Source: Candidatus Eiseniibacteriota bacterium (lineage in GTDB: Bacteria > Desulfobacterota > Binatia > UBA9968). Taken from it: 55,428 nucleotides of DNA. The DNA lies in assembly GCA_035559295.1 (NCBI GenBank), contig DATMBL010000011.1:1-55428 (forward strand). The letters are read 5' to 3'. This document shows positions 1 to 55,428 of this stretch, in pieces (the first letter of the stretch is position 1; every line of letters starts with the position of its first letter). The position numbers and the translations under genes are program-made. The notes below the pieces were generated by a model. That model searched no databases and was not told the DNA's origin. It saw nothing but the letters and a program-made list of their open reading frames with translations.

Positions 1-259
1 CTGGCTTTATCAAGAGCAGCGAGGCATGTCAGCCTTTGCGCTTAAATTTTGAATTCTTGGTCGGTGCTGCGAATTGGTTGTGAGCTATGAAACTCCAGAT
101 CTGCCAATCCCCGAGAAGAGTCGGGCTCCTGCGGGCTACTGATCAGCTCGTGAAGGAAGTAAGGGATGCGCCCGAAGCGTTTTCTCTAAACCGTCCTTAT
201 CGAGTTTCTTTCCATTGTACATCATGGTAGTGACGGCACCGGCACCTCGCGGGGTTGAA

Positions 260-1198
260 CTAACGTATGGTCCTACGTGAGATGCCTCCACGCATTATAT
301 CTATGTGGGCTTTTCTTTTAGCGACCGCCAGCACTCTCGCCTTGCTTACTTTACTAACGCGAATATCGCTGTACCCAACGTCCTCCATCATGTGACTTAA
401 CGTCACCGGCGAAGGGATGAACCAGTTCCACCCACTTCTGCTTAAATCCTGAGCGTTACCCTCGCAAAAAATTCGCGGGCCCTCATATCTCAAAATCGGC
501 TGCGTGGAATCAATCGCCGCCGTTTCGAGGAGCAGGGTCCCACCGTCCTTCAGACAGTTGAACGTCGTCCTGAGAGCGATGAGAGGATCGGTGACATGAT
601 ACAGAACGCCCGCGAATAACACGTAATCGAAAACGTCATCAAAATCACGTCTTTCTATGCAATCAAAAAGTGAAAGATTCAGCACTTCCAAGTTCTGGAT
701 ATTGAAAGCGTGTTTTAGGTATTTAAGAGCGTCAATGTACTTCTTTACCTCATCGATTGCCACGACATTGGCGCCCATAGCGCAGAGTAACAGGCTGGCA
801 CCGCCGGTCCAGCAGCCGATATCGAGAATCCGGAGACCAGTCAGACAGCTAGGAAGCGCCCGGAATTCACTAATGAATGCATCCAATATGTTGATATGAC
901 GCTCGCCCATGCGACCCTTCACGAAGAATTCTCCAAAATCATGGTCGTGGCCCCAATGGAACTTGACCGATAGATCGCGTTGCCTTTCGGGGCTTTTGAA
1001 GCCCTCCACCTCCCAATTGACCGTTCCGAGAAGGCGCTCAATCGACTGGCGAAACTCGCGGGGCGATTCATTGACGAGGTCTTTAGTTTGGTACCGAGAC
1101 ATCAGATGCTTTAGAAGCTGAACCGTTTGAGGCTTGCTCACTTGACGAATGTCGGGGTGATAATAGCGACCGAGTTTGCGGATGAGTGGTTTAAACAT
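260..1198 (-). CDS. Class I SAM-dependent methyltransferase (CmoB/DUF1698-like)
   Basis: 312-aa ORF. SAM motif I 'ILDIGCWTGGASL' is followed by acidic 'VVAIDE'. 'HWGHDHDFGE' and C-terminal 'WFIPSPVTL' resemble the CmoB/DUF1698 family. It is the last gene of the co-directional glycan operon. Confidence 0.75.
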   Translation of the reverse strand: MFKPLIRKLGRYYHPDIRQVSKPQTVQLLKHLMSRYQTKDLVNESPREFRQSIERLLGTVNWEVEGFKSPERQRDLSVKFHWGHDHDFGEFFVKGRMGERHINILDAFISEFRALPSCLTGLRILDIGCWTGGASLLLCAMGANVVAIDEVKKYIDALKYLKHAFNIQNLEVLNLSLFDCIERRDFDDVFDYVLFAGVLYHVTDPLIALRTTFNCLKDGGTLLLETAAIDSTQPILRYEGPRIFCEGNAQDLSRSGWNWFIPSPVTLSHMMEDVGYSDIRVSKVSKARVLAVAKRKAHIDIMRGGISRRTIR

Positions 1199-1304
1199 GT
1201 CTAACGCGTCTGGCCCAATTCAACTTTTTAGCATCCGGCAACTGCTACGTCGCGGGGAATCAGTAATGTGGATTATAGTTGCGTGTAATCGAGCTGAGTG
1301 CCAT

Positions 1305-2027
1305 CTAAGGTTCACTGTACCCAAATGTCTCCAGCTCGAACTTGTAGATACGTTTCACAATCGCGATGGTGGCGGCGTCATAGTAATCACGGAGGGGAAT
1401 TTCAGTTCTCCGAATCCCTGTCTTGAGCCGAGGAATCTTGCGAGGTTCGAAGGGAATATCTAGCTCGCTGCATACGTGCTTAACGCCGGCGGCTAAGTCC
1501 TCAAATCTGATGAAATAGTCAACGCATATCTGCCCGTCAATTGTGTATTTATTTCGGTCAATAATGGAGCCTCCGGCTCGAATCCAACTTCTAAATCGTT
1601 CCACAGGATCCGTACCGGTGATGCAGGCGATAGGGTCTGGGTTTTTGTACAATCGCTTGAGTTGATCTTTCCACGTGAGTGTCTTGGTCTGCGAATTTCG
1701 TTGCCTATCTTCTAAAAAATAGAAGGCCGAGACAAGCTTATCGAAAGGATTGCGTATAACGCAAAATTTAAAGTACGATCGCCAAACTTGATCGCCGACG
1801 GCCTGCCGAATCTCACGGGCTGGCATGTGGTTGCGCCATTTGTGTCCCGCTACGTTCGACCCTCGATAACCCACCACACCCTCGGGACCCACGTATTCGT
1901 CCCGAGCGTGCTGCAACTGTTGATAGCCTTCAGGCAAGCAGAAACGCTCAAAGTACACTTCAACCGATGTGCCCGCAGTTTTAACAGTTTTCGTATAAAT
2001 GAAGTGCTTTCTGTGGCTGATGAGCAT
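1305..2027 (-). CDS. Sulfotransferase family protein (Sulfotransfer_2-like)
   Basis: 240-aa ORF. 'FIYTKTVKTAGTSVE' resembles the PAPS 5'-phosphosulfate-binding loop. 'FCVIRNPFDKLVSAFY' resembles the 3'-phosphate-binding RNP..S motif. Confidence 0.7.
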   Translation of the reverse strand: MLISHRKHFIYTKTVKTAGTSVEVYFERFCLPEGYQQLQHARDEYVGPEGVVGYRGSNVAGHKWRNHMPAREIRQAVGDQVWRSYFKFCVIRNPFDKLVSAFYFLEDRQRNSQTKTLTWKDQLKRLYKNPDPIACITGTDPVERFRSWIRAGGSIIDRNKYTIDGQICVDYFIRFEDLAAGVKHVCSELDIPFEPRKIPRLKTGIRRTEIPLRDYYDAATIAIVKRIYKFELETFGYSEP

Positions 2028-2030
2028 GCT

Positions 2031-3068
2031 CTACATATTGCCCGTCCGATCCCGGTGAATGGCGTCTTCCCGGGGGGCAGCTCTGGATTCCGCTTTGGCT
2101 CGGATATGGAGCAATTTTTCGAGGGAAGTTGTGAACCTCAGGCGGATCGAGTTCGGACGGTGGCTGATGAGTAGTGATTGTAATTCGTCGTAGCTGTAGC
2201 CCATTTGACTGACGGTATCCTCGCCGAGAAAGTGTAAGTAATCGTTGGCGACACGCCATGTTTGAGCATCCTTTAAGACCTCAAGCCATCGATCGCCTTT
2301 ATCAGGAGCAGGCGCAGAATGTTGGTATACCTCACCCTGATCTCCCAGTGACCATTGCGGAAGACGGGCTTCTCCGTACTCAACCATCTTCGGGTTGAAT
2401 TGAATGCCGATCCATTGGCAAATTCGTTTAACCTCCCATTCAGGATTAGACAACAGCTTCTCGTAGGAGACTCGCAGACCCTGTGTCGCCAAAAAGGTGG
2501 TGGCGCGGACCAGCAGAAAGGGCGCCTTGATTAGATCCAAGCGGTATTGTTTTAGCCGGCTCCACCTTCCAGTTACCCATGTATTAACGATTGAGCAGAG
2601 CACCGCGAGTGGATTACGCATTAGAATGATATAGTGGGCGGCAGGAAAAGTGCGATGGAGTGCGGGTACGACTAAATAGTAGCGGGGCGTTTTATCCAAA
2701 AAGTAACGCTTGGCTGTATTAGCGAGGACTTTGTGGTACAGGAGACCGTAAGTATGACGTACGGCATAGAGATATTCTTCCTCTCCACAATTCAGGTTCG
2801 CGATAAATTCCCGCGTTGCTTTGCGGGCCAGTGCCGGAGTGGGATCATAGTCTGCGCGATATTCCTCAGCTTCAACGAGCGGATACAAAGGGTGCAACAT
2901 TAACCAAGGCTCTGACAGTGTGTGTATCTCTGGGTGGGTGGCCAAAATTCGTTGAAGCATGGTTGAACCAGCCCGTGGCTGTGAGATTAGAAAAATTAGA
3001 TTCTCACCGGATGAGGAGTGATCAGATGCAAGGTTGCTCAATCCGGGAAAGGAGTCGTTGATGCTCAT
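2031..3068 (-). CDS. Sulfotransferase family protein (Sulfotransfer_1/3-like)
   Basis: 345-aa ORF. 'FLISQPRAGSTMLQRIL' is the PAPS loop and 'YIILMRNPLAVLCS' the 3'-PB motif. Its start overlaps the stop of the upstream gene by 4 nt. Confidence 0.75.
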   Translation of the reverse strand: MSINDSFPGLSNLASDHSSSGENLIFLISQPRAGSTMLQRILATHPEIHTLSEPWLMLHPLYPLVEAEEYRADYDPTPALARKATREFIANLNCGEEEYLYAVRHTYGLLYHKVLANTAKRYFLDKTPRYYLVVPALHRTFPAAHYIILMRNPLAVLCSIVNTWVTGRWSRLKQYRLDLIKAPFLLVRATTFLATQGLRVSYEKLLSNPEWEVKRICQWIGIQFNPKMVEYGEARLPQWSLGDQGEVYQHSAPAPDKGDRWLEVLKDAQTWRVANDYLHFLGEDTVSQMGYSYDELQSLLISHRPNSIRLRFTTSLEKLLHIRAKAESRAAPREDAIHRDRTGNM

Positions 3069-3886
3069 TCACTGAACCCGACATTGGATTGCGCTGGCTC
3101 TTGTTGAGTCCAATGTGCGATAAACATAGCCCTTTGTACAGCATCGTAAAAATGATTGAAGAACCGAGAGCCGTACATCGCTTCAAAATACCATTTCGGC
3201 GGTACGAACGTGTGCTTGAATTGCCGATACATTTCACTGTAATCCTTTTCGGCACTGCTGTTCGTATTGCTAAGAACAAAATGTGGAAGTTCCAAAAAAT
3301 TCCGAATCGCATTCTCTTTGACTTCGTCAGGCAATTCAGAGCGCATCAGCAGAAGTTTGATATTTTGGTGAGAGATCACCGCGCTGCCACTAGCAGGAAA
3401 TGCGTAGTCATAGACGTCAAGTCCCAGTTCAACGCGGAAACGATTATCAAACCATCGCAGCGCATCGTAGTGCTTGAACTGCCGAAGAAAGAACTGAATC
3501 AAATCGTTAACCGAGAAGGTGGAGTTCTGATACTTGATTCCGGTCTCGCACTCAAAATTCTGAAAGAAAGTGGAAACATTCCTAGCGATTGGCTCTCTGA
3601 CAGGACTGATAACGAAAATAGGCCGCCCCGGACGAATGGCCCGTTCATATATGATATGGGCAGTTTGGCTTTTTTTTGCGTCCCGAGTAATAAAATGTGT
3701 GTGCATTGTCAGGCCGGGCCAAATCGGCTTGAGTGAGCGGTATATTGAAGATGAACCGACTTTCCCCATCTGATAGATCAAAACTGGGGGCGCAACGTCC
3801 AGGCGGCGGCGAATTTTACCAGCGCGACGGCCGATCGCATGGCTGAAAGTGCTGAGTCTTTCTCGGATATTGTCAAGCACAGTCAC
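3065..3886 (-). CDS. Sulfotransferase-fold-like protein, paralog A (uncharacterised family)
   Basis: 273-aa ORF. It has the P-loop-like 'IYQMGKVGSSSIYRSL' and then 'ISPVREPIARNVSTFF'. It aligns by eye along its full length with the adjacent ORF 3873-4670. Confidence 0.5.
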   Translation of the reverse strand: MTVLDNIRERLSTFSHAIGRRAGKIRRRLDVAPPVLIYQMGKVGSSSIYRSLKPIWPGLTMHTHFITRDAKKSQTAHIIYERAIRPGRPIFVISPVREPIARNVSTFFQNFECETGIKYQNSTFSVNDLIQFFLRQFKHYDALRWFDNRFRVELGLDVYDYAFPASGSAVISHQNIKLLLMRSELPDEVKENAIRNFLELPHFVLSNTNSSAEKDYSEMYRQFKHTFVPPKWYFEAMYGSRFFNHFYDAVQRAMFIAHWTQQEPAQSNVGFSE

Positions 3887-4670
3887 GATTTTGGCTTCCT
3901 TGTGCTTTCATCTCCCGCCGCTGTGTCCATTCCATGATTAGGCGCTGTCTGTGGTTTTCACCGTAGAAGTGGTTGAAGAAGCGAGAGTCATACATCCTGC
4001 GGATATACCAATCGGGAGCTATAAACGCTTCTATGAACTTCCTGTAGGTGTCGGCGTAGTGCTTCTGTGCGCCAATGTTTCTGTTCGAAAGGCGGAAGTC
4101 CGAAAGGTTGAGAAACTCTCTGACTGCCCCCTCCTTGACAGAATCGGGCAATTCAGTGCGCATCAGCAATACGTGGGTATCGTTTTGATGGATTATCTGG
4201 ACGCCATCGAATGGAAAGTCGTAGTCGTACACATCAACCGCCAACACCGGCTTAAAGAATCGGTCGTAGTAGTTAGCGGGCCCATCGTGGTCAAACTTGG
4301 TCAAAAAAATGCGAATCAACTCCGCTGTCGAGAACGTCGCTTTTTTATAGGCCACTCCCGTGTGCCGCTCGAAGTTTTGAAAGAACATCGCTATGTTTCT
4401 GCCTATAGGCTCTCTGACCGGGCTTATAACGTAAAGCGGTGCGCCCCGCTGAATGACTCTTTCGTACAACAGCTGTACATCTTCCTTATTCCTCGCCAGA
4501 TCTCGTGTGACAGTGTGGCTGTGCACCGTCAGTCCAGGCCACATTTTTTTGAGTGAACCCTGAAGTGATGTCGAACCAACTTTGCCCATTTGAAAGATGA
4601 GAATCGGCGGGGCTGCTTTCAGGCGGCGCCGTATCTCAATGCCTTTTCGCAGATCTCGAAACAAACCCAT
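3873..4670 (-). CDS. Sulfotransferase-fold-like protein, paralog B (uncharacterised family)
   Basis: 265-aa ORF. 'IFQMGKVGSTSLQGSL', 'ISPVREPIGRNIAMFF' and the C-terminal 'SRFFNHFY' are shared with paralog A. It overlaps paralog A by 14 nt. Confidence 0.5.
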   Translation of the reverse strand: MGLFRDLRKGIEIRRRLKAAPPILIFQMGKVGSTSLQGSLKKMWPGLTVHSHTVTRDLARNKEDVQLLYERVIQRGAPLYVISPVREPIGRNIAMFFQNFERHTGVAYKKATFSTAELIRIFLTKFDHDGPANYYDRFFKPVLAVDVYDYDFPFDGVQIIHQNDTHVLLMRTELPDSVKEGAVREFLNLSDFRLSNRNIGAQKHYADTYRKFIEAFIAPDWYIRRMYDSRFFNHFYGENHRQRLIMEWTQRREMKAQGSQNRDCA

Positions 4671-4673
4671 AGT

Positions 4674-5561
4674 TTAAGTTTTCTTCAACGGGGACCCATT
4701 TTCGCCGGTGGTCTGAGACGTTCGCCACTCACGCCAGCGATGACGCAATGCTCGCCTGATGAACTTCCATTTCCTGCGGAAGTAGCGGCGGCTCAGATTA
4801 CGTTTTAGACCATCAGATGTTAAGAAGTGGGTGGCATCTTCGAGGGTAAAAAGGTGGTGCGACCCGCCCATCAACTCCCTGTTACGCTTCGCCTCTAGGC
4901 CTAGATAGACGCCATCTCGCCCCTCAGGATGATGCGCGTAATCGTGGTTTTGATGGATCGCCATCACCATTTGCGAGGCATCCACAATCATAGCGCCCGA
5001 TGACCGAGCCCTCCAAAGTAGCCAGTTGTCAAAGCCGGCGCGGCCGATGACAAAAGGAGGCAGATTTCCGAACAGTCCTTTGCGGAATACGAAATAGTCG
5101 ATGTAATAGGGCAGTCCACACTTGCCGCGCTGATTTACCACTGTCCGGAGTTGTTCTTGCCAATCGTCACGCTGGAAATCCAAAGGTGCATTAATTTCAA
5201 CGTTCCACCTTCGACCAACCATAAGGAAGGATTCGTTCAGGTTAGAAACCGCGTCTATAGCGCGGGCAAAATCCTGCATAAGGATAATATCAGCGTTCGC
5301 AAAACAAACGAGCGCATGGGTTGCGGTATTTTGTGCTTTACCGAACACGTCGTTCAGCAGAGGCGTTCCGAATTCATTGCACGATATTTCCGGGACATGT
5401 GATGCGCCGAACCGTTCGGCCATTACCGCTGTTCCTTCTTCGTCGCCAAAAAGAATAACCTCACAGCTAGGGACTAATCTCAACCAACTCTGCAGCGCGT
5501 TAATTTGGATCGTGCCGATGTGGCCGCGAAACGGTTTCGGTACAGAGAACAAAGTTACCAC
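4674..5561 (-). CDS. Hypothetical protein, possibly GT-A-like glycosyltransferase
   Basis: 295-aa ORF packed 3 nt from the next gene in the glycan operon. I recognised no canonical motif. The assignment rests only on context and an N-terminal beta-alpha-like start ('MVTLFSVPKPF...EVILFGDEEG', 'FANADIIL'). Confidence 0.3.
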   Translation of the reverse strand: MVTLFSVPKPFRGHIGTIQINALQSWLRLVPSCEVILFGDEEGTAVMAERFGASHVPEISCNEFGTPLLNDVFGKAQNTATHALVCFANADIILMQDFARAIDAVSNLNESFLMVGRRWNVEINAPLDFQRDDWQEQLRTVVNQRGKCGLPYYIDYFVFRKGLFGNLPPFVIGRAGFDNWLLWRARSSGAMIVDASQMVMAIHQNHDYAHHPEGRDGVYLGLEAKRNRELMGGSHHLFTLEDATHFLTSDGLKRNLSRRYFRRKWKFIRRALRHRWREWRTSQTTGENGSPLKKT

Positions 5562-5629
5562 GATAAAGTCAAGCTCGCGGAATCTCGGACGCTGTCCCGC
5601 CAGGGTGATCTCGAGTACTCAAGATTGAT

Positions 5630-6598
5630 TCAGTACGGAACAGGCTCTTGTCGGTGTGCCGTAGAAGCGTGCGTTTGCGTTCCCCGCCTGGCGGTCGCGA
5701 GTTTTTCTCTTAACATCGCCCTGTAATGATAATATCGTCCCTTAGCGCGATACTTTTTTCGCTCTTCGTTCCGGATGAAATGCCACAAGAAATCCACGAT
5801 GGAGTGCGCTAGATCGGCCAGGATGGTAAGCATCGACGGGTTCTTATAGATGAAACGACTCCGCCCTTGCTGTTCGTGGCGATACCGAAAATAGTCTTCG
5901 GTAAGCCGGCTCCAGTCTACTTCGTGATAGACTACTGCGCCGGGTGCGCAGCCTATTCGGGCACCCGATCGAAGGATTCTCTCGGCAAGTTCGGTGTCGT
6001 CGGAAGTTCCCGACTGACCAGGCCCAAGCCGAATATCGAATAGTCCGACCGCGTCGAATAGGTCCCTACGAACCGCCATGTTGGCACCGGTAAGGGTTTC
6101 TATCTCTTCAATCGAATCACGGAGTGGGAATAAACAGATGGTTCTGTAACGGTTGTAGAGCTGTTGGAGTCGGACATCGTGTTCGGATCCGGGCGGTAAA
6201 AGAATGGTCCCCTGCATCGCCGCGAACTGAGAGTTCTGAAAGAAATCCGCAACCGCCAGCAACCAGCCCCGCTCAACTGCCACATCGTCATCAAGGAACG
6301 CAGTAATGTTTCCGGCGGCGACGCCGATCGCGGTGTTTATAGCAAGACTCTTTCCCGGGGTTTTAATGCGGATCAGCCGAAACCGACTCGGCTCTCGCCT
6401 GATAAACGGCAACACCACTTCATCGACACCGCGAGCCCCAGCTTCGTCGGCAGAGTTGTTTGCGATGAGTATTTCGTGAGCTATGGTATCGCGGGCATCC
6501 AGCCGGCAAAGACTCTCTAGGAGCTGAGCAAGGCTGCTCCTGCCTCGTGTCGCGATAACGATACTGATGAAAATCTCGCCGTTTCTTCTAACGTTCAC
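5630..6598 (-). CDS. Glycosyltransferase family 2
   Basis: 322-aa ORF with a GTG start. 'ISIVIATRGR' and 'FLDDDV' (DxD) are typical GT2 signatures. Confidence 0.8.
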   Translation of the reverse strand: MNVRRNGEIFISIVIATRGRSSLAQLLESLCRLDARDTIAHEILIANNSADEAGARGVDEVVLPFIRREPSRFRLIRIKTPGKSLAINTAIGVAAGNITAFLDDDVAVERGWLLAVADFFQNSQFAAMQGTILLPPGSEHDVRLQQLYNRYRTICLFPLRDSIEEIETLTGANMAVRRDLFDAVGLFDIRLGPGQSGTSDDTELAERILRSGARIGCAPGAVVYHEVDWSRLTEDYFRYRHEQQGRSRFIYKNPSMLTILADLAHSIVDFLWHFIRNEERKKYRAKGRYYHYRAMLREKLATARRGTQTHASTAHRQEPVPY

Positions 6599-6748
6599 GG
6601 TGCGGAAATCCGCAACTAGCTGGTAGAACTAAAAAAGTTACCAACTATAACTGCCATAAGCTCCCAGTGTCAAGCTCAAATTGTTCAAGCCGCGGGCGAG
6701 TTCTGGAGTTACGGCGAGTGAACAGAAATAGTCCGGAGGCTTCACAGA

Positions 6749-7750
6749 CTAGCGATCCTCGAGCCAGCGTTGTTTAACGGCGTGCAGGTCACGGCGGTTA
6801 GGGCGGAATAAAACCAGCCAGCTCCAAAAACCTCGCCAACTTTGGGGCCGGTATCTGCAGGCCTGCCTGAAGTAATCGGCCGCAGCACCGAGATCACCCG
6901 CTAACAAGCGTTCCCTAGTGAGCCGAGCGTAGTATTTTGCGAATTGGCGCTGAAGCAACTGCTTCTTCTCCTGATCGTCGCTCCATAAGTCGGTTAGGCT
7001 TTGAAGCAACTTAAACCAGTTTTGATGGCGCACCGACTTGTCTCGAGGCGGCGGATGGGCGCGATATTTCACGAGCGCTTGCGGAATGAACCGCATTTCC
7101 GACAAGCGAATGAGCCGCGCGAAAAACTCGAAATCCTCATGGTAATTACTCTGGAACGCAGGGTTGAAACCCCCGGCGCGCAAAAGCAGGTCTCGGCGCG
7201 CTAGAACGGTTGAAGGATAGGGAAAGGGCTGACCATTAAATACAATCGACACAAACGTGGGCCGACGCGTACGGGCTGACAGAGGGAAGGGACGCCATGT
7301 CGGTTTGCGTTGTCCTGCTGTCAAAAAACTCCGCTGCTGGATTTCACTGTGGCCATCAATGACGTCGATATCGGAGTAGACGAAGAAAGTTTCGGGATGA
7401 AGTTTTATATACTCAATCTGGGTGGATAGCTTGTTGGGGTACCAGGCGTCGTCGGCATCCAAAAGGGCTACCCAATCTCCCTTTGCCAAAGAAAGCCCGA
7501 GGTTGCGTGCAGCGGCCGCACCCTTATTCGGCTGCCGGTAACAGGTAATAGGACCTGTAAAACTGTTGACGATGTCGCTCGTACCGTCCGTCGAGCCGTC
7601 ATCGACGACAACAATCTCGAAATCGCGGAATGATTGCTCAAGAACACTCTGCAGCGCTTCGCCGATGAAACGCTCACAGTTATACGCGGGAATGATTACG
7701 CTGACCGCAGGCATTCGATCTGATTGTCTCGCGGACACTGTATTTATCAC
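6749..7750 (-). CDS. Glycosyltransferase family 2
   Basis: 333-aa ORF. 'VSVIIPAYNCERFIGEALQSVLEQSFRDFEIVVVDDGSTDGT' and 'LDADD' are GT2 signatures. The true start may be the ATG at 7714. Confidence 0.85.
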   Translation of the reverse strand: MINTVSARQSDRMPAVSVIIPAYNCERFIGEALQSVLEQSFRDFEIVVVDDGSTDGTSDIVNSFTGPITCYRQPNKGAAAARNLGLSLAKGDWVALLDADDAWYPNKLSTQIEYIKLHPETFFVYSDIDVIDGHSEIQQRSFLTAGQRKPTWRPFPLSARTRRPTFVSIVFNGQPFPYPSTVLARRDLLLRAGGFNPAFQSNYHEDFEFFARLIRLSEMRFIPQALVKYRAHPPPRDKSVRHQNWFKLLQSLTDLWSDDQEKKQLLQRQFAKYYARLTRERLLAGDLGAAADYFRQACRYRPQSWRGFWSWLVLFRPNRRDLHAVKQRWLEDR

Positions 7751-7919
7751 GGATCGATCACACCAGAGAAGTGCAGTTTAGTTGATCGATCGAGTTCGCC
7801 GCGTCTATCAGGGCCCGAAGATCGCGCGGCAGCGCCGGCATAGTCGCGGCTTCTAAGGGCACGCAAGACTAAGGACCTATTTTCAGGAGTAGAGGTGAAA
7901 GGTCAAGAGGTCGCCGTAC

Positions 7920-7960
7920 AAAAACCCCCGCTTCCGGAGCGAGGGCCGGGCGTTCGGGGG
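7920..7960 (-). terminator. Intrinsic terminator downstream of pal
   Basis: The minus strand reads CCCCCG-aacgCCCGGccctcgctCCGGaag-CGGGGG followed by TTTTT. It lies about 22 nt after the pal stop codon. Confidence 0.55.
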
Positions 7961-7982
7961 TCGTAAAATGGACGATTCGGTC

Positions 7983-8561
7983 TTAAGCCGCGGGGCCGCC
8001 GGCCGTGATGACGAACCGGGCGCGGCGGTTCTTCTCCCAGCACGCTTCGGTCCGTTCTCGGCAGAGCGGAATCTCCTCGCCGTAGCTGATGTCTGACAGC
8101 CGCTCGACGGCGATGCCCAAGGTCGCCAGATAATCCTTCACGTTTTTCGCCCGCCGCGCTCCGAGGGCGAGGTTGTACTCTACCGTGCCCCGCTCGTCGC
8201 AGTGTCCCTCGATCTGCACGCGCACGGACGGGTTGGCCTTGAGCCATTCGGCATTGTTTTTCAGGATCCCGCGCGCCTGCTCGGTGAGTTCATGGCTGTC
8301 GAAATCGAAGTTGACGTCTTTCAACGGGCTGGAATCGGGAGTAGCCGTGCTTTGTCCCATCTGGAGAGAATCGAGGCTCGACGTCGAAACCTGGGTGGCC
8401 GCGTCGCGCTGCGCCCCGGCCGCCGAACCCTTGGCGATGCCTCGCGAGGCATCGGGATTCTCCACCGTCCATCTCGGAGCTTGGTTTTGAACGTGTTGCG
8501 TCTCGGCCGTGCACCCGATCAGAGCCATCGGTATTAGTAGAAGCCAACTGAGGCGAAGCAT
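7983..8561 (-). CDS. pal: Peptidoglycan-associated lipoprotein Pal (OmpA-family C-terminal domain)
   Basis: 192-aa ORF. It has a lipobox 'ALIGC' and the OmpA_C motif 'VRVQIEGHCDERGTVEYNLALGARRAKNVKDYL'. An SD GAGGAGG sits 7 nt upstream of the ATG. Confidence 0.9.
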   Translation of the reverse strand: MLRLSWLLLIPMALIGCTAETQHVQNQAPRWTVENPDASRGIAKGSAAGAQRDAATQVSTSSLDSLQMGQSTATPDSSPLKDVNFDFDSHELTEQARGILKNNAEWLKANPSVRVQIEGHCDERGTVEYNLALGARRAKNVKDYLATLGIAVERLSDISYGEEIPLCRERTEACWEKNRRARFVITAGGPAA

Positions 8562-8608
8562 GCGGCGTCCTCCTCATGTCCAACAGATGGGTTTTTTGAT
8601 TGGGAAAA

Positions 8609-8637
8609 ATTTTGCGCGATCGCGTGCCGGGTGTCAA
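8609..8637 (-). promoter_or_regulatory. Candidate sigma-70 promoter of pal
   Basis: The minus strand reads TTGACA - 17 nt - CAAAAT, about 50 nt upstream of the pal start. This is a pattern match only. Confidence 0.3.
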
Positions 8638-8770
8638 TTAAAATTCCGCGCGCGTCGGAGGGAACTCTAGGCCAATTAGAATACTTTAGGGAGTATCAAA
8701 GAGGTGTGGAACCATTGCAGCCACTCGTATCGCATAAACAACCCACCTACAGGTTGCTCATGACTCAATC

Positions 8771-8852
8771 CCTCTAAGTCTCCCCTTGCAAAAGGGAGAC
8801 TGTTAATCTCTTCATTTCGCCTTGGTGGCTTTCGTGTCCTCGGTGGTGAAAT
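8771..8852. repeat. Intergenic repeat element, copy 1 (hairpin AGTCTCCC-n9-GGGAGACT plus 'ttcgtgtcctcggtggtga' tail)
   Basis: It shares 'cctctaa.tctcc..tt..aaaagggagact.tta' and '...ttcgtg..ct...gtcctc.gtggtga' with 10665-10748 in the same orientation. Confidence 0.5.
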
Positions 8853-8882
8853 CTCCCTCGGCTTATGTCGTTTCTGCGAATG

Positions 8883-10028
8883 CTAGCGAGCGGGCTCCGC
8901 TTTGAGCTGCTTCATAAACCAGTCGGCGATGTAGGTTCTCCGATCGAAGCGCTTTTCTCCGTGGCCCACGCCATCCAACATTTGGCGGCTGGGGGCGTTT
9001 ACGGCGCTTTCATAAAGCCTGAGCGCGCCTCGCGGATCCATGACCCTGTCGTCATGGCTGTAGCCCACCAACAGTGGACACTCTATCCGGTCCGCGCGAC
9101 CCGCCAGCGTAAACTCCTTGATTTTCTCGCGGGCATCGCGCAAATCTTTCGCGCCGATCAGCCAGCGCAGTCGATCCTGAATCGGCGGATAGTAGTCGAA
9201 AATATCGTCCACGAGATTGTAGGCCCCGCTCCAAACCGCCACGGCTTTGATGCGTTTCTCCGCGGTGGCGGCGCGCGGCCCTGAATACCCTCCCATGCTC
9301 GAACCGTGGAGGCCGATACGGTCGGGATCCACGTCCGGACGGGTGATGAGATAGTCGATAACGGCTTTGGCCACGCGTTCCGAATCGGGAGGCGCAAAGA
9401 GCCCTTTTTCCCGGAGAGCACCGCCATGGCCCGGCCCATCCACATCGATGAAGGCCATGCCGCGGCGGAGATACGGCTCCGGGCCTCCCTCCAGACCTCT
9501 CAAGAGGATGCCGTCGGCTCCGGCGTAGTTATAAACCACCGGAAAGCGATCGCCGGGCTTGCCCCTGGCGGGATAGAAAAGCCCGTCGAGGAGGTGTCCT
9601 TCCCACGGAATCTGGACTCGCTCGAAGGGCGGACGAACGAGCGACCATGCTTTGTCAAAAGTGTTCTTGAGTTTTCTGTAGGTTGGTAGCATGCGCTCGT
9701 CGCTGTCGGGCATGTAGACCACCGCGCGGCGGTAAAACTCGACGGCCCGAAGATAGAACTCGTGCGCGGTAACCTTGCGATCGTCGCGCGCGAAACCTTC
9801 CGCAAGCTCTTCGTTCTTTTCGGCGACGGCCATCCATTCCGTATGCCAGCTTTCAAGGTTGCATGGTTTGATCCTTCTTGCCACCGCACGGATGTCAGGA
9901 TCGGGATGTTCGGCGGACGCCTCCATCCTGATCTCCAATTGCCCGCCCCCCGGAAGGCCGCGGGCCGGGAAAAGCGCTCTTTCCGCCGCCTGCTTGTTCA
10001 GAACATCCCTCGTCGTTGGCTGCGTCAT
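8883..10028 (-). CDS. Alpha/beta hydrolase family protein
   Basis: The ORF carries the nucleophile elbow 'GLHGSSMGGY', a late 'SHDD' acidic residue and 'GVGHG' histidine. I chose the ATG at 10028 because AAGGAGG lies 7-8 nt upstream. The track ORF extends to 10094. Confidence 0.75.
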   Translation of the reverse strand: MTQPTTRDVLNKQAAERALFPARGLPGGGQLEIRMEASAEHPDPDIRAVARRIKPCNLESWHTEWMAVAEKNEELAEGFARDDRKVTAHEFYLRAVEFYRRAVVYMPDSDERMLPTYRKLKNTFDKAWSLVRPPFERVQIPWEGHLLDGLFYPARGKPGDRFPVVYNYAGADGILLRGLEGGPEPYLRRGMAFIDVDGPGHGGALREKGLFAPPDSERVAKAVIDYLITRPDVDPDRIGLHGSSMGGYSGPRAATAEKRIKAVAVWSGAYNLVDDIFDYYPPIQDRLRWLIGAKDLRDAREKIKEFTLAGRADRIECPLLVGYSHDDRVMDPRGALRLYESAVNAPSRQMLDGVGHGEKRFDRRTYIADWFMKQLKAEPAR

Positions 10029-10259
10029 AACACGACCTCCTTGGCCGAACGCGGTGTTTGCTCCCTCTTTGCCGCACGCGATAGCGAAAATCAACGCTGG
10101 TAGGGATGAACGAGCGGAGTTTCGCGATTTAGGTGAAAAGGGAACGCTAGATTAATAGCGGCTCTCTCCCCGTCTGGCGCGCCGGGGCACTTTAAAACCG
10201 GAATGGATACGCTCTGCGATGAGGATTGTATCGGAGATTCGAAGGAAAGGGGAAAATTG

Positions 10260-10631
10260 ATGAAAAAGGAAAAACAGCGGAAAACCACTATCACCATAAG
10301 ACTGACAGAAGACGAAGACCGAATCCTACGACACCTTTCCACGCTTAAAAGGACTAGTAAGACCGGGTATCTTACTCAGCTCGCCACAGATCAAGCGAGA
10401 AGAGAGCTTCTGAGCTACGCTGCGCGAGAATATCTGGAAGCAAAGGCGTCCTTAAGTGAGTTGGCGAAAAAGACCGGCCTGGACGTACCCACGATTATGG
10501 AAGAGGTCGCGAAGATGAAAGGGAGCGAAAAACAGGCAGTCGAGGCGTTTTTGTCGGCTGTGGAAACGCTCTCCAAGATCAATGAAGACCCAGAGCTTTA
10601 CAACCTCGCTGTAAAAGCCGTCGGAGATTGA
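10260..10631 (+). CDS. Small RHH-like / UPF0175-like DNA-binding protein (antitoxin-like, orphan)
   Basis: 'TTITIRLTEDEDRILRHL' looks like a ribbon-helix-helix N-terminus. 'ASLSELAKKTGLDVPTIMEEV' resembles the UPF0175 HTH. I chose the ATG at 10260 for its AGGGGA SD. No toxin partner is adjacent. Confidence 0.4.
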   Translation: MKKEKQRKTTITIRLTEDEDRILRHLSTLKRTSKTGYLTQLATDQARRELLSYAAREYLEAKASLSELAKKTGLDVPTIMEEVAKMKGSEKQAVEAFLSAVETLSKINEDPELYNLAVKAVGD

Positions 10632-10664
10632 AGATCGCGCTCATCGTGAGCTGTTTCCAAATTC

Positions 10665-10748
10665 CTCTAAATCTCCTTTTACAAAAGGGAGACTTTTAGG
10701 CCCTTCGTTCCTTCCTTCGTGCTCTTCACGTCCTCTGTGGTGAGGGTC
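10665..10748. repeat. Intergenic repeat element, copy 2
   Basis: It has the same hairpin core ('tctccttttacaaaagggagact') and 'ttcgtgctcttcacgtcctctgtggtga' tail as copy 1. It lies between convergent genes. Confidence 0.5.
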
Positions 10749-10765
10749 TTCCTTGGTTGGCGCGT

Positions 10766-11521
10766 TTATGCTGCGCGTTTGCAGCTTGCGACGAAGCTCG
10801 TAAAGATTCGTCGATGGTACGGGCTGGTGGGGGCCAGCACTTCGGGGTGCCACTGCACGCCAAGGGCGAAGGTATGGAACTGGCTTTCGATGCCCTCGAT
10901 CACGCCGTCCTCGGCGACGGCGTTGATCACCAACCCTCGGCCGAGACTTTTAACCGCCTGATGGTGCGTGGTATTCGTTTCGATGGCGTCGCTCTGAACG
11001 ATACGCTCGAGGCGCGTGCCCGGTTGGATGCGAACGCGGTGGCCGCCGGTGTGTTTCCGGGCGCTCTGTTGATGATCGGCCGCGCGCGGCACCTGCGTCG
11101 CAATGTCCTGATACAGAGCGCCTCCGAGCGCGACGTTGAGCGCCTGGGCGCCGCCGCAAATCCCCAAGACCGGCAGATCGCGGGCCAGCGCGAGATTCAC
11201 GAGTTCCAATTCGAACTCGGTCCGCTGATGCTTGATCCGTCCGAGTTCGTTGATCGGTTCTTCGCCGTAGTAACTCGGATGAATGTCGAAGTCGCCGCCG
11301 CTTACGATCAGCCCGTCCAATCGCTCGAGAAGACGGCGCCGAGCGGCAGCACTCGTGGAACATGGGAGAATGAGCGCCACGCCGCCCGCCTCCTCGACCG
11401 CGCGGCAGTAGCGCTCGGCCAAGAAAAGAGTCGGCTCGCGCGGAAAACCCGAGTCCGCATCCGCAGCCATCCAATCGGCGGTGATCCCGATGGAAGCCGG
11501 TAGTCCGAAGCCGCTCATCAC
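10766..11521 (-). CDS. Class I glutamine amidotransferase / peptidase C26 (gamma-glutamyl-GABA hydrolase-like)
   Basis: 251-aa ORF. It has the nucleophile 'LGICGGAQALN' and the His/Glu pair 'VQWHPE'. Its start overlaps the slt stop by 4 nt. Confidence 0.85.
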   Translation of the reverse strand: MMSGFGLPASIGITADWMAADADSGFPREPTLFLAERYCRAVEEAGGVALILPCSTSAAARRRLLERLDGLIVSGGDFDIHPSYYGEEPINELGRIKHQRTEFELELVNLALARDLPVLGICGGAQALNVALGGALYQDIATQVPRAADHQQSARKHTGGHRVRIQPGTRLERIVQSDAIETNTTHHQAVKSLGRGLVINAVAEDGVIEGIESQFHTFALGVQWHPEVLAPTSPYHRRIFTSFVASCKRAA

Positions 11522-12909
11522 TGCCGCTCGTAGAGCCGTTTGTAGATCCGGTGGTTGCGCAGGACGAGTTTCACGTACTGTCGCGTCTCGAGATACGGGA
11601 TGCGTTCGATGAATTCCTCGCTGTCGTCGCTGTCGATCTCCTTCTGCCAGCGATCCACCGCTTGCTCGCCGGCGTTGTACGCGGCGATCGCTTTGTGCCA
11701 GTCGTTGCCGTAGCGTTCGAGCAGATCTTTCAGGTACTGCGCGCCCAGAGTGATGTTGATTTCGGGCTCGAACAGGCCCTCCGTAGTCGGCGGCGACCAG
11801 CCGATCTGTTTCGCGACCCGAGCGGCGGTGGAAGGAATCAATTGCATGAGGCCCAGGGCGCTTGCCGACGAGCGGGCCCGCGTATCGAACAGGCTTTCCT
11901 GCCGAATCAAAGCCAGGAGTAGATAGGGGTCCAGTCCGTGAGCGCGGGCTTTCTCCTCGATCATGTCCCAGTAGGCGAGCGGGAAACGGTGGCGCTCTCT
12001 CTCTTCCAGGCCCTGCGGCAGCTGGTTGGCGAGCGCCAGGCTACGCGCGTAGGAGCGAGTTTTCGCGTACTCCCTGACCAGCATTCGCAGAAGCGCCGGC
12101 TCGCTGCCGGCCAGCCGGCTCGCGCGGTCGAGCTCGACAAGCGCGAGCGAGTCCAAGTTGAGTGCGGTGAGTTCTCTCGCTCGTGCGAGGTGAAAACCGA
12201 TATCGGCGGGAATGGCAGGCGCTTCGTCGAGACTGCCGGAGCCGCTTTTGCCGTTTTTCGCCGCCGGTACCGCGATGCCCAGCCGGGCCAGGCGCCGGGC
12301 GGCCAATCCATGATAGTAGGATTCATCCCCGGCCTGGAGGATTTTGTGATAGCTTTGCTTGGCGCTTTCGACGGCCCCGAGCCGCTCGGCGCTCCGGCCG
12401 TGCCAATAAAACGAGGCGGTTCGCAGGCTGTCGTCCTTTGCTCGGCCGGCAAGGGATTTGAAGACCGCCGAGGCTTTTTTGAAATCCCCTCCGATGTAGT
12501 AGAGCCACGCCAGCCGCCATGCCGCCGCATCGCGCGCCGGACTCTTGGGAAAACGGGCTTGGATCGTGTTGTAGAGCGCGACGGCTTCGGCCTTTTTGCC
12601 TTGCGATTCATAAATACTCGCTGCCGCGAGCAACGCCCGGTCGGCATCCGCGGCGCCCGGATAGCGCTCGGTCAACTGGTTGAAGTACTCGAGCGCTCGT
12701 TGGTTATCATTGCGGTTCCATAGAATCTGCGCGATGCGGTAAAGCGCCCGCGGCGCTTCGGGTCCCTCCGGATAGTCGCGGGCGATTTCTTCCAGAAGCG
12801 GCATCGCTTCGCTTCTTTTGCGAGCGCTTAAGTAGAGGTCGACCAGGCGTGTGAGGATCCGGAGGCGGAACGAAGGAGCGATCTCCTGCTCGAGGAGCCG
12901 CCGATACAA
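11518..12909 (-). CDS. slt: Soluble lytic murein transglycosylase (Slt70-like), TPR plus SLT catalytic part. The reading frame stays open upstream to about 13116.
   Basis: It has the SLT motifs 'ALIRQESLFDTRARSSASALGLMQL' and 'AIAAYNAGEQAV', with TPR-like repeats N-terminal. The TTG at 12909 is only the ORF-finder start. Confidence 0.85.
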   Translation of the reverse strand: MYRRLLEQEIAPSFRLRILTRLVDLYLSARKRSEAMPLLEEIARDYPEGPEAPRALYRIAQILWNRNDNQRALEYFNQLTERYPGAADADRALLAAASIYESQGKKAEAVALYNTIQARFPKSPARDAAAWRLAWLYYIGGDFKKASAVFKSLAGRAKDDSLRTASFYWHGRSAERLGAVESAKQSYHKILQAGDESYYHGLAARRLARLGIAVPAAKNGKSGSGSLDEAPAIPADIGFHLARARELTALNLDSLALVELDRASRLAGSEPALLRMLVREYAKTRSYARSLALANQLPQGLEERERHRFPLAYWDMIEEKARAHGLDPYLLLALIRQESLFDTRARSSASALGLMQLIPSTAARVAKQIGWSPPTTEGLFEPEINITLGAQYLKDLLERYGNDWHKAIAAYNAGEQAVDRWQKEIDSDDSEEFIERIPYLETRQYVKLVLRNHRIYKRLYERQ

Positions 12910-13010
12910 GAGCGCGGCATCGCTGTCTTGCCGCTCCCGCGCCAGCCGGTCCGCCTCCTCGGCGATCGCCGCTTGAGTATTGAGACCGAACAGGACCGGA
13001 AACTCGCCTC

Positions 13011-13583
13011 TCAGACGGCCGGTTTCTTTCCTCGCGAGCGCCGCCCAGGGAGACTGGGGGCGCGATTGCGCACCTCGAGGTAAAGCGAAAACGCCTGCGC
13101 CAGGTCTCCCCGCGCTTCATGCGCCTGCGCTTCCAAGAAAAGACTCTCTTCGGCGATCTGTTCAGGCAGCTCCTTCCGCTCGCGCAGGCTGCGGAGAATG
13201 TCAACCGCCTGGGGATAGTCCCGCTCACCGATCGCGATTTTTGCGCGTTGAATTTCCGCATGAGGGAACCAGACGCTTTGAGGGTAGCGACTCTGAAGCC
13301 CGGCCAGCAGCTGGCGCGCGGTTTCCCATTCACGCTCCTGGATCGCGATCCGAGAAAGAAAATAAAGCGCGTAGTCTGCGAGCGGCGAATCGGGCGCGAG
13401 CGCTTGGACGAAAAACTCCTTGGCTTCGGCGTGCCGTCCGGCAGACCAGCGCGCGTATCCGTGAGCAAACTGCTGCGCGGCGCTGCTCGTTTGCGTCGAT
13501 GCCGGCGCGCTGCTGCCGCTCAACAGGAGATACACGGCCATGGAACAGAGGACCCGCCGCATGTGCATGCGATTGTAAGGCAC
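13011..13583 (-). CDS. slt: N-terminal signal-peptide plus TPR segment of the same Slt-like protein, separated by an apparent 1-nt frameshift
   Basis: The 190-aa ORF has a signal peptide 'MRRVLCSMAVYLLLSGSSAPAST' and TPR-like repeats. It terminates 14 codons after a C5 run (plus strand G5 at 13056-13060), where the downstream frame is open. Confidence 0.7.
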   Translation of the reverse strand: MPYNRMHMRRVLCSMAVYLLLSGSSAPASTQTSSAAQQFAHGYARWSAGRHAEAKEFFVQALAPDSPLADYALYFLSRIAIQEREWETARQLLAGLQSRYPQSVWFPHAEIQRAKIAIGERDYPQAVDILRSLRERKELPEQIAEESLFLEAQAHEARGDLAQAFSLYLEVRNRAPSLPGRRSRGKKPAV

Positions 13584-13834
13584 GGCGCTTGCCTATTCAA
13601 TCGAACTCGCGTGCCGATCGGTTGTTTTTTAAGCCGATGAACGTTATGGTTTCGCTCATCGGAGCGCGATCGCCGCCAGACACCGGAATTTTCCCTCTCC
13701 GGCGGGCGCATGCGGGTACGCAAAAGGGGATACGTACCTCTCGTGCGAAGCACCCTCCGGGCGATCTTGGCAAAAGGCGCCTATCCCCTTTCCGAGACGT
13801 CGATATATTCGCGCGCATAGTTCGAGGGGCAGAT

Positions 13835-14269
13835 TTGAAGATCGAAGGTCAATACACATTCGCTGCGCCCCGGGAGAGGGTCTGGCAGGTATTGCTGGAT
13901 CCGAAAATAATCGCCCAATGCATTCCGGGCTGCGAACAACTGACCGAAGTCGGGCCCGACGAATACGAAGCCCGGGTTCAGGTTGGAGTGGCGGCGGTTA
14001 AAGGCACGTACAAAGGCAAGGTGGCGATCAGAGACAAGCAGCCTCCGTCTCACTACCGGCTGAGCGGCTCGGGGTCGGGCGCTCCCGGTTTCCTGCGCGG
14101 CGACGTGGCGATCGACCTCGAAGAGCTTAACGGCCGGACCGTCATCAAATACAGCGCGGATACGCAGGCGGGAGGTCTCATCGCCGGTATCGGACAGCGG
14201 ATGTTGGGTGGCGTGGCGAAGATGATGCTCGATCAGTTTTTCAAAAAAATGGAAACCTTTGTCACTTGA
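13835..14269 (+). CDS. SRPBCC-fold CoxG-family protein
   Basis: 'KIEGQYTFAAPRERVWQVLLDPKIIAQCIPGCEQL...KGTYKGKVAI' is typical of CoxG. A TTG start at 13835 has GAGGGG upstream. The 5' 850 nt of the track ORF is antisense to slt. Confidence 0.8.
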   Translation: MKIEGQYTFAAPRERVWQVLLDPKIIAQCIPGCEQLTEVGPDEYEARVQVGVAAVKGTYKGKVAIRDKQPPSHYRLSGSGSGAPGFLRGDVAIDLEELNGRTVIKYSADTQAGGLIAGIGQRMLGGVAKMMLDQFFKKMETFVT

Positions 14270-14272
14270 GGC

Positions 14273-15178
14273 ATGAGGGCTCTCGGGTTGGACTCGCGAG
14301 CCGCGCCGAAACCGTGCGCGCGGCCGCTCGTCAGCGTCATCATTCCCACCTATAATCGCCGGGCGATGGTCAAAGAAGCGATCGACTCGGTATTGTCTCA
14401 AACGTTTACCGGCTTCGAGTTGATCGTGGTCGATGACGGCTCGACGGATGGAACCGTTGGCGAACTCGAGGCGTACGACACCCGTCTTCGTCTGATCAGC
14501 CAGGAGCGGCGCGGGGTTGCAGCCGCGAGAAATACCGGCGCTCGAATGGCGGCGGGGCGCTACCTCGCGTTTCTCGACTCCGATGATCTCTGGTTACCCA
14601 AGAAGCTCGAAATCCAGACATCGTTCATGGCGCGCTCCGGCGATCGAATCTGCCAGACAGAGGAAATCTGGATCCGTCACGGTCGCCGGGTGAACCCGAA
14701 GCTCAAGCACCGGAAGCCTTCCGGCGATGTTTTTCGCCGCAGCTTGGCGCTTTGCCTGATTAGTCCTTCGGCGGTGATGATGACCCGGGAGCTGTTTGAA
14801 AACGCGGGTGGGTTCGACGAAAATTTTCGCGTTTGCGAAGACTACGAGCTGTGGCTCCGGCTCGCGGCAGTTTGCTCCGTCCCGCTCCTGCCGGTGCCGC
14901 TGGTGGTAAAAAGAGGAGGTCACGCAGACCAGCTATCGCGCAGCGAATGGGGATTGGATCGGTTCCGGATCGCGGCTCTGGTAAAGCTCTCCGCTGCCGG
15001 GTTGGCGGAGGAGAAGCGCCGGTGGGTCGCCGACGAGCTTAAGCGCAAGCTCGCGATCTTCACCGCCGGGGCGAGGAAGAGAGGCCGTGAGAACGAAGCG
15101 CTTATGTACGAGCGGCTGGTTGCACGCGCTTTCGAGGATCCGCTCTATGCGGGAAGAAGAGATTCGACGGTATGCTGA
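14273..15178 (+). CDS. Glycosyltransferase family 2
   Basis: 'VSVIIPTYNRRAMVKEAIDSVLSQTFTGFELIVVDDGSTDGT' and 'LDSDD'. Confidence 0.85.
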   Translation: MRALGLDSRAAPKPCARPLVSVIIPTYNRRAMVKEAIDSVLSQTFTGFELIVVDDGSTDGTVGELEAYDTRLRLISQERRGVAAARNTGARMAAGRYLAFLDSDDLWLPKKLEIQTSFMARSGDRICQTEEIWIRHGRRVNPKLKHRKPSGDVFRRSLALCLISPSAVMMTRELFENAGGFDENFRVCEDYELWLRLAAVCSVPLLPVPLVVKRGGHADQLSRSEWGLDRFRIAALVKLSAAGLAEEKRRWVADELKRKLAIFTAGARKRGRENEALMYERLVARAFEDPLYAGRRDSTVC

Positions 15179-15734
15179 AAACCGCCGGTTTCGTCCCGCC
15201 ACCATCGATCGCCTGTACGGGTGGGGTGAGAAGGACCGGAACGCGCTTTTCCGGCTTGTCTTGAGTCTCAAGATGAGCGAGAACCATGTGCGGGACTTCG
15301 CTGATTGGCTGGAAGAAATCTCGCTCAGGGATGGAACCACCGCGGCCGACGTCCTCTCGAGCGCGCCGATCCACAAGATCGAAACGGACCCGCGCCTGGG
15401 CCGCGCCGATAAGCTGAAAACGATCAAGGACCAACTCCGGCGGCTGAGGTTTCCCGGGTTGAGCGCGGCGGAAGAGGACATCAAAGCGCGCATCCGCGAG
15501 TTGAAGCTGCCGCCCGGGCTCCGGATGAGCGCGCCGCCGGGACTCGAGGGCGGAAAGTTGCGTGTCGAGTTCGAAGCGTCGAGCGTACGGGAGCTGGAAG
15601 CAATGGTTGGCGCGTTGACGCAATCGGTTCACCATCCCGCGCTCAGCGCAACGTTCGACGTGCTTCAAGGAAAGCGGCAACCCGAACCGGTGAGGGATTT
15701 CGAAAAGCCCGTGAAGTCCGATGCGGCAGGTTGA
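15147..15734 (+). CDS. Hypothetical protein
   Basis: This is a roughly 195-aa charged, helical ORF with no motif I recognised. Its ATG at 15147 overlaps the GT2 end and its stop overlaps the next gene by 14 nt. Confidence 0.45.
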   Translation: MREEEIRRYAENRRFRPATIDRLYGWGEKDRNALFRLVLSLKMSENHVRDFADWLEEISLRDGTTAADVLSSAPIHKIETDPRLGRADKLKTIKDQLRRLRFPGLSAAEEDIKARIRELKLPPGLRMSAPPGLEGGKLRVEFEASSVRELEAMVGALTQSVHHPALSATFDVLQGKRQPEPVRDFEKPVKSDAAG

Positions 15735-16815
15735 ATTCGATCAGCTGGTAGTCGAGCGAGGGTCGGAGGGAAGCCCGATCTTTGATAATCTGCGGCGCGC
15801 GTTACCGGATGTGCCGGTGACGTTTGTCGAACGGGGCTTTCCGCTCAAGCGGCCGGGCCATTGGGGCCATCGCGCTTTCGGCTTGGCCAAAAAACGCCTC
15901 TATCTGGCTCGCCATGAGGGTGAGTTTCTCAAGAAATGTCCCGGCAGCGACGGTCAGGTCTGCTGTAACTACTTTGTGGTGAACTTTGCCAGCAACTGCC
16001 CGATGGATTGCAGTTACTGCTATTTGCAGGAGTATCTGGCGAACAATCCCGAGCTCAAGGTTTTCAGCAACGTCAACGACTTGCTCGAGGAAACGGATCG
16101 ACTCTTGAGCCGTCATCGCAGGCATTTCTTCCGTATCGGCACGGGCGAGATTACCGATAGCCTCGCCTTAGAGCCCTACATCGGTTTTGCCCGGACGGTG
16201 ATCCCCTTCTTCGCCGAACAGCCCAACGTGCTGCTGGAGTTGAAAACCAAGAGCGACGCCGTCGCCGGCCTGTTGCCCCTGAATCCGAAGGGGAGGGTGG
16301 TCGTGTCCTGGTCGATCAATCCGCGCGCGGTAATCGAGGCCGACGAACATGGGACGGCATCCCTCGACGAGCGGCTTCGCGCCGCGCGCGAGTGTCAAGA
16401 AGCGGGTTACCGATTGGGGTTCCATTTCGATCCGATGGTCGAGTATCCCGAATGGGAGCGGGACTACGAGCACCTCGTCGAGGAAATCTTTGCAACCGTC
16501 GATTGGCGGGCGATCGCCTGGTTCAGCATGGGGGTGCTAAGGACAACGCCCGGTTTGAAGCGGGCGATGCGCGCGCGGTATCCGGAAAGCCGGCTGCTCG
16601 CCGCTGAACAGGTCCTCTGCCCGGATGGGAAACTCAGGTATTACCATCCGCTCCGTGTTGCGATGTATCGCTCCATGCTGGGCTGGATCCGAAGAGCGGC
16701 TCCTACGAGCAAGGTGTATCTCTGTATGGAATCCAAAGACGTCTGGGAGCAGGTTTTCGGTTTTGCGCCGAGCTGCGAAAAGGAGCTGGGCAGGAGCCTG
16801 GCGGCGGCGCAATGA
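15721..16815 (+). CDS. Radical SAM protein, spore-photoproduct-lyase (SplB)-like
   Basis: 364-aa ORF. It has the CxxxCxxC cluster 'NCPMDCSYCYLQEY'. Its overall length and pattern resemble the SplB / DNA photolyase-like family. Confidence 0.75.
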   Translation: MRQVEFDQLVVERGSEGSPIFDNLRRALPDVPVTFVERGFPLKRPGHWGHRAFGLAKKRLYLARHEGEFLKKCPGSDGQVCCNYFVVNFASNCPMDCSYCYLQEYLANNPELKVFSNVNDLLEETDRLLSRHRRHFFRIGTGEITDSLALEPYIGFARTVIPFFAEQPNVLLELKTKSDAVAGLLPLNPKGRVVVSWSINPRAVIEADEHGTASLDERLRAARECQEAGYRLGFHFDPMVEYPEWERDYEHLVEEIFATVDWRAIAWFSMGVLRTTPGLKRAMRARYPESRLLAAEQVLCPDGKLRYYHPLRVAMYRSMLGWIRRAAPTSKVYLCMESKDVWEQVFGFAPSCEKELGRSLAAAQ

Positions 16816-16996
16816 ACATGCGCATCGAGTCGTTTCGCGCAAGCCCGGCAACGATCGCCGAGGAGACTCGAGCCGCCTCTTAAGTCCGTGCGTCGATGGC
16901 ATGCGTGGCGCGAAGTCTCGGTTGCTGCCAATGCATTTCTTCAATAAAATGATGTAACTGGCGCTTACCGCAACAGAAACAGCCCTAACGCATTTC

Positions 16997-19900
16997 ATGT
17001 TAAACCTCATTAAGAAAATCGTCGGGACGAAAAACGAACGTGAAATAAGGCGCATCGGGCCCTATATCGACCGCATCAATAGCCTGGAGCCGGCTTATCA
17101 GAAGCTTACCGACGCGGAGTTGCGCGCCAAAACCGACGGATTCCGCACGCGGTTGCAGGAGAAGACTGCGGGCGCCCGCGCGGCGCTCGAGAACGCCAAT
17201 ACGGAGCTTGCGCAAGCTACCGGGGAGGAAAGGGAGGAGCTCAAGAGCCGCGCCGAGGAGCTGGACAAAGAACTGCGCCAGGCGGAATCGGATGTTCTCG
17301 AAGAAATCCTGCCCGAGGCGTTTGCCGCGGTACGCGAGGCTTCCCGGCGCTCCATCGGTCTGCGTCACTTCGACGTTCAGCTGATCGGCGGCGTTGTCTT
17401 GCACGAAGGCAAAATCGCCGAGATGAAAACCGGCGAGGGGAAAACCCTGGTGGCCACGCTGGCTCTTTACCTGAACGCGCTCACGGGCCGCGGTGTTCAC
17501 CTGATCACCGTCAACGATTATCTCGCCCGTCGCGACGTCCAATGGATGGGGCCGATTTATCACAAGCTCGGTCTTTCGGTCGCCTCGATCGTTCACGATA
17601 CGAGCTATGTGTTCGACCCGGCTTACCTCACGAAGGATTACCGCTATTTGAACTTGCGCCCGGTGACGCGGCAGCAGGCGTATCTCGCCGATATCACCTA
17701 CGGGACGAACAACGAGTTCGGCTTCGACTACCTCCGCGACAACATGAAGTTCTCGCTCGACGAGTACGTGCAGCGCGAGCTCAACTTCGCGGTCGTGGAC
17801 GAGGTAGACAACATCTTGATCGACGAAGCGCGAACCCCGCTGATCATTTCGGGTCCCGCAGAGGAATCGACCGACAAGTACTACATCATCGATCGGATTA
17901 TCCCGAAGCTCCAACGGGGTGCGGTGATCCAGGGCGATCCCTCGCAGGACAAGCGGGCCGCGATCGAAGCGCAGGGAGACTACACCGTGGATGAAAAGAG
18001 CCGATCGGTGACGTTGACCGAAAGCGGCGTTGCCAAGGTCGAGAGGCTCCTGGGCGTCCACAACCTCTACGATCCGAGACAAATCGACACCTTGCATCAT
18101 GTGCAGCAAGCGCTCAAGGCGCACGCGATCTTCAAACGCGATGTCGATTACGTGGTCAAGGACGGCGAAGTCATTATTGTCGATGAATTCACCGGCAGGC
18201 TGATGCCGGGCCGGCGCTGGTCGGACGGGCTCCATCAAGCGGTGGAGGCGAAGGAGCGGGTGCACATCCGGGAGGAAAACCAGACGCTCGCAACGATTAC
18301 GATCCAGAATTACTTCCGCATGTACAAAAAGCTCGCCGGTATGACCGGCACGGCGGATACCGAGGCGCCGGAATTCAAAAAGATCTATAAACTCGATGTC
18401 GTCGTGGTGCCGACCCACCGCACGATGATTCGCACCGATCATGCCGATGTCGTGTACCGGACCGAAGCGGAAAAATTCAACGCAGTGGTCGAAGAGATCG
18501 AGGAGCGGCACAAAAAAGGTCAACCGATCCTGGTCGGGACCACTTCGGTGGCGAAGTCCGAGCGCGTTTCGCGCATGCTCAAAAAGAAGGGGATCAAACA
18601 CAACGTCCTGAACGCGGTCAATCATGAGGCCGAGGCGTCGATCATCGCGCAGGCGGGCCGTTTCGGCGCGGTGACGATCGCCACCAATATGGCCGGCCGC
18701 GGCACGGATATCCTGCTGGGCGGCAATCCCGATTTCCTGGCGCGCTCGGACATGGAAAACGAATGGATCACGCGCGCCGCGAAGCTGCCGGTCACCGGGG
18801 CGTCGCGTTATGAAGATGCGCTTCGAGAACTACGCGAGAAGTACGACGAGGAGGTGCAGCGCGCCGAGAAGCGATACGTGGCCGAAGCCGAGGTTTTCCA
18901 GCAGCAGCGCAGCGAGGCGCTCAAGCGCGCGACCGATCTGCAGCGTCAAATCCGGGAGATTTCGCCGTTTCGCGAACTGCGGCGCACGTACGAGGATCTC
19001 TCGGCAACGGAGCTGATTGAGGCGTTGCACGGCTTGCGCGCGGTTCCGGAGAGCTACTTGAATGCCAAAACGGACCTCGAGAGCTCGCTGGCGAGCGCGC
19101 TCGACGGCGCGCCGTCGGAAGAGCGTGCGGCATTCGAGAACGCGCGGGAAGAATTCAATGAGTTGATTGTCCGCTGGCAGGAACGCGACGGAGACCGGCG
19201 CGCGCTGGTGGAGACGCTGGATGAAAAGCGCCGCAACTACGAACAGCGATTGAGCGAGCTGGAATTCGAGGCGGCAACGATCGCGCTGGGCGCAGGCGAA
19301 AGCGCCGAGCTGGTCGGCGAGTACCAACAAGCGCATCAGGCTTTTGAGGAAGCCGAGGCTCGCTGCGAAGAGATCCGCCATCCCTACGAGGAAGCGTTGC
19401 AGGCGGCGCAGCGGAGTTACGAAACGAAGCGGCAGGAATACTTGCGCCTGGTGGAAGAGATCCGGGAGCAACTGGACAAAGCCCCGGACGAATACCGCCA
19501 TCGGTTCGATGAACTCTTGAGTCATTATAACCAGATCTGCGCGGAGGAACGCGAACGGGTGATCGCCGCCGGCGGTTTGCACATCCTTGGCACGGAGCGG
19601 CACGAAAGTCGCCGCATCGACAACCAACTGCGGGGACGGGCGGGGCGGCAGGGCGATCCCGGTTCGTCGCGGTTTTATCTGTCGCTGGAAGACGACCTCA
19701 TGCGCATTTTCGGCGCCGACCGCATCCAGGGGATCATGAGCCGGCTCGGGATGGAGGAGGGCGTGCCCATCGAGCACGGGCTCGTAACCCGGGCGATCGA
19801 AAACGCGCAAAAGAAAGTCGAAGCGCACAACTTCGATATCCGTAAGCATCTCCTCGAATATGACGACGTCATGAACAAGCAGCGGGAGGTGATCTATAAC

Positions 19901-20587
19901 CAGCGCAGGGAAGTGCTCAAGGGCGAAAACCTGAAAGAGCAGGTGCTGGATATGGCGCAGAATCTCGTCGATGACATCGTCGCGGGCGCCACCAGCAAGG
20001 AGCTTCATCCCTCGGATTGGGATCTCGCCGGCCTGCGCGACGCGTTCTACCGCCAGTTCAACCTGCGGCTCGACCTGAAGCCCGAGGAGCAAGACGGGCT
20101 CTCGGTAGAGCGAATTTTGGAGATCGCCAGGGAAAGGGTAGTGGCCGCGTATGAGGACAAGGAGAAACGGTTTGGCGAGCCGATGATGCGCCAGCTGGAG
20201 AAGATCATCATGCTCCAGACGATCGATACCCTGTGGAAGGACCATCTCCTCAACATGGATCACCTGAAGGAGGGTATCGGGCTGCGCGGTTACGGCCAGA
20301 AAAACCCGCTCCAGGAGTACCAAAAAGAAGGGTTTGAGCTGTTCGAAGAGATGATCCATCGGATCCAAGAAGACGTCGTTCAGAAGCTGTTTACGGTGGA
20401 AATCGCACGCGAGAGCGCCGTGGAGCGCATGGAAGTGAAGCAGCAGCCTCAGCGCATGGTCCTGAGCCACGGCGGCGCGGTGGAAAACCGCCCGACCGCG
20501 CCCAAGCGCCAGGGCGAGAAGGTCGGGCGCAACGATCCTTGCCCGTGCGGCAGCGGCAAGAAATACAAGCGCTGCTGCGGCAAATAA
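16997..20587 (+). CDS. secA: Preprotein translocase ATPase SecA (1196 aa, with a large variable-region insertion)
   Basis: It has Walker A '[13 protein letters not shown]', DEAD-like '[20 protein letters not shown]' and '[10 protein letters not shown]'. It also has '[31 protein letters not shown]' and the C-terminal zinc finger '[14 protein letters not shown]'. Confidence 0.97.
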
Positions 20588-20649
20588 GCCCCGTCCGGAG
20601 CCGACCGCTTTCGATCGATGAGCAAAAATCCCGCCTCCCGTCTCGTCCG

Positions 20650-21831
20650 ATGATCAAAGTGCCGGGCTTCAGGTTCTCGGGCGTCGCGAGCGGCGTCAAA
20701 AAAAGCCGCCGGAAAGATCTCGCGCTCATCGTGTCCGACCGTCCGGCCGCCGCGGCGGCCCTGTTCACGACCAATCGGGTGAAGGCGGCGCCGGTGCTCG
20801 TGGGAATGAGGCAAATCAAGCGGGGCATGCTCCAGGCGATCGTCGCCAACAGCGGCAACGCCAATGCCTGTACCGGCGCGCGCGGCTTACGGCACGCGGA
20901 AACGATGTGCCGCGAGACCGCCGCTTGCCTTGGCATCCCGGCCGATCTCGTTTTACCTTCCTCGACCGGCGTCATCGGTGTGCCGCTGCCGATCGACAAA
21001 ATCCGCGGGGGCATTCGGCAAGCCGTGGCCGCGCTCTCGGAGGAACGTTTCCTCGATGCGGCCGAAGCGATCATGACGACCGATCGCTTCGTCAAGACGG
21101 GCCGCGCGGAGTGCCGGGTGCGCGGGCGTCGAATCACGATCGGCGGCATGGCCAAAGGCGCGGGCATGATCGCGCCGAACGTCGCGACGATGCTGGCCTA
21201 CGTCATGACCGACGCTGCCGTCGAGCCGGAATGTCTCAGGGCGATCCTACGCGAGGGAGCCGATCAAATCTTCAATTGCGTGACGGTAGACGGCGACATG
21301 AGCACGAACGACACCGTGGTCTTGATCGCCAACGGTGCCGCGGGGAACGCGCCGATCCGATCGGGGACGGACGAAGCGGTTACGCTCGGGCGTGCCGTTC
21401 ATGCCGTCATGCAGGCGTTGGCTTTGCAGCTGGTCAGGGACGGTGAGGGGGCTACCAAGGTCGTGGAGATTCGAGTGGAGCAGGCGCGCTCACGTGCCGA
21501 GGCGCGACGGATCGCCTTTGCCGTGGCGAATTCTCAGCTCGTCAAAACCGCCTTTTTTGGAGCCGATCCCAACTTCGGCCGCATCATGGCGGCTGTCGGC
21601 CGCGCGGGAATCCGGCTTGCGCCCAATGCGATCGATGTTTCGTTCAATCGCGTCAAAGTCGTGAAGCGAGGCGTGGGCATTCCAGCCCGAGAGCGCCCGG
21701 CGGCCCGGGTGCTCCGCCGTTCCTCGTTCCGCGTGCTGATTCAGCTGCGCCAGGGGAAACAAAGCGCGTCGGTTTGGACGTCGGATCTATCGCACGAATA
21801 CGTCCGCATCAACTCCGCCTATCGCACGTGA
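20650..21831 (+). CDS. argJ: Bifunctional glutamate N-acetyltransferase / amino-acid acetyltransferase ArgJ
   Basis: 'GFRFSGVASGVKK', 'MAKGAGMIAPNVATMLAYVMTDA' (autoprocessing ATML site) and 'NSAYRT' at the C-terminus. The ATG at 20650 follows the secA stop. The track ORF start at 20539 overlaps secA. Confidence 0.93.
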   Translation: MIKVPGFRFSGVASGVKKSRRKDLALIVSDRPAAAAALFTTNRVKAAPVLVGMRQIKRGMLQAIVANSGNANACTGARGLRHAETMCRETAACLGIPADLVLPSSTGVIGVPLPIDKIRGGIRQAVAALSEERFLDAAEAIMTTDRFVKTGRAECRVRGRRITIGGMAKGAGMIAPNVATMLAYVMTDAAVEPECLRAILREGADQIFNCVTVDGDMSTNDTVVLIANGAAGNAPIRSGTDEAVTLGRAVHAVMQALALQLVRDGEGATKVVEIRVEQARSRAEARRIAFAVANSQLVKTAFFGADPNFGRIMAAVGRAGIRLAPNAIDVSFNRVKVVKRGVGIPARERPAARVLRRSSFRVLIQLRQGKQSASVWTSDLSHEYVRINSAYRT

Positions 21832-21844
21832 GCGTCGGTCCGAC

Positions 21845-23215
21845 CTAGTGCGTTACGTGCGCGTGCATCGTCTCCGGATCCGCTTTTGATCTGCCGAAGC
21901 TGTTACCGTCGCCCAGCTTGATGATGCGGTCCTTGAGGTCGCGGAGGTTCTTCGTGGCGTTGCGTGTATCGACGATGAGCTTGGCCGCGCCGGCGATCTC
22001 GGCCCAGTTGTACGCGCTGTGATCGGTTAAAATGACGATGCAATCCTGGCTCTTGATCAGCTCGGGACTGAGCGCGACGGAATCCAAGTATTTCCCGTTC
22101 AGCCGGAGTGACGGTACGAACGGGTCATTGTATGCGAGATTCGCTCCCTTATCGCTGAGCATCCGCATGACGTCCAGCGCCGGAGATTCCCGGCAGTCGC
22201 TGACATCTTTCTTGTAAGCGACTCCGAGAATCAGGATTTTCGATCCCCGGATACTCTTGGAGTGACGGTTCAAGCCGTCGGCGATCAGACCGGTTACCAC
22301 CGCGGGCATCATTCCGTTCACTTCCGAGGCAAGCCCGATGAATCGCGCTTGAAAGTTGAGGGCCTTGAGCTTCCACGCGAGATAATGCGGATCGATGGGG
22401 ATGCAGTGCCCGCCCAGCCCGGGGCCGGGATAGAAAGGTATAAAGCCAAAGGGTTTGGTCGCGGCCGCATCGATCACTTCATAAACATCGACGCCCAGCA
22501 GGTCGCACATGAGAGCAAGTTCGTTCACCATTCCGATGTTGACGCTGCGGAACGTGTTCTCGAGCAGCTTGACCATTTCGGCGCATTTGGTGCTCGACAC
22601 CGGAATCACCCGGTCGATGAACTGCGAGTAGAAAATCCGCGCGATCTCGGTGCATTGCTCCGTGACGCCGCCCACGATCTTGGGCGTGTTGCGGGTGGTG
22701 AACGTTTTATTTCCCGGATCGATCCGTTCCGGTGAAAAGGCGACGAACAGGTCCCTGCCCGCGCGCAGTCCTGAGCTTTCGAGCTCCGGCAGGATAAGTT
22801 CCTCCGTCGTGCCGGGATACGTCGTGCTTTCCAGGACGATCAGTTGGTCCCGGTGGAGATACTTTCGGATTTGTTCGGTCGCGCCCAGGATGAAGGAGAT
22901 ATCAGGGTCGCGGCTTTTGCTGAGCGGTGTAGGGACGCAGATGCTCACCGTGTCGGTGTCGCCGAGGGCGGAGAAATCGGCAGTGGGCACAAACCGGGCC
23001 TGGCGCAGCATTTCGGCCAGGAGCGCATCCGGCACGTCCGAAATGTAGGATCGGCCCTCTTTGAGGCGCGCGACTTTGCCTTTGTCGATATCGATCCCAA
23101 TGACTTTGAAGCCGGCCGATGCGATTTCCATCGCGAGGGGCAATCCGACGTAACCCAAACCGATTACCGCCGCGGTCGTGTTCTTGGTCTCGATGCGTCG
23201 TTTCAGCTCTTCCAA
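21845..23215 (-). CDS. Nucleotide-sugar (UDP-N-acetyl-hexosamine type) 6-dehydrogenase
   Basis: 456-aa ORF. It has the Rossmann 'AAVIGLGYVGLPLAMEIA' and the catalytic Cys region 'GPGLGGHCIPIDP'. It resembles the WecC/TviB/Cap5O subfamily. Confidence 0.9.
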   Translation of the reverse strand: MEELKRRIETKNTTAAVIGLGYVGLPLAMEIASAGFKVIGIDIDKGKVARLKEGRSYISDVPDALLAEMLRQARFVPTADFSALGDTDTVSICVPTPLSKSRDPDISFILGATEQIRKYLHRDQLIVLESTTYPGTTEELILPELESSGLRAGRDLFVAFSPERIDPGNKTFTTRNTPKIVGGVTEQCTEIARIFYSQFIDRVIPVSSTKCAEMVKLLENTFRSVNIGMVNELALMCDLLGVDVYEVIDAAATKPFGFIPFYPGPGLGGHCIPIDPHYLAWKLKALNFQARFIGLASEVNGMMPAVVTGLIADGLNRHSKSIRGSKILILGVAYKKDVSDCRESPALDVMRMLSDKGANLAYNDPFVPSLRLNGKYLDSVALSPELIKSQDCIVILTDHSAYNWAEIAGAAKLIVDTRNATKNLRDLKDRIIKLGDGNSFGRSKADPETMHAHVTH

Positions 23216-23236
23216 TGGCGCTCAACCTCCTTGCTT

Positions 23237-24625
23237 TCACGCGACTTGTTGTTTGGTGTGCGGGCTGCGTCCTTTGAAATCTTGAATCTGAATGCCATAG
23301 CGGTGCATCAATTCATACAGGTTTACACGACTAATGCCAAGGTCTCTCGCGGCGCGGCTGATGACCCCATGATGACGCATCAAGGCCTTTTTGACAAAAT
23401 CCTCCTCGATGGCTTTTTTCGCCAGCTTGAGGTTGACGTTGCCGGCCGGCGGGGCGCTGCTCAGGCCCAAATCGCTCCGCCCCACCACCCCGTTGGTGCT
23501 GAGCACAACCGCACGGCTGATGAGGTTTTCGAGCTCGCGAACGTTTCCCGGCCAAGCGTAGCTCACGAGCGCCCGTTCCGCCTCGGCCGTCAACACCGCG
23601 CGAGGCTTGTGGTGCTCGCGGCAGTACTTTTGCAGGAAATGGCGCGCCAGGGGAACAATATCCTCGGCCCGCTCCCGAAGCGGCGGAATCACCAAAGGAA
23701 CGACTTTAAGCCGGTAGTACAGGTCCTCGCGGAAAACATGATTTTCCATGTCGCGCTTTAAATCGCGGTTGGTTGCTGCGACGATGCGGACATCGAGATC
23801 GATCGGATGCGTTGAGCCGACACGCTCGATCTTGCGGTCCTGAAGAAAGCGCAGCAACTTCACCTGTAACGGCGGCGCGAGTTCCCCGATCTCGTCAAGG
23901 AAAAGCGTGCCCGTATGCGCGGCCTCGAACTTGCCCTTCTTTTGCGTGTACGCGCCCGTAAAGGAGCCTCTCTCGTGGCCAAACAGCTCGCTTTCGAGAA
24001 GGTTCTCCGGAATCGCGCCGCAATTCACCGCCACGAACGGATTGTTTCTCCTCGGACTGTGGCGATGTATCGCGTGCGCAATGAGCTCTTTCCCAGTGCC
24101 GCTTTCACCGCATATGAGGACGGAAATATCCGAAGGGGCCACCCGTCGCACAAATCCAATGATTTCGCGCAGGCTCTTGGAGGCGCCGACAATGCCGTCG
24201 AACCCGGCTTGGGGACGGACAAGCTCGTCGTGGGCGCGACGGTAGAGATCGTAGATATGAAACGCCCGTTGCGTGATCGTCTTCAGTTCCTCAAGACGAA
24301 TCGGTTTGAAATAGTAGTCAAACGCGCCGCGACGCATGGCGCTGAGCGCGTTGGCGTCGTCGCCGTTGCCGGTGACGATAATGACGCGTGTGTTCGGATC
24401 GAGCTGTAAAATACGGTCGAGCACGCGCAGGCCGGCAAGCTCCGGGCGGCTCGCGGCATCCAGCGTCAAATCCAGAATCACGACCTGAGGCCGGTGGCGC
24501 TCGCATGCCAGCACCGCCTCTTGCTCTTGGCTTGCCGTGATCACCTCGTAGTTCGTGTCAAAAGCCCGGCGCATCAGCGCCACGACTTCCGGCTCGTCGT
24601 CGACTATCAAGAGCGTTCTTGTCAC
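23237..24625 (-). CDS. Sigma-54-dependent response regulator (NtrC family; PrsR-like receiver)
   Basis: REC 'LLIVDDEPE...VVILDLTLD', AAA+ 'GESGTGKE', 'GSFTGA', and a Fis-type HTH 'ISRAARDLGISRVNLYELM'. The start is uncertain: GTG 24625 with a GGAAAGGA SD is preferred, and ATG 24721 is possible. The track ORF to 24943 runs through a promoter candidate. Confidence 0.85.
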   Translation of the reverse strand: MTRTLLIVDDEPEVVALMRRAFDTNYEVITASQEQEAVLACERHRPQVVILDLTLDAASRPELAGLRVLDRILQLDPNTRVIIVTGNGDDANALSAMRRGAFDYYFKPIRLEELKTITQRAFHIYDLYRRAHDELVRPQAGFDGIVGASKSLREIIGFVRRVAPSDISVLICGESGTGKELIAHAIHRHSPRRNNPFVAVNCGAIPENLLESELFGHERGSFTGAYTQKKGKFEAAHTGTLFLDEIGELAPPLQVKLLRFLQDRKIERVGSTHPIDLDVRIVAATNRDLKRDMENHVFREDLYYRLKVVPLVIPPLRERAEDIVPLARHFLQKYCREHHKPRAVLTAEAERALVSYAWPGNVRELENLISRAVVLSTNGVVGRSDLGLSSAPPAGNVNLKLAKKAIEEDFVKKALMRHHGVISRAARDLGISRVNLYELMHRYGIQIQDFKGRSPHTKQQVA

Positions 24626-24743
24626 GGTTGCGTTTGTCCTTTCCGAGTTGGTCAAGGATGCTCCTGCGCCTGCCTCCCGGACGACACGTGTCCTTTGAAG
24701 CGTCGCGTCGCACGAACGCATCGCGCGTCGCGCTGCATCCCGA

Positions 24744-24758
24744 GCAATGGGGATGCCA
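24744..24758 (-). promoter_or_regulatory. Sigma-54 (-24/-12) promoter candidate for the response-regulator / dehydrogenase operon
   Basis: The minus strand reads TGGCAT-CCCCA-TTGC, with exact GG-N10-GC spacing. Confidence 0.5.
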
Positions 24759-24860
24759 ACGTCCAATCGCGTAAAATACAGCCAAAAAGCGGGTAAAAGT
24801 CCCTTGTACGAAAATTTATCAGTCAGGCAGCTTTGCCTCGTTACTTTTAGTCCGCCCCGC

Positions 24861-24875
24861 CGGCATGAAACTTGC
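24861..24875 (+). promoter_or_regulatory. Sigma-54 promoter candidate for the kinase / regulator operon
   Basis: The plus strand reads CGGCAT-GAAAC-TTGC, about 160 nt upstream of the ATG at 25037. The first T of TGG is replaced by C. Confidence 0.35.
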
Positions 24876-25036
24876 CCGATGCCGTGGAGAAGAGCGTGGC
24901 AAGCGGTGTTTTTTCTTGACATTGTCAGGACGTTGGCAAACAATTGTTAGCTCATCAGCCGTACTCGGATCGGTTACATCTTCAGGCGTGAGCGCCGGTG
25001 ACGAGCCAGCTCAAACGGTGATCTGCGCATACGTAA

Positions 25037-26167
25037 ATGGACAAGAACTCCGAACAGGCACAAGCGGGTCCCGACTCCGTGCGGACCGGTGAAGCCGGAG
25101 CGAGCGGGGCGCCTCAGGCTCTGCCGCGCAATCCTTATCGGCTTGACGAGGAGGCGGAGGCGCTCTTGCCGTGTGTTCTCTACCAGGCCGATCGCTCGCT
25201 CAAGCTTTCTTACATTTCCGACAATATCCGAGAACTGATCGGCGTCGAAAGCCGGGTTGCCGTTGACAACGGCTTTTTTTGGGACCGAAGCGTTTTCCCC
25301 GAAGATTTGGAGTTGTTCGCCGCCAAAGTCGAGGAACTTCAGGTCTCGGGAGCCGGCGCATTCATCCATCGAATGCGGAGCGCTGCCGGGTTGCCGGTGT
25401 GGGTCGCGCACCGATTCAGGAGCCTGAGAACGGATCGAAGCGACGTGGTGTTGGGAAGTCTGGTTTCGTTGGATCACGATCCGAAAGTCCACGGGATCGA
25501 GTCCAGCACGATCTCGCGTTTTGTGCACAAGATCGGCAATCAGTTCCAGTTGATTGCGCTGAGCGTCGGTTCGATCGCCAAAACTCGCGAGAACTCGAAG
25601 GACATGCGGGTATTTCAGGAAGCCGTTGACGGCGCGATCGAGCTCGTGCGCACATTGTCAGAGTACAACCAGATACCCGCGTGCTTGCCCGATGCCAATT
25701 TGGGTGAAATCGTCAAAGCCTCCGTTGCTTCGCGGCGTCGATCTTTTGAAAAGCAAGGGATCGCTCTGGAAGAAACGATCGAAGCGTCGATCGACGATGT
25801 ATCGCTTGCAGCCGATCCGTTCTTGCTGGAGGCCGCAATCGGCCATGTGCTGCAAAACGCGCTCGAGGCGAGCCGTCGCGGCGGCGCGGTGGCGGTTGTT
25901 GCGTCTCTTTTGCCCGGCGCTACGGGTGGCATGGTCGCGAAGCTCTGCGTCGAAGATACCGGAGCCGGGATTGCGCCCGATGACTTAATGCGAGTCACCA
26001 GGCCTTTTTTTACGTCAAAGAAAAATCACGAGGGGCTCGGTTTGAGCTTGGCATGTCGCTTTGTCGAGCTGCACGGCGGCGCGCTTCGCATACGCAGTGC
26101 CGTTCAAGCCGGCACGACCGTCGAAATCCTGCTTCCGGTCAAGCCCGCCAAAAGAGACGCACTCTAA
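25037..26167 (+). CDS. Soluble PAS-domain sensor histidine kinase
   Basis: 376-aa ORF with no TM segment. It has a PAS-like N-terminal half, an H-box 'FVHKIGNQFQLI', an N-box 'VLQNALEAS' and G-boxes 'EDTGAGI' and 'GLGLSLACRFVELHGG'. Confidence 0.8.
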   Translation: MDKNSEQAQAGPDSVRTGEAGASGAPQALPRNPYRLDEEAEALLPCVLYQADRSLKLSYISDNIRELIGVESRVAVDNGFFWDRSVFPEDLELFAAKVEELQVSGAGAFIHRMRSAAGLPVWVAHRFRSLRTDRSDVVLGSLVSLDHDPKVHGIESSTISRFVHKIGNQFQLIALSVGSIAKTRENSKDMRVFQEAVDGAIELVRTLSEYNQIPACLPDANLGEIVKASVASRRRSFEKQGIALEETIEASIDDVSLAADPFLLEAAIGHVLQNALEASRRGGAVAVVASLLPGATGGMVAKLCVEDTGAGIAPDDLMRVTRPFFTSKKNHEGLGLSLACRFVELHGGALRIRSAVQAGTTVEILLPVKPAKRDAL

Positions 26168-26193
26168 GCGATTCGAGATAACGCGGAAAGACT

Positions 26194-27579
26194 ATGTATA
26201 GCGTTCTTATAGTGGAAGATCACGATCGCCTCAGGGAACAACTCGGCCAATTTTACCAGCAGGAAGGGTATCGGGTGACGACCGCCGTCTCCGGCGAGGA
26301 AGCGATCGACAAGCTAACTCAGGAAACGTTTTCGATTGTCGTATCGGATATTAAAATGCCGGGCATCGACGGCTTTGAGCTCGCTCGACACATCCGGGAG
26401 AAATACCCGGAAACCGACATTATCCTGATTACGGCTTTCGGACACATCAAGCAGGCCGTGGAGGCGATGAAGCTCGGCGCCAGCGATTACATCACCAAAC
26501 CGTTTCAACCGGAGGCGATCCGGCTGGTAAGCCAAAAACTGATCGAGAAGAGACGGTTACTGGATGAAGTACGAGAGCTGAGGCAGCGTGTCACCGATGG
26601 TTACAATCTCGAAAACATCGTGAGCAAGAGCCCGGCGATGCTCAAGGTGTTCGATCTGATTCGCTCGGTTTCGGAGACCGACTCGAGCGTGCTCATTACC
26701 GGAGAGACCGGCACCGGCAAAGAGTTGGTCGCCCGCGCCATACACAACTTGAGCCGCCGAAAGAGCAAACCGTTCGTCGCTCTCAACTGCGGCGCGTTCC
26801 CCGAGACGCTCCTGGAAAGCGAGCTGTTCGGTTATGAACGAGGAGCGTTTACGGGGGCGGTCCAGAGCCGCGCCGGCAAAATCGAGATTGCCGAAGGCGG
26901 AACCTTGTTCCTGGACGAAATCGAAACCATGGCCGGTTCGATGCAGGTAAAGCTGCTGCGCGTTCTCCAGGAGCGAGAAGTCGAGCGCCTGGGTGGAAAC
27001 CGGAGGGTTAAAGTCGACATGCGCGTGATTGCCGCGACCAACGTCGATCTGAACCTCTGCCTCGCGCGCGGTACGCTCCGAGAGGATTTTTACTACCGTA
27101 TCAATGTCATTCCTTTGAAACTGCCGCCGCTTCGCGAAAGACTGGAAGACCTGCCGCTTCTCATCCATCACATCCTCAGTCGGCATCCGGTAGCCAAAGA
27201 GAAAAAAGTCAATCAGGTCTCATCGCAGGTGCTGGATCGCATGCTTGCATATCACTGGCCGGGCAATATTCGCGAACTCGAAAACATCATCGAACGGGCG
27301 GTGGTGAAGTGCCAGGGCGATACCATTGAAGACGTTGACCTGCCGCTCCCGCCACGCCGGGTTCTCGACACGCACTATTCGACGCACAACGGCACCGCGG
27401 AACTGTCATTGAAGCAGTGGCTGCTCAACAGTGAAAAAGAGTATCTCCGTGGTTTGCTGATCAAACATCGCGGCAGTATCTCCTCGACCGCGAAACAGGC
27501 GGGCGTGGATAACAAGACGCTCTACCGAAAGATGAAACGGCACGGCCTGCACAAAGAATCCTTCAAAGATTTTTCCTGA
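26194..27579 (+). CDS. Sigma-54-dependent response regulator (NtrC family)
   Basis: REC 'VLIVEDHD...VVSDIKMPGIDG', 'GETGTGKE', 'GAFTGA', and an HTH 'ISSTAKQAGVDNKTLYRKM'. Confidence 0.92.
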   Translation: MYSVLIVEDHDRLREQLGQFYQQEGYRVTTAVSGEEAIDKLTQETFSIVVSDIKMPGIDGFELARHIREKYPETDIILITAFGHIKQAVEAMKLGASDYITKPFQPEAIRLVSQKLIEKRRLLDEVRELRQRVTDGYNLENIVSKSPAMLKVFDLIRSVSETDSSVLITGETGTGKELVARAIHNLSRRKSKPFVALNCGAFPETLLESELFGYERGAFTGAVQSRAGKIEIAEGGTLFLDEIETMAGSMQVKLLRVLQEREVERLGGNRRVKVDMRVIAATNVDLNLCLARGTLREDFYYRINVIPLKLPPLRERLEDLPLLIHHILSRHPVAKEKKVNQVSSQVLDRMLAYHWPGNIRELENIIERAVVKCQGDTIEDVDLPLPPRRVLDTHYSTHNGTAELSLKQWLLNSEKEYLRGLLIKHRGSISSTAKQAGVDNKTLYRKMKRHGLHKESFKDFS

Positions 27580-27655
27580 GTCGGGACCACCGATGGTCCT
27601 AAGGTCACGGAGAAAAGGCCGATCATCATGACGACTTTGCGGAACAGCCGATGGC

Positions 27656-29305
27656 TCAGGCATCATCGCCTTCCATAGAGGTGCGAGGAACGAAAACAGC
27701 GGCCGTCGAATCCTCATACACGAGATCGAATCTACGATCCATTCGAAGTAACGACGTCAGTGCCCAATGCTTTCCGGTAATTACGAGCTTGGAAGCTAAG
27801 AGTTCAGGATCAGAATCCCAGCCCGGTTGGCCAAACCATGTAGTGATCGAGCGCTCTATGCGTCGATCTCCGTGTACATTTGTACGGCCGTCCATCGAGA
27901 CGCGCAGTTCCGGTAAACTCCAGATGAGGAAGCCTCCCCAATTGAAATGATTGAATAGAGGTCCGCCGTAACCGGCTGTCCTAATATAGCGCACGGCTGC
28001 TACCGGGAAATGTTTTGCGACGGTATCCTGCAGGCTACGTTCTGATACTTGACGGTGGTGTATCAGAACGTAGAGAGGCAAGGCCACAAGTGGGCAGACG
28101 ACAAACGCATGCCAAGCCTTCAAAGCAAAGGAATCGGTCCGTGCCGTCGACCCTAGCCGCTCGCTCAATACCATCGCACCCGTTATCGCCAACACCCAGC
28201 TGTCTCGCTTAGCACTGAACCCGAGAAACATGCCCATCAACAGGAGCGTTACGGCGAAAGGATTCCAATCCTTTCGCCAACCCAGCACGTAGACGGCCGC
28301 GAAACCGAGCAGTAGGAGAATCAGCTCGGGCGCCGACCTGAATCGCAACGGTTGGAACTCACTGACCACGTGAAAAACCGTCGTGTGTTGAACGTAGTCC
28401 ATCACGGGCCAAAATATCTTCATTTGATACGGATTAACCGCGACCGCCAACACACAGGCGAAGGCGATAAGAATAGCGGCGATGACCGATTTCTTATGGG
28501 ACTCCGAACCGGCAAACGCCTTCCATAGAATCTCTGCCAGTAGTAACGCAACGACGGCGAGACCGTAAACAAACTGAATATGGAGGTTTGCCCAGAGCGC
28601 GAACACTGGGGGCAGGAGCCAGAGCACGCGAATATTTCCCGACCGCCTTGCTTGACCGATAATGCCCAGCTCCACCGAAAGGAACAGAATGGAAAAAAGC
28701 CAGGGCCGGGGTGTGAGCAGAGGTATAAGCGCTATGAAGACGAGAGCGAGCAGGACGGTTTCGACTAACAGCGAGGGACGAAAAGCTCGAATCATTAGGT
28801 GAGTAGTGACGGCAATACACAGCGACAGCCCGAGTACTAATATGACGATGCCATTGAGACCAAAGGCTCTGTAAAGGAGATAAACGAAAACCTCGAATAG
28901 CCAACTGTAAGCAATCCAAGTCTGACCAGTGCCGAAGGTTGAAAACGGGTCTTCGGTGGGCACCATGCGGTGTTGGATAATCCATTCACCGGTTTTGAGG
29001 TGCCACCATATGTCAGGATCCAAAACGATGGTCGATGTTACCGCGGGCGCTGCGAGCACGAGATAGCATAGTGCAATTATGACCAACCGCACACTTGTGA
29101 AATGAACATTGTGCATCGCTGGTAAAGCCGTAACCGGTGTGGCAGGCAGAAAATGGGCCCCGTTTTGCTGCACGGCAGGACCGAAAACAGCAAGTTCCAT
29201 GCTAAGGCTGGTTTGGGTGAAGCTGGACGTTTTTGTTCGGTTTTGTCGCTTCTCGAGCGACACTTTCAGCCCTCGGGCACTGCTTGTCTCATGAATTTGT
29301 CGCAC
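27656..29305 (-). CDS. Polytopic membrane protein, GT-C-like glycosyltransferase candidate
   Basis: It has about 12 hydrophobic segments and then a roughly 130-aa soluble C-terminal domain. 'LDPDIWWHLKTGEW' in the first predicted loop resembles a GT-C DxD loop. The start is uncertain, with Met codons at 29305, 29200 and 29116. Confidence 0.45.
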   Translation of the reverse strand: MRQIHETSSARGLKVSLEKRQNRTKTSSFTQTSLSMELAVFGPAVQQNGAHFLPATPVTALPAMHNVHFTSVRLVIIALCYLVLAAPAVTSTIVLDPDIWWHLKTGEWIIQHRMVPTEDPFSTFGTGQTWIAYSWLFEVFVYLLYRAFGLNGIVILVLGLSLCIAVTTHLMIRAFRPSLLVETVLLALVFIALIPLLTPRPWLFSILFLSVELGIIGQARRSGNIRVLWLLPPVFALWANLHIQFVYGLAVVALLLAEILWKAFAGSESHKKSVIAAILIAFACVLAVAVNPYQMKIFWPVMDYVQHTTVFHVVSEFQPLRFRSAPELILLLLGFAAVYVLGWRKDWNPFAVTLLLMGMFLGFSAKRDSWVLAITGAMVLSERLGSTARTDSFALKAWHAFVVCPLVALPLYVLIHHRQVSERSLQDTVAKHFPVAAVRYIRTAGYGGPLFNHFNWGGFLIWSLPELRVSMDGRTNVHGDRRIERSITTWFGQPGWDSDPELLASKLVITGKHWALTSLLRMDRRFDLVYEDSTAAVFVPRTSMEGDDA

Positions 29306-29589
29306 CCCGGTTGTAAGACTCGTCCGCTGTACTTCCGATCACCTCTTGCGAGCGGCCAAGGCGTCTAGAACGCGCGATAATCTGACTTTTTTGCAGCCAA
29401 AAAGCGTTATTGGCAGGTTTGGGCTAGCCGTTCGCGCCCATTTGATTCCATGTGAAATCAGGATATCATCCGGCCTACTTGCCTCGGGCGAACCGAAGAC
29501 GACCGCCAAATGCGGAACGGGGGTGGCCAGAGCCCTGAGAGTCGACGCACCGGTTGGGCGGATCCCAATCACAACCGAAAGGCAAAACA

Positions 29590-30330
29590 ATGATGCGAAC
29601 TATATTGGGAGCGGGCTTGAGTTGGAAGATCACGCGCATTTTCGTGATCATGATGACTGTTATGGGAGTCCTGCTGGTTGCAATTGTTTATACGATGACC
29701 GCACGCGCGCTCAAGGAGCAATTGGGACATCGGGTGGCGGCGATCGCGACCAACCTGAGCGATGCCGCAGCCGGCCCACTCTCGAGAAGGAACCACCTTG
29801 AGCTCCATGCACTGGTTGCCAAATACGCTCGGCTGGAAGGGATCGCTTATGCGACGATCGAAAATCAAACCGGCGCAGTCATTGCTCACAGTAGCGGAGC
29901 TTTCCACGAGGCGCCGCGCGTCAACCGGGCATCGGACCCGAGAGAACCTCGGCGGAACGAATTGGTTGTCGGAGACCGGCGGGTACTGGAGGTTGGTATG
30001 CCGGTCCTCGAGGGGCAGCTGGGGTTGGCTCGGGTGGGAATCTGGGGGGACGTCGTGGAAGCCGAAATTTACCGGGAACTCGTTCCTTTGATATCGCTCC
30101 TGGGCGCAGTCTTGGTGATCGGAACGTTCTTATTCATCGCTGTCGCGCGGAGCATCGTACGACCGATTCTGGGTCTAACCGAAATAGCAGTGAAGATGAG
30201 CCGCGGTGACCTGGAGACGCCCATCGGAGTGGACCGCAGCGATGAGTTAGGTGAATTGGCGCGCTCCTTGGAGCGTATGCGGGCCAGTCTTCGCGCCGCC
30301 ATGCTCCGGCTGGCGAGAGAGCATGGCTGA
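29590..30330 (+). CDS. TM-sensor-TM-HAMP protein without output domain (paralog 1)
   Basis: It has two TM helices flanking a roughly 150-aa extracytoplasmic domain. A HAMP follows ('IVRPILGLTEIAVKMSRGDLETPIGVDRSDELGELARSLERMRASL') and the protein ends about 15 aa later. It is a paralog of 47132-47917. Confidence 0.75.
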   Translation: MMRTILGAGLSWKITRIFVIMMTVMGVLLVAIVYTMTARALKEQLGHRVAAIATNLSDAAAGPLSRRNHLELHALVAKYARLEGIAYATIENQTGAVIAHSSGAFHEAPRVNRASDPREPRRNELVVGDRRVLEVGMPVLEGQLGLARVGIWGDVVEAEIYRELVPLISLLGAVLVIGTFLFIAVARSIVRPILGLTEIAVKMSRGDLETPIGVDRSDELGELARSLERMRASLRAAMLRLAREHG

Positions 30331-30421
30331 AAACGAATGTCCTCGGAGCGCTCCCCGGATTCGAGCCGCGGGCACGGATTTCAGTGTGGCGTGATCACCG
30401 GCAGGGTCGGCGAAAGCGCTG

Positions 30422-30763
30422 CTATTGGTAGTCGCGCTTTACCTGCTCGGGCGGAATAATCCATGCGCCGGCGCACGCCCGGCGGGCGACTTCCCCGATT
30501 TCCCTACCGTTGGTGCCGCCCTCATAGTTTCCAGCTACGCCGTACGTTGCAGTATATGCGACCGCTGTCAGCGCCTGCGTACCGATACAGGTGGTTAGTT
30601 TGATCGGTAGATGGAGCACCGACAGAAGCACGCTCCCGGTTACCGCCAATCCGTCCTCGAGCCCGCCTTGAGCGGCGGCGGGCCGGGCGACGGAAAACGT
30701 CGACGCCAAGCACAGGGCCGACAAAGTAGCCGTCCATCGAGTTTTCACGGACCCTCCTTTCAA
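30422..30763 (-). CDS. Small secreted hypothetical protein
   Basis: 113-aa ORF with a signal peptide 'TATLSALCLASTFSVARPAAAQ'. I recognised no family. Confidence 0.4.
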   Translation of the reverse strand: MKGGSVKTRWTATLSALCLASTFSVARPAAAQGGLEDGLAVTGSVLLSVLHLPIKLTTCIGTQALTAVAYTATYGVAGNYEGGTNGREIGEVARRACAGAWIIPPEQVKRDYQ

Positions 30764-30867
30764 CGTAGCGTGATCATAATGCAGCAGCCCGCCCTGATCT
30801 GATGATAGCTCGACAACCGCGGCTGCAGATCCCCGCTACGGTCCTCGCGCGACAAATCGTACGATGA

Positions 30868-32181
30868 TTATAGCTCTTTGGCAACGAGCTGCGCAGGTTC
30901 TGGTACGGGTAACGGGCGCCCGAACATTCGTGATATTTCGCTCCCGATCCTCGGATGGCCAAAATAGTAGCCCTGTGCCTCATCGCACTCCAACCGGGAA
31001 AGCATTTCCTTGGCCGCCGCGGTTTCCACTCCCTCGGCCACGACGTTCAGACCGAGGTTGTGCGCTAGATCGATAATCGATCGCACGATGAGTGTGTTTT
31101 CTTTCACCGATCCGAGGCTTTGGATAAAGCTCTTGTCGATTTTGATCGTGGTCACCGGGAGCCGACTCAAATATGCGAGAGAAGAGTATCCGGTGCCGAA
31201 ATCGTCAATGGCGAGGCGAACGCCGAGGCGCCGAATTTCTTGCAGAGTGCAGAGGGTGCGCTCGGGGTCATCCATAATTGCACTTTCGGTTATTTCGAGC
31301 TCGAGCTCGCGCGCCGCGATTCCGGTATCGCGCAGGAGCCCGGCAATCTGGCCCGGTAGTTCGGGAGCGGGCAAGTTCAGCATCGAGAGATTCACCGCAA
31401 CCGTAAGTTCGATGCCCGCGCGGCGCCATGCACCGCATTGGAGAAGTGATCGGTGCAGAACCCAAAGTGTCAGCGGTGTGATAAGACCGGTCTGTTCCGC
31501 GACCGGGATGAACTCGTCGGGTTCAATGAGGCCGAACTGAGGATGATTCCACCGCACCAGGGATTCGACTCCGGAGAGGAGTCCGGTTCTCAGATTCACT
31601 TTGGGTTGGAACACCAGGAAGAGTTGGTCTTCAACGATCGACTGCCGGAGATCGCTCATGCGCAAGGCCCTGTACGCCGACTCGAGCGCCGGTTGCGAGT
31701 AGACGACGAGCCTATCGCCGCCGCGCTCGGCGGCGTTGAGAGCTTGGGAGGCGTGCTCGACCAATGCGTCAGCCGTTCTGCTCTGGGCGGGGAAAAGCGC
31801 GATGCCGATGCGGGCCCGTAACCTGACGCGGCGCTCGTCGAGGAGCAGCGGCTGATCGAACGCATTCAGGATTTTCTTCGCGACGACCACGGCATCGTCG
31901 CTCCCGCGGACGGATGGTAGGAGCACCGCCAATCGGCCGCCCTCGAGTTGAAACGTTGTGTCGGATTCTCGCAGGACGGCGCGAATGTGCAGGGACGCTT
32001 GTTGGACCATCTGGGTTCGGCCGGTCCCGTCGCGGGTGGAACCCGCGTAGGCGTCGATGCCAATGAGGAGAAGCGCCACCTCGCGTCTGACGCGTCGGGC
32101 AGCCGCCAAGACACTACGCAACTGGAGGTGGAGGGGAGATTGAGAGAGAAAATTGGAAAACTGAGCCATTACGAGATACAA
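30868..32181 (-). CDS. Degenerate-GGDEF / EAL-domain c-di-GMP phosphodiesterase
   Basis: The EAL residues are present ('ESLVRW', 'VNLS', 'EITE', 'DDFGTGYSSL', 'KIDKSF', 'EGVET', 'QGY'). The GGDEF site is degenerate ('EGGRLAVLL') but keeps an RxxD-like 'RESD'. Confidence 0.9.
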   Translation of the reverse strand: MYLVMAQFSNFLSQSPLHLQLRSVLAAARRVRREVALLLIGIDAYAGSTRDGTGRTQMVQQASLHIRAVLRESDTTFQLEGGRLAVLLPSVRGSDDAVVVAKKILNAFDQPLLLDERRVRLRARIGIALFPAQSRTADALVEHASQALNAAERGGDRLVVYSQPALESAYRALRMSDLRQSIVEDQLFLVFQPKVNLRTGLLSGVESLVRWNHPQFGLIEPDEFIPVAEQTGLITPLTLWVLHRSLLQCGAWRRAGIELTVAVNLSMLNLPAPELPGQIAGLLRDTGIAARELELEITESAIMDDPERTLCTLQEIRRLGVRLAIDDFGTGYSSLAYLSRLPVTTIKIDKSFIQSLGSVKENTLIVRSIIDLAHNLGLNVVAEGVETAAAKEMLSRLECDEAQGYYFGHPRIGSEISRMFGRPLPVPEPAQLVAKEL

Positions 32182-32464
32182 AACCGGTTCGGCACAAGAG
32201 TCGTGAATTTTGATTCTGCAAACGGAGCAGGGGCAGCAATGAGTATGCCGTTTCGTTTTGGGACGCCATTGATTGTATTTTCAACCGTTTAGGATAAATC
32301 GCCGACACACCGGGAAACGGCACCGGCATGCTGTCTCTTTACGAAAGCGACAAAATGGGCCGCCCAGAGTGACAGGATTGTGCAGGCGGCACCGTATAAC
32401 CACAGTCGTCGGGGAGTGTCGACAGCTGCCGAAATCTGGGGATTCGCAGGAGAAGCGAAGAGGG

Positions 32465-33640
32465 TTATCCCACGGCACGGGTCGGTTCGCTGGCCTTATC
32501 AACACCGCTCGAGTGCAGGGAGGGATCGAGCCTAGTTCGATAGGGCAGTTTGATCAGGCCAAGGAGTTGCCGGCGTTTCGACTCCCGTTGCTCGTAAAGA
32601 CGCGGAAGAATAATTCTGAAAGTTGAACCCTTCCCAACCTCGCTCTCGACCGTGATCGTCCCGCGGATCTGTTCGACGTGCTTTTTGACGATGCTCAGTC
32701 CAAGCCCGATGCCGCCACGCGCATTTTCTGTGGAGGTCTTGTGCACCTGGACGAAGGGATCAAAAATCGTTTTTAAAAACTTTTCAGGAATACCGATGCC
32801 GGTATCGGTGACCTCGAGGATGACATCTTTAGTGCGCAAAGCCTGGAGCCGCATCGTGATCGATCCGCGGTCGGTGTACTTCAACGCGTTCTGGAGTAAA
32901 TTGCTGAGGATTTCCTTGAGCCGGTCTGTGTCGGTTCGGATCATGATCGGCTCGCTTGGAATCTCCCAGTGAAGGGCGAGGCCTTTTTGCCTGCATAAAA
33001 AATCAAACGTTTCCCGCAGGTCGTTGACGACGGTGTTGACACACGAGTCTTGAATGCGAAGGGGCTGCCGGTTCGCTTCCAGTCGCGAAAAGATCAGAAT
33101 CTGATCGATCATTTCCCTTAAGTGGTTGGACTGCTTTCCTACGACGGTCAATATCTCCTGATGTTTTGCGTCAATCTGGCCGTAGAGGCCGTCCGTCAAA
33201 CATTCGACATACCCGATGATAACCGCCAGCGGTGTTCGCAACTCATGGGAGACCTGGTTGAGAAACTCGGATTTCATGCGGGCGAGCTTTTCCGCCTGTT
33301 CCTTCTGGCGTTTGAGCACTTCCACGAACGACTCGTCCTTCGGCTTGGGATCCGATACCGCCGCGCCGATCACAAGACCCATCATGACGACAGCGAAGAA
33401 GGCGAGACCGCCGTAAACGAGAACGTCTCTGTTACTCGTAAGCACCTTCGCCCAATAGGTGATTTTCTCCTCGAGGCCCTGCGACCGACGATTGCCCTCG
33501 AACCGGGGGGACAGTTGCCTTTTGACGATCTCCGTCGAAGCCGGGCTGCGCTTAAAGGATTTGTGAACGAGGAGAGTGGAAGCGGTGGCGGAAAGCGCGA
33601 CGAAGAACAGGCCGCCGATGAGGACGCGACGCAAGATCAT
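32465..33640 (-). CDS. Membrane sensor histidine kinase
   Basis: It has two TM segments, HisKA 'SHELRTPLAVIIGY' and HATPase 'VTDTGIGIP' and 'GIGLGLSIVKKHVE'. Confidence 0.88.
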   Translation of the reverse strand: MILRRVLIGGLFFVALSATASTLLVHKSFKRSPASTEIVKRQLSPRFEGNRRSQGLEEKITYWAKVLTSNRDVLVYGGLAFFAVVMMGLVIGAAVSDPKPKDESFVEVLKRQKEQAEKLARMKSEFLNQVSHELRTPLAVIIGYVECLTDGLYGQIDAKHQEILTVVGKQSNHLREMIDQILIFSRLEANRQPLRIQDSCVNTVVNDLRETFDFLCRQKGLALHWEIPSEPIMIRTDTDRLKEILSNLLQNALKYTDRGSITMRLQALRTKDVILEVTDTGIGIPEKFLKTIFDPFVQVHKTSTENARGGIGLGLSIVKKHVEQIRGTITVESEVGKGSTFRIILPRLYEQRESKRRQLLGLIKLPYRTRLDPSLHSSGVDKASEPTRAVG

Positions 33641-33642
33641 GG

Positions 33643-34602
33643 TCAGGAATGCGCTGGCAGCGGGGCTGGGCCGTTTTTGGCTGTGTCCGGCGCATGACCT
33701 TCGATTCGATCCTTGCCTTTGTGCTTGGCGGAATAAAGGGCGCGGTCCGCGTCATCCAACATGTCTTTCCAGTTTGTGTACGGCTTTACGGACGTTGAAC
33801 TCAGCCCGATGCTGACCGTGAGAGCGAACATTTTGCCGGGACTGCCGAAGGTGCTCGAACGGATTTCCTGATGGATTTTGGTTGCGGCCTGAAGCGCATT
33901 CTCGTAATCGGTTTCGGGCAGGACCAACACAAACTCTTCGCCGCCAAACCGCGCGGGGAAGTCGCTGCGCCGCGTCTTTTCGCGCAGCGTCGCGGCAATT
34001 TTCACCAGCGCGGCGTCGCCGCCGTGGTGTCCGTAGGTATCGTTAATGTTTTTAAAATTATCGATATCCAAAATCAGGACCGAAATCGGATGATGGTAAC
34101 GTTGCGCGCGCTCAAATTCTTCAGAGATTCTTTTCTCGAATCCGCGCCGATTGAAAAGCCCGGTGAGAGAATCGACCTGCGTCTGGTGCTCGAGATGCTG
34201 CTGGTACTGAACAACTCGAGAGCCGACACGCACCCGAGCAAGCAGTTCTGAAAACGAGAATGGCTTTGTGATGTAATCGTCGGCGCCGAGGTCGAGACCT
34301 CGGACGCGATCGCCTTCCTGAATGCGAGCGGTAATGAGGATAAGATAAATATGCTTTAAAGCGGCGTCGCTACGAATTCTTCGAATCAGCTCAAAGCCAT
34401 CCAGCTTCGGCATCATGATATCTGAGAGCACAATCTGAGCATGGGCGTGCGCCAGCTTTTCGAGCGCGTCGACACCGTTTTCGGCCGTGATTACCTGGTA
34501 GCCTTCTCGCCTGAGGACCACGGCCAGCAATTCACGCTGATCGACGTGGTCCTCAATGATCAAGACCGTGAGCGGTAACGTTTCCTGGGAGTTTTTAGCC
34601 AT
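33643..34602 (-). CDS. Response regulator with diguanylate cyclase output (REC-GGDEF)
   Basis: REC 'VLIIEDHVDQ...VLSDIMMPKLDG', the active site 'GGEEF', and the I-site 'RRSD' five residues upstream. The ATG is at 34602. There is a 2-nt gap to the downstream kinase. Confidence 0.92.
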   Translation of the reverse strand: MAKNSQETLPLTVLIIEDHVDQRELLAVVLRREGYQVITAENGVDALEKLAHAHAQIVLSDIMMPKLDGFELIRRIRSDAALKHIYLILITARIQEGDRVRGLDLGADDYITKPFSFSELLARVRVGSRVVQYQQHLEHQTQVDSLTGLFNRRGFEKRISEEFERAQRYHHPISVLILDIDNFKNINDTYGHHGGDAALVKIAATLREKTRRSDFPARFGGEEFVLVLPETDYENALQAATKIHQEIRSSTFGSPGKMFALTVSIGLSSTSVKPYTNWKDMLDDADRALYSAKHKGKDRIEGHAPDTAKNGPAPLPAHS

Positions 34603-34671
34603 GGATGGTTCGCGAGTTGTTTTTACGATCTTTTGAGCGCGGCCTTGGCCGGTTGCGGGGGGTGAGAAACA

Positions 34672-34686
34672 GCAAAACACATACCA
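34672..34686 (-). promoter_or_regulatory. Sigma-54-like promoter candidate for the REC-GGDEF/HK operon
   Basis: The minus strand reads TGGTAT-GTGTT-TTGC with correct GG/GC spacing, about 70 nt upstream of the ATG at 34602. The -24 box is weaker than consensus. Confidence 0.35.
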
Positions 34687-34976
34687 GCGGGCCGGAAATC
34701 GCCCATTACCGGCGGGCGAATCAGGACAGGACCGGCTAAGCGCGCTTCAATCATGATTGGCGATAACACCTTAGGTCGTTGCTATTGTCAACAGTGCGTT
34801 CCCGAATGACCGCTCAGTAGGCGAAAAGACCCGCATGACCGACGACCTCGCCGCCGTTCGTTTTTTGACAAATTGGTTGGTTCGACCTGTCATTTTTGTC
34901 AGCCAGAAATTGCGGCCACCGATAGACATCGACGGATAAGCACTTAAAAAACGGGTTCTCCGCGCCTGGCATGGAA

Positions 34977-34991
34977 GCTGCTGTTTCACGG
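34977..34991 (+). promoter_or_regulatory. Sigma-54 promoter candidate upstream of flp
   Basis: The plus strand reads TGGCAT-GGAAG-CTGC with correct GG-N10-GC spacing. It lies about 90 nt upstream of the flp ATG. Confidence 0.5.
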
Positions 34992-35080
34992 GCCGGCGAG
35001 ACGGACCGAGAAACAATGGCGGCCCGTCGAAAAACCTTGCGGGTCATACCGGCCCGATTTGAAAGGAGGTGAATTGTAGA

Positions 35081-35275
35081 ATGCAGCTTCTCAAACGGTT
35101 GGTGGCTGAGGAGGAAGGTCAAGGACTCGTCGAGTATACCTTGATCGTTCTGCTCGTCGCATTGGTTTTCTGGGTCGCGATTAAGGGAACGAACATCGGT
35201 AATGAGTTAGGGAACGGCTGGAATAAGATTACGAATTGCGTGTCCGATCCGACCTCATGTACCAGCTCATCGTAA
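35081..35275 (+). CDS. flp: Flp-family type IVb pilin
   Basis: 64 aa, with AGGAGG 10 nt upstream. The Flp motif is 'EEG/QGLVEYTLIVLLVAL', with Glu5-Tyr6 after the predicted cleavage Gly. The mature protein would be about 51 aa. Confidence 0.88.
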   Translation: MQLLKRLVAEEEGQGLVEYTLIVLLVALVFWVAIKGTNIGNELGNGWNKITNCVSDPTSCTSSS

Positions 35276-35298
35276 GACGGCGTATCTAATCGGCACCT

Positions 35299-35328
35299 TC
35301 AGGGGCGGGATTTCGGTCTCGCCCCTGA
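35299..35328 (+). terminator. Strong stem-loop after flp (attenuator or mRNA-stabilising hairpin, no U-tract)
   Basis: TCAGGGGCG(gga)tttcgg(tct)CGCCCCTGA forms 9 Watson-Crick pairs, extendable to 12. It starts 24 nt after the flp stop. Confidence 0.5.
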
Positions 35329-35389
35329 GTCGTTCGGCGGTCGGTTAGTTCCTCAGCTCTAATGGATATTCACAGCATGTGAACCCGGG

Positions 35390-35929
35390 ATGATCCTGCT
35401 GGACGTTAGTGTGACTGCTTTCACGAGTTTCGTGGCGCTGTACGACGTAAGCGAGCGAAGAATTCCAAACTGGCTTATTCTCACGGGCGTGACGGCAGCA
35501 ATCATCATTAACCTCCCGAAGGGAATCCACGGACTGTCGCAGAGCGTCCTCGGGTTTGCCATTGGTGTCAGTCTGCTCGTCATTCCTTTTGCGCTCGGTT
35601 GGCTCGGTGCTGGTGACGTTAAAGCCTTTGCAGTGATAGGCGCTTTGTTGGGGCCGGCCTGGCTCCCCCGAATCGCCTTCTACACTGCCGTTGTAGCCGG
35701 CCTGATCGGGGCTGGCTATGTGGTTGTAAATCGGCTCCACCTTCAGGGTTTTAAAGTAATGTGGACGGATTTTCGGCTTGCAATAGCAAGCTTTGGCCAC
35801 ATTTTTCCAGAACATGTCACGACAAGCCAGGCCAAACAGCGTCATTACATGCCATGGGCCGTCGCGCTCGGCGCTGGCACCATAATCGCTTACTATCTGG
35901 ACCCTCAAGGCCGCTGGGCCGGCTTTTAG
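35390..35929 (+). CDS. cpaA: Prepilin peptidase CpaA/TadV (A24 family)
   Basis: This polytopic 179-aa ORF has 'YDVSERRIPNWL' and 'LGAGDVKAF', the two catalytic Asp regions. Confidence 0.85.
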   Translation: MILLDVSVTAFTSFVALYDVSERRIPNWLILTGVTAAIIINLPKGIHGLSQSVLGFAIGVSLLVIPFALGWLGAGDVKAFAVIGALLGPAWLPRIAFYTAVVAGLIGAGYVVVNRLHLQGFKVMWTDFRLAIASFGHIFPEHVTTSQAKQRHYMPWAVALGAGTIIAYYLDPQGRWAGF

Positions 35930-35995
35930 AAAATTTAGAAACGCGTTGTTCAGCTCCGAACGCGTCTGGAACATTCCGACGGGAAGGGGAGGCCT

Positions 35996-36820
35996 ATGCA
36001 GAATCGGCTCAAGATAGCGCTTGTGATAGCGGTGTTTTTTGGTCTTATTGCGGCTTACGGAATATATAACTTTTTGCGGCAGCAGAAGCAGGCCGCCGAA
36101 GCCCTCAGAACGCAAACGGAGAGCATCGTCGTGGCTGCTCAGGACATCCCAGCGGGCACGGCCATCAACCACGAGGTGATCAAAAAGGGGTTGGTGAAAA
36201 CGGTTAAATGGCCAAAGGAATCCCTCCCGACCGGGGCGTTTACGTCACCTGAACAGATTGTCGGGAAGACGAACCGAGTGAAGATTCTTGCCAACGAGCC
36301 GATTCTCGAGTCCCGGCTGGCCGGCGAAGGGGCCGGCTTAACTGCCAGACTAGAGCCCGGAAAGCGTGCCATGGCGGTGCGAGTCGACGAGATCATCGGA
36401 GTGAGCGGGTTTATCGTCCCCGATGACCGCGTGGATGTGATTGTCACCACCACGCCTCCCGGAAACAACACCAACGACAACAAAGTCTCTAAAATCGTCC
36501 TGCAGAATAAACGCGTGCTTTCAGTCGCGCAGAATGTCGAGCAAAGAGAAGGTAAACCTCAGCTCGCGCGCTCGATTACTCTGGAAGTGACCCCGGAAGA
36601 AGCGGAAAAGCTGTCACTGGCGTCTCAGGATGGAAGCATTGTGCTGGCGCTTCGACCAACCGGTGATGACAGCGAGCCGAAGACTCTTGGCAGCAACAAG
36701 TATGACCTGTTGTCGGTGGCTGCGGTCAAGCGACGGGCAGTGGGCGGTGGTCCGAAGCCCGAAGATAAATTTCAAGTGGAAGTTATACACGGAAGCAGCA
36801 GAAAAGTGGTGGAGTTCTAA
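35996..36820 (+). CDS. cpaB: Flp pilus assembly protein CpaB/RcpC
   Basis: It has an N-terminal TM anchor, a SAF-like segment 'VVAAQDIPAGTAINHEVI' and an RcpC-like C-terminus. It sits in the canonical position. Confidence 0.88.
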   Translation: MQNRLKIALVIAVFFGLIAAYGIYNFLRQQKQAAEALRTQTESIVVAAQDIPAGTAINHEVIKKGLVKTVKWPKESLPTGAFTSPEQIVGKTNRVKILANEPILESRLAGEGAGLTARLEPGKRAMAVRVDEIIGVSGFIVPDDRVDVIVTTTPPGNNTNDNKVSKIVLQNKRVLSVAQNVEQREGKPQLARSITLEVTPEEAEKLSLASQDGSIVLALRPTGDDSEPKTLGSNKYDLLSVAAVKRRAVGGGPKPEDKFQVEVIHGSSRKVVEF

Positions 36821-36837
36821 CGGAAGCGGAGGTGTAA

Positions 36838-38369
36838 TGAAGAACCCGAGTCTCACATCGATGCGTGTCATCTTCGTGGCATACGCGACCATTGCGTACT
36901 TACTGGCTACGCCTGCGGCCGCCCAACAGCCGTCTCCGACCATATCCATCACGGTTAACAAATCGATGGTATTTCGCCTGGCGGACAAAGCGAAGAGAGT
37001 TTCGGTTTCTCAGCCGGAGATCGCCGACGTTATGGTCGTTGCGCCAAACCAGCTTTTGATCAATGGAAAAGCCGTTGGTACGACTTCGCTAATCGTCTTC
37101 AATGAAAAGGGCGATGTCTCGAACTACGATCTTGTGGTGTTGCCCGACGTGAGCGCGCTGAGGAATCAATTGCGAGCTATCTTTCCGGACGAGAAAGTCG
37201 AAATCACTACTTCGGGTCCCTCGATCGTTCTCAAGGGCGAGGTGTCGAACGAGGTCGTGTATGACAAAGTTCTGGAAATCGCTCAAACCTACCTGCCGCC
37301 GAAACCCCCGCAGGCGGTGGCGCCTCCGGCCAGCACGACTAACATCAGCGTCGGCAGGACCACGACACGTTTGCCGCCGACCGGCACAGCCTTCGCTGGA
37401 GGCGGGCAGCTGGCTTTTGTTGAAGAAAACTCGATCCACGAAGCGGAACGGTGGGGAGATAAAAGAAGGATCGAGGGTATTATCGATCTCCTGGTCATCC
37501 GCGAGGTGCGTCAAATCGAACTGGATGTTGTGGTTGCCGAAGTGGCGCTGAGCAAACTGCGTGAGATCGGTTTCGACTTCCTTCTGCAGGCAGGAAACGT
37601 TTCGTCTTCTACGTTGCTCGGCGATCAATCCGGATTTCCGACGCCGCTTATTGCTCCGGGGTCGCAGTTCTCACCGGGGGGGCCGTTGACGGTCGGAGCG
37701 GCGACTTCGGGCATTTTTCGTTACATTAACGGGTCTACTGCTTTCACGGCATTGTATCGGATGCTCCAGAATAAAGATGTGACGGAGATTCTCGCTCAGC
37801 CCAGACTCGTCATGAAGAACGGTCGCTCTGGCGGTTTTTTGGCCGGTGGTGAATTTCCAGTCGTGACGAGCACCGAGGAGCGTTTTGAGGTCGAGTTTAA
37901 ACCGTTCGGCGTGAGGTTAGATTTTGTGCCCACTCTGACCTTATCGGATCGCATCGACCTGCGGGTTTTTCCAGAGGTGAGCGAGATCGATCAGAGCGTT
38001 TCGGTCCAGGGGGTTCCGGGCCTGAGGGTTCGTAGAACCGTTAACCGTATTGAACTCAGGGAAGGCGAGAGTCTGGTCATTGCCGGGTTACTCGATCGCC
38101 GCATCCTCAAGGATTTGACGAAGTTCCCGCTTCTGGGAGATATCCCAATTTTGGGAGCGTTGTTCAGGAGCACGCGCTTCCGCAACCAGGAATCCGAACT
38201 CGTGTTCGTCATTACGCCGAGAATCGTCAAAGCAATGCGGCCCGGAGAGAAGCCAGCGCTGCCGGGTTTGGAAAAGTTCGACGATCCGGATATCAGGCAA
38301 ATCCCGCTGCCGGGTGGGTCCGACAACGTTTCCAGAGGTTCCTCGGGGACGGGAGCGACGATCCCGTGA
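36838..38369 (+). CDS. cpaC: Tad secretin CpaC/RcpA
   Basis: It has a signal peptide, a pilus N-domain 'ISITVNKSMVFRL...GTTSLIVF', and a secretin core 'ILAQPRLVMKNGRSGGFLAGGEFPV' and 'FPLLGDIPILGALFRS'. The ATG is at 36838. The track ORF start at 36630 overlaps cpaB. Confidence 0.9.
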
Positions 38370-38420
38370 GCTGACAGGAGGGAGATGGAGTATTGAACGC
38401 CTCAATCGCACCGGGCCCGC

Positions 38421-39641
38421 ATGAAGCTACCGATCTTTCTAATAGGTGAAGACAGCCTGGCGCTTGCCTCATTGAGGCAACAGCTGGAAAGGGATCCGGC
38501 GTTCTTCATTGAACCCCGGGTTTATAATTACGCCGACGCCTTCGAGCACCTGCGCAATGCCTCGGGGCCCGTGCTTGCGGTGATCGATTTGAATCGCGAC
38601 CCGGAGCGAGCTTTTACGATCGCTGAAGAGGTGAAATTCAAACTCCCGAACGTTCACGTGATCATTACGTCACCGGATGCCAATCCGCAGACGATCCTAA
38701 AAGCGATGCGCTCCGGAGCCGAGGAGTTCTTGTCTCAGCCTTTCAATTGGCCCGAAGTGCTGAAGTCCTTCGAGACAATCCGAAGGAAGATCGATGTGCA
38801 CTCGACGCGCAGCATCGAGAAAGGCAGGATTATCGCGGTTTCTTCCAACAAAGGCGGGGTGGGGTCCACCACGGTCGCAACCAATCTCGCGGCCAGCCTG
38901 GTGACGAAAAGGAAATCTGTTTGTCTCGTCGATCTGGTGCTGCAGTTCGGGTCGGTGACCAGTTTCTTAAATCTGGATGCGAGCTACACGATTCTCGACT
39001 TGGCGAAAAACATCAAGCGAATTGACCCGCTCCTTCTCGACGGGTCTCTGGTCAAGCACGCGTCCGGCGTAAGAGTTCTCGCCGAACCTTTCTATGCCGA
39101 AGACGCTCGGAGAATTTCACCCGCCGATATCGATGAAATCCTCGACACGCTGGCACAATCATTCGAATTCGTCGTGGTCGATACGCCGAAAGATTTCGAC
39201 GAGATGCTGGCGCTGGTGCTCGACAAAGCGAGCCTCATTTTGTTCGTCACGGAAATGGACGTGCCGTCGCTAAAAAGCGCGCACCGCGCATTCGAGCTGT
39301 TCGAACGCATGGGAATTTACGACAAAAAAATACGGTTAGTTCTGAATCGCTACGTCAAGAGCAAACTCATGAGCCTCGAGTCGGTGGAAAAGGCCCTGGG
39401 TGTGAGGGTCTTTTGGACCTTGCCCAACAACTACCCGGTCGCGATCGCGGCAGTTAACCAGGGGGTGTCAATTCACGAGTGCGATCAAAAGTCCGATCTG
39501 GCGAAATCCTATATGGGTCTAACGGATTCAATCTTGGAGTCGTTTGTGTTCGCAGGCTCGACGATTCGGCGAGACGAAGAAGAGGACAACAAAGCGGGAT
39601 TGCTGGCGCGATGGATGCCGGTTCGCGGACTTCTGAAATAA
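38421..39641 (+). CDS. cpaE: CpaE/TadZ (pseudo-receiver plus MinD/ParA-type ATPase-like domain)
   Basis: It has a REC-like N-domain and the deviant Walker A 'SSNKGGVGSTTVATNLA'. Confidence 0.88.
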   Translation: MKLPIFLIGEDSLALASLRQQLERDPAFFIEPRVYNYADAFEHLRNASGPVLAVIDLNRDPERAFTIAEEVKFKLPNVHVIITSPDANPQTILKAMRSGAEEFLSQPFNWPEVLKSFETIRRKIDVHSTRSIEKGRIIAVSSNKGGVGSTTVATNLAASLVTKRKSVCLVDLVLQFGSVTSFLNLDASYTILDLAKNIKRIDPLLLDGSLVKHASGVRVLAEPFYAEDARRISPADIDEILDTLAQSFEFVVVDTPKDFDEMLALVLDKASLILFVTEMDVPSLKSAHRAFELFERMGIYDKKIRLVLNRYVKSKLMSLESVEKALGVRVFWTLPNNYPVAIAAVNQGVSIHECDQKSDLAKSYMGLTDSILESFVFAGSTIRRDEEEDNKAGLLARWMPVRGLLK

Positions 39642-39651
39642 GGATGCCTAG

Positions 39652-41043
39652 ATGAAAAACCCTTCCTTTGAAGCCGACAAAGACAGGCGCGAGATGGAAC
39701 GAAGCGGCTTCGATAACTCGCGCGGCCCCCTGCGTACCATGAGTGCGGCGAATCCGGACGGTATTCTGCAGGACCTGAGACTTCGGATCCACCGTCGCTT
39801 GATCGACACGCTCGACCTGACGAAAGTGTCGAGTCTGGAAATTGAGCGGGTCAAGATGGAGATCCGCCGGATCCTCGAAGACATGGTGATGGCGGAAGCG
39901 ATTCCGTTAAGCCGCGCGGATCGCGACCGGCTCGTCATGGATGTCCAACACGAGGTCTTCGGTCTGGGTCCGCTGGAAACTTTGATGAAGGACCCGGAGA
40001 TATCGGATATCCTCGTGAACTCGTACGACAGGGTTTATGTCGAGCGATACGGGAAGCTCGAAAAAACCGACGTTCGATTTCGTGACGATGCCCACCTGCT
40101 GCAGATCATCGAGCGGATCGTCACCCGCGTCGGCCGGCGAGTTGACGAGAGTTCGCCAATGGTGGATGCCCGCCTGGCCGACGGCTCGCGCGTGAACGCG
40201 ATCATACCGCCTCTGGCGTTGGATGGACCGGTACTGTCCATCCGGCGGTTCGGCGCCGAGCGTCTGACGATCAACGATTTGATTCAGTTCAACTCGGTCC
40301 CGGCGCCAATCGCGGAGGTGGCGGCCGCGTGCGTCAAATCACGCCTGAACATCCTCGTATCCGGAGGGACCGGAGCCGGTAAAACGACCTTGCTCAATTG
40401 TTTGTCCAATTTCATTCCGGAAAACGAGCGTATTGTCACAATCGAGGATTCGGCGGAGCTGCGGCTGCAGCAGGAGCATGTCGTCCGGCTCGAGACGCGG
40501 CCGCCGAACATCGAGGGTTCGGGCATGGTGACGCAGCGTGACCTGGTGCGCAACGCTCTACGAATGCGGCCGGATCGAATCGTGGTCGGCGAGGTTCGAG
40601 GCGGTGAGGCCCTCGATATGATGCAGGCCATGAATACCGGCCATGACGGCTCCATCAGCACGATCCACGCGAACTCGGCGCGGGACGCGCTTTCGCGCTT
40701 GGAAACCATGATGCTAATGGCCGGGATTCAACTCCCGGAACGAGCCCTACGGGAACAGATCGCCTCGGCTTTGGACTTGATCATCCAGCTCTCAAGACTG
40801 AGCGATGGCAGCCGAAAACTAGTTGAATTTACCGAAGTGACGGGCATGGAAGGCAGCACCATCACGACACAAACGATTTTTAAGTTCGAGCAGCGCGGCG
40901 TCGAAAACGGCAAAGTGATCGGCGATTTTGTGGCAACTGGGGTGATGCCGTCGTTCATGGATCGACTCGAACGCCATGGATTCCGCATTCCGAATACCTA
41001 CTTCCTGCCGTTGGCGGTGAGCTCAAAAAAGAGGGCGCCATGA
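39652..41043 (+). CDS. cpaF: Tad pilus ATPase CpaF/TadA
   Basis: Walker A '[14 protein letters not shown]', '[10 protein letters not shown]', '[15 protein letters not shown]' and '[13 protein letters not shown]'. Confidence 0.95.
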
Positions 41044-42014
41044 GCCTCCTTTTAATCAGTGTATTCTCTTTTCTGGCGGCGGCATCGTTGATCGTCATCA
41101 TTGTCATGTTACCGATGGCCGTCCAAGATTCGCCGCAGGCGCGAATTCGGCGCCGACTAACGACGATTGGGCGTATGAGTTTCGCCTCCCGCTCGGATAT
41201 TCAAAATCTCCTAAAGAGTTCGGTTTACAGCGATGTCCCGCTAATTCATGCGTTGTTGTCGCGTGTCCAGTTGGCTCGCCGGGTCGATTTGCTTCTTGAA
41301 CGGGCGAACGTGGACATGTCGGTTGGAACTTTTCTCTTGTGCTCGGGAGGGGCGGGTGCGCTTGTCGCGTTTCTTATGCTCGTGATCGGACAACCCGGCT
41401 GGATCGCCGCGGTTATCGGCGTAGTTGCGGCAGTATGCCCTTACTTTTATTTGCAGTACGTCGTGTGGAAGCGGTTGCGACGGTTCCTGGAACAGATGCC
41501 GGACGGCCTCGACATGATCAGCCAGAGCCTGCAGGCAGGACTGGGATTGACTCAGGCGATGGTCTTCGTCTCCAAGGAAATGCCGGATCCGATGGGAACG
41601 GAATTCTCGGTCTTTATCGAAGAGGTCAATCTCGGATTGCCTTTGGCGGATGCCCTGAAGAAGTTTGAAGAACGGATTGCGCTTCCCGAAGTGCGTTTGT
41701 TCAACACGGCGCTTTTAGTTCAAAGGGAGGTAGGTGGTAGTCTGGCGGAGCTGCTGAACAAGTTAGCGGACATCATTCGGGATCGTTTCCGTATCGAGCG
41801 GCTGATCAAGAGCCTCACGGGTCAGAACCGAATGAGCGCGTGGGTCGTTTGTTCCGTCCCGCCGTTTCTCGCAGTTTTTATGTTCATGCGCGAACGAGAA
41901 ATGATGGATATGATGATGAGCGATCCCGCCGGGCGAGGGCTGCTCGCGGCGGCGCTCGTCTTGGAGATCATAGGTATAGTGGTGTTTCGTAAGCTGATCA
42001 AAATCCATATCTGA
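41040..42014 (+). CDS. tadB: Tad platform protein TadB
   Basis: It is a T2SF-like polytopic protein. Its start overlaps the cpaF stop by 4 nt. Confidence 0.88.
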
Positions 42015-42021
42015 GCGGTTT

Positions 42022-42954
42022 ATGGAAATCGTCATCGCGTTCGGCGTCTTTTGCCTCGTATTTGGGATTCTCTATTTTACCCTGGTCTCCAGAACTCCCG
42101 TATCCGAGGAAGCGATCCAACGAAGATTAGAAACGATTGCGGCACAACCCAAAACCACGAGGCGCATACGGCTCCATTCGTCCGACGAGACAAGCTTTTG
42201 GGAACGTATCGCGGAGTTCTTCATCGGCGAAAAAGAGTTGATGCCGGCGTCTTTCTCTCATGTGGGCCGGATGCTGCATCAAGCCGGGTACCGAGGTGAG
42301 AGATCGATCCGGGTGTTTTGGGGCCTTAGAATTTTCCTCTGTCTCGCCTTGGGATTCGGCGGCTTGCTGGTGTCGTTCGTGTCAAAGGCCAGCCTTCAGG
42401 ATGTCCTCATGCTCGGGGGCGTCGGCGGACTTTTCGGGTACTACTTTCCGTACCTTGTGGTTCGCCGAAAGGCCCAAGCACGAACGCTGGAGATGCGCGA
42501 AACCCTGCCGGACACGCTGGATTTGATTGTCGTTTGCGTCGAGGCCGGTATGGGTGTGGACGCGGCTCTTAACCGCGTCGCCACAGAACAAACGCAGCAG
42601 GGACTTGCGATAGGAGAAGAGCTGCTGCTCACGACCAAGGAGATGCAGGCCGGGGCCGTCCGCAAAGAGGCTTTGATGCGACTGGCCGACAGGGTTGGGA
42701 TCGAGGAATTACGGGGTCTGATTACGTTTCTCACGCAGACCGAAGAACTTGGCGGAAGCATTGCGCGCTCGCTGCGCGTTTATGCGGCCACGATGCGCGA
42801 TAAGCGGAGCCAGGCGGCCGAAGAAGCGGCGCGTAAGGTGGTTATCAAGCTGATCTTCCCGCTCGTTTTCTTTATCCTGCCAGCGATTTTCATCCTTATC
42901 CTGGGACCGGCCGGCCTCAGTATCATGAGAGCCCTTTCCAATCCGTTGAACTAG
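42022..42954 (+). CDS. tadC: Tad platform protein TadC
   Basis: It is a T2SF-like polytopic protein paralogous to TadB ('LPDTLDLIVVCVEAGMG'). Confidence 0.88.
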   Translation: MEIVIAFGVFCLVFGILYFTLVSRTPVSEEAIQRRLETIAAQPKTTRRIRLHSSDETSFWERIAEFFIGEKELMPASFSHVGRMLHQAGYRGERSIRVFWGLRIFLCLALGFGGLLVSFVSKASLQDVLMLGGVGGLFGYYFPYLVVRRKAQARTLEMRETLPDTLDLIVVCVEAGMGVDAALNRVATEQTQQGLAIGEELLLTTKEMQAGAVRKEALMRLADRVGIEELRGLITFLTQTEELGGSIARSLRVYAATMRDKRSQAAEEAARKVVIKLIFPLVFFILPAIFILILGPAGLSIMRALSNPLN

Positions 42955-42962
42955 GATCCGGC

Positions 42963-43361
42963 ATGCCGGTCATTAACCTCACCAAGAAAACCTGGTTGGC
43001 GACTAAAGTGCGGAAGGCGGACAGTTTTCTGACGCGGCTCATAGGGTTGCTTAAACGGACGCAACTCGGTCCGGAAGAGGCTCTTTGGCTTACGCCGAGC
43101 AAAGGGATCCACACGATCGGCATGAAGTTTCCTATCGACGTGGTGTTTCTGGACAAGAACAATATCGCTGTGGCCACCGTGTCCGATCTTGCTCCGAACC
43201 GCGTAACGGGCCTGCACTGGAAAGGACAAAGCGTACTGGAACTGCCGAAAGGAACCCTCCACAAATCGCGCACGGAAGTCGGTGACCAGCTCGAGATCTC
43301 GTTTGTCGAATCGCTCGCGGTAGGCGAGTTAAAGGACAACCGGTTAAGTCAACTCGGCTGA
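42963..43361 (+). CDS. DUF192 domain protein
   Basis: 'FLTRLIGLLKRTQLGPEEALWLTPSKGIHTIGMKFPIDVVFLDKNN' matches the DUF192/COG1430 pattern. It starts 8 nt after tadC. Confidence 0.8.
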   Translation: MPVINLTKKTWLATKVRKADSFLTRLIGLLKRTQLGPEEALWLTPSKGIHTIGMKFPIDVVFLDKNNIAVATVSDLAPNRVTGLHWKGQSVLELPKGTLHKSRTEVGDQLEISFVESLAVGELKDNRLSQLG

Positions 43362-43586
43362 GTATATCTTTTTACGCCTTCTGGCCGCTCTTTCGAAACG
43401 ATCATTGAGTTCAAGCCAAGTCAATCGCCTTGGCCGCAGGATCTGACCTATGTGCGATCGGTCTCCGGGTAAGCTGTGGCTTGGCTTTCACAAGCGAGAG
43501 GCATAGTCTAAGGACAACCAAGCGGCTGTAAATACCGTAAGTCGTGGCGTCGGGTTCGTTGATCTGTCAACGAATGCATAGCGCGT

Positions 43587-44516
43587 TTGCGGTGTGCTTT
43601 TGCCATGTTCGCTATGTCGCATCCGTTTCTCGCAACACTTGTCGAGGCGCAAAACCCCGACGGCGGTTGGGGCGCGGTAAGGGGGAGGCGGAGCAATACC
43701 GAGGCGACCGCGCTGGCGGTGATGGCGCTTAAAGCTGCAGGCGATCCAGAGAGCGCTTCAAACTTGCGACTAGGGCTGGATTGGTTGGCCACCCGCCAGA
43801 ATCCTGACGGGAGCTGGCCGGTGATCGACTCAGGAAGCGGTGGATCGTGGATGACTGCCCTCGCCATACTCGCGCTCTCGCAGTTCTCCGGTTTCGAGCG
43901 GCAGGCCATGAGCGGCGGCCAGTGGGCGCTAGAACACGAAGGCAGAAGGTACAGCCGGTTGCTGAAGCTCTGGATCACCATAACCGGGCAGAAAAAGAAT
44001 CTGCATCTGAATCCCGATTTGAAAGGTTGGGCCTGGAGCGACGGCGCTTTCAGTTGGGTGGAGCCAACGAGTTACTTCGTGTTGGCGCTAAAAAAAATCC
44101 GTCCGCATCTCGAAGGCACCAGGGTTGCAGAGCGCATTCGGCAAGGAGAGCTGCTGATTTACGATCGCATGTGTAGCGGCGGCGGCTGGAATTATGGCAA
44201 TGCCAGAGTGCTGGGAGAGGCGCTCTGGCCCTATCCAGACGTCACGGCGATCGCCCTGATCGCGCTTCAGGACCATCGAGACAGCGAAGCTAATCAACTC
44301 AGCGCTCGAGCCTTACAGGGGATGTTGGAGAGGGTCGATTCCGGTTTGGCTTTGAGTCTCGGAACGCTCTCCCTCGCGCTTTACGGCCAGGATGTGACGA
44401 AGCTCAGAGCGCGCTTGGCCGCCGCCTTCCAGCGGACCAGGTTTCTCGGCGAAACCAAAACATTCGCGTTATCGTTGCTGGCGATGCACGATGGCGAAAG
44501 ATTGCTACGGGTGTGA
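43587..44516 (+). CDS. Prenyltransferase / squalene-cyclase-repeat (alpha/alpha-toroid) protein
   Basis: It has repeated 'QNPDGGWG', 'RQNPDGSWP' and 'GGGWNYGN' motifs. No signal peptide is evident. The start is uncertain (TTG 43587, ATG 43605 or 43614). Confidence 0.65.
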   Translation: MRCAFAMFAMSHPFLATLVEAQNPDGGWGAVRGRRSNTEATALAVMALKAAGDPESASNLRLGLDWLATRQNPDGSWPVIDSGSGGSWMTALAILALSQFSGFERQAMSGGQWALEHEGRRYSRLLKLWITITGQKKNLHLNPDLKGWAWSDGAFSWVEPTSYFVLALKKIRPHLEGTRVAERIRQGELLIYDRMCSGGGWNYGNARVLGEALWPYPDVTAIALIALQDHRDSEANQLSARALQGMLERVDSGLALSLGTLSLALYGQDVTKLRARLAAAFQRTRFLGETKTFALSLLAMHDGERLLRV

Positions 44517-44519
44517 TCG

Positions 44520-45506
44520 GTGCTGACTCGAAGAGACTTTCTTCGCTCCTCCGCCGCTTTGTCCCTGGCGCCGTTGTCGGGCAGCTGCGCCGGTTCGCCG
44601 CGTTGGACTCGAGAGGCGTACCGCAAACCCCGCTCATCCCGAGTGGCGATCTTGCGCGCTAACGCTTACGATGACAGACTCGTGGACCTGTTGCTTCAAG
44701 GCCTCCGCTTGTTCAATTTCGAGTTAAACGGGAAAACGATCGTCTTAAAGCCCAACCTCGTCGAGTTCGATCCCACCGGCGTTATCAACACTCACTCCCG
44801 CCTCATTGCCGCCGCGATCGAGGCTTTCCGGATCGCAGGCGCGCGCGAAGTGCTGGTGGCCGAAGGCCCCGGCCATCATCGAGACAACGAGCACCTGTTA
44901 CTCGCTTCGGGCTTGTATTCGGTTCTGCGCGACCAGCGGACGCGCTATATCGATCTCAACTACGATGATCTTCGCTTGGTTCGCCTGCGAAGCGCGTTCA
45001 CGAACTTTCGGCAGCTCTATCTGCCGGAGACGTTGCACCGAGCCGACCTCCTGGTCTCGATGCCGAAGCTCAAAACGCATCACTGGGCCGGTGTGACGTT
45101 GTCGCTAAAAAATATGTTCGGGATCGTTCCGGGCTCGGTGTACGGGTGGCCGAAAAACCCGCTACACTGGGCGGGTATCCACAATAGCATACTCGACATT
45201 AACAGCAGCCTGCCGCTCCCTCAGTTTGCCATCATCGACGGAATCGTCGGCATGGAAGGGAATGGACCATTGCAAGGAGAGGCAAAACCGGCCGGTGTTC
45301 TGGTGCTGGGCAATGACCTCGTGGCAGCGGACGCCACTGCGGCTCGGCTCATGTCGATCGACCCCGGGAGGGTTGAGTATCTCAGGGGAGCCGACGAGTT
45401 CCTGGGAAATATCCAGTATGAAAGAATCGAGCAGATCGGCGAGCAACTCGACCGGTTACGGCAGGATTTTCGCGTGATCGAAAGCTTTCGCTACCTGAAA
45501 GTCTGA
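44520..45506 (+). CDS. DUF362 domain protein with twin-arginine signal
   Basis: It has the Tat motif 'LTRRDFLRSSAAL' and a DUF362-like 'IVLKPNLV...GPGHH...MPKLKTH'. A GTG start lies 3 nt after the previous stop. Confidence 0.7.
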   Translation: MLTRRDFLRSSAALSLAPLSGSCAGSPRWTREAYRKPRSSRVAILRANAYDDRLVDLLLQGLRLFNFELNGKTIVLKPNLVEFDPTGVINTHSRLIAAAIEAFRIAGAREVLVAEGPGHHRDNEHLLLASGLYSVLRDQRTRYIDLNYDDLRLVRLRSAFTNFRQLYLPETLHRADLLVSMPKLKTHHWAGVTLSLKNMFGIVPGSVYGWPKNPLHWAGIHNSILDINSSLPLPQFAIIDGIVGMEGNGPLQGEAKPAGVLVLGNDLVAADATAARLMSIDPGRVEYLRGADEFLGNIQYERIEQIGEQLDRLRQDFRVIESFRYLKV

Positions 45507-45528
45507 TTCGTCCCCGACGCCGCAACCA

Positions 45529-45630
45529 AAAAGATAGGATATCTCGCGCAAAGCCCGCAAAGATCGCCAAGTTTTCGGAGAAAAGAATTATACTCCTTGG
45601 CGCTCTTGGCGCGAGAAAGTCCTATCTTTT
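45529..45630. repeat. Roughly 100-nt palindromic intergenic element between convergent genes
   Basis: The terminal inverted repeats are AAAAGATAGGAtaTCTCGCGC and GCGCGAGAaagTCCTATCTTTT. The inner arms, 'gcaaagatcgccaag' and 'cttggcgctcttggc', are partially complementary. Confidence 0.55.
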
Positions 45631-45679
45631 CACTTCTCAGTCCTCGATCGTCGGGTTTCGTTTCGCGGTCAACGTTCCT

Positions 45680-47101
45680 TTACCCGGCTTGGTCGTCGGG
45701 TGGTATCAGGAGCTTCTGGCCGACATAAATGTAGTGCGGGTTCTTCACGACGTCGCGATTTGCCTCGTAAATCTTTTCCCACTTGTAAACGGAATTGTAG
45801 AAGCGCTGGGCTATCCTGCTGAGAGTGTCGCCGGGTTTGACGATATAGAGCTCGGAACCGGACGACGCCGGCGCGGTTTTGACGGTGGCCGGAGTCACCT
45901 CGGCTTTTTCTGCAGGGCTTCGGGCCGGAGCTTTGGCTTCGAGCGGCGGGGTCGGTTTGGCTTCCGTCGGCGCCTTGGTGCTTGCCGTCGCCGGTGGGGC
46001 AGGCGGCGGCGATGCAGCGGGCGGCGCGCTGGGCTCGCTCCGCGGCGCTCGGGCAACGGCTTGAGTCTTATACAGCCGATCGACGAAGCCTGACGTATCC
46101 AACTCCTTCACGAACGTCAGATCAACGAACTGCTCGGGGCGGGCCGCGCGCGCGGCCGGATCCTTGGTGCCCAGTTCGCGGAGCATGATCTGCAAACCTT
46201 TGAGCGTGGGATACGGCTTTTCTGGAACCAGGGTGAGCATGATCGACTCATACGTCTCGTCGAGCACGTCTTTGTCATCGGTGCGCAAGTATTTCGTGAG
46301 AATTTCGATGGTTTCTCTCCGGTGCGTCTTGGCGTAATGAATCCCCTCGACGTACGCCCGCATAAAATCGCGCACCAGTTCCGGCTTCGATTTGATCAGC
46401 GACCTGGTCGTTGCGATCCCGGTATGCTGGTACTCGAGTCCGAGCATCTGAAGATCCGCGAGCATCGGAAAACCCGCTTTTTTCGCTCTCAACGTGGTGG
46501 GCGGCGACAGCATGGCCGCGTTGAGCTTTCCTCCTTCGAGGGCGGAAAGGAGCGCGGGCACGTTTCCCAGTTGGAGAATCGTCACGTCCTTGTTCGGCTC
46601 CAGGCCATACTTTTCGAGCGCGTAACGCATGGCAAAGTCGGTCGAGGAGCCGAAGCGGGTGACTCCCACCGTCTTACCTTTGAGCTGATCGGGCCTGCTG
46701 ATGGTCTTGTCCGTGTACAGTTGAAAGATCAACGTATTGACCACCCCCGCAATCATCACCGTGTCGGCGCCCCGCAGGTTGGCTTGCATGACGGCCGCGC
46801 CGGCCATATGAGCGAAGGAAATCTCACCGGAGATCAACGACTGCGCTGCGGTTGTTCCGGATTCGATCAGAATCGGTTGCACGTCTAAACCGTACTTTCT
46901 GAAGAATCCCTTTTCTACCGTGACCCAAAGAGGCGCGTTGTTTCCAGAGATAGAACTATACGCCACGTTCACTTTTTGCAGCGCTGCGCCGCCGGGCTTT
47001 TCCGCCGCCGCCGCCCCGGACGGCGCAGCAACCGCCGCGAGCCCGAGCAACAGAACGGCGACAACCGAAAACGGTTTCATGGCGATATGCATCGGCTTCA
47101 T
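45680..47101 (-). CDS. NMT1/SsuA-type periplasmic substrate-binding protein fused to a C-terminal LysM domain
   Basis: It has a signal peptide and an SBP core ('VNVAYSSISGNNAPLWV...GKTVGVTRFGSSTDF'). A Pro/Ala-rich linker is followed by LysM 'YIVKPGDTLSRIAQRFYNSVYKWEKIYEANRDVVKNPHYIYVGQKLLIP'. Confidence 0.8.
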   Translation of the reverse strand: MKPMHIAMKPFSVVAVLLLGLAAVAAPSGAAAAEKPGGAALQKVNVAYSSISGNNAPLWVTVEKGFFRKYGLDVQPILIESGTTAAQSLISGEISFAHMAGAAVMQANLRGADTVMIAGVVNTLIFQLYTDKTISRPDQLKGKTVGVTRFGSSTDFAMRYALEKYGLEPNKDVTILQLGNVPALLSALEGGKLNAAMLSPPTTLRAKKAGFPMLADLQMLGLEYQHTGIATTRSLIKSKPELVRDFMRAYVEGIHYAKTHRRETIEILTKYLRTDDKDVLDETYESIMLTLVPEKPYPTLKGLQIMLRELGTKDPAARAARPEQFVDLTFVKELDTSGFVDRLYKTQAVARAPRSEPSAPPAASPPPAPPATASTKAPTEAKPTPPLEAKAPARSPAEKAEVTPATVKTAPASSGSELYIVKPGDTLSRIAQRFYNSVYKWEKIYEANRDVVKNPHYIYVGQKLLIPPDDQAG

Positions 47102-47131
47102 ATGTGGTCTCCCTTACCGACTCGAAGAGTT

Positions 47132-47917
47132 CTAGGCCTTGTTCAACCGGCTCATCGCGGCTTTAAGACTTGCACGCATTCTTTCAAGCGACCTGGCAAG
47201 CTCCCCCACCTCATCGTTTGACTGCACCGGCACGACCGTATCCAGCCGACCCCGGCTGATCTCATCGGCAGTGGCTTTAAGGTCTAGTATAGGTCGAATG
47301 GTTTTGCCAGCGATCGCCATCGAAAGTGCCACACCGATCACGAGGCAAAGAGCGACCGCTGCGACGATAGGAAGGATCGTGGCCCGAACTTCGCTGTGAA
47401 CGGACTCGGCCCACAAACCAACGTGAACGGCGCCCAACTGACCGTCCAGAAGCGGAACCCGGGTTTCATACGCAGATTGACCGCGCAGCGAGGTCGTCCG
47501 CGAGCTGGCGACCCGCTGGTTGCGCGTCAATGAAACATCTTTGAGCTCGGCCGGAAAGGGCTGCAGGCTGGACGCGATCACGTCACCTTTCGGACCGATT
47601 ATGAACGCGTAGGCTACGCCGTCGAGTCGGCCATACTTTGCGATGAGCGCATCGAGTTCCAAGCTGTTCTTTCGCGCCACGTGACCAGCAGCGGCGTCGC
47701 TCAGGTTGGTTGCGATGGCAGAAGCTCTCAGCTCGACCTGCCGCCGAAGCGCGCTGTCCGTTAGATAATACACGACCCCTATAACGAAAGATCCCAAAAC
47801 GAGCAAGAGCGCGCTAAAGCTGGCACTGATTTTCCAACGCAGGCCCGCCGCCTTCCACGGAACGGCGGCTAGGCCGCCGACCTTGACACCATCCATTGAC
47901 ATCGACTCCTGAGACAT
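47132..47917 (-). CDS. TM-sensor-TM-HAMP protein without output domain (paralog 2)
   Basis: It has the same architecture and alignable sequence as 29590-30330 ('AIATNLSDAAAG', 'DEVGELARSLERMRASLKAAM'). It ends just after the HAMP. Confidence 0.75.
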   Translation of the reverse strand: MSQESMSMDGVKVGGLAAVPWKAAGLRWKISASFSALLLVLGSFVIGVVYYLTDSALRRQVELRASAIATNLSDAAAGHVARKNSLELDALIAKYGRLDGVAYAFIIGPKGDVIASSLQPFPAELKDVSLTRNQRVASSRTTSLRGQSAYETRVPLLDGQLGAVHVGLWAESVHSEVRATILPIVAAVALCLVIGVALSMAIAGKTIRPILDLKATADEISRGRLDTVVPVQSNDEVGELARSLERMRASLKAAMSRLNKA

Positions 47918-47941
47918 GCGTCCTCCCGCTCAGGGCGTAGT

Positions 47942-48736
47942 TCAAAACTTCTTGAACCCTGAAATCTCGTGCGCCACAGCTTCTTGAAATTTCGCTCTCG
48001 ATTTCGCGTCCGGGATCTCTCTACAGATGAGAGCGATGAGTTCGTCGAACTTAGCTTCGGGAAAACTCGTTTGCGATTCGCCCAGAGCTTCGATTTGGTC
48101 GCGGACAACCACCGGCGCCATCGGACCGATGATTTCCGTGAGGAGCACGCTCATGCGGTTAAACAAGGCAGGCGTCACGAGCTCGGACGCCGGCTTGACT
48201 GGCGGTGCGACCACTTCCACAAGCCCGGCTTTGTGCAAATTGAATATGACTTTGGCGGTATAGGCGTAAGGCACTCGCAGGATTTCCGCGATCTCTTGGA
48301 CCGTGCGGACACCGTCGATTTTGGTGAGAACGCGCCAGCCGACATGCGGGACCGTTACCGGACCACTTTGCTCGTCCGCCAGCTCGGCGAGCCGAAAAAC
48401 CGTTTTGCCGGAGGGGATGACTTCGAGAATCGTTTCCCACTCGCGACTCATGGCTTTCACTTCTTCGAGGATCTGCGTCGAATGCTTTCTGATCGTTGCC
48501 GTCGGCGCGGAGCCGTTGGGAAGGAGAGTGAAGCTGCCCTCGCCCCAGGTGACGGGGTAGAGAAGCGCCTTTTCGCCGTCTCCTATGGGACACGTGGCGT
48601 GGATGATCTCTCCGCCGCTAAGGTAGATCTCGACGGTTTCCTTTCCCCGCGACAGTTTGAGAACCCCTGATTTCTTGCCGCTCGTCGCGAGCAGCAAAAG
48701 ATCATTCAAACTGATTTGCGAAAGATTTCCTTGCAT
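47942..48736 (-). CDS. DUF4388 (PatA-N/PATAN-like) domain protein with a winged-helix-like middle region
   Basis: The N-terminus 'GNLSQISLNDLLLLATSGKKSGVLKLSRGKETVEIYLSGGEIIHA' matches the DUF4388 pattern. The middle region 'RTVQEIAEILRVPYAYTAKVIFNLHKAGLVEVV' is wHTH-like. Confidence 0.7.
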   Translation of the reverse strand: MQGNLSQISLNDLLLLATSGKKSGVLKLSRGKETVEIYLSGGEIIHATCPIGDGEKALLYPVTWGEGSFTLLPNGSAPTATIRKHSTQILEEVKAMSREWETILEVIPSGKTVFRLAELADEQSGPVTVPHVGWRVLTKIDGVRTVQEIAEILRVPYAYTAKVIFNLHKAGLVEVVAPPVKPASELVTPALFNRMSVLLTEIIGPMAPVVVRDQIEALGESQTSFPEAKFDELIALICREIPDAKSRAKFQEAVAHEISGFKKF

Positions 48737-48759
48737 CGACTTTGCCCACCTGAGTTGAG

Positions 48760-49083
48760 CTAGCGTTCTTCCGAACTCCTCCGCGGCGATACGGTTTGCA
48801 CCTTTCTCACGTGTTCGGTCAGCTCATCATGTCCGTTCAGAGTGACTTTCAGGGTTTTTATGACCGCGAGGTTCTTGCTGATATTGACCATCTGCTCGAG
48901 CGTCGATTTGATCTGACTCTGGAGCAGATCCAGTTCCTCGGTCGAAATTCCCTGAAGTTGGCTTTGCAGCTCATCGTACAGACGAGTAATGCTGTCGATT
49001 TGCCCCAAGGATTGGGTCTTGTGCGTTATCTCCTCGTACAGCCGCGAGATGTCTTCCGTGAGATGTTGCAGCTCGTTTTTCAT
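48760..49083 (-). CDS. Small coiled-coil hypothetical protein
   Basis: This is a 107-aa heptad-rich ORF. Its ATG lies 1 nt after the upstream stop. The track ORF's N-terminal extension overlaps the upstream gene. Confidence 0.5.
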   Translation of the reverse strand: MKNELQHLTEDISRLYEEITHKTQSLGQIDSITRLYDELQSQLQGISTEELDLLQSQIKSTLEQMVNISKNLAVIKTLKVTLNGHDELTEHVRKVQTVSPRRSSEER

Positions 49084-49084
49084 A

Positions 49085-50338
49085 TCAGTTGCCACCCTTT
49101 TCAACGGATTTGAGGTGCTTGGTTGCGTACGGATTGTTCGCCGTTCTGCGGAAGCCCGATGGTTCAGCGTTGGCCGGGTGATCGCTTTTCGTCGCCGGCT
49201 CGACGCTGCTCGGTTGGAGACTCGACTGAACCGGCTGGGGGGAAGATGCCGGAGTGTCGTCGGATGATCGCCAGTAGAAATAGGCCGCGGCAATGACGAG
49301 GACGAGAAGCGCGCAAACCGCAACAATGCCGGCGCGGGTTCTCTTGGCGGAGTGATCCGAGTAGAGGTCGTATTCGCCGTAATCTTTAATGAGCTTTTTG
49401 AGCCGCTGGTCGAGATCGCCGTCTTTGGGCGTCGCTACGGTGGGTTTCAGCGGCGCGACGTTTTCAACCAGGGGGAACTCGGGTTCCGCGGGCCCGGGCG
49501 CGTCTGGCAGCTCGTCGGTCGGCTGGGACGGTTCGGTGGCCGCCTTGGAAACAGGAATGATGAACTCGCCGTAATCCTTGATGAGGTCGTTGAGCAACCT
49601 CTGATCGAACTCGAATCGTGACTCGTCCGCACTTTCCGGCAGAGGCCTCGCTGCGTCATGCTTCTGTTGCGCATCGGAGACCGTTACAACCGGGCTCGCG
49701 GTTTGCGCTTCTTCGTTCCCCTGAGGGCGCCGTCCGGAATCTCGATCAGTTACGGTAGGTGCGGGGTCGAGACGGGTTGTACGGGCTGTCTCCGGAGAGC
49801 TCGTAGGTCGAGATTCGAACGCCAGGGCCGTGCTCTCAACGGATCCTGCCCGAGAAGCGGGAGGTTGCCGTTCGAGTGGAGAATCCGCGCCTGACTCGGA
49901 AGCAGGTAAATTTTGGGAGCGGTTGTGCTTCGGCAGGGACTGCTGGGTGGCTTCGCGCGTGTCGTTGGCTGACTTGGGCGGCCTCGGAAACATAATGAGC
50001 TTACGCAAGTTAGTGAGCGCTTGTAACTGCGTGGGCGGAGGCGCGGCCAAGAGATCATCAGCGCTCGCGACCACGTTATCGGCCTTCGCGCGCTCGGCGC
50101 AGAGCACTTGATCTCTGATTCGAGAAACATTCTCCAGCGCGTGTTGCAGCTCTCGCAGCCGGGTTGCAAGAGTTACAAGCTTCTTTTCAGTTTCCTCAAC
50201 GTCGGCGATCGTGACACGCTCGAGTTTGTCCCGAAGCCGCTCGACCGCCCCCACGACATCGCCGGCCGCGTTCAGCGTAGCGTTTGGAGGGACCGCCACG
50301 GATTGAGCCCTCTCGTCTTCCTTGTGCGCCGATAACAT
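49085..50338 (-). CDS. Pro/Ser-rich single-pass membrane protein with N-terminal coiled coil and a duplicated DQRL..LIKDYGE(F/Y) motif
   Basis: I chose the ATG at 50338 because the TTG at 50413 lies inside the -12 box of the promoter candidate. A TM 'AGIVAVCALLVLVIAAAYFYW' lies near the C-terminus. Confidence 0.55.
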   Translation of the reverse strand: MLSAHKEDERAQSVAVPPNATLNAAGDVVGAVERLRDKLERVTIADVEETEKKLVTLATRLRELQHALENVSRIRDQVLCAERAKADNVVASADDLLAAPPPTQLQALTNLRKLIMFPRPPKSANDTREATQQSLPKHNRSQNLPASESGADSPLERQPPASRAGSVESTALAFESRPTSSPETARTTRLDPAPTVTDRDSGRRPQGNEEAQTASPVVTVSDAQQKHDAARPLPESADESRFEFDQRLLNDLIKDYGEFIIPVSKAATEPSQPTDELPDAPGPAEPEFPLVENVAPLKPTVATPKDGDLDQRLKKLIKDYGEYDLYSDHSAKRTRAGIVAVCALLVLVIAAAYFYWRSSDDTPASSPQPVQSSLQPSSVEPATKSDHPANAEPSGFRRTANNPYATKHLKSVEKGGN

Positions 50339-50409
50339 TTGAGGTTTGTTTGTGCGCGAGCCTCGATTCCGAATTCCCGGTTGAACGAAATTACAAAGGC
50401 AGCGGAAAA

Positions 50410-50424
50410 GCAAAAGCGCTGCCA
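50410..50424 (-). promoter_or_regulatory. Sigma-54 promoter candidate for the five-gene module
   Basis: The minus strand reads TGGCAG-CGCTT-TTGC, near-consensus with exact spacing. It lies in the 185-nt gap after the protease gene. A 7-bp palindrome GAAAACT-n4-AGTTTTC is at 50438-50455. Confidence 0.55.
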
Positions 50425-50598
50425 GTGTGCGGGTTTCGAAAACTGTCGAGTTTTCAGCAACATCAGGACAGGGTTCTCCCTTAATTGCTAGATAATTCCC
50501 CCAGTTCTGTTCATCTTGAACAAAATTGTACGTGGATGGCTCGAACCGCTCGTTGAAACCAATAACGGCTGATGCGGGGCGAGAATGGAACGCGACAC

Positions 50599-51357
50599 TC
50601 AGCGCGGAGCAAGTGTGATGATCTGGTTCTTCGAGTCGATCGATAGATGAAAGCGACTCAAGAAATCCAGACCCAAAAGTCCATCGACGCGCGCCGTCGG
50701 CATGAGGTCATGAACGGTCACCGTAAGATTATGGACCTCCGCTTCTCCGACCTTAAGCGAGCCGACGCGCGCCATCGGCATCGACATGGGACCGCTGACC
50801 GTCATTGCAACGATCCGCGGTCCGTCGGTTCTCAAGCCCAGATCCTTAGCGATGCGCCGAGAGATCATCGTCGTTGTCGCGCCCGTATCCAGAGCGAGAA
50901 GCGCTTTGATCCGGCGATTTAGCGTCACGGGCACGATGACCGACGTGCCGTTCATTTTAACCGGAATCCGAATGGCGTTCTCGGACTCGGCCGCCACCGA
51001 AGCGGAATGTGCCATGGCAAGCTCGGTGACGGTCGGCGGCGGCACGGGCCTGAAGGCCTTTTCCACATCCGCGATCGTGTCGGCGTCCGCTTTCTTGACC
51101 CAACCGATCACGCCGCGACGTGATTCTATCAAGTACCAGCGCAATCCTTGCGGTCCTATACTTTCCGCGATCGGCGTTGCCGACTCGCCGCGCTTGAGAA
51201 AGCCCGCGGGAGGCGACGATTCATCGGGCCCGAGATGGATAACGATGCTGCCCGCGTCAGCTCCGGTTTGTATGACGAGCGGTTGGCTTTCCGCGTCACT
51301 CGCCAATAGGCACGATGCAAGGCAGGCAACGTACAAAGGGCGGATAAGCTTCGGCAC
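50599..51357 (-). CDS. Retropepsin-like (clan AA) aspartic protease with an N-terminal SH3b-like domain
   Basis: It has a signal and possible lipobox 'CLASC' and an SH3-like 'LRWYLIESRRGVIGWVKK'. It also has the catalytic 'LLALDTGATTTMIS' and 'GLLGLDFLSRF'. Confidence 0.8.
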   Translation of the reverse strand: MPKLIRPLYVACLASCLLASDAESQPLVIQTGADAGSIVIHLGPDESSPPAGFLKRGESATPIAESIGPQGLRWYLIESRRGVIGWVKKADADTIADVEKAFRPVPPPTVTELAMAHSASVAAESENAIRIPVKMNGTSVIVPVTLNRRIKALLALDTGATTTMISRRIAKDLGLRTDGPRIVAMTVSGPMSMPMARVGSLKVGEAEVHNLTVTVHDLMPTARVDGLLGLDFLSRFHLSIDSKNQIITLAPR

Positions 51358-51375
51358 GGCGTCAGTCCTGCGCTC

Positions 51376-52656
51376 CTAAGGCGCGATCGCAAACTTCTCG
51401 ATCTTGCGGTAGAGAGTGCGTGTTGATATGCCGAGAGCTTCGGCGGCTTTGGCTTTGTTCCCGTTCGTTTGGCGTAGCGCCTCCTCGATCAGGCTCTTTT
51501 CACCTTCTTCGATATTGCGAATCACTTTCGGGCCGATTTCCTCCCGGTGACCGGTGGCGTACTGCTGAAGATGCATCGGTAAATCGGCGACCGCGATGTA
51601 TTCACCGTCGGAAACCATGACTGCGCTTTCGACGACGCTCTTCAGCTCGCGAATGTTTCCCGGCCACGGATAGTTTAGCAGAAGGGTCTTCGCGGAACTG
51701 CTGAGCTTCTTCAAGGGCCTGCCGTACTGCTGGCACGTTTGATACATGAAATTTGCCAGGAGCAAGATGATGTCTTCTTTGCGCTCGCGAAGTGGCGGAA
51801 GAATAATCCGCGCGCTGTTCAGCCGAAAGTAGAGATCTTTTCTAAAGCTGTTGTTTTGAATCGCCTGATCCAGCTCCTTGTTGGTTGCGGCAATGATTCG
51901 CACGTCGCTGGTCCTGGGCGTCGAGTCGCCGACCTTGTAGTACTGGCGCGTCTCGAGAAAGCGCAAAAGCTTCAATTGGATCGCCGGCGCGAGGTCGCCG
52001 ATCTCGTCGAGAAAAAGGGTTCCTCCTTCCGCGGCTTCGATCAGTCCCTTTTTGTTCCGGTCGGCGCCGGTGAATGCTCCTCGGACGTAGCCAAAAAGCT
52101 CGCTCTCAACGAGCGTTTCAGGAATCGCGGTCATATTGCAGGCGACAAACGGCTTGTCCGCGCGCGGGCCGTGCGTGTGAATATAATGCGCCATAACCTC
52201 TTTGCCGGTGCCGGTTTCGCCGGTGATCAAGACCGTGATGTCGTGCATCGCGTAGCGGTTGGCGAGGTTCAACACTCCGTGAAACTGCGGCGTCTCGCCG
52301 ATGATCATCGGCGCCTGCACCGAATCCCCCGAGCGGCTTTCCTCTTGCGCAGACGGAACGTAGCCCAAAAGCCCGTTCAGCTGATGAATTCTCTCCGGGT
52401 GGTAGCAGACGAACGCCAGCTCGACCGGGTTTTCGCCCGCGCGTTCGATCAGGCTCTCCCACACCCGACCGCGGCAGATCGAAACATCGGCGAATACGAA
52501 CTTGATCTGGTCCGTCGGGAAAGCGGAAAAGACGCGCTCGACTTCGTCGAGGCTGCGGGTCAGGTGTACTGCGAGTCCGCGCGCCTCGAGCAGTTTGGTC
52601 AACGCCGTCGGCGATGACTTGAGCGCATGGACGACGAGAGCGAGTGGCTGCGGCAT
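51376..52656 (-). CDS. Sigma-54-dependent transcriptional activator with an atypical N-terminal receiver-like domain
   Basis: 'GETGTGKE', 'GAFTGA', and an HTH 'NKAKAAEALGISTRTLYRKI'. The N-domain lacks the usual acidic DD pocket at its start. Confidence 0.9.
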   Translation of the reverse strand: MPQPLALVVHALKSSPTALTKLLEARGLAVHLTRSLDEVERVFSAFPTDQIKFVFADVSICRGRVWESLIERAGENPVELAFVCYHPERIHQLNGLLGYVPSAQEESRSGDSVQAPMIIGETPQFHGVLNLANRYAMHDITVLITGETGTGKEVMAHYIHTHGPRADKPFVACNMTAIPETLVESELFGYVRGAFTGADRNKKGLIEAAEGGTLFLDEIGDLAPAIQLKLLRFLETRQYYKVGDSTPRTSDVRIIAATNKELDQAIQNNSFRKDLYFRLNSARIILPPLRERKEDIILLLANFMYQTCQQYGRPLKKLSSSAKTLLLNYPWPGNIRELKSVVESAVMVSDGEYIAVADLPMHLQQYATGHREEIGPKVIRNIEEGEKSLIEEALRQTNGNKAKAAEALGISTRTLYRKIEKFAIAP

Positions 52657-52662
52657 CGCGAA

Positions 52663-54126
52663 TCAGTCTCGCGGCGAAGACGGTAAAATCACCATGTTCT
52701 CGAGGGCATCCGCCAATAGCTGGCGCGTAATCCGCGGGGGTGTGCCGGCATAGTGACACGCCGCGATCACGTGTTCGGCGATAAACCTGGGATGGAAGCC
52801 GGCAAAGGGAAGTTTATATTTGACGTAAAAAGAATTCAGCAGATAGGCCATGATTTCCTCGGAGAACTCCAGACCGTACGAGGCGCAGATGCGCTGGAAA
52901 ATTTCGCGGAACTCGCGGACGGTGGGCGGTTCGATCTTGAGCTTGTAGTGAACGCGGCGGAGTTGCGCGGGATCCATCAACTCTTCAGGGGGAAAATTGG
53001 TGGCAAAAATCACCAGCTGATCGAATAACAATTCGATTTTCTTCCCGGTGTGCAGCGTCAGATAGTCGATCTTGCGTTCGAGAGGGAAAATCCACCGGTT
53101 GAGCAGATCGTTCGGTCGAACCCTTTGGCGCCCGAAGTCATCGATAATAAAAACACCGCCTATGGCTTTCATGTGCAGGGGCGCTTCGTAATACTTCGAA
53201 TAGGGATCGAAGTCGAGATCGAGCATTTCCAACGTGAGCTCACCGCCGGTAATGATCGCCGGCCGTTTGCATCGTACCCAGCGCGGGTCATATTCCGCCG
53301 GAGGAAGGAACATCGGATGCGGGGCGGCGCTCGCGCGATTGACGCCGCCGGGCGCCGGCATGTGAACCGCGGGATCGAAGAACTTGATGATTTGCCCGTC
53401 ATCGACAATCGCATGAGGAACGTAAACCGGCTGCTCGAAGGCCTCGGCAAGGCCCTGAGCGATCGACGTCTTTCCGTTTCCCGCCGCTCCGTAGATCAAA
53501 ATCGCTCTACCGGAGTTGGCCGCGGGCCCGAGCTTTCGGATGATGTCATCGGAAAGGACCAGGTGCGACAGCGCCTTGCGGAGCTTGTCCATGCCGATGA
53601 TTTCGTTCGTGATCGTCTGCTTCTGCACCTGCATCTGGTAAGACGCGAGCGAAACCGGCGCCGCGCCAATGTATTCGCAGCGCCGTAGCGCCTCGGCAGC
53701 GCGCGCCTTACCGGCGCTCGTCAGAGCGTAACGCATGATCGTGTGATTGTTTTCCAGCGGGCCTTTGATCTCGACCAGAGCGTCCTTCTTGGCGAACGTC
53801 AGCAGTTCTTCGACAACCGCGCGCGTGAGTTTGATTTGGTCCGAGAGCTCCGGAATCGTTTGCAGGCCGGAAACGTAGATGATGCGCAACAGGAGATTGG
53901 TCAGAAAGTTGAGCTCCAGGCCGGTGTCGGCGACGGTCTTCGGAATTGCCGGCGGCTCTTGGAGGATCGCGTCGAGCTTTTCCCGCGTCACGTAACCGAG
54001 AGCAACTAAATTGTCGCCGAGCCGCCCGCCGGCGATCTTCTGTTGTTGGAGAACCCGGTCGAGTTGCTCTCTCGTGATGACTTCTTTGGCTAACAAAAGT
54101 TCGCCTAGCGGCATAGTCGGGTCCAA
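52663..54126 (-). CDS. MshEN (T2SSE_N)-domain AAA-type ATPase
   Basis: The N-terminus has tandem 24-residue MshEN-like motifs separated by 5 residues. It has Walker A 'YGAAGNGKTS' and Walker B 'VFIIDDFGRQ'. There is a 6-nt gap to the downstream activator gene. Confidence 0.8.
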   Translation of the reverse strand: MDPTMPLGELLLAKEVITREQLDRVLQQQKIAGGRLGDNLVALGYVTREKLDAILQEPPAIPKTVADTGLELNFLTNLLLRIIYVSGLQTIPELSDQIKLTRAVVEELLTFAKKDALVEIKGPLENNHTIMRYALTSAGKARAAEALRRCEYIGAAPVSLASYQMQVQKQTITNEIIGMDKLRKALSHLVLSDDIIRKLGPAANSGRAILIYGAAGNGKTSIAQGLAEAFEQPVYVPHAIVDDGQIIKFFDPAVHMPAPGGVNRASAAPHPMFLPPAEYDPRWVRCKRPAIITGGELTLEMLDLDFDPYSKYYEAPLHMKAIGGVFIIDDFGRQRVRPNDLLNRWIFPLERKIDYLTLHTGKKIELLFDQLVIFATNFPPEELMDPAQLRRVHYKLKIEPPTVREFREIFQRICASYGLEFSEEIMAYLLNSFYVKYKLPFAGFHPRFIAEHVIAACHYAGTPPRITRQLLADALENMVILPSSPRD

Positions 54127-54245
54127 ACTTTTGATTGTTTTTGGGAGTTCGTGCGTTTATATTGACCAAAAAACTGTTTCATTATAGGTCGCACCGGAGT
54201 TGTGTCAAGGAAAGTTAAACCGCAACCGAGAGGTCACTAACAATT

Positions 54246-55428
54246 ATGCCTAGTTATCGAGCTTATTTGACAGTGTTAATTAACGCTCTACTGGTTTGGG
54301 CTTCCGGTTGTAGTACCCATGAGGACAGCGCCCGGCCAGGTGGTTCCGGGCTGATTGTGACGCCGCCGCATTACTACAGTACGACCAGGGCCCGATCCCT
54401 GGGTTCTCGCTACAAGCAGAATCTCGAGCGGATCGTTGAGAGTATCGTACGCAGTCCTGTCACGTCGGGCCTGCAGTTCGCCAACAACATCGCCGCGAAT
54501 GGAGGGATCGGGTTTTTCACCCATTCCGCAACGCGCGTTCCCGACGAGCGATTTTTGGAAGTGGTGCTCGGGGTGCCCGACACGTTCGATGCGAGTGAGC
54601 AGCATCGTTTGAAAACCCAGCGGGTGTTTGCCAAGTACGGTCCTGAATTGCTAACGATCCTGGCAAGCGATGCCGAGATCGCGAAAGATCCGGAAGTCGC
54701 GGGGTACGGCGTCAACCTGTCATGGCGCAGCATCGCGCGGGAGAGCGCAGGGCCGCGAGTGATACTGGAGCGCGCGGTCATTTATCTATCCAAAGATACC
54801 GTCCAACATTTTCTGCGGCGTGAGATTACCGAGGCGCAGCTACTCGAACGCTCGGCGACATTCGTCGCGCGCGGCGACGGCATCCTGCAACTCGTGTCCG
54901 GGCGTGCCGAAGCCCCCGCGGGCGATCGTCGTGCCGCGATCGCCGAGGAAACGATTTCGGAAAACAGCCTGCCCCAAGCCGCAGCGGTCGGGGAAAACCG
55001 GCCGTCGCCGGAGCAAGCGAGGTTATCGAAGGGAAGCCCGCCGGTTGCGGTCGAGACCACGACGGAAACGCATCGAGCGGTGGCGGAAAAGCCCCGCGTT
55101 CCCGAACCCGCTCCAGTGAAAAAGCCGCCGCTTGGCACCGCACGCGCGGGCGGCGCCAGCGCCGAAGTGACGCCAGACGTAGAACGCTCGCCCGGCCGCG
55201 AACGCACAGAGTCTGCGAGCGATCTTCGGGCGGAGCAGTCGGATCGACGGAAGGCAAGCCCCGATCACGGTCAGGTAACCCAAAAATCACTCGAGCCACG
55301 GCCCAGGCCGGGAGAGGCTCGCGAGTCGGAATCTTCCAAGCCTAACCACGAGGCGGTAATTTCTCGCCCCGCAGGCCGGGTTTCAGCGGCCGAGAAGACC
55401 GCAGTCCCCGACACGCCCGCGCCGGTGG
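54246..55428 (+). CDS. Lipoprotein, 3'-truncated by the window end (absent from the ORF track because it has no stop)
   Basis: I translated it by hand from the ATG at 54246 and found no stop through 55428. It has a signal and lipobox 'LLVWASGC'. A structured roughly 210-aa part is followed by a Pro/Ala/Glu/Arg-rich low-complexity tail. Confidence 0.6.
   Translation, partial: MPSYRAYLTVLINALLVWASGCSTHEDSARPGGSGLIVTPPHYYSTTRARSLGSRYKQNLERIVESIVRSPVTSGLQFANNIAANGGIGFFTHSATRVPDERFLEVVLGVPDTFDASEQHRLKTQRVFAKYGPELLTILASDAEIAKDPEVAGYGVNLSWRSIARESAGPRVILERAVIYLSKDTVQHFLRREITEAQLLERSATFVARGDGILQLVSGRAEAPAGDRRAAIAEETISENSLPQAAAVGENRPSPEQARLSKGSPPVAVETTTETHRAVAEKPRVPEPAPVKKPPLGTARAGGASAEVTPDVERSPGRERTESASDLRAEQSDRRKASPDHGQVTQKSLEPRPRPGEARESESSKPNHEAVISRPAGRVSAAEKTAVPDTPAPV

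Follow-up and report, generated by a model that had tools for sequence, protein, structure and literature searches.

The five genes G1 to G5 are a real, conserved, sigma-54-controlled operon of uncultured Binatia bacteria, and they make up the regulated half of a conserved Binatia cluster of eight genes. Judged from sequence, the working core of the operon appears to be G3-G4, a signalling pair without a recognisable phosphotransfer domain: the C-terminus of G3 is an Af1502-type STAC domain, on which the understanding of the pair hinges, and G4 is a bacterial version of the archaeal Af1503 receptor. The explanation toward which we lean is that this pair ties an envelope cue to Tad pilus activity. 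Coordinates refer to the window, the whole 55,428-nt stretch of DNA that was analyzed, and every feature given coordinates here lies on its minus strand.

Organization, promoters, and conservation of the operon

The genes are arranged G1-G2-G3-G4-G5, with intergenic gaps of 1, 23, 24, and 30 nt; the gene set, coordinates, gaps, domains, and promoter named in the original prediction were each recovered. A synteny comparison showed that the order U3-U2-(U1)-G1-G2-G3-G4-G5 is kept in approximately 40 Binatia loci, so the proposed co-oriented, sigma-54-driven five-gene unit is conserved. SD-like sequences lie upstream of G2, G3, G4, and G5, and no terminator-like site was found within G1-G5 on the coding strand. 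Between G5 and the convergent last gene of a Tad operon lies a long hairpin with A-run and U-run flanks (45526..45631; -67 kcal/mol, z = -3.0, with 0/200 shuffles as stable in RNA folding), which is likely a bidirectional intrinsic terminator ending the G1-G5 transcript. G1-G5 form a single predicted transcription unit that begins at the sigma-54 promoter, which has an upstream activator site to itself, and ends at this hairpin.

The sigma-54 promoter, TGGCAGCGCTTTTGCT (50409..50424), has the -24 GG and -12 GC at canonical spacing. It had been described as near-consensus (TGGCAG-N5-TTGC), with a suggestion to look for it in relatives; there, TGGCA[AG]C-N3-TTTTGCT lies approximately 70 nt 5' of the G1 ATG in essentially every orthologous Binatia locus (>30 loci). 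Because the strict sigma-54 pattern is rare (only 4 occurrences across the 55-kb window), and because the promoter is conserved in orthologous loci and preceded by a once-per-locus dyad, we consider it to be beyond chance. The dyad, TGTTC-N5-GAACA (50508-50522), is present a single time in each of 30 loci (798 kb in total), at a constant position, and its center precedes the -24 element by approximately 95 bp. It falls within a block conserved in a 37-locus alignment, GTACAATTTTGTTC-AAGAT-GAACAGAA (50505..50531), a putative upstream activator site of the G1-G5 promoter; the full 17-nt motif of this site has no second exact match in the window, and the alignment revealed no other conserved operator near the operon. 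Also conserved is an A/T-rich block, GGAATTATCTAGCAATT (50483..50499), downstream of the activator site and upstream of the promoter. This block is IHF-like, with one mismatch relative to the textbook consensus, WATCAANNNNTTR, and is a candidate IHF site.

The upstream half of the cluster

A sigma-70-type promoter matching the consensus at 12/12 positions, TTGACA-16-TATAAT (54181..54208), drives U3-U2-U1, and TTGACA-N16-TATAAT is kept in 30/31 orthologous loci, 94 to 126 nt 5' of the U3 ATG. This sigma-70-driven half supplies, besides the regulators U3 and U2, an aspartic protease of the periplasm (U1). The five genes had been regarded as a module, but they are not self-contained: the cluster to which they belong also encodes a sigma-54 activator dedicated to it, an ATPase of MshEN-AAA+ type, and a protease.

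The activator, U2 (51376..52656), is a sigma-54 enhancer-binding protein that is syntenic across the orthologous Binatia loci and is presumed to act on the G1-G5 promoter. It comprises an atypical 110-aa N-terminal domain, an AAA+ domain with GAFTGA (Pfam Sigma54_activat, E = 1.6e-66), a lid, and a Fis-type HTH (HTH_8, E = 2.5e-15). No receiver domain was matched in U2 by Pfam, and its N-terminus is only weakly receiver-like (hhalign E = 0.27). U3 (52663..54114), an AAA+ ATPase of the cytoplasm, carries at its N-terminus a tandem MshEN motif for c-di-GMP binding, LGELLLAKEVITREQLDRVLQQQ-KIAGG-RLGDNLVALGYVTREKLDAILQE (NCBIfam NF053729, E = 1.7e-16); its closest PDB matches are the N-domains of MshE and PilB/PilF. 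Its orthologues are syntenic, with 61 to 78% identity among the Binatia loci holding U3, and since they begin MAIG, we place the true start at the ATG at 54114 rather than at the TTG at 54126 of the open reading frame list. U1 (50599..51357) is an exported SH3 and retropepsin-like (clan AA, DTGA) aspartic protease (Pfam SH3_3 and Asp_protease_2, the latter with E = 1.2e-17) with a signal-peptide-like N-terminus on reading the sequence; it is syntenic, yet absent from some orthologous loci.

The G3-G4 pair

G3 (47942-48736; 264 aa) begins with a PATAN domain (PatA_N/DUF4388; residues 1 to 116, 48389..48736), identified by Pfam (E = 1.1e-13) and in an AlphaFold2 model. Its middle domain (residues 134 to 176, 48209..48337) has winged-helix-like secondary structure in the model, is basic (pI 9.4), and gives sub-threshold Pfam and NCBIfam matches to TrmB/Rrf2/NsrR helix-turn-helix domains over residues 142 to 176. 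The original prediction had read both of these parts correctly, the middle one being borne out through weak matches, but had overlooked the C-terminal domain, a four-helix STAC domain (Pfam DUF8082/PF26309; residues 186 to 264, 47945..48181). Foldseek matched the G3 model (mean pLDDT 78) to Af1502 (5A1Q) with a probability of 0.98, a TM of 0.68, and an rmsd of 2.6 Å, and PF26309 is common to G3 relatives, Nitrospirota PATAN-STAC proteins, and the Af1502 family. By sequence, the similarity of the STAC domain to Af1502 is weak (hhalign probability 32 to 42%, E = 2.7e-4 to 4.9e-4), and a comparison with PDB sequences gave no match. In the motif IGPMA of G3, residues G204, P205, and A207 are invariant, and the agreement of this GPxA with the described STAC motif LGPx(x)A (PMC4834066) was counted toward the assignment.

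G4 (47132-47917; 261 aa) is a TM / sCache_3_2 / TM / HAMP receptor, with the Cache domain at approximately 47381-47758, the HAMP domain at 47162-47314, and two hydrophobic segments in a hydropathy scan. Pfam detected no effector domain, and 9 residues remain after the HAMP domain. Among the PDB matches of G4, HAMP constructs of Af1503 rank first (best E = 3.6e-10).

Two divergent Binatia groups keep the pair but none of the other six genes; there, G3/G4 identities are 58/55% and approximately 44/37%, and the two genes often overlap by 4 nt; the winged helix is retained in all three Binatia G3 groups. In Nitrospirota, a gene for a 185-aa PATAN-STAC protein overlaps a gene for a Cache-HAMP-only receptor, and such pairs head operons with REC(-PATAN), CheW, and CheA. 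The Nitrospirota proteins lack the winged-helix domain yet keep the receptor pairing. The step from a HAMP relay to a DUF4388 adaptor, as proposed originally, gains independent support from the STAC domain in G3, the Af1503-like nature of G4, and the co-travelling of the pair.

G5, G1, and G2

G5 (45680-47101; 473 aa) is an exported protein, recognized through Pfam, NCBIfam, and PDB matches, in which a Pro/Ala-rich linker joins an NMT1/SsuA/TauA-type solute-binding domain (approximately 46244-46978) to a C-terminal LysM peptidoglycan-binding domain (45701-45847). In the PDB, it matches binding proteins for taurine and nitrate as well as the LysM domains of Kbp and TsaP. G5 had been made part of the signalling chain; it is instead accessory, being present beside only some PATAN-STAC/HAMP-only pairs, while most other pairs lack a binding protein.

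G1 and G2 are Binatia-restricted orphans. G1 (49085-50338; 417 aa from a conserved ATG), a membrane protein with no Pfam or NCBIfam family, starts with a helical/coiled-coil stretch, which is followed by a long, variable region rich in Pro and Ser, a duplicated motif, [FL]DQRL..LIKDYGE[FY], a single membrane segment, and a variable tail of approximately 60 aa in the periplasm. Orthologues share only 23 to 51% identity, and an alignment of 37 of them is conserved only at the N-terminus, the two motif copies, and the membrane segment. The first copy, FEFDQRLLNDLIKDYGEF (residues 242 to 259, 49562..49615), is a conserved island, and the second, DLDQRLKKLIKDYGEYDLY (residues 308 to 326, 49361..49417), ends approximately 10 residues ahead of the transmembrane segment (residues 336 to 356, 49271..49333), which is preceded by KRTR and therefore places the N-terminus in the cytoplasm. 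G2 (48760-49083; 107 aa), a helical/coiled-coil protein, is the best conserved protein of the cluster (57 to 92% identity, strongest over the first ~85 residues); it has no significant family in Pfam searches and only 25 representatives among 1.84 billion proteins.

Tad pilus neighborhood and proposed mechanism

A Tad/Flp pilus operon adjoins the cluster tail-to-tail with G5, and Tad genes lie beside the cluster in 10 other loci and in one further locus. Around the Tad operon, the window encodes a REC-GGDEF response-regulator diguanylate cyclase, a GGDEF-EAL protein, histidine kinases, and two more sigma-54 activators; the earlier remark that there is no kinase, cyclase, or MCP is accurate within the five genes but not for the window, given its REC-GGDEF cyclase and histidine kinases. 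The divergent Binatia pairs adjoin a TadZ-like gene, a REC-GGDEF response-regulator diguanylate cyclase gene, and a GGDEF-EAL gene. The type IV pilus motor is an interaction partner of PATAN regulators in Synechocystis, where PixE binds its ATPase, PilB1; fusions of PATAN with GspE_N are also known (bioRxiv 10.1101/2021.06.11.447907).

The analysis establishes how the operon and its promoters are built, the synteny, the identities of the domains, the Af1503/Af1502 relationship, and the Tad/c-di-GMP neighborhood; in the model that we favor, all contacts between proteins, as well as the physiological output, are inferred. A periplasmic signal would reach the G4 Cache domain, directly or via peptidoglycan-anchored G5, and would alter the HAMP conformation. 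The G3 STAC domain would read this change, as has been proposed for Af1502 with Af1503, and the reading would change binding by the G3 PATAN domain, whose likeliest partner would be a pilus-type ATPase or MshEN-type domain, with the motor proteins TadA and TadZ of the neighboring Tad operon, or U3, as candidates. An envelope or surface cue would thereby be tied to Tad pilus activity, possibly with U3/U2-dependent autoregulation as a further outcome. G1 and G2 may act as lineage-specific partners, G1 as a membrane-anchored carrier of two short linear motifs and G2 as a small coiled-coil protein. Several points count against this model: the basic winged helix of G3 could equally indicate DNA binding; G2, the most conserved protein, has no place in it; it accounts for neither U1 nor the atypical N-terminal domain of U2; the Tad link is one of convergent adjacency, not co-transcription; the G3 STAC domain resembles Af1502 weakly by direct sequence comparison; CbrA provides a case of STAC docking on a transporter in place of a HAMP domain (PMC13022988); and the literature consulted contains no demonstration that Af1502 binds Af1503.

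Alternative explanations

The original prediction ran from G5 through G4 and G3 to G2 and G1 as the end point, a membrane or envelope scaffold. The shared promoter and synteny of G1-G5, the two conserved short motifs of G1 near the membrane, and the very strong constraint on G2, which would suit a protein that has several partners, all fit this chain, which we nevertheless judge unlikely: no other PATAN-STAC/HAMP-only pair, be it from Binatia or from Nitrospirota, comes with G1 and G2, which leaves them without support as adaptor targets, and neither homology nor structure backs a scaffold role. Moreover, G1 and G2 strictly co-occur with U1-U3 and so may belong functionally to the regulator half. 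A quite improbable alternative is a Psp-like feedback circuit, in which U2, an activator lacking a working receiver domain, is restrained by membrane-anchored G1 and coiled-coil G2 until G4 and G5 sense envelope signals that free it. In the Psp system, PspA with PspB/C holds PspF in check. The cluster shares with this logic a regulator expressed from a sigma-70 promoter, an effector operon with a sigma-54 promoter and a dedicated activator site, a U2 with no recognisable receiver domain, and, as the first two products, one membrane protein that has a helical region in the cytoplasm and one small helical protein; however, Pfam and NCBIfam gave no homology to PspA/IM30, PspB, or PspC, and the PATAN-STAC/HAMP-only pair, the MshEN ATPase, and the Tad neighborhood would be left unexplained.

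We give a similarly low probability to G3 being a membrane-tethered transcription factor that G4 captures or releases via STAC. The sub-threshold helix-turn-helix similarity, the pI of the winged helix, and its retention in three of three Binatia groups point toward DNA binding, but receptor pairing without this domain in Nitrospirota and the activator site being the only conserved operator seen near the operon point away from it, and DNA binding by PatA-type PATAN regulators has been deemed unlikely in Synechocystis (bioRxiv 10.1101/2021.06.11.447907). Least probable, in our estimate, is that G5 serves a transporter encoded elsewhere, which G3-G4 tune. Transport regulation was the role originally proposed for STAC, which owes its name to an association with SLC5 transporters, and transport genes are frequent neighbors of Af1503-like receptors (PMC4834066); the STAC domain of CbrA docks on a transporter (PMC13022988), and G5 is an ABC-type binding protein. 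Even so, no transporter gene was present in the cluster, the Pfam-scanned flanking genes, or the locus tables examined, a LysM anchor is atypical of ABC binding proteins, and the binding protein is missing from most other pairs.

Relationship to known systems

Genomic coupling between STAC proteins and HAMP-only receptors of Af1503-like type has already been described (PMC4834066, section 8), and the earlier claim that no described system has this composition consequently fails for genes 3 and 4. The STAC domain of CbrA docks on the transporter and not on a HAMP domain (PMC13022988), unlike what we propose for G3. The HAMP domain of G4 is closest to that of archaeal Af1503, a receptor that likewise lacks an output domain, and the PATAN domain of G3 could be the missing output of an Af1503-like receptor.

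Organization and predicted sigma-54 control of the operon

We re-examined five consecutive minus-strand genes that the original prediction had taken to form an undescribed sigma-54-driven envelope signaling module. Gene positions and spacing proved exact throughout, and the domain calls for the five products were upheld by Pfam and NCBIfam. The promoter-proximal gene G1 (49085-50338) and its neighbor G2 (48760-49083) match no family in either collection, G3 (47942-48736) encodes a DUF4388 (PATAN) protein, G4 (47132-47917) a receptor with sCache_3_2 and HAMP domains, and G5 (45680-47101) an NMT1/SsuA-type binding domain combined with LysM. From G1 to G5, the intergenic gaps are 1, 23, 24, and 30 nt.

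The predicted sigma-54 promoter TGGCAGCGCTTTTGCT (50424-50409, minus strand) contains both GG (-24) and GC (-12), canonically spaced. Relatives of G3 were drawn from Candidatus Binatia metagenome-assembled genomes, and when the promoter was sought in them, the element TGGCA[AG]C-N3-TTTTGCT was present approximately 70 nt 5' of the conserved G1 start in more than 30 orthologous Binatia loci. An alignment of the upstream regions of 37 loci contained three further conserved blocks: GTACAATTTTGTTC-N5-GAACAGAA, which includes the dyad TGTTC-N5-GAACA (50508-50522); the A/T-rich, IHF-like GGAATTATCTAGCAATT; and CTGAAAA. Across 30 loci (798 kb), each locus has a single copy of the dyad, always about 95 to 100 bp upstream of the -24 element. 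The full 17-nt activator-site motif has no further exact match anywhere in the window, and we found no second copy of the site beyond chance in the window and none in the 30 loci; other activators therefore probably act on the sigma-54-like promoters of the nearby flp and REC-GGDEF genes.

Sequences resembling Shine-Dalgarno (SD) sites precede G2, G3, G4, and G5, with none before G1. No terminator-like site was found on the same strand within the operon, and a hairpin of -67 kcal/mol with a U-run (z = -3.0) lies 3' of G5. Given the conserved promoter, the unique dyad, the SD-like sites, the lack of an internal terminator, and the 3' hairpin, the predicted operon and its sigma-54 control have the best support that sequence alone can give. 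The annotated genes of the window do not include rpoN, and a search of positions 43000-55428 against Rfam returned no RNA family.

Genes upstream of the operon

Whether the five genes occur together in other genomes was checked by comparing the window proteins with fetched loci using tblastn, and they are syntenic in approximately 40 Binatia loci. The original prediction had treated the five genes as the whole unit; the conserved unit is larger, and the order shared by these loci is U3-U2-(U1)-G1-G2-G3-G4-G5, where U3, U2, and U1 are three minus-strand genes upstream of G1. Chance clustering of the genes is ruled out by this synteny.

The product of U3 (52663-54114) is an AAA+ ATPase with an N-terminal tandem MshEN c-di-GMP motif (NCBIfam NF053729, E = 1.7e-16). 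Its N-terminal region aligns to the N-domains of MshE (5HTL) and PilB, and two 24-residue motifs separated by a 5-residue spacer follow the pattern RLGxxLLxxGLIxxxxLxxxLxxQ. The middle region of U3 gave nothing credible against Pfam at E values up to 5, and an AlphaFold2 model from the single sequence was too low in confidence for use (pLDDT 34.5). U2 (51376-52656) encodes a sigma-54 activator with a Sigma54_activat domain, the GAFTGA motif, and a Fis-type helix-turn-helix (HTH_8). It has no recognizable receiver domain; comparison of its N-terminus with receiver domains by hhalign gave E = 0.27, and no credible match to Pfam was obtained at E values up to 5. U1 (50599-51357) encodes an exported protein with SH3 and retropepsin-like protease domains.

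A perfect sigma-70-type promoter, TTGACA-16-TATAAT, lies at 54208-54181 and is kept upstream of U3 in 30 of 31 loci. Because this promoter precedes U3 and the sigma-54 promoter and unique dyad precede G1, the cluster reads as two halves, one for regulators under sigma-70 and one for effectors under sigma-54, the latter with an activator site of its own. Judged by proximity and shared conservation, the dyad TGTTC-N5-GAACA is the putative target of U2.

Several other features were observed around this half. The leader between the sigma-70 promoter and the U3 start (54114-54208, minus strand) contains the conserved blocks GAAACgGTTTTTTG, TATACC..GAATATAA, and AAAGACAA. A divergent gene for a lipoprotein-like protein (MPSYRAYLTVLINALLVWASGCS...; 54243-55428, plus strand) runs past the window end; its product shares 41% identity with a protein of 713 aa encoded in the same position in locus L002, and a 541-aa SPOR-domain protein takes that position in locus L084. 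In L084, U1 and G1 are separated by small open reading frames (6433-7583), an IS91-type transposase remnant among them.

G1, G2, and G5

Conservation in G1 is limited to the N-terminus, two motifs, and the membrane segment. G2 is the best-conserved protein of the cluster, with 57 to 92% identity across orthologues. A search of 1.84 billion proteins yielded only 25 representatives of G2; apart from four marginal matches, all relatives were of Binatia type, and so, as far as HMMER detects, G2 is not a divergent offshoot of any known family. The set includes two orphan protein families. The closest solved relatives of G5 are taurine- or nitrate-binding proteins. Its LysM domain (45701-45847) also matches, among solved structures, TsaP, a LysM protein that associates with the type IVa pilus secretin (E = 7e-6), which is probably generic LysM similarity only. 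In L084, G5 is called as two genes encoding an NMT1 protein (384 aa) and a LysM protein (92 aa) (11637-13053), which could reflect a frameshift or a genuine split.

G3 and G4 as a core pair

Of the eight genes, only G3 and G4 remain together in loci that lack the others. We found a pair 58/55% identical to G3/G4 in loci L042-L045 and a pair approximately 44/37% identical in L023, L024, and L047-L051. The divergent Binatia pairs occur in unrelated contexts, and the two genes frequently overlap by 4 nt; in the window they are 24 nt apart.

The PATAN domain of G3 (PF14332) is covered over the whole Pfam profile (E = 1.1e-13). An AlphaFold2 model built from a 36-sequence alignment (mean pLDDT 78) comprises PATAN (residues 1-116), a winged-helix-like domain (134-176), and a four-helix C-terminal domain (189-262). 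No receiver domain was matched in G3, the C-terminus being winged helix plus a STAC domain. When the C-terminal domain was compared with the PDB by Foldseek, it matched Af1502 (5A1Q; probability 0.98, TM 0.68, rmsd 2.6 Å). Matches of the whole model to SEA/GATOR1, MutL, and ParE were disregarded (probability ≤0.35, TM ≤0.24). The STAC domain has Af1502 as its founding member; this protein of 68 residues is translationally coupled to Af1503, an archaeal receptor whose sole cytoplasmic part is HAMP, and bears as its hallmark the motif LGPx(x)A, located between the first and second helices (PMC4834066). The corresponding motif in G3 is IGPMA, in which G204, P205, and A207 are invariant.

The Af1502 authors call the protein a singleton in sequence searches (PMC4834066). 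We found PF26309 (DUF8082) recorded for G3 relatives and also in about 25 of 82 Af1502-family clusters, A. fulgidus proteins among them, which ties this anonymous Pfam family to STAC. Direct profile comparison of the G3 STAC domain with Af1502 was weak and consistent (E = 2.7e-4 to 4.9e-4). Profile searches of the PDB gave no significant match for full-length G3 and only chance MIF matches, with no Af1502, for the C-terminal domain alone; a Pfam release older than PF26309 gave no match to the STAC region.

G4 consists of sCache_3_2 and HAMP only, with two hydrophobic segments, and ends at residue 261, nine residues past HAMP; its relatives are 257 to 275 aa. Among PDB sequences, the top 16 matches are Af1503 HAMP constructs and chimeras (best E = 3.6e-10). 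On the basis of the Foldseek match, the IGPMA motif, the Af1503 HAMP matches, the shared PF26309, and the profile comparisons, we conclude that G3-G4 is a bacterial counterpart of Af1502-Af1503, in which STAC is joined to PATAN and a winged-helix domain and the two genes stand in the opposite order.

The pair outside Binatia

A scan with the Af1503 HAMP sequence identified three Nitrospirota loci (L066, L067, and L075) in which a gene for a 185-aa PATAN-STAC protein (..QIGPIGNKV..) overlaps that of a Cache-HAMP-only receptor by 4 nt. Relatives of this PATAN-STAC protein also carry PF26309, and it aligns to the G3 STAC domain over 65 columns. The gene order in the three loci (approximately 2475-8157) is PATAN-STAC, Cache-HAMP-only receptor, REC, CheW, and CheA; in L075, the REC protein has a C-terminal PATAN, and one extra REC precedes CheW.

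In Archaeoglobus locus L054 (4380-5466, minus strand), genes for a DUF2226 protein and a Roadblock/LC7 protein are convergent to the Af1502 homologue. The 245-aa DUF2226 protein has PATAN similarity (Pfam DUF4388, E = 3.4e-5), and PATAN-like proteins therefore adjoin the archaeal prototype too. The C-terminus of the DUF2226 protein did not match the G3 STAC domain. We found no mention of this neighborhood link between PATAN-like proteins and Af1502 in the literature examined.

Tad pilus and c-di-GMP genes in the window

A complete Tad/Flp pilus operon (34967-45506, plus strand) lies tail-to-tail with G5. It contains the flp pilin gene (35081-35275; MQLLKRLVAEEEGQGLVEYTLIV), a prepilin peptidase gene (35390-35929), and genes for RcpC, a secretin, TadZ (REC-ParA; 38421-39641), TadA (39652-41043), TadB, and TadC, as well as for a DUF192 protein, a prenyltransferase-like protein, and a Tat-signal DUF362 protein. 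About 115 nt 5' of flp, at 34967, is the sigma-54-like element TGGCATGGAAGCTGCT. Divergent from it, a second such element (TGGTATGTGTTTTGCT, 34686-34671) lies 5' of a gene for a response-regulator diguanylate cyclase (REC-GGDEF; 33643-34686 including the promoter, minus strand, likely start ATG 34602). Tad genes adjoin the cluster in 10 other loci and in L084. The 58%-identical pairs in L042-L045 are next to a TadZ-like gene, a GGDEF-EAL gene, and a REC-GGDEF gene, the last a 71%-identical relative of that in the window.

Two stretches of the window, 23237-27579 and 30868-33640, make up a dense regulatory island. They encode two REC-type sigma-54 activators (23237-24943, minus strand; 26194-27579, plus strand), a PAS histidine kinase (25037-26167), a GGDEF-EAL protein (30868-32181), and a histidine kinase (32465-33640); the strict sigma-54 pattern also occurs at 24758 on the minus strand. 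A second Cache-HAMP-only receptor gene (29554-30330, plus strand), whose product shares 45% identity with G4, is an orphan without a neighboring PATAN-STAC gene. On its 5' side are approximately 250 nt of apparently non-coding sequence and then a gene for a 549-aa membrane protein without a family (27656-29305).

Proposed mechanism and alternatives

We propose that the Cache domain of G4 would sense a periplasmic cue, possibly with the peptidoglycan-anchored binding protein G5, and that the cue would alter the conformation of HAMP in G4. This change could be read by the STAC domain of G3, upon which PATAN would switch its partner, most plausibly TadA, TadZ, or the MshEN ATPase U3. If PATAN bound U3, this would complete a loop back to U2 and to the promoter of the operon itself. 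Background for such an output comes from Synechocystis, where the type IV pilus motor is an interaction partner of PATAN-REC regulators, PixE being one that binds its ATPase, PilB1; fusions of PATAN to GspE_N are also known (bioRxiv 10.1101/2021.06.11.447907). Myxococcus PATAN proteins are likewise linked to type IV pilus motility. Each protein contact in this mechanism is one that we infer, and the scheme is the best-supported reading of the data; in CbrA, the STAC domain docks on the transporter and not on HAMP (PMC13022988), and we found no published evidence for Af1502-Af1503 binding.

Four other readings each account for less of the conserved context. The original prediction ran a chain from G5 through G4 to G3 and ended it on G1 and G2. 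Its observation is confirmed and its interpretation partly supported: the steps from G4 to G3, with G5 as a possible contributor, are kept in our scheme, and G1 and G2 share the conserved gene order, but an end point on these two proteins leaves more of that context unexplained, including the places where G3 and G4 persist as a pair. A Psp-like feedback circuit acting on U2 would suit an activator with no recognizable receiver domain; searches of G1 fragments and G2 against Pfam at E values up to 5 returned nothing credible and no PspA_IM30, and so neither protein matched the PspA/IM30 homologue that opens the sigma-54 operon in the Psp system.

G3 might instead be a tethered transcription factor. 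Residues 142-176 of G3 give a weak helix-turn-helix signal, within the winged-helix-like domain of the model, and this reading, too, covers less of the conserved context than pilus-directed output from PATAN. The same holds for STAC-type transport regulation, for which CbrA offers a precedent; we found no transporter gene in the eight-gene cluster.

The Af1503 receptor family has no recognizable effector module, and the role of STAC is still called unclear (PMC4834066; PMC13022988), although Af1503 is a much-studied structural model of HAMP signaling with many solved HAMP constructs. PATAN is the sole domain for which binding to type IV pilus motor ATPases has experimental evidence, and its fusion to STAC adjoins an Af1503-like receptor in two bacterial phyla, near pilus, Che-like, and c-di-GMP genes. 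HAMP to STAC to PATAN to pilus ATPase is therefore a concrete and testable proposal for the missing output. More tentatively, and with doubt somewhat outweighing confidence, PATAN-STAC proteins and effector-less Cache-HAMP receptors may represent unrecognized, phosphorylation-independent transmembrane signaling in bacteria, with STAC as a universal HAMP reader and PATAN as an output that steers pilus motors. If this is true, the Af1503 receptor family finally gains an output, and the Binatia version is a self-regulating c-di-GMP/sigma-54/Tad pilus circuit with new partners in G1 and G2. The immediate biological reach is modest because the five-gene set is confined to an uncultured phylum.

Comparison with known systems

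The cluster shares separate features with several described systems. As in the Psp system (PspF; sigma-54 pspABCDE), one promoter serves the regulator half and another the effector half, no normal receiver is present in the activator, and the effector operon starts with genes for small helical proteins and membrane proteins; the sequences are unrelated, and the analogy is one of logic only. U3 has the tandem 24-residue motif with 5-residue spacer of the MshEN receptors MshE, PilB, and PilF, but on an unrelated AAA+ module rather than a secretion ATPase, and its c-di-GMP binding is predicted. A binding-protein gene next to a membrane sensor gene recalls LuxP/LuxQ and TorT/TorS, whereas G5 is LysM-anchored, G4 has its own Cache domain, and the binding protein is dispensable in most G3-G4-related pairs. 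A conservon or MglA-type module was ruled out, there being no small GTPase or Roadblock/LC7 protein among the eight genes; Roadblock was found only in the Archaeoglobus locus.

With the PatA-type PATAN-REC regulators of cyanobacterial type IV pili (PixG, PixE, and LsiR), G3 has in common PATAN and a pilus-gene neighborhood, and the Nitrospirota pair with REC(-PATAN), CheW, and CheA has the same kinds of components as these systems. G3 differs in lacking a receiver, so that input would come via the HAMP receptor and STAC and not by phosphorylation, and the neighboring pilus genes encode a Tad/Flp rather than a type IVa pilus. In the SLC5-STAC-histidine kinase transceptors CbrA, CrbS, and RpuS, STAC likewise has a membrane-embedded sensing module on one side and an output in the cytoplasm on the other. 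These are single polypeptides with a transporter as the membrane module and a histidine kinase as output, whereas in G3-G4 the HAMP receptor and the PATAN output are separate proteins.

The closest likeness is to Af1503/Af1502 of Archaeoglobus fulgidus (Korycinski et al. 2015, summarized in PMC4834066), in which the receptor, like G4, ends with HAMP. G3 shares with Af1502 a four-helix STAC domain, the GPxA motif, and Pfam family PF26309, and the receptor and STAC genes are adjacent, overlapping in G3-G4 relatives. In contrast to the archaeal pair, the host is bacterial, the STAC gene is upstream rather than downstream of the receptor gene, STAC is the C-terminal part of a 264-aa PATAN/winged-helix protein rather than a stand-alone domain of 60 to 90 aa, the G4 sensor is a single Cache domain, and the setting is one of sigma-54, c-di-GMP, and Tad pilus genes without transporter genes nearby. 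The Af1503/STAC receptor pair is known; what is new in G3-G4 is the PATAN-STAC fusion, the host range, and the regulatory and pilus context.

Follow-up and report, generated by a model that had tools for sequence, protein, structure and literature searches.

What governs a sigma-54 activator that has a divergent regulatory domain and an MshEN-type ATPase as its nearest neighbor? The question is raised by three minus-strand genes of an uncultured soil bacterium, found within the 55,428-nucleotide stretch of DNA that was analysed (hereafter the window). As in the preliminary description, the open reading frames (52663-54126, 51376-52656, and 50599-51357) are separated by intervals of 6 and 18 nt, and almost every domain call made there is confirmed. 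The first reads as 487 aa from a TTG at 54126; an identical database protein (P0001) has 483 aa, and the start is therefore probably the ATG at 54114. These genes and their upstream surroundings are as follows:

54246..55428, plus strand: lipoprotein gene, divergent and cut short by the window edge (its translation shows the lipobox WASGC)
54181..54208, minus strand: sigma-70-type promoter TTGACA-16-TATAAT of the ATPase-activator(-protease) operon (hexamers match consensus at 12 of 12 positions)
52663..54114, minus strand: MshEN_N-winged helix-AAA+ ATPase, 483 aa from ATG (domain searches, model, alignment)
51376..52656, minus strand: sigma-54 enhancer-binding protein, 426 aa (Sigma54_activat 223.6 bits, AAA_lid_14, HTH_8)
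50599..51357, minus strand: retropepsin-like aspartic protease with SH3b-like domain, 252 aa, putatively exported (Asp_protease_2 64.8 bits)

The core module is two genes, the ATPase and the sigma-54 activator, both behind an invariant consensus sigma-70 promoter: in alignment, CTTGACA...TATAAT is unchanged in six loci, including L092. The protease is an optional cluster member outside this core and is missing from at least five related loci (L085, L087, L091, L100, L102). Together, the three genes are best explained as a regulatory arm, driven by sigma-70, of a conserved cluster that extends further. The cluster is flanked by serS, rnhB, and gatCAB, which are equally syntenic within the window's own lineage, so in that lineage synteny by itself is no proof of a link. 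The ~230-aa N-domain of the divergent lipoprotein also adjoins the ATPase in L087, L092, L100, and L102 (tblastn), and orthologues of this lipoprotein carry a C-terminal SPOR domain (PF05036).

The ATPase belongs to an undescribed large family: a search at E<=0.001 collects 3,917 cluster representatives, and no family-level Pfam or NCBIfam model reaches its cut-off on the protein. In other members, FHA, HDOD, or PAS replaces the N-terminal module, which marks the family as signal-regulated. The parts of the window protein are:

53953..54111, minus strand: MshEN_N predicted c-di-GMP-binding module, residues 2-54 (NF053729, 5HTL alignment, residue conservation)
53677..53934, minus strand: winged-helix-like domain, residues ~61-146 (secondary structure of the AF2 model)
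52690..53667, minus strand: AAA+ module, residues ~150-475 (invariant columns in 56 sequences)
53467-53490, minus strand: Walker A GAAGNGKT, residues 209-216 (motif coordinates)
53131-53148, minus strand: Walker B IIDDFG, residues 323-328 (motif coordinates)

Both Walker motifs named beforehand are found, separated by a conserved beta-rich insertion (FDPxxH, DxRW, GGELT, YEAPL), and the module also carries sensor-1 FATN and the Arg pair LRR. The suspected wHTH-like linker appears as a winged helix in a high-confidence AF2 model (pLDDT 92), with a putative recognition helix that is acidic/hydrophobic and differs across the family, making sequence-specific DNA binding doubtful. The best Foldseek matches of the model are the 8P49 hexamer (E 8e-12), the archaeal LonB AAA+ domain (E 2e-9), RuvB, Lon, and ClpB, with TM-scores of just 0.44-0.60 and 15% identity for 8P49 and LonB. 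The 8P49 entry is the uncharacterised Pyrococcus furiosus protein Q8U0N8, a hexameric ring with no Pfam assignment (bioRxiv 10.1101/2023.06.09.544317); unlike Lon, the window ATPase has no protease domain. Some orthologues of the ATPase are annotated as 'PadR family' by JGI.

The N-terminal module consists of two 24-residue motifs with a 5-residue spacer. Residues 6-57 match the NCBIfam model of an MshE-related c-di-GMP-binding domain (NF053729) at 59.7 bits against a cut-off of 38, and they align to Vibrio cholerae MshE (PDB 5HTL, E=4e-5). The MshEN assignment stands, for an ATPase that has only the 53-residue MshEN_N half; a Pfam search gave no T2SSE_N match on it. In MshE, PilB, and PilF, an N-terminal MshEN_N with two 24-residue motifs binds c-di-GMP and regulates the attached hexameric ATPase (PMC5013675). 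The window protein differs in being an AAA+ ATPase with a winged helix rather than of the T2SSE/PilT class and in missing the MshEN_C (T2SSE_N1) half, and its MshEN_N-winged helix-AAA+ arrangement is absent from the published list of MshEN architectures. Over 130 clade members, the equivalents of MshE G11, L25, L29, Q32, R38, L39, G40, G47, L54, and L58 are 88-100% conserved. Those of R9, G18, and Q61 are systematically A/P/S, N, and P, so affinity for c-di-GMP may be low or lost. Mutating hydrophobic residues of MshE cost more than 10-fold in affinity, whereas charged-residue mutations shifted it five-fold at most (PMC5013675). With the hydrophobic binding residues kept and two polar contacts gone, c-di-GMP binding by the ATPase is plausible on sequence grounds. 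The window also encodes REC-GGDEF and GGDEF-EAL proteins.

In the activator itself, the ATPase part, the GAFTGA loop, and the Fis-type DNA-binding part are all intact and are joined to an unusual N-terminus:

52306..52656, minus strand: non-canonical N-terminal regulatory domain, residues 1-117 (profile and alignment searches)
52063-52080, minus strand: GAFTGA loop, intact (motif coordinates)

A Pfam search with residues 1-117 returns nothing, even when E-values up to 10 are allowed; Response_reg is clearly matched by the window's two other activators (111 and 75 bits). Aligned to six receiver sequences with hhalign, the domain scores a probability of 2.7%, with the alignment in register, and its closest PDB receiver match has E=0.24. 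Its alignment contains a single invariant Asp, D57, and is missing the acidic pair, the conserved Thr/Ser, and the conserved Lys, which implies that the activator is probably not switched by phosphorylation. No histidine kinase adjoins it; the window has two kinases in other places (25037-26167 and 32465-33640), both next to regulators of their own. On both the atypical acidic pocket and the absence of a cognate kinase, the preliminary description was right. FleQ structures are among the PDB matches of the activator.

ATPases that adjoin an activator all fall in a single clade, which reaches down to 52% identity. Three unrelated contexts contain the pair: it belongs to the full cluster in L092 (ATPase 58% identical), borders Tad pilus genes in L087 (52%), and stands by itself in L091 (53%), with unrelated transporters on either side. 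Its spacing is 3-84 nt across these contexts, and where the pair is kept, so is the activator N-domain. Adjacency of the two genes thus exceeds local synteny. No other cluster protein is as well conserved among orthologues as the ATPase, whose identity is 77-78% versus 41-44% for the protease. The expected co-occurrence is nonetheless confined to this clade: no adjacent activator was found at 80 loci with ATPases of 40-51% identity or for P0122 and P0125, and these distant MshEN-AAA+ relatives have no constant neighbor gene, so activator control is not what the ATPase family basically does. The L101 locus, syntenic with L087 at 72% nucleotide identity, keeps the activator with the ATPase gone, having 745 bp in place of the 2,057 bp that carry it in L087.

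Directly downstream of the three genes lie the candidate target sites and a second operon:

50501..50532, minus strand: probable enhancer (UAS), 13-3-13 inverted repeat ACAATTTTGTTCA-aga-TGAACAGAAcTGg, core palindrome 50508-50522
50409..50424, minus strand: sigma-54 -24/-12 promoter TGGCAgcgcttTTGCT (pattern match and positional conservation)
49085..50338, minus strand: sigma-54 operon gene 1, 417-aa single-pass membrane protein (hydropathy scan)
48760..49083, minus strand: predicted coiled-coil protein, 107 aa (71-76% identical in orthologous loci)
47942..48736, minus strand: PATAN (PatA_N/DUF4388) and winged-helix (DUF8082) protein (PF14332 51.7 bits)
47132..47917, minus strand: sCache_3_2-HAMP membrane transducer with no output domain (domain search; two membrane helices)
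45680..47101, minus strand: exported NMT1/SsuA-type solute-binding protein with C-terminal LysM (domain searches; N-terminal hydrophobic signal)

The sigma-54 pattern occurs twice in the window against 0.79 expected, and a single match is not above chance. The promoter placed here by the preliminary description is instead borne out by recurrence: UAS and promoter hold the same position in nine related loci, some without the protease, where they come directly after the activator gene. The promoter is at the same place in L001, L002, L004, L085, L086, L100, and L102, and L092 has it there too, with a single mismatch; the UAS, which precedes the -24 element by about 92 bp, is a conserved block in L001, L004, L085, L086, L092, L100, and L102. 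We infer that it belongs to the sigma-54 activator of the locus. The five genes that follow encode membrane or periplasm-associated proteins. The 417-aa product, its start codon fixed by comparison with L092 and L001, has a coiled-coil, low-complexity N-terminal part (9.6% Pro), a membrane helix at residues ~337-356, and a ~60-aa outer tail; family searches returned no match for it or for the 107-aa protein. Orthologues of the PATAN protein have a precomputed PF26309 assignment.

The protease had been described as an exported SH3b plus clan-AA enzyme. Its LDTGA and LLG motifs are invariant and support the protease assignment; SH3_3 scores 25.0 bits, slightly below the cut-off of 27, and export is probable from the hydrophobic N-termini of all orthologues. 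Known counterparts are PerP of Caulobacter, paired with the coiled-coil, single-pass membrane protein PodJ, and APRc of Rickettsia. Both are retropepsin-like aspartic proteases of the envelope that share DTG and hydrophobic-hydrophobic-Gly motifs, and they process envelope or polarity proteins (PMC4140852). The window enzyme falls below the TIGR02281 subfamily cut-off (36 vs 58 bits) and differs from PerP and APRc in its SH3b-like domain and in being dispensable in close relatives.

Partner control of sigma-54 activators has precedents. In PspA-PspF, NifL-NifA, and HrpV-HrpS, a dedicated protein partner, not phosphorylation, controls the activator, and PspF is without any N-domain; to our knowledge, none of PspA, NifL, and HrpV is an AAA+ ATPase or has a c-di-GMP module. 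The N-domain of FleQ, a sigma-54 activator of Pseudomonas aeruginosa, is receiver-like but not phosphorylated; FleQ is tuned by c-di-GMP and also by FleN, a separately encoded partner ATPase of the MinD/ParA type. The suggested FleN/FleQ analogy is functional and does not extend to ATPase class, the window partner being an AAA+ ring-type protein with a winged helix, and no flagellar genes are involved. FleQ binds c-di-GMP through its own AAA+ domain (PMC5013675), whereas in the window it is the partner ATPase that carries the predicted sensor.

The explanation that accounts best for these observations, held tentatively and with somewhat less than even confidence, is a signal running from c-di-GMP through the ATPase to the activator. 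The co-translated ATPase would be the gate: c-di-GMP on the four-helix MshEN_N module would alter the nucleotide or oligomeric state of the ring ATPase, and that state would decide whether the activator N-domain is held or remodelled, through protein contact rather than phosphorylation and with either an activating or a repressing sign. The activator would then bind the 13-3-13 palindrome and drive the five-gene sigma-54 operon. The protease would be an optional periplasmic accessory, and what it trims may be the membrane protein's outer tail or some other partner anchored in the cell wall. In Synechocystis, the N-terminal half of PilB1 is the part that PATAN binds, and proteins fusing PATAN to GspE_N are known (bioRxiv 10.1101/2021.06.11.447907). 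Because PATAN domains bind this MshEN-bearing region, the PATAN protein encoded in the sigma-54 operon may exert feedback on MshEN_N. As in the PilB1 case, it co-occurs with a GspE_N/MshEN-type N-terminus; it differs from the PilB1 regulators in having no receiver domain, a fused winged helix (DUF8082), and a place in a sigma-54 operon, and the window contains no pilus motor.

It is possible, if doubtful, that ATPase and activator are instead co-expressed for the same envelope or surface process with no signal between them, the ATPase having its client elsewhere (e.g. the PATAN protein or the membrane and coiled-coil proteins) and the activator N-domain sensing a small ligand or the sCache-HAMP/PATAN branch. 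The wider ATPase family functions without activators or a fixed neighbor, the L101 locus has the activator but not the ATPase, the structural neighbors LonB, Lon, ClpB, and RuvB are ring unfoldases/translocases, and PilB1 gives a precedent for PATAN contacts with an MshEN region. Yet the close spacing is kept in three contexts, including L091 with no other cluster genes nearby, and the activator still needs an input, with no other candidate sensor accompanying it in L091 or L087. Rather unlikely is a variant in which MshEN_N has lost c-di-GMP binding and serves only for protein docking, partner proteins regulating the system. Clade-wide replacement of the R9, G18, and Q61 equivalents would fit, as would position 10 of motif 1 and position 24 of motif 2, which fall outside the relaxed published motif (PMC5013675), and degenerate non-binding MshEN domains such as that of XpsE are known. 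However, all six positions of the Leu cluster remain 88-100% conserved, as do both Gly turns, Q32, and R38. The score also clears the cut-off of the curated c-di-GMP-motif model by more than 20 bits, and the MshE charged-residue mutations had the limited cost given above.

That the adjacency merely reflects inherited gene order is already very improbable: serS, rnhB, and gatCAB also hold their places in the window's lineage, but the pair is monophyletic and persists in three neighborhoods down to 52% identity, and its 6-nt spacing and shared invariant promoter point to co-expression. An IetAS-type anti-phage defence pair of ATPase and protease is effectively refuted by context. Partial PADLOC/NCBIfam IetA matches on the ATPase (32-39 bits) span the Walker A and sensor regions only, and the protease matches candidate family PDC-M08B; these matches cover generic AAA+/retropepsin motifs (32 bits vs a cut-off of 510), the protease is optional and probably exported, and the cluster, which has its own sigma-54 circuit, lies among housekeeping genes of conserved order.

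In conclusion, the proposed interpretation of the pairing is partly supported, as a case of partner-controlled, c-di-GMP-linked sigma-54 regulation, in which we infer the signal from ATPase to activator, and it suggests a new way of wiring this second messenger to sigma-54 transcription.

The ATPase, sigma-54 activator and protease genes sit on the minus strand in the order and spacing first described, with gaps of 6 and 18 nt re-found from the ORF coordinates. These genes and the elements around them are as follows:

Genes and predicted control elements around the ATPase–activator pair
54246-55428, plus strand: divergent lipoprotein gene, with a SPOR domain at the end of its orthologues
54181-54208: predicted sigma-70 promoter upstream of the ATPase gene, 12/12 consensus, invariant in six loci
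52663-54126, minus strand: ATPase (ORF call)
51376-52656, minus strand: sigma-54 activator (ORF call)
50599-51357, minus strand: protease (ORF call)
50501-50532: 13-3-13 inverted repeat, the putative enhancer, ~92 bp upstream of the sigma-54 promoter
50409-50424: predicted sigma-54 promoter, TGGCAgcgcttTTGCT, downstream of the protease gene (pattern match)
49085-50338, minus strand: operon gene 1, 417-aa protein, its single membrane helix close to the C-terminus
Operon gene 2: 107-aa coiled-coil protein
Operon gene 3: PATAN-DUF8082 protein
Operon gene 4: sCache_3_2-HAMP transducer without an output domain
Operon gene 5: NMT1/SsuA-type binding protein with a C-terminal LysM

Because an identical database protein is 483 aa long, the ATPase more likely has this length as well, starting from the ATG at 54114. 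The leader of ~65 nt between the sigma-70 promoter and this start (54115-54180) carries the blocks GTTTTT, ATAA and AAAnACAA, conserved in the six loci of promoter alignment A8, and Rfam gave no regulatory RNA match across the whole window, this leader included. The ~230-aa N-domain of the divergent lipoprotein has no family match; it adjoins the ATPase in two distant loci (L087:7023-7703, L092:5034-5819) and the activator in L101, a locus with an activator and no ATPase, and is joined to a Pro-rich linker and SPOR domain in some lineages only.

The MshEN/T2SSE_N module proposed for the ATPase N-terminus was borne out in part: residues 6-57 reach 59.7 bits with NCBIfam NF053729, an MshE-related c-di-GMP-binding domain (cut-off 38), but there is no Pfam T2SSE_N match, and where MshEN_C (T2SSE_N1) would follow MshEN_N our model places a winged helix. 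The N-terminus aligns with Vibrio cholerae MshE (PDB 5HTL), and the ATPase keeps only the 53-residue MshEN_N half, made of two 24-residue motifs (residues 2-25 and 31-54) with the 5-residue spacer KIAGG. The alignment-based AlphaFold model (pLDDT 92.2, pTM 0.87) shows four short helices for MshEN_N, then the winged-helix domain (~residues 61-146), in agreement with the wHTH-like linker noted previously, and finally the AAA+ module. Since its putative recognition helix is acidic and differs between the aligned homologues, the winged helix is unlikely to bind DNA.

Conservation across 130 clade members is 88-100% at the positions equivalent to MshE G11, L25, L29, Q32, R38, L39, G40, G47, L54 and L58 (L39 as a hydrophobic residue), and both Leu triads and the guanine-contacting Gly turns are kept (equivalents of L10, L25, L29, L39, L54, L58, G11 and G40, conserved or hydrophobic). 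The polar contacts Arg9 and Gln61 are missing from these proteins (A, P or S, and P, respectively), the G18 equivalent is N, and motif position 10, small in MshEN_N, is E or N. In MshE, hydrophobic substitutions lower c-di-GMP affinity >10-fold and charged ones at most 5-fold (PMC5013675). Taken together, the retained hydrophobic sites and these mutation data make c-di-GMP binding by the ATPase plausible, possibly, with R9, G18 and Q61 replaced, at weaker affinity than that of MshE. The MshEN_N-AAA+ architecture is absent from the architectures in the supplement of the same study (PMC5013675), and the word MshEN is absent from the top-ranked literature for MshEN together with sigma-54 or an activator. 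REC-GGDEF and GGDEF-EAL proteins are also encoded in the window, showing that this organism produces the messenger and breaks it down; their cluster (30868-34680) is ~17 kb from the MshEN gene:

Cluster for c-di-GMP turnover
33643-34680, minus strand: REC-GGDEF protein
32465-33640, minus strand: HisKA/HATPase_c histidine kinase
30868-32181, minus strand: GGDEF-EAL protein

The Walker motifs reported for the ATPase were found in 56 homologues, where Walker A (G209-T216), Walker B (D325/D326), sensor 1 N373 and the Arg pair R386/R387 are invariant or nearly so, and Foldseek matched the model to many AAA+ structures with probability 1.00. A beta-rich insertion between Walker A and B is conserved, with the motifs FDPxxH, DxRW, GGELT and YEAPL; residues D247, H251, D276, R278, E292 and K316 in it are invariant in the 56 homologues. 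No Pfam or NCBIfam family model exceeded its cut-off for the ATPase (best AAA_16, 21.7 vs 32.6; TIP49, 19 vs 23.8; IteA, 31.9 vs 510), the nearest structures (the uncharacterised Pyrococcus furiosus hexamer 8P49, the archaeal LonB AAA+ domain, RuvB, Lon and ClpB) reach TM-scores of only 0.44-0.60, and a sequence search of solved structures returned P-loop-level matches only. A FleN-type (MinD/ParA) antiactivator, with which a loose analogy had been drawn, was rejected on the AAA+ fold and the lack of any ParA, CbiA or AAA_31 match.

The winged-helix-AAA+ core (52690-53934) defines a large family for which neither Pfam nor NCBIfam has a model: 3,917 cluster representatives match at E<=0.001, and 731 still do at E<=1e-30. 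Its members come from Acidobacteriota, Alphaproteobacteria, Desulfobacterota, Nitrospirota and other groups. The N-terminal module varies, being MshEN_N, FHA (homologues P0186 and P0189), HDOD (P0227), a weak PAS (P0243) or none, and this exchange for FHA, HDOD or PAS marks the family as one of signal-regulated ATPases. Neighbours of distant members are mixed (GDPD, GH3, GT2, ABC, nucleotidyl transferase, NifH-like), with no common partner. In a Desulfuromonas MAG (L027:5486-8410), two MshEN-AAA+ paralogues in tandem share 38% and 41% identity with the window protein, and a NifH/frxC-family gene comes after them.

Consistent with its description as an enhancer-binding protein, the second gene product has a PF00158 sigma-54 interaction domain (223.6 bits) whose GAFTGA loop is intact (residues 193-198), together with an AAA lid and, for DNA binding, a Fis-type HTH (HTH_8, 56.4 bits). 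Its N-domain had been called an atypical receiver, and in six orthologues one invariant Asp, D57, does occupy the phospho-acceptor place, although the acidic pair expected after strand 1 is missing, as are a conserved Thr/Ser after strand 4 and a conserved Lys after strand 5. H31, R34, E38, E40, W66 and R72 are further invariant positions of the N-domain. In four orthologues residues 1-117 match no Pfam family, even with the limit at E<=10, and as signs of a flavodoxin-like (beta-alpha)5 fold neither the hhalign alignment with receivers (in register, probability 2.7%) nor the best receiver in a PDB profile search (2QZJ, E=0.24) is significant. An atypical receiver thus remains a reasonable guess, and it follows from the missing acidic pair, Thr/Ser and Lys that the domain is probably not a phosphorylatable one. 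A profile of this N-domain gave 44 matches, most of them short, of which the three inspected were frameshift fragments, and led to loci L100-L102; a homologue search with the N-domain of the activator in L091, a diverged locus with the pair, gave 2 matches. Response_reg does match the two other activators in the window, at 111 and 75 bits:

Receiver-type sigma-54 activators in the window
26194-27579, plus strand: activator following a PAS histidine kinase (25037-26167)
23237-24943, minus strand: activator with a canonical receiver

A second TGGC-N7-TTGCT match (24743-24758, minus strand) falls in the 5' part of ORF 23237-24943 as listed, and the true start of this gene may lie downstream, and the gene may be autoregulated. 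Elsewhere in the window, SecA (16997-20587, plus strand; 1,196 aa) likely carries a large insertion because the 290-position SecA_DEAD model spans its residues 6-461.

The predicted sigma-54 promoter, with core GG-N10-GC (TGGCAC-N5-TTGCW), was placed immediately downstream of the three genes by the preliminary description, and it recurs there, at a fixed position with the upstream inverted repeat, in eight related loci (L001, L002, L004, L085, L086, L092, L100, L102), the two elements being the best conserved intergenic DNA. Where the cluster lacks the protease (L085, L100, L102), both sit just ahead of the first gene in the operon, and in L100 and L102 directly after the activator gene. Neither a sigma-54 promoter nor an enhancer was found near the pair in the diverged loci L087 and L091. 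The 417-aa product of the first operon gene contains (L/K)LIKDYGE(F/Y) twice, ~70 residues apart, just ahead of its membrane helix.

The third gene product is a clan-AA retropepsin-like protease (Asp_protease_2, 64.8 bits vs cut-off 24.3) with invariant DTG(A/S) and LLG in five orthologues and a hydrophobic N-terminus, as expected for the exported protease described. Its SH3b-like part scores slightly below threshold, with SH3_3 at 25.0 bits against 27, and keeps an invariant W74, G82, G85 and W86 pattern. For the TIGR02281 clan AA DTGA subfamily it scores 36.2 bits, below the trusted cut-off of 57.95. Present in the window, L001, L002, L004, L086 and L092 and absent from L085, L087, L091, L100 and L102, the protease is an optional member of the cluster.

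Within the window lineage (ATPase 75-84% identical; relatives that public records assign to Binatia or Methylomirabilota) the ATPase and activator genes are always adjacent, but this proves little because serS, rnhB and gatCAB equally keep their position. More weight attaches to the pairs in three diverged loci. In L092 (ATPase 58% identity) the cluster is complete; in L087 (52%) the pair is accompanied only by the lipoprotein N-domain gene, with Tad pilus genes adjoining; and in L091 (53%) the pair stands by itself, flanked by a cation-efflux gene and an MFS gene. When 96 ATPases were placed in a neighbour-joining tree, all activator-adjacent ones fell in one clade. The pairing does not extend to the whole family: 80 loci of 40-51% identity in GTDB genomes, together with homologues P0122 and P0125, lack an adjacent activator and share no constant neighbour; the locus search with a 13-sequence ATPase alignment returned only relatives of <=51% identity. 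L101, syntenic with L087 at 72% nucleotide identity, keeps the activator, but the stretch that spans 2,057 bp and carries the ATPase in L087 is only 745 bp long there. The ENA contigs L100, L101 and L102 carry many split genes (e.g. gatB, the activator, the PATAN gene), which are typical of frameshift-prone long-read assemblies, so gene absences there, such as that of the L101 ATPase, call for caution. These data imply that the pairing was acquired within one clade and has been kept there in most but not all cases. In L087 (10897-17455) and L101 (6313-10276), which represent the most diverged lineage, the pair (in L101 just the activator) is beside a convergent Tad/Flp set (DUF192, two T2SSF, T2SSE, ParA-REC), with a PilZ protein nearby in L101; no sigma-54 promoter was found within either stretch.

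We tentatively favour, at somewhat less than even confidence, a mechanism in which the ATPase gates the activator with c-di-GMP as input. The sigma-70 operon supplies ATPase and activator together, the activator would bind the palindrome, and its N-domain, probably not phosphorylatable, would be gated by contact with the ATPase, whose state may depend on c-di-GMP at MshEN_N. The output would be the five-gene envelope and signalling operon. Its PATAN protein may feed back on MshEN_N, as the N-terminal region of PilB1 is a PATAN target and some proteins fuse PATAN to GspE_N (bioRxiv 10.1101/2021.06.11.447907). A bolder version, in which a c-di-GMP-reading AAA+ ring acts mechanically on the degenerate receiver-like domain of the activator, itself an AAA+ protein, holding or remodelling it in place of phosphorylation, so that one ATPase gates another and the PATAN protein closes the loop, is in our judgement doubtful. 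Control of an activator linked to c-di-GMP is the logic of FleQ, and control by a partner that of FleN-FleQ, PspA-PspF and NifL-NifA, whereas here the predicted sensor is on an AAA+ partner of an undescribed family.

The main rival, that the ATPase works on other clients in parallel with the activator, we hold to be rather unlikely; the mixed neighbours of distant family members fit it, and the pairs in the diverged loci fit gating of the activator. Degeneracy of MshEN_N is an unlikely alternative on balance, with the lost polar contacts on one side and the retained Leu triads and Gly turns on the other. Mere synteny would account for adjacency in the window lineage, where unrelated genes also keep their place, and is very improbable given L092, L087 and L091. 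Least credible of all, and highly improbable, is an anti-phage system: the candidate IetAS was rejected, with ATPase matches that are partial (32-39 bits) and an exported aspartic protease as neighbour versus the serine protease IetS.

Many enzymes of c-di-GMP signalling are known and few receptors. Should binding be confirmed, MshEN_N-AAA+ proteins would form a new class of c-di-GMP effectors, and the regulatory route favoured here, through an ATPase and an activator lacking the phosphorylation residues of a receiver, would be new. Although the organism is uncultured, the circuit could be rebuilt in vitro because the promoter, enhancer and all proteins are defined. The winged-helix-AAA+ family is worth study in its own right, and if the proposed mechanism is true, it is a partner ATPase, and not the activator itself, that brings the second messenger to sigma-54 promoters.
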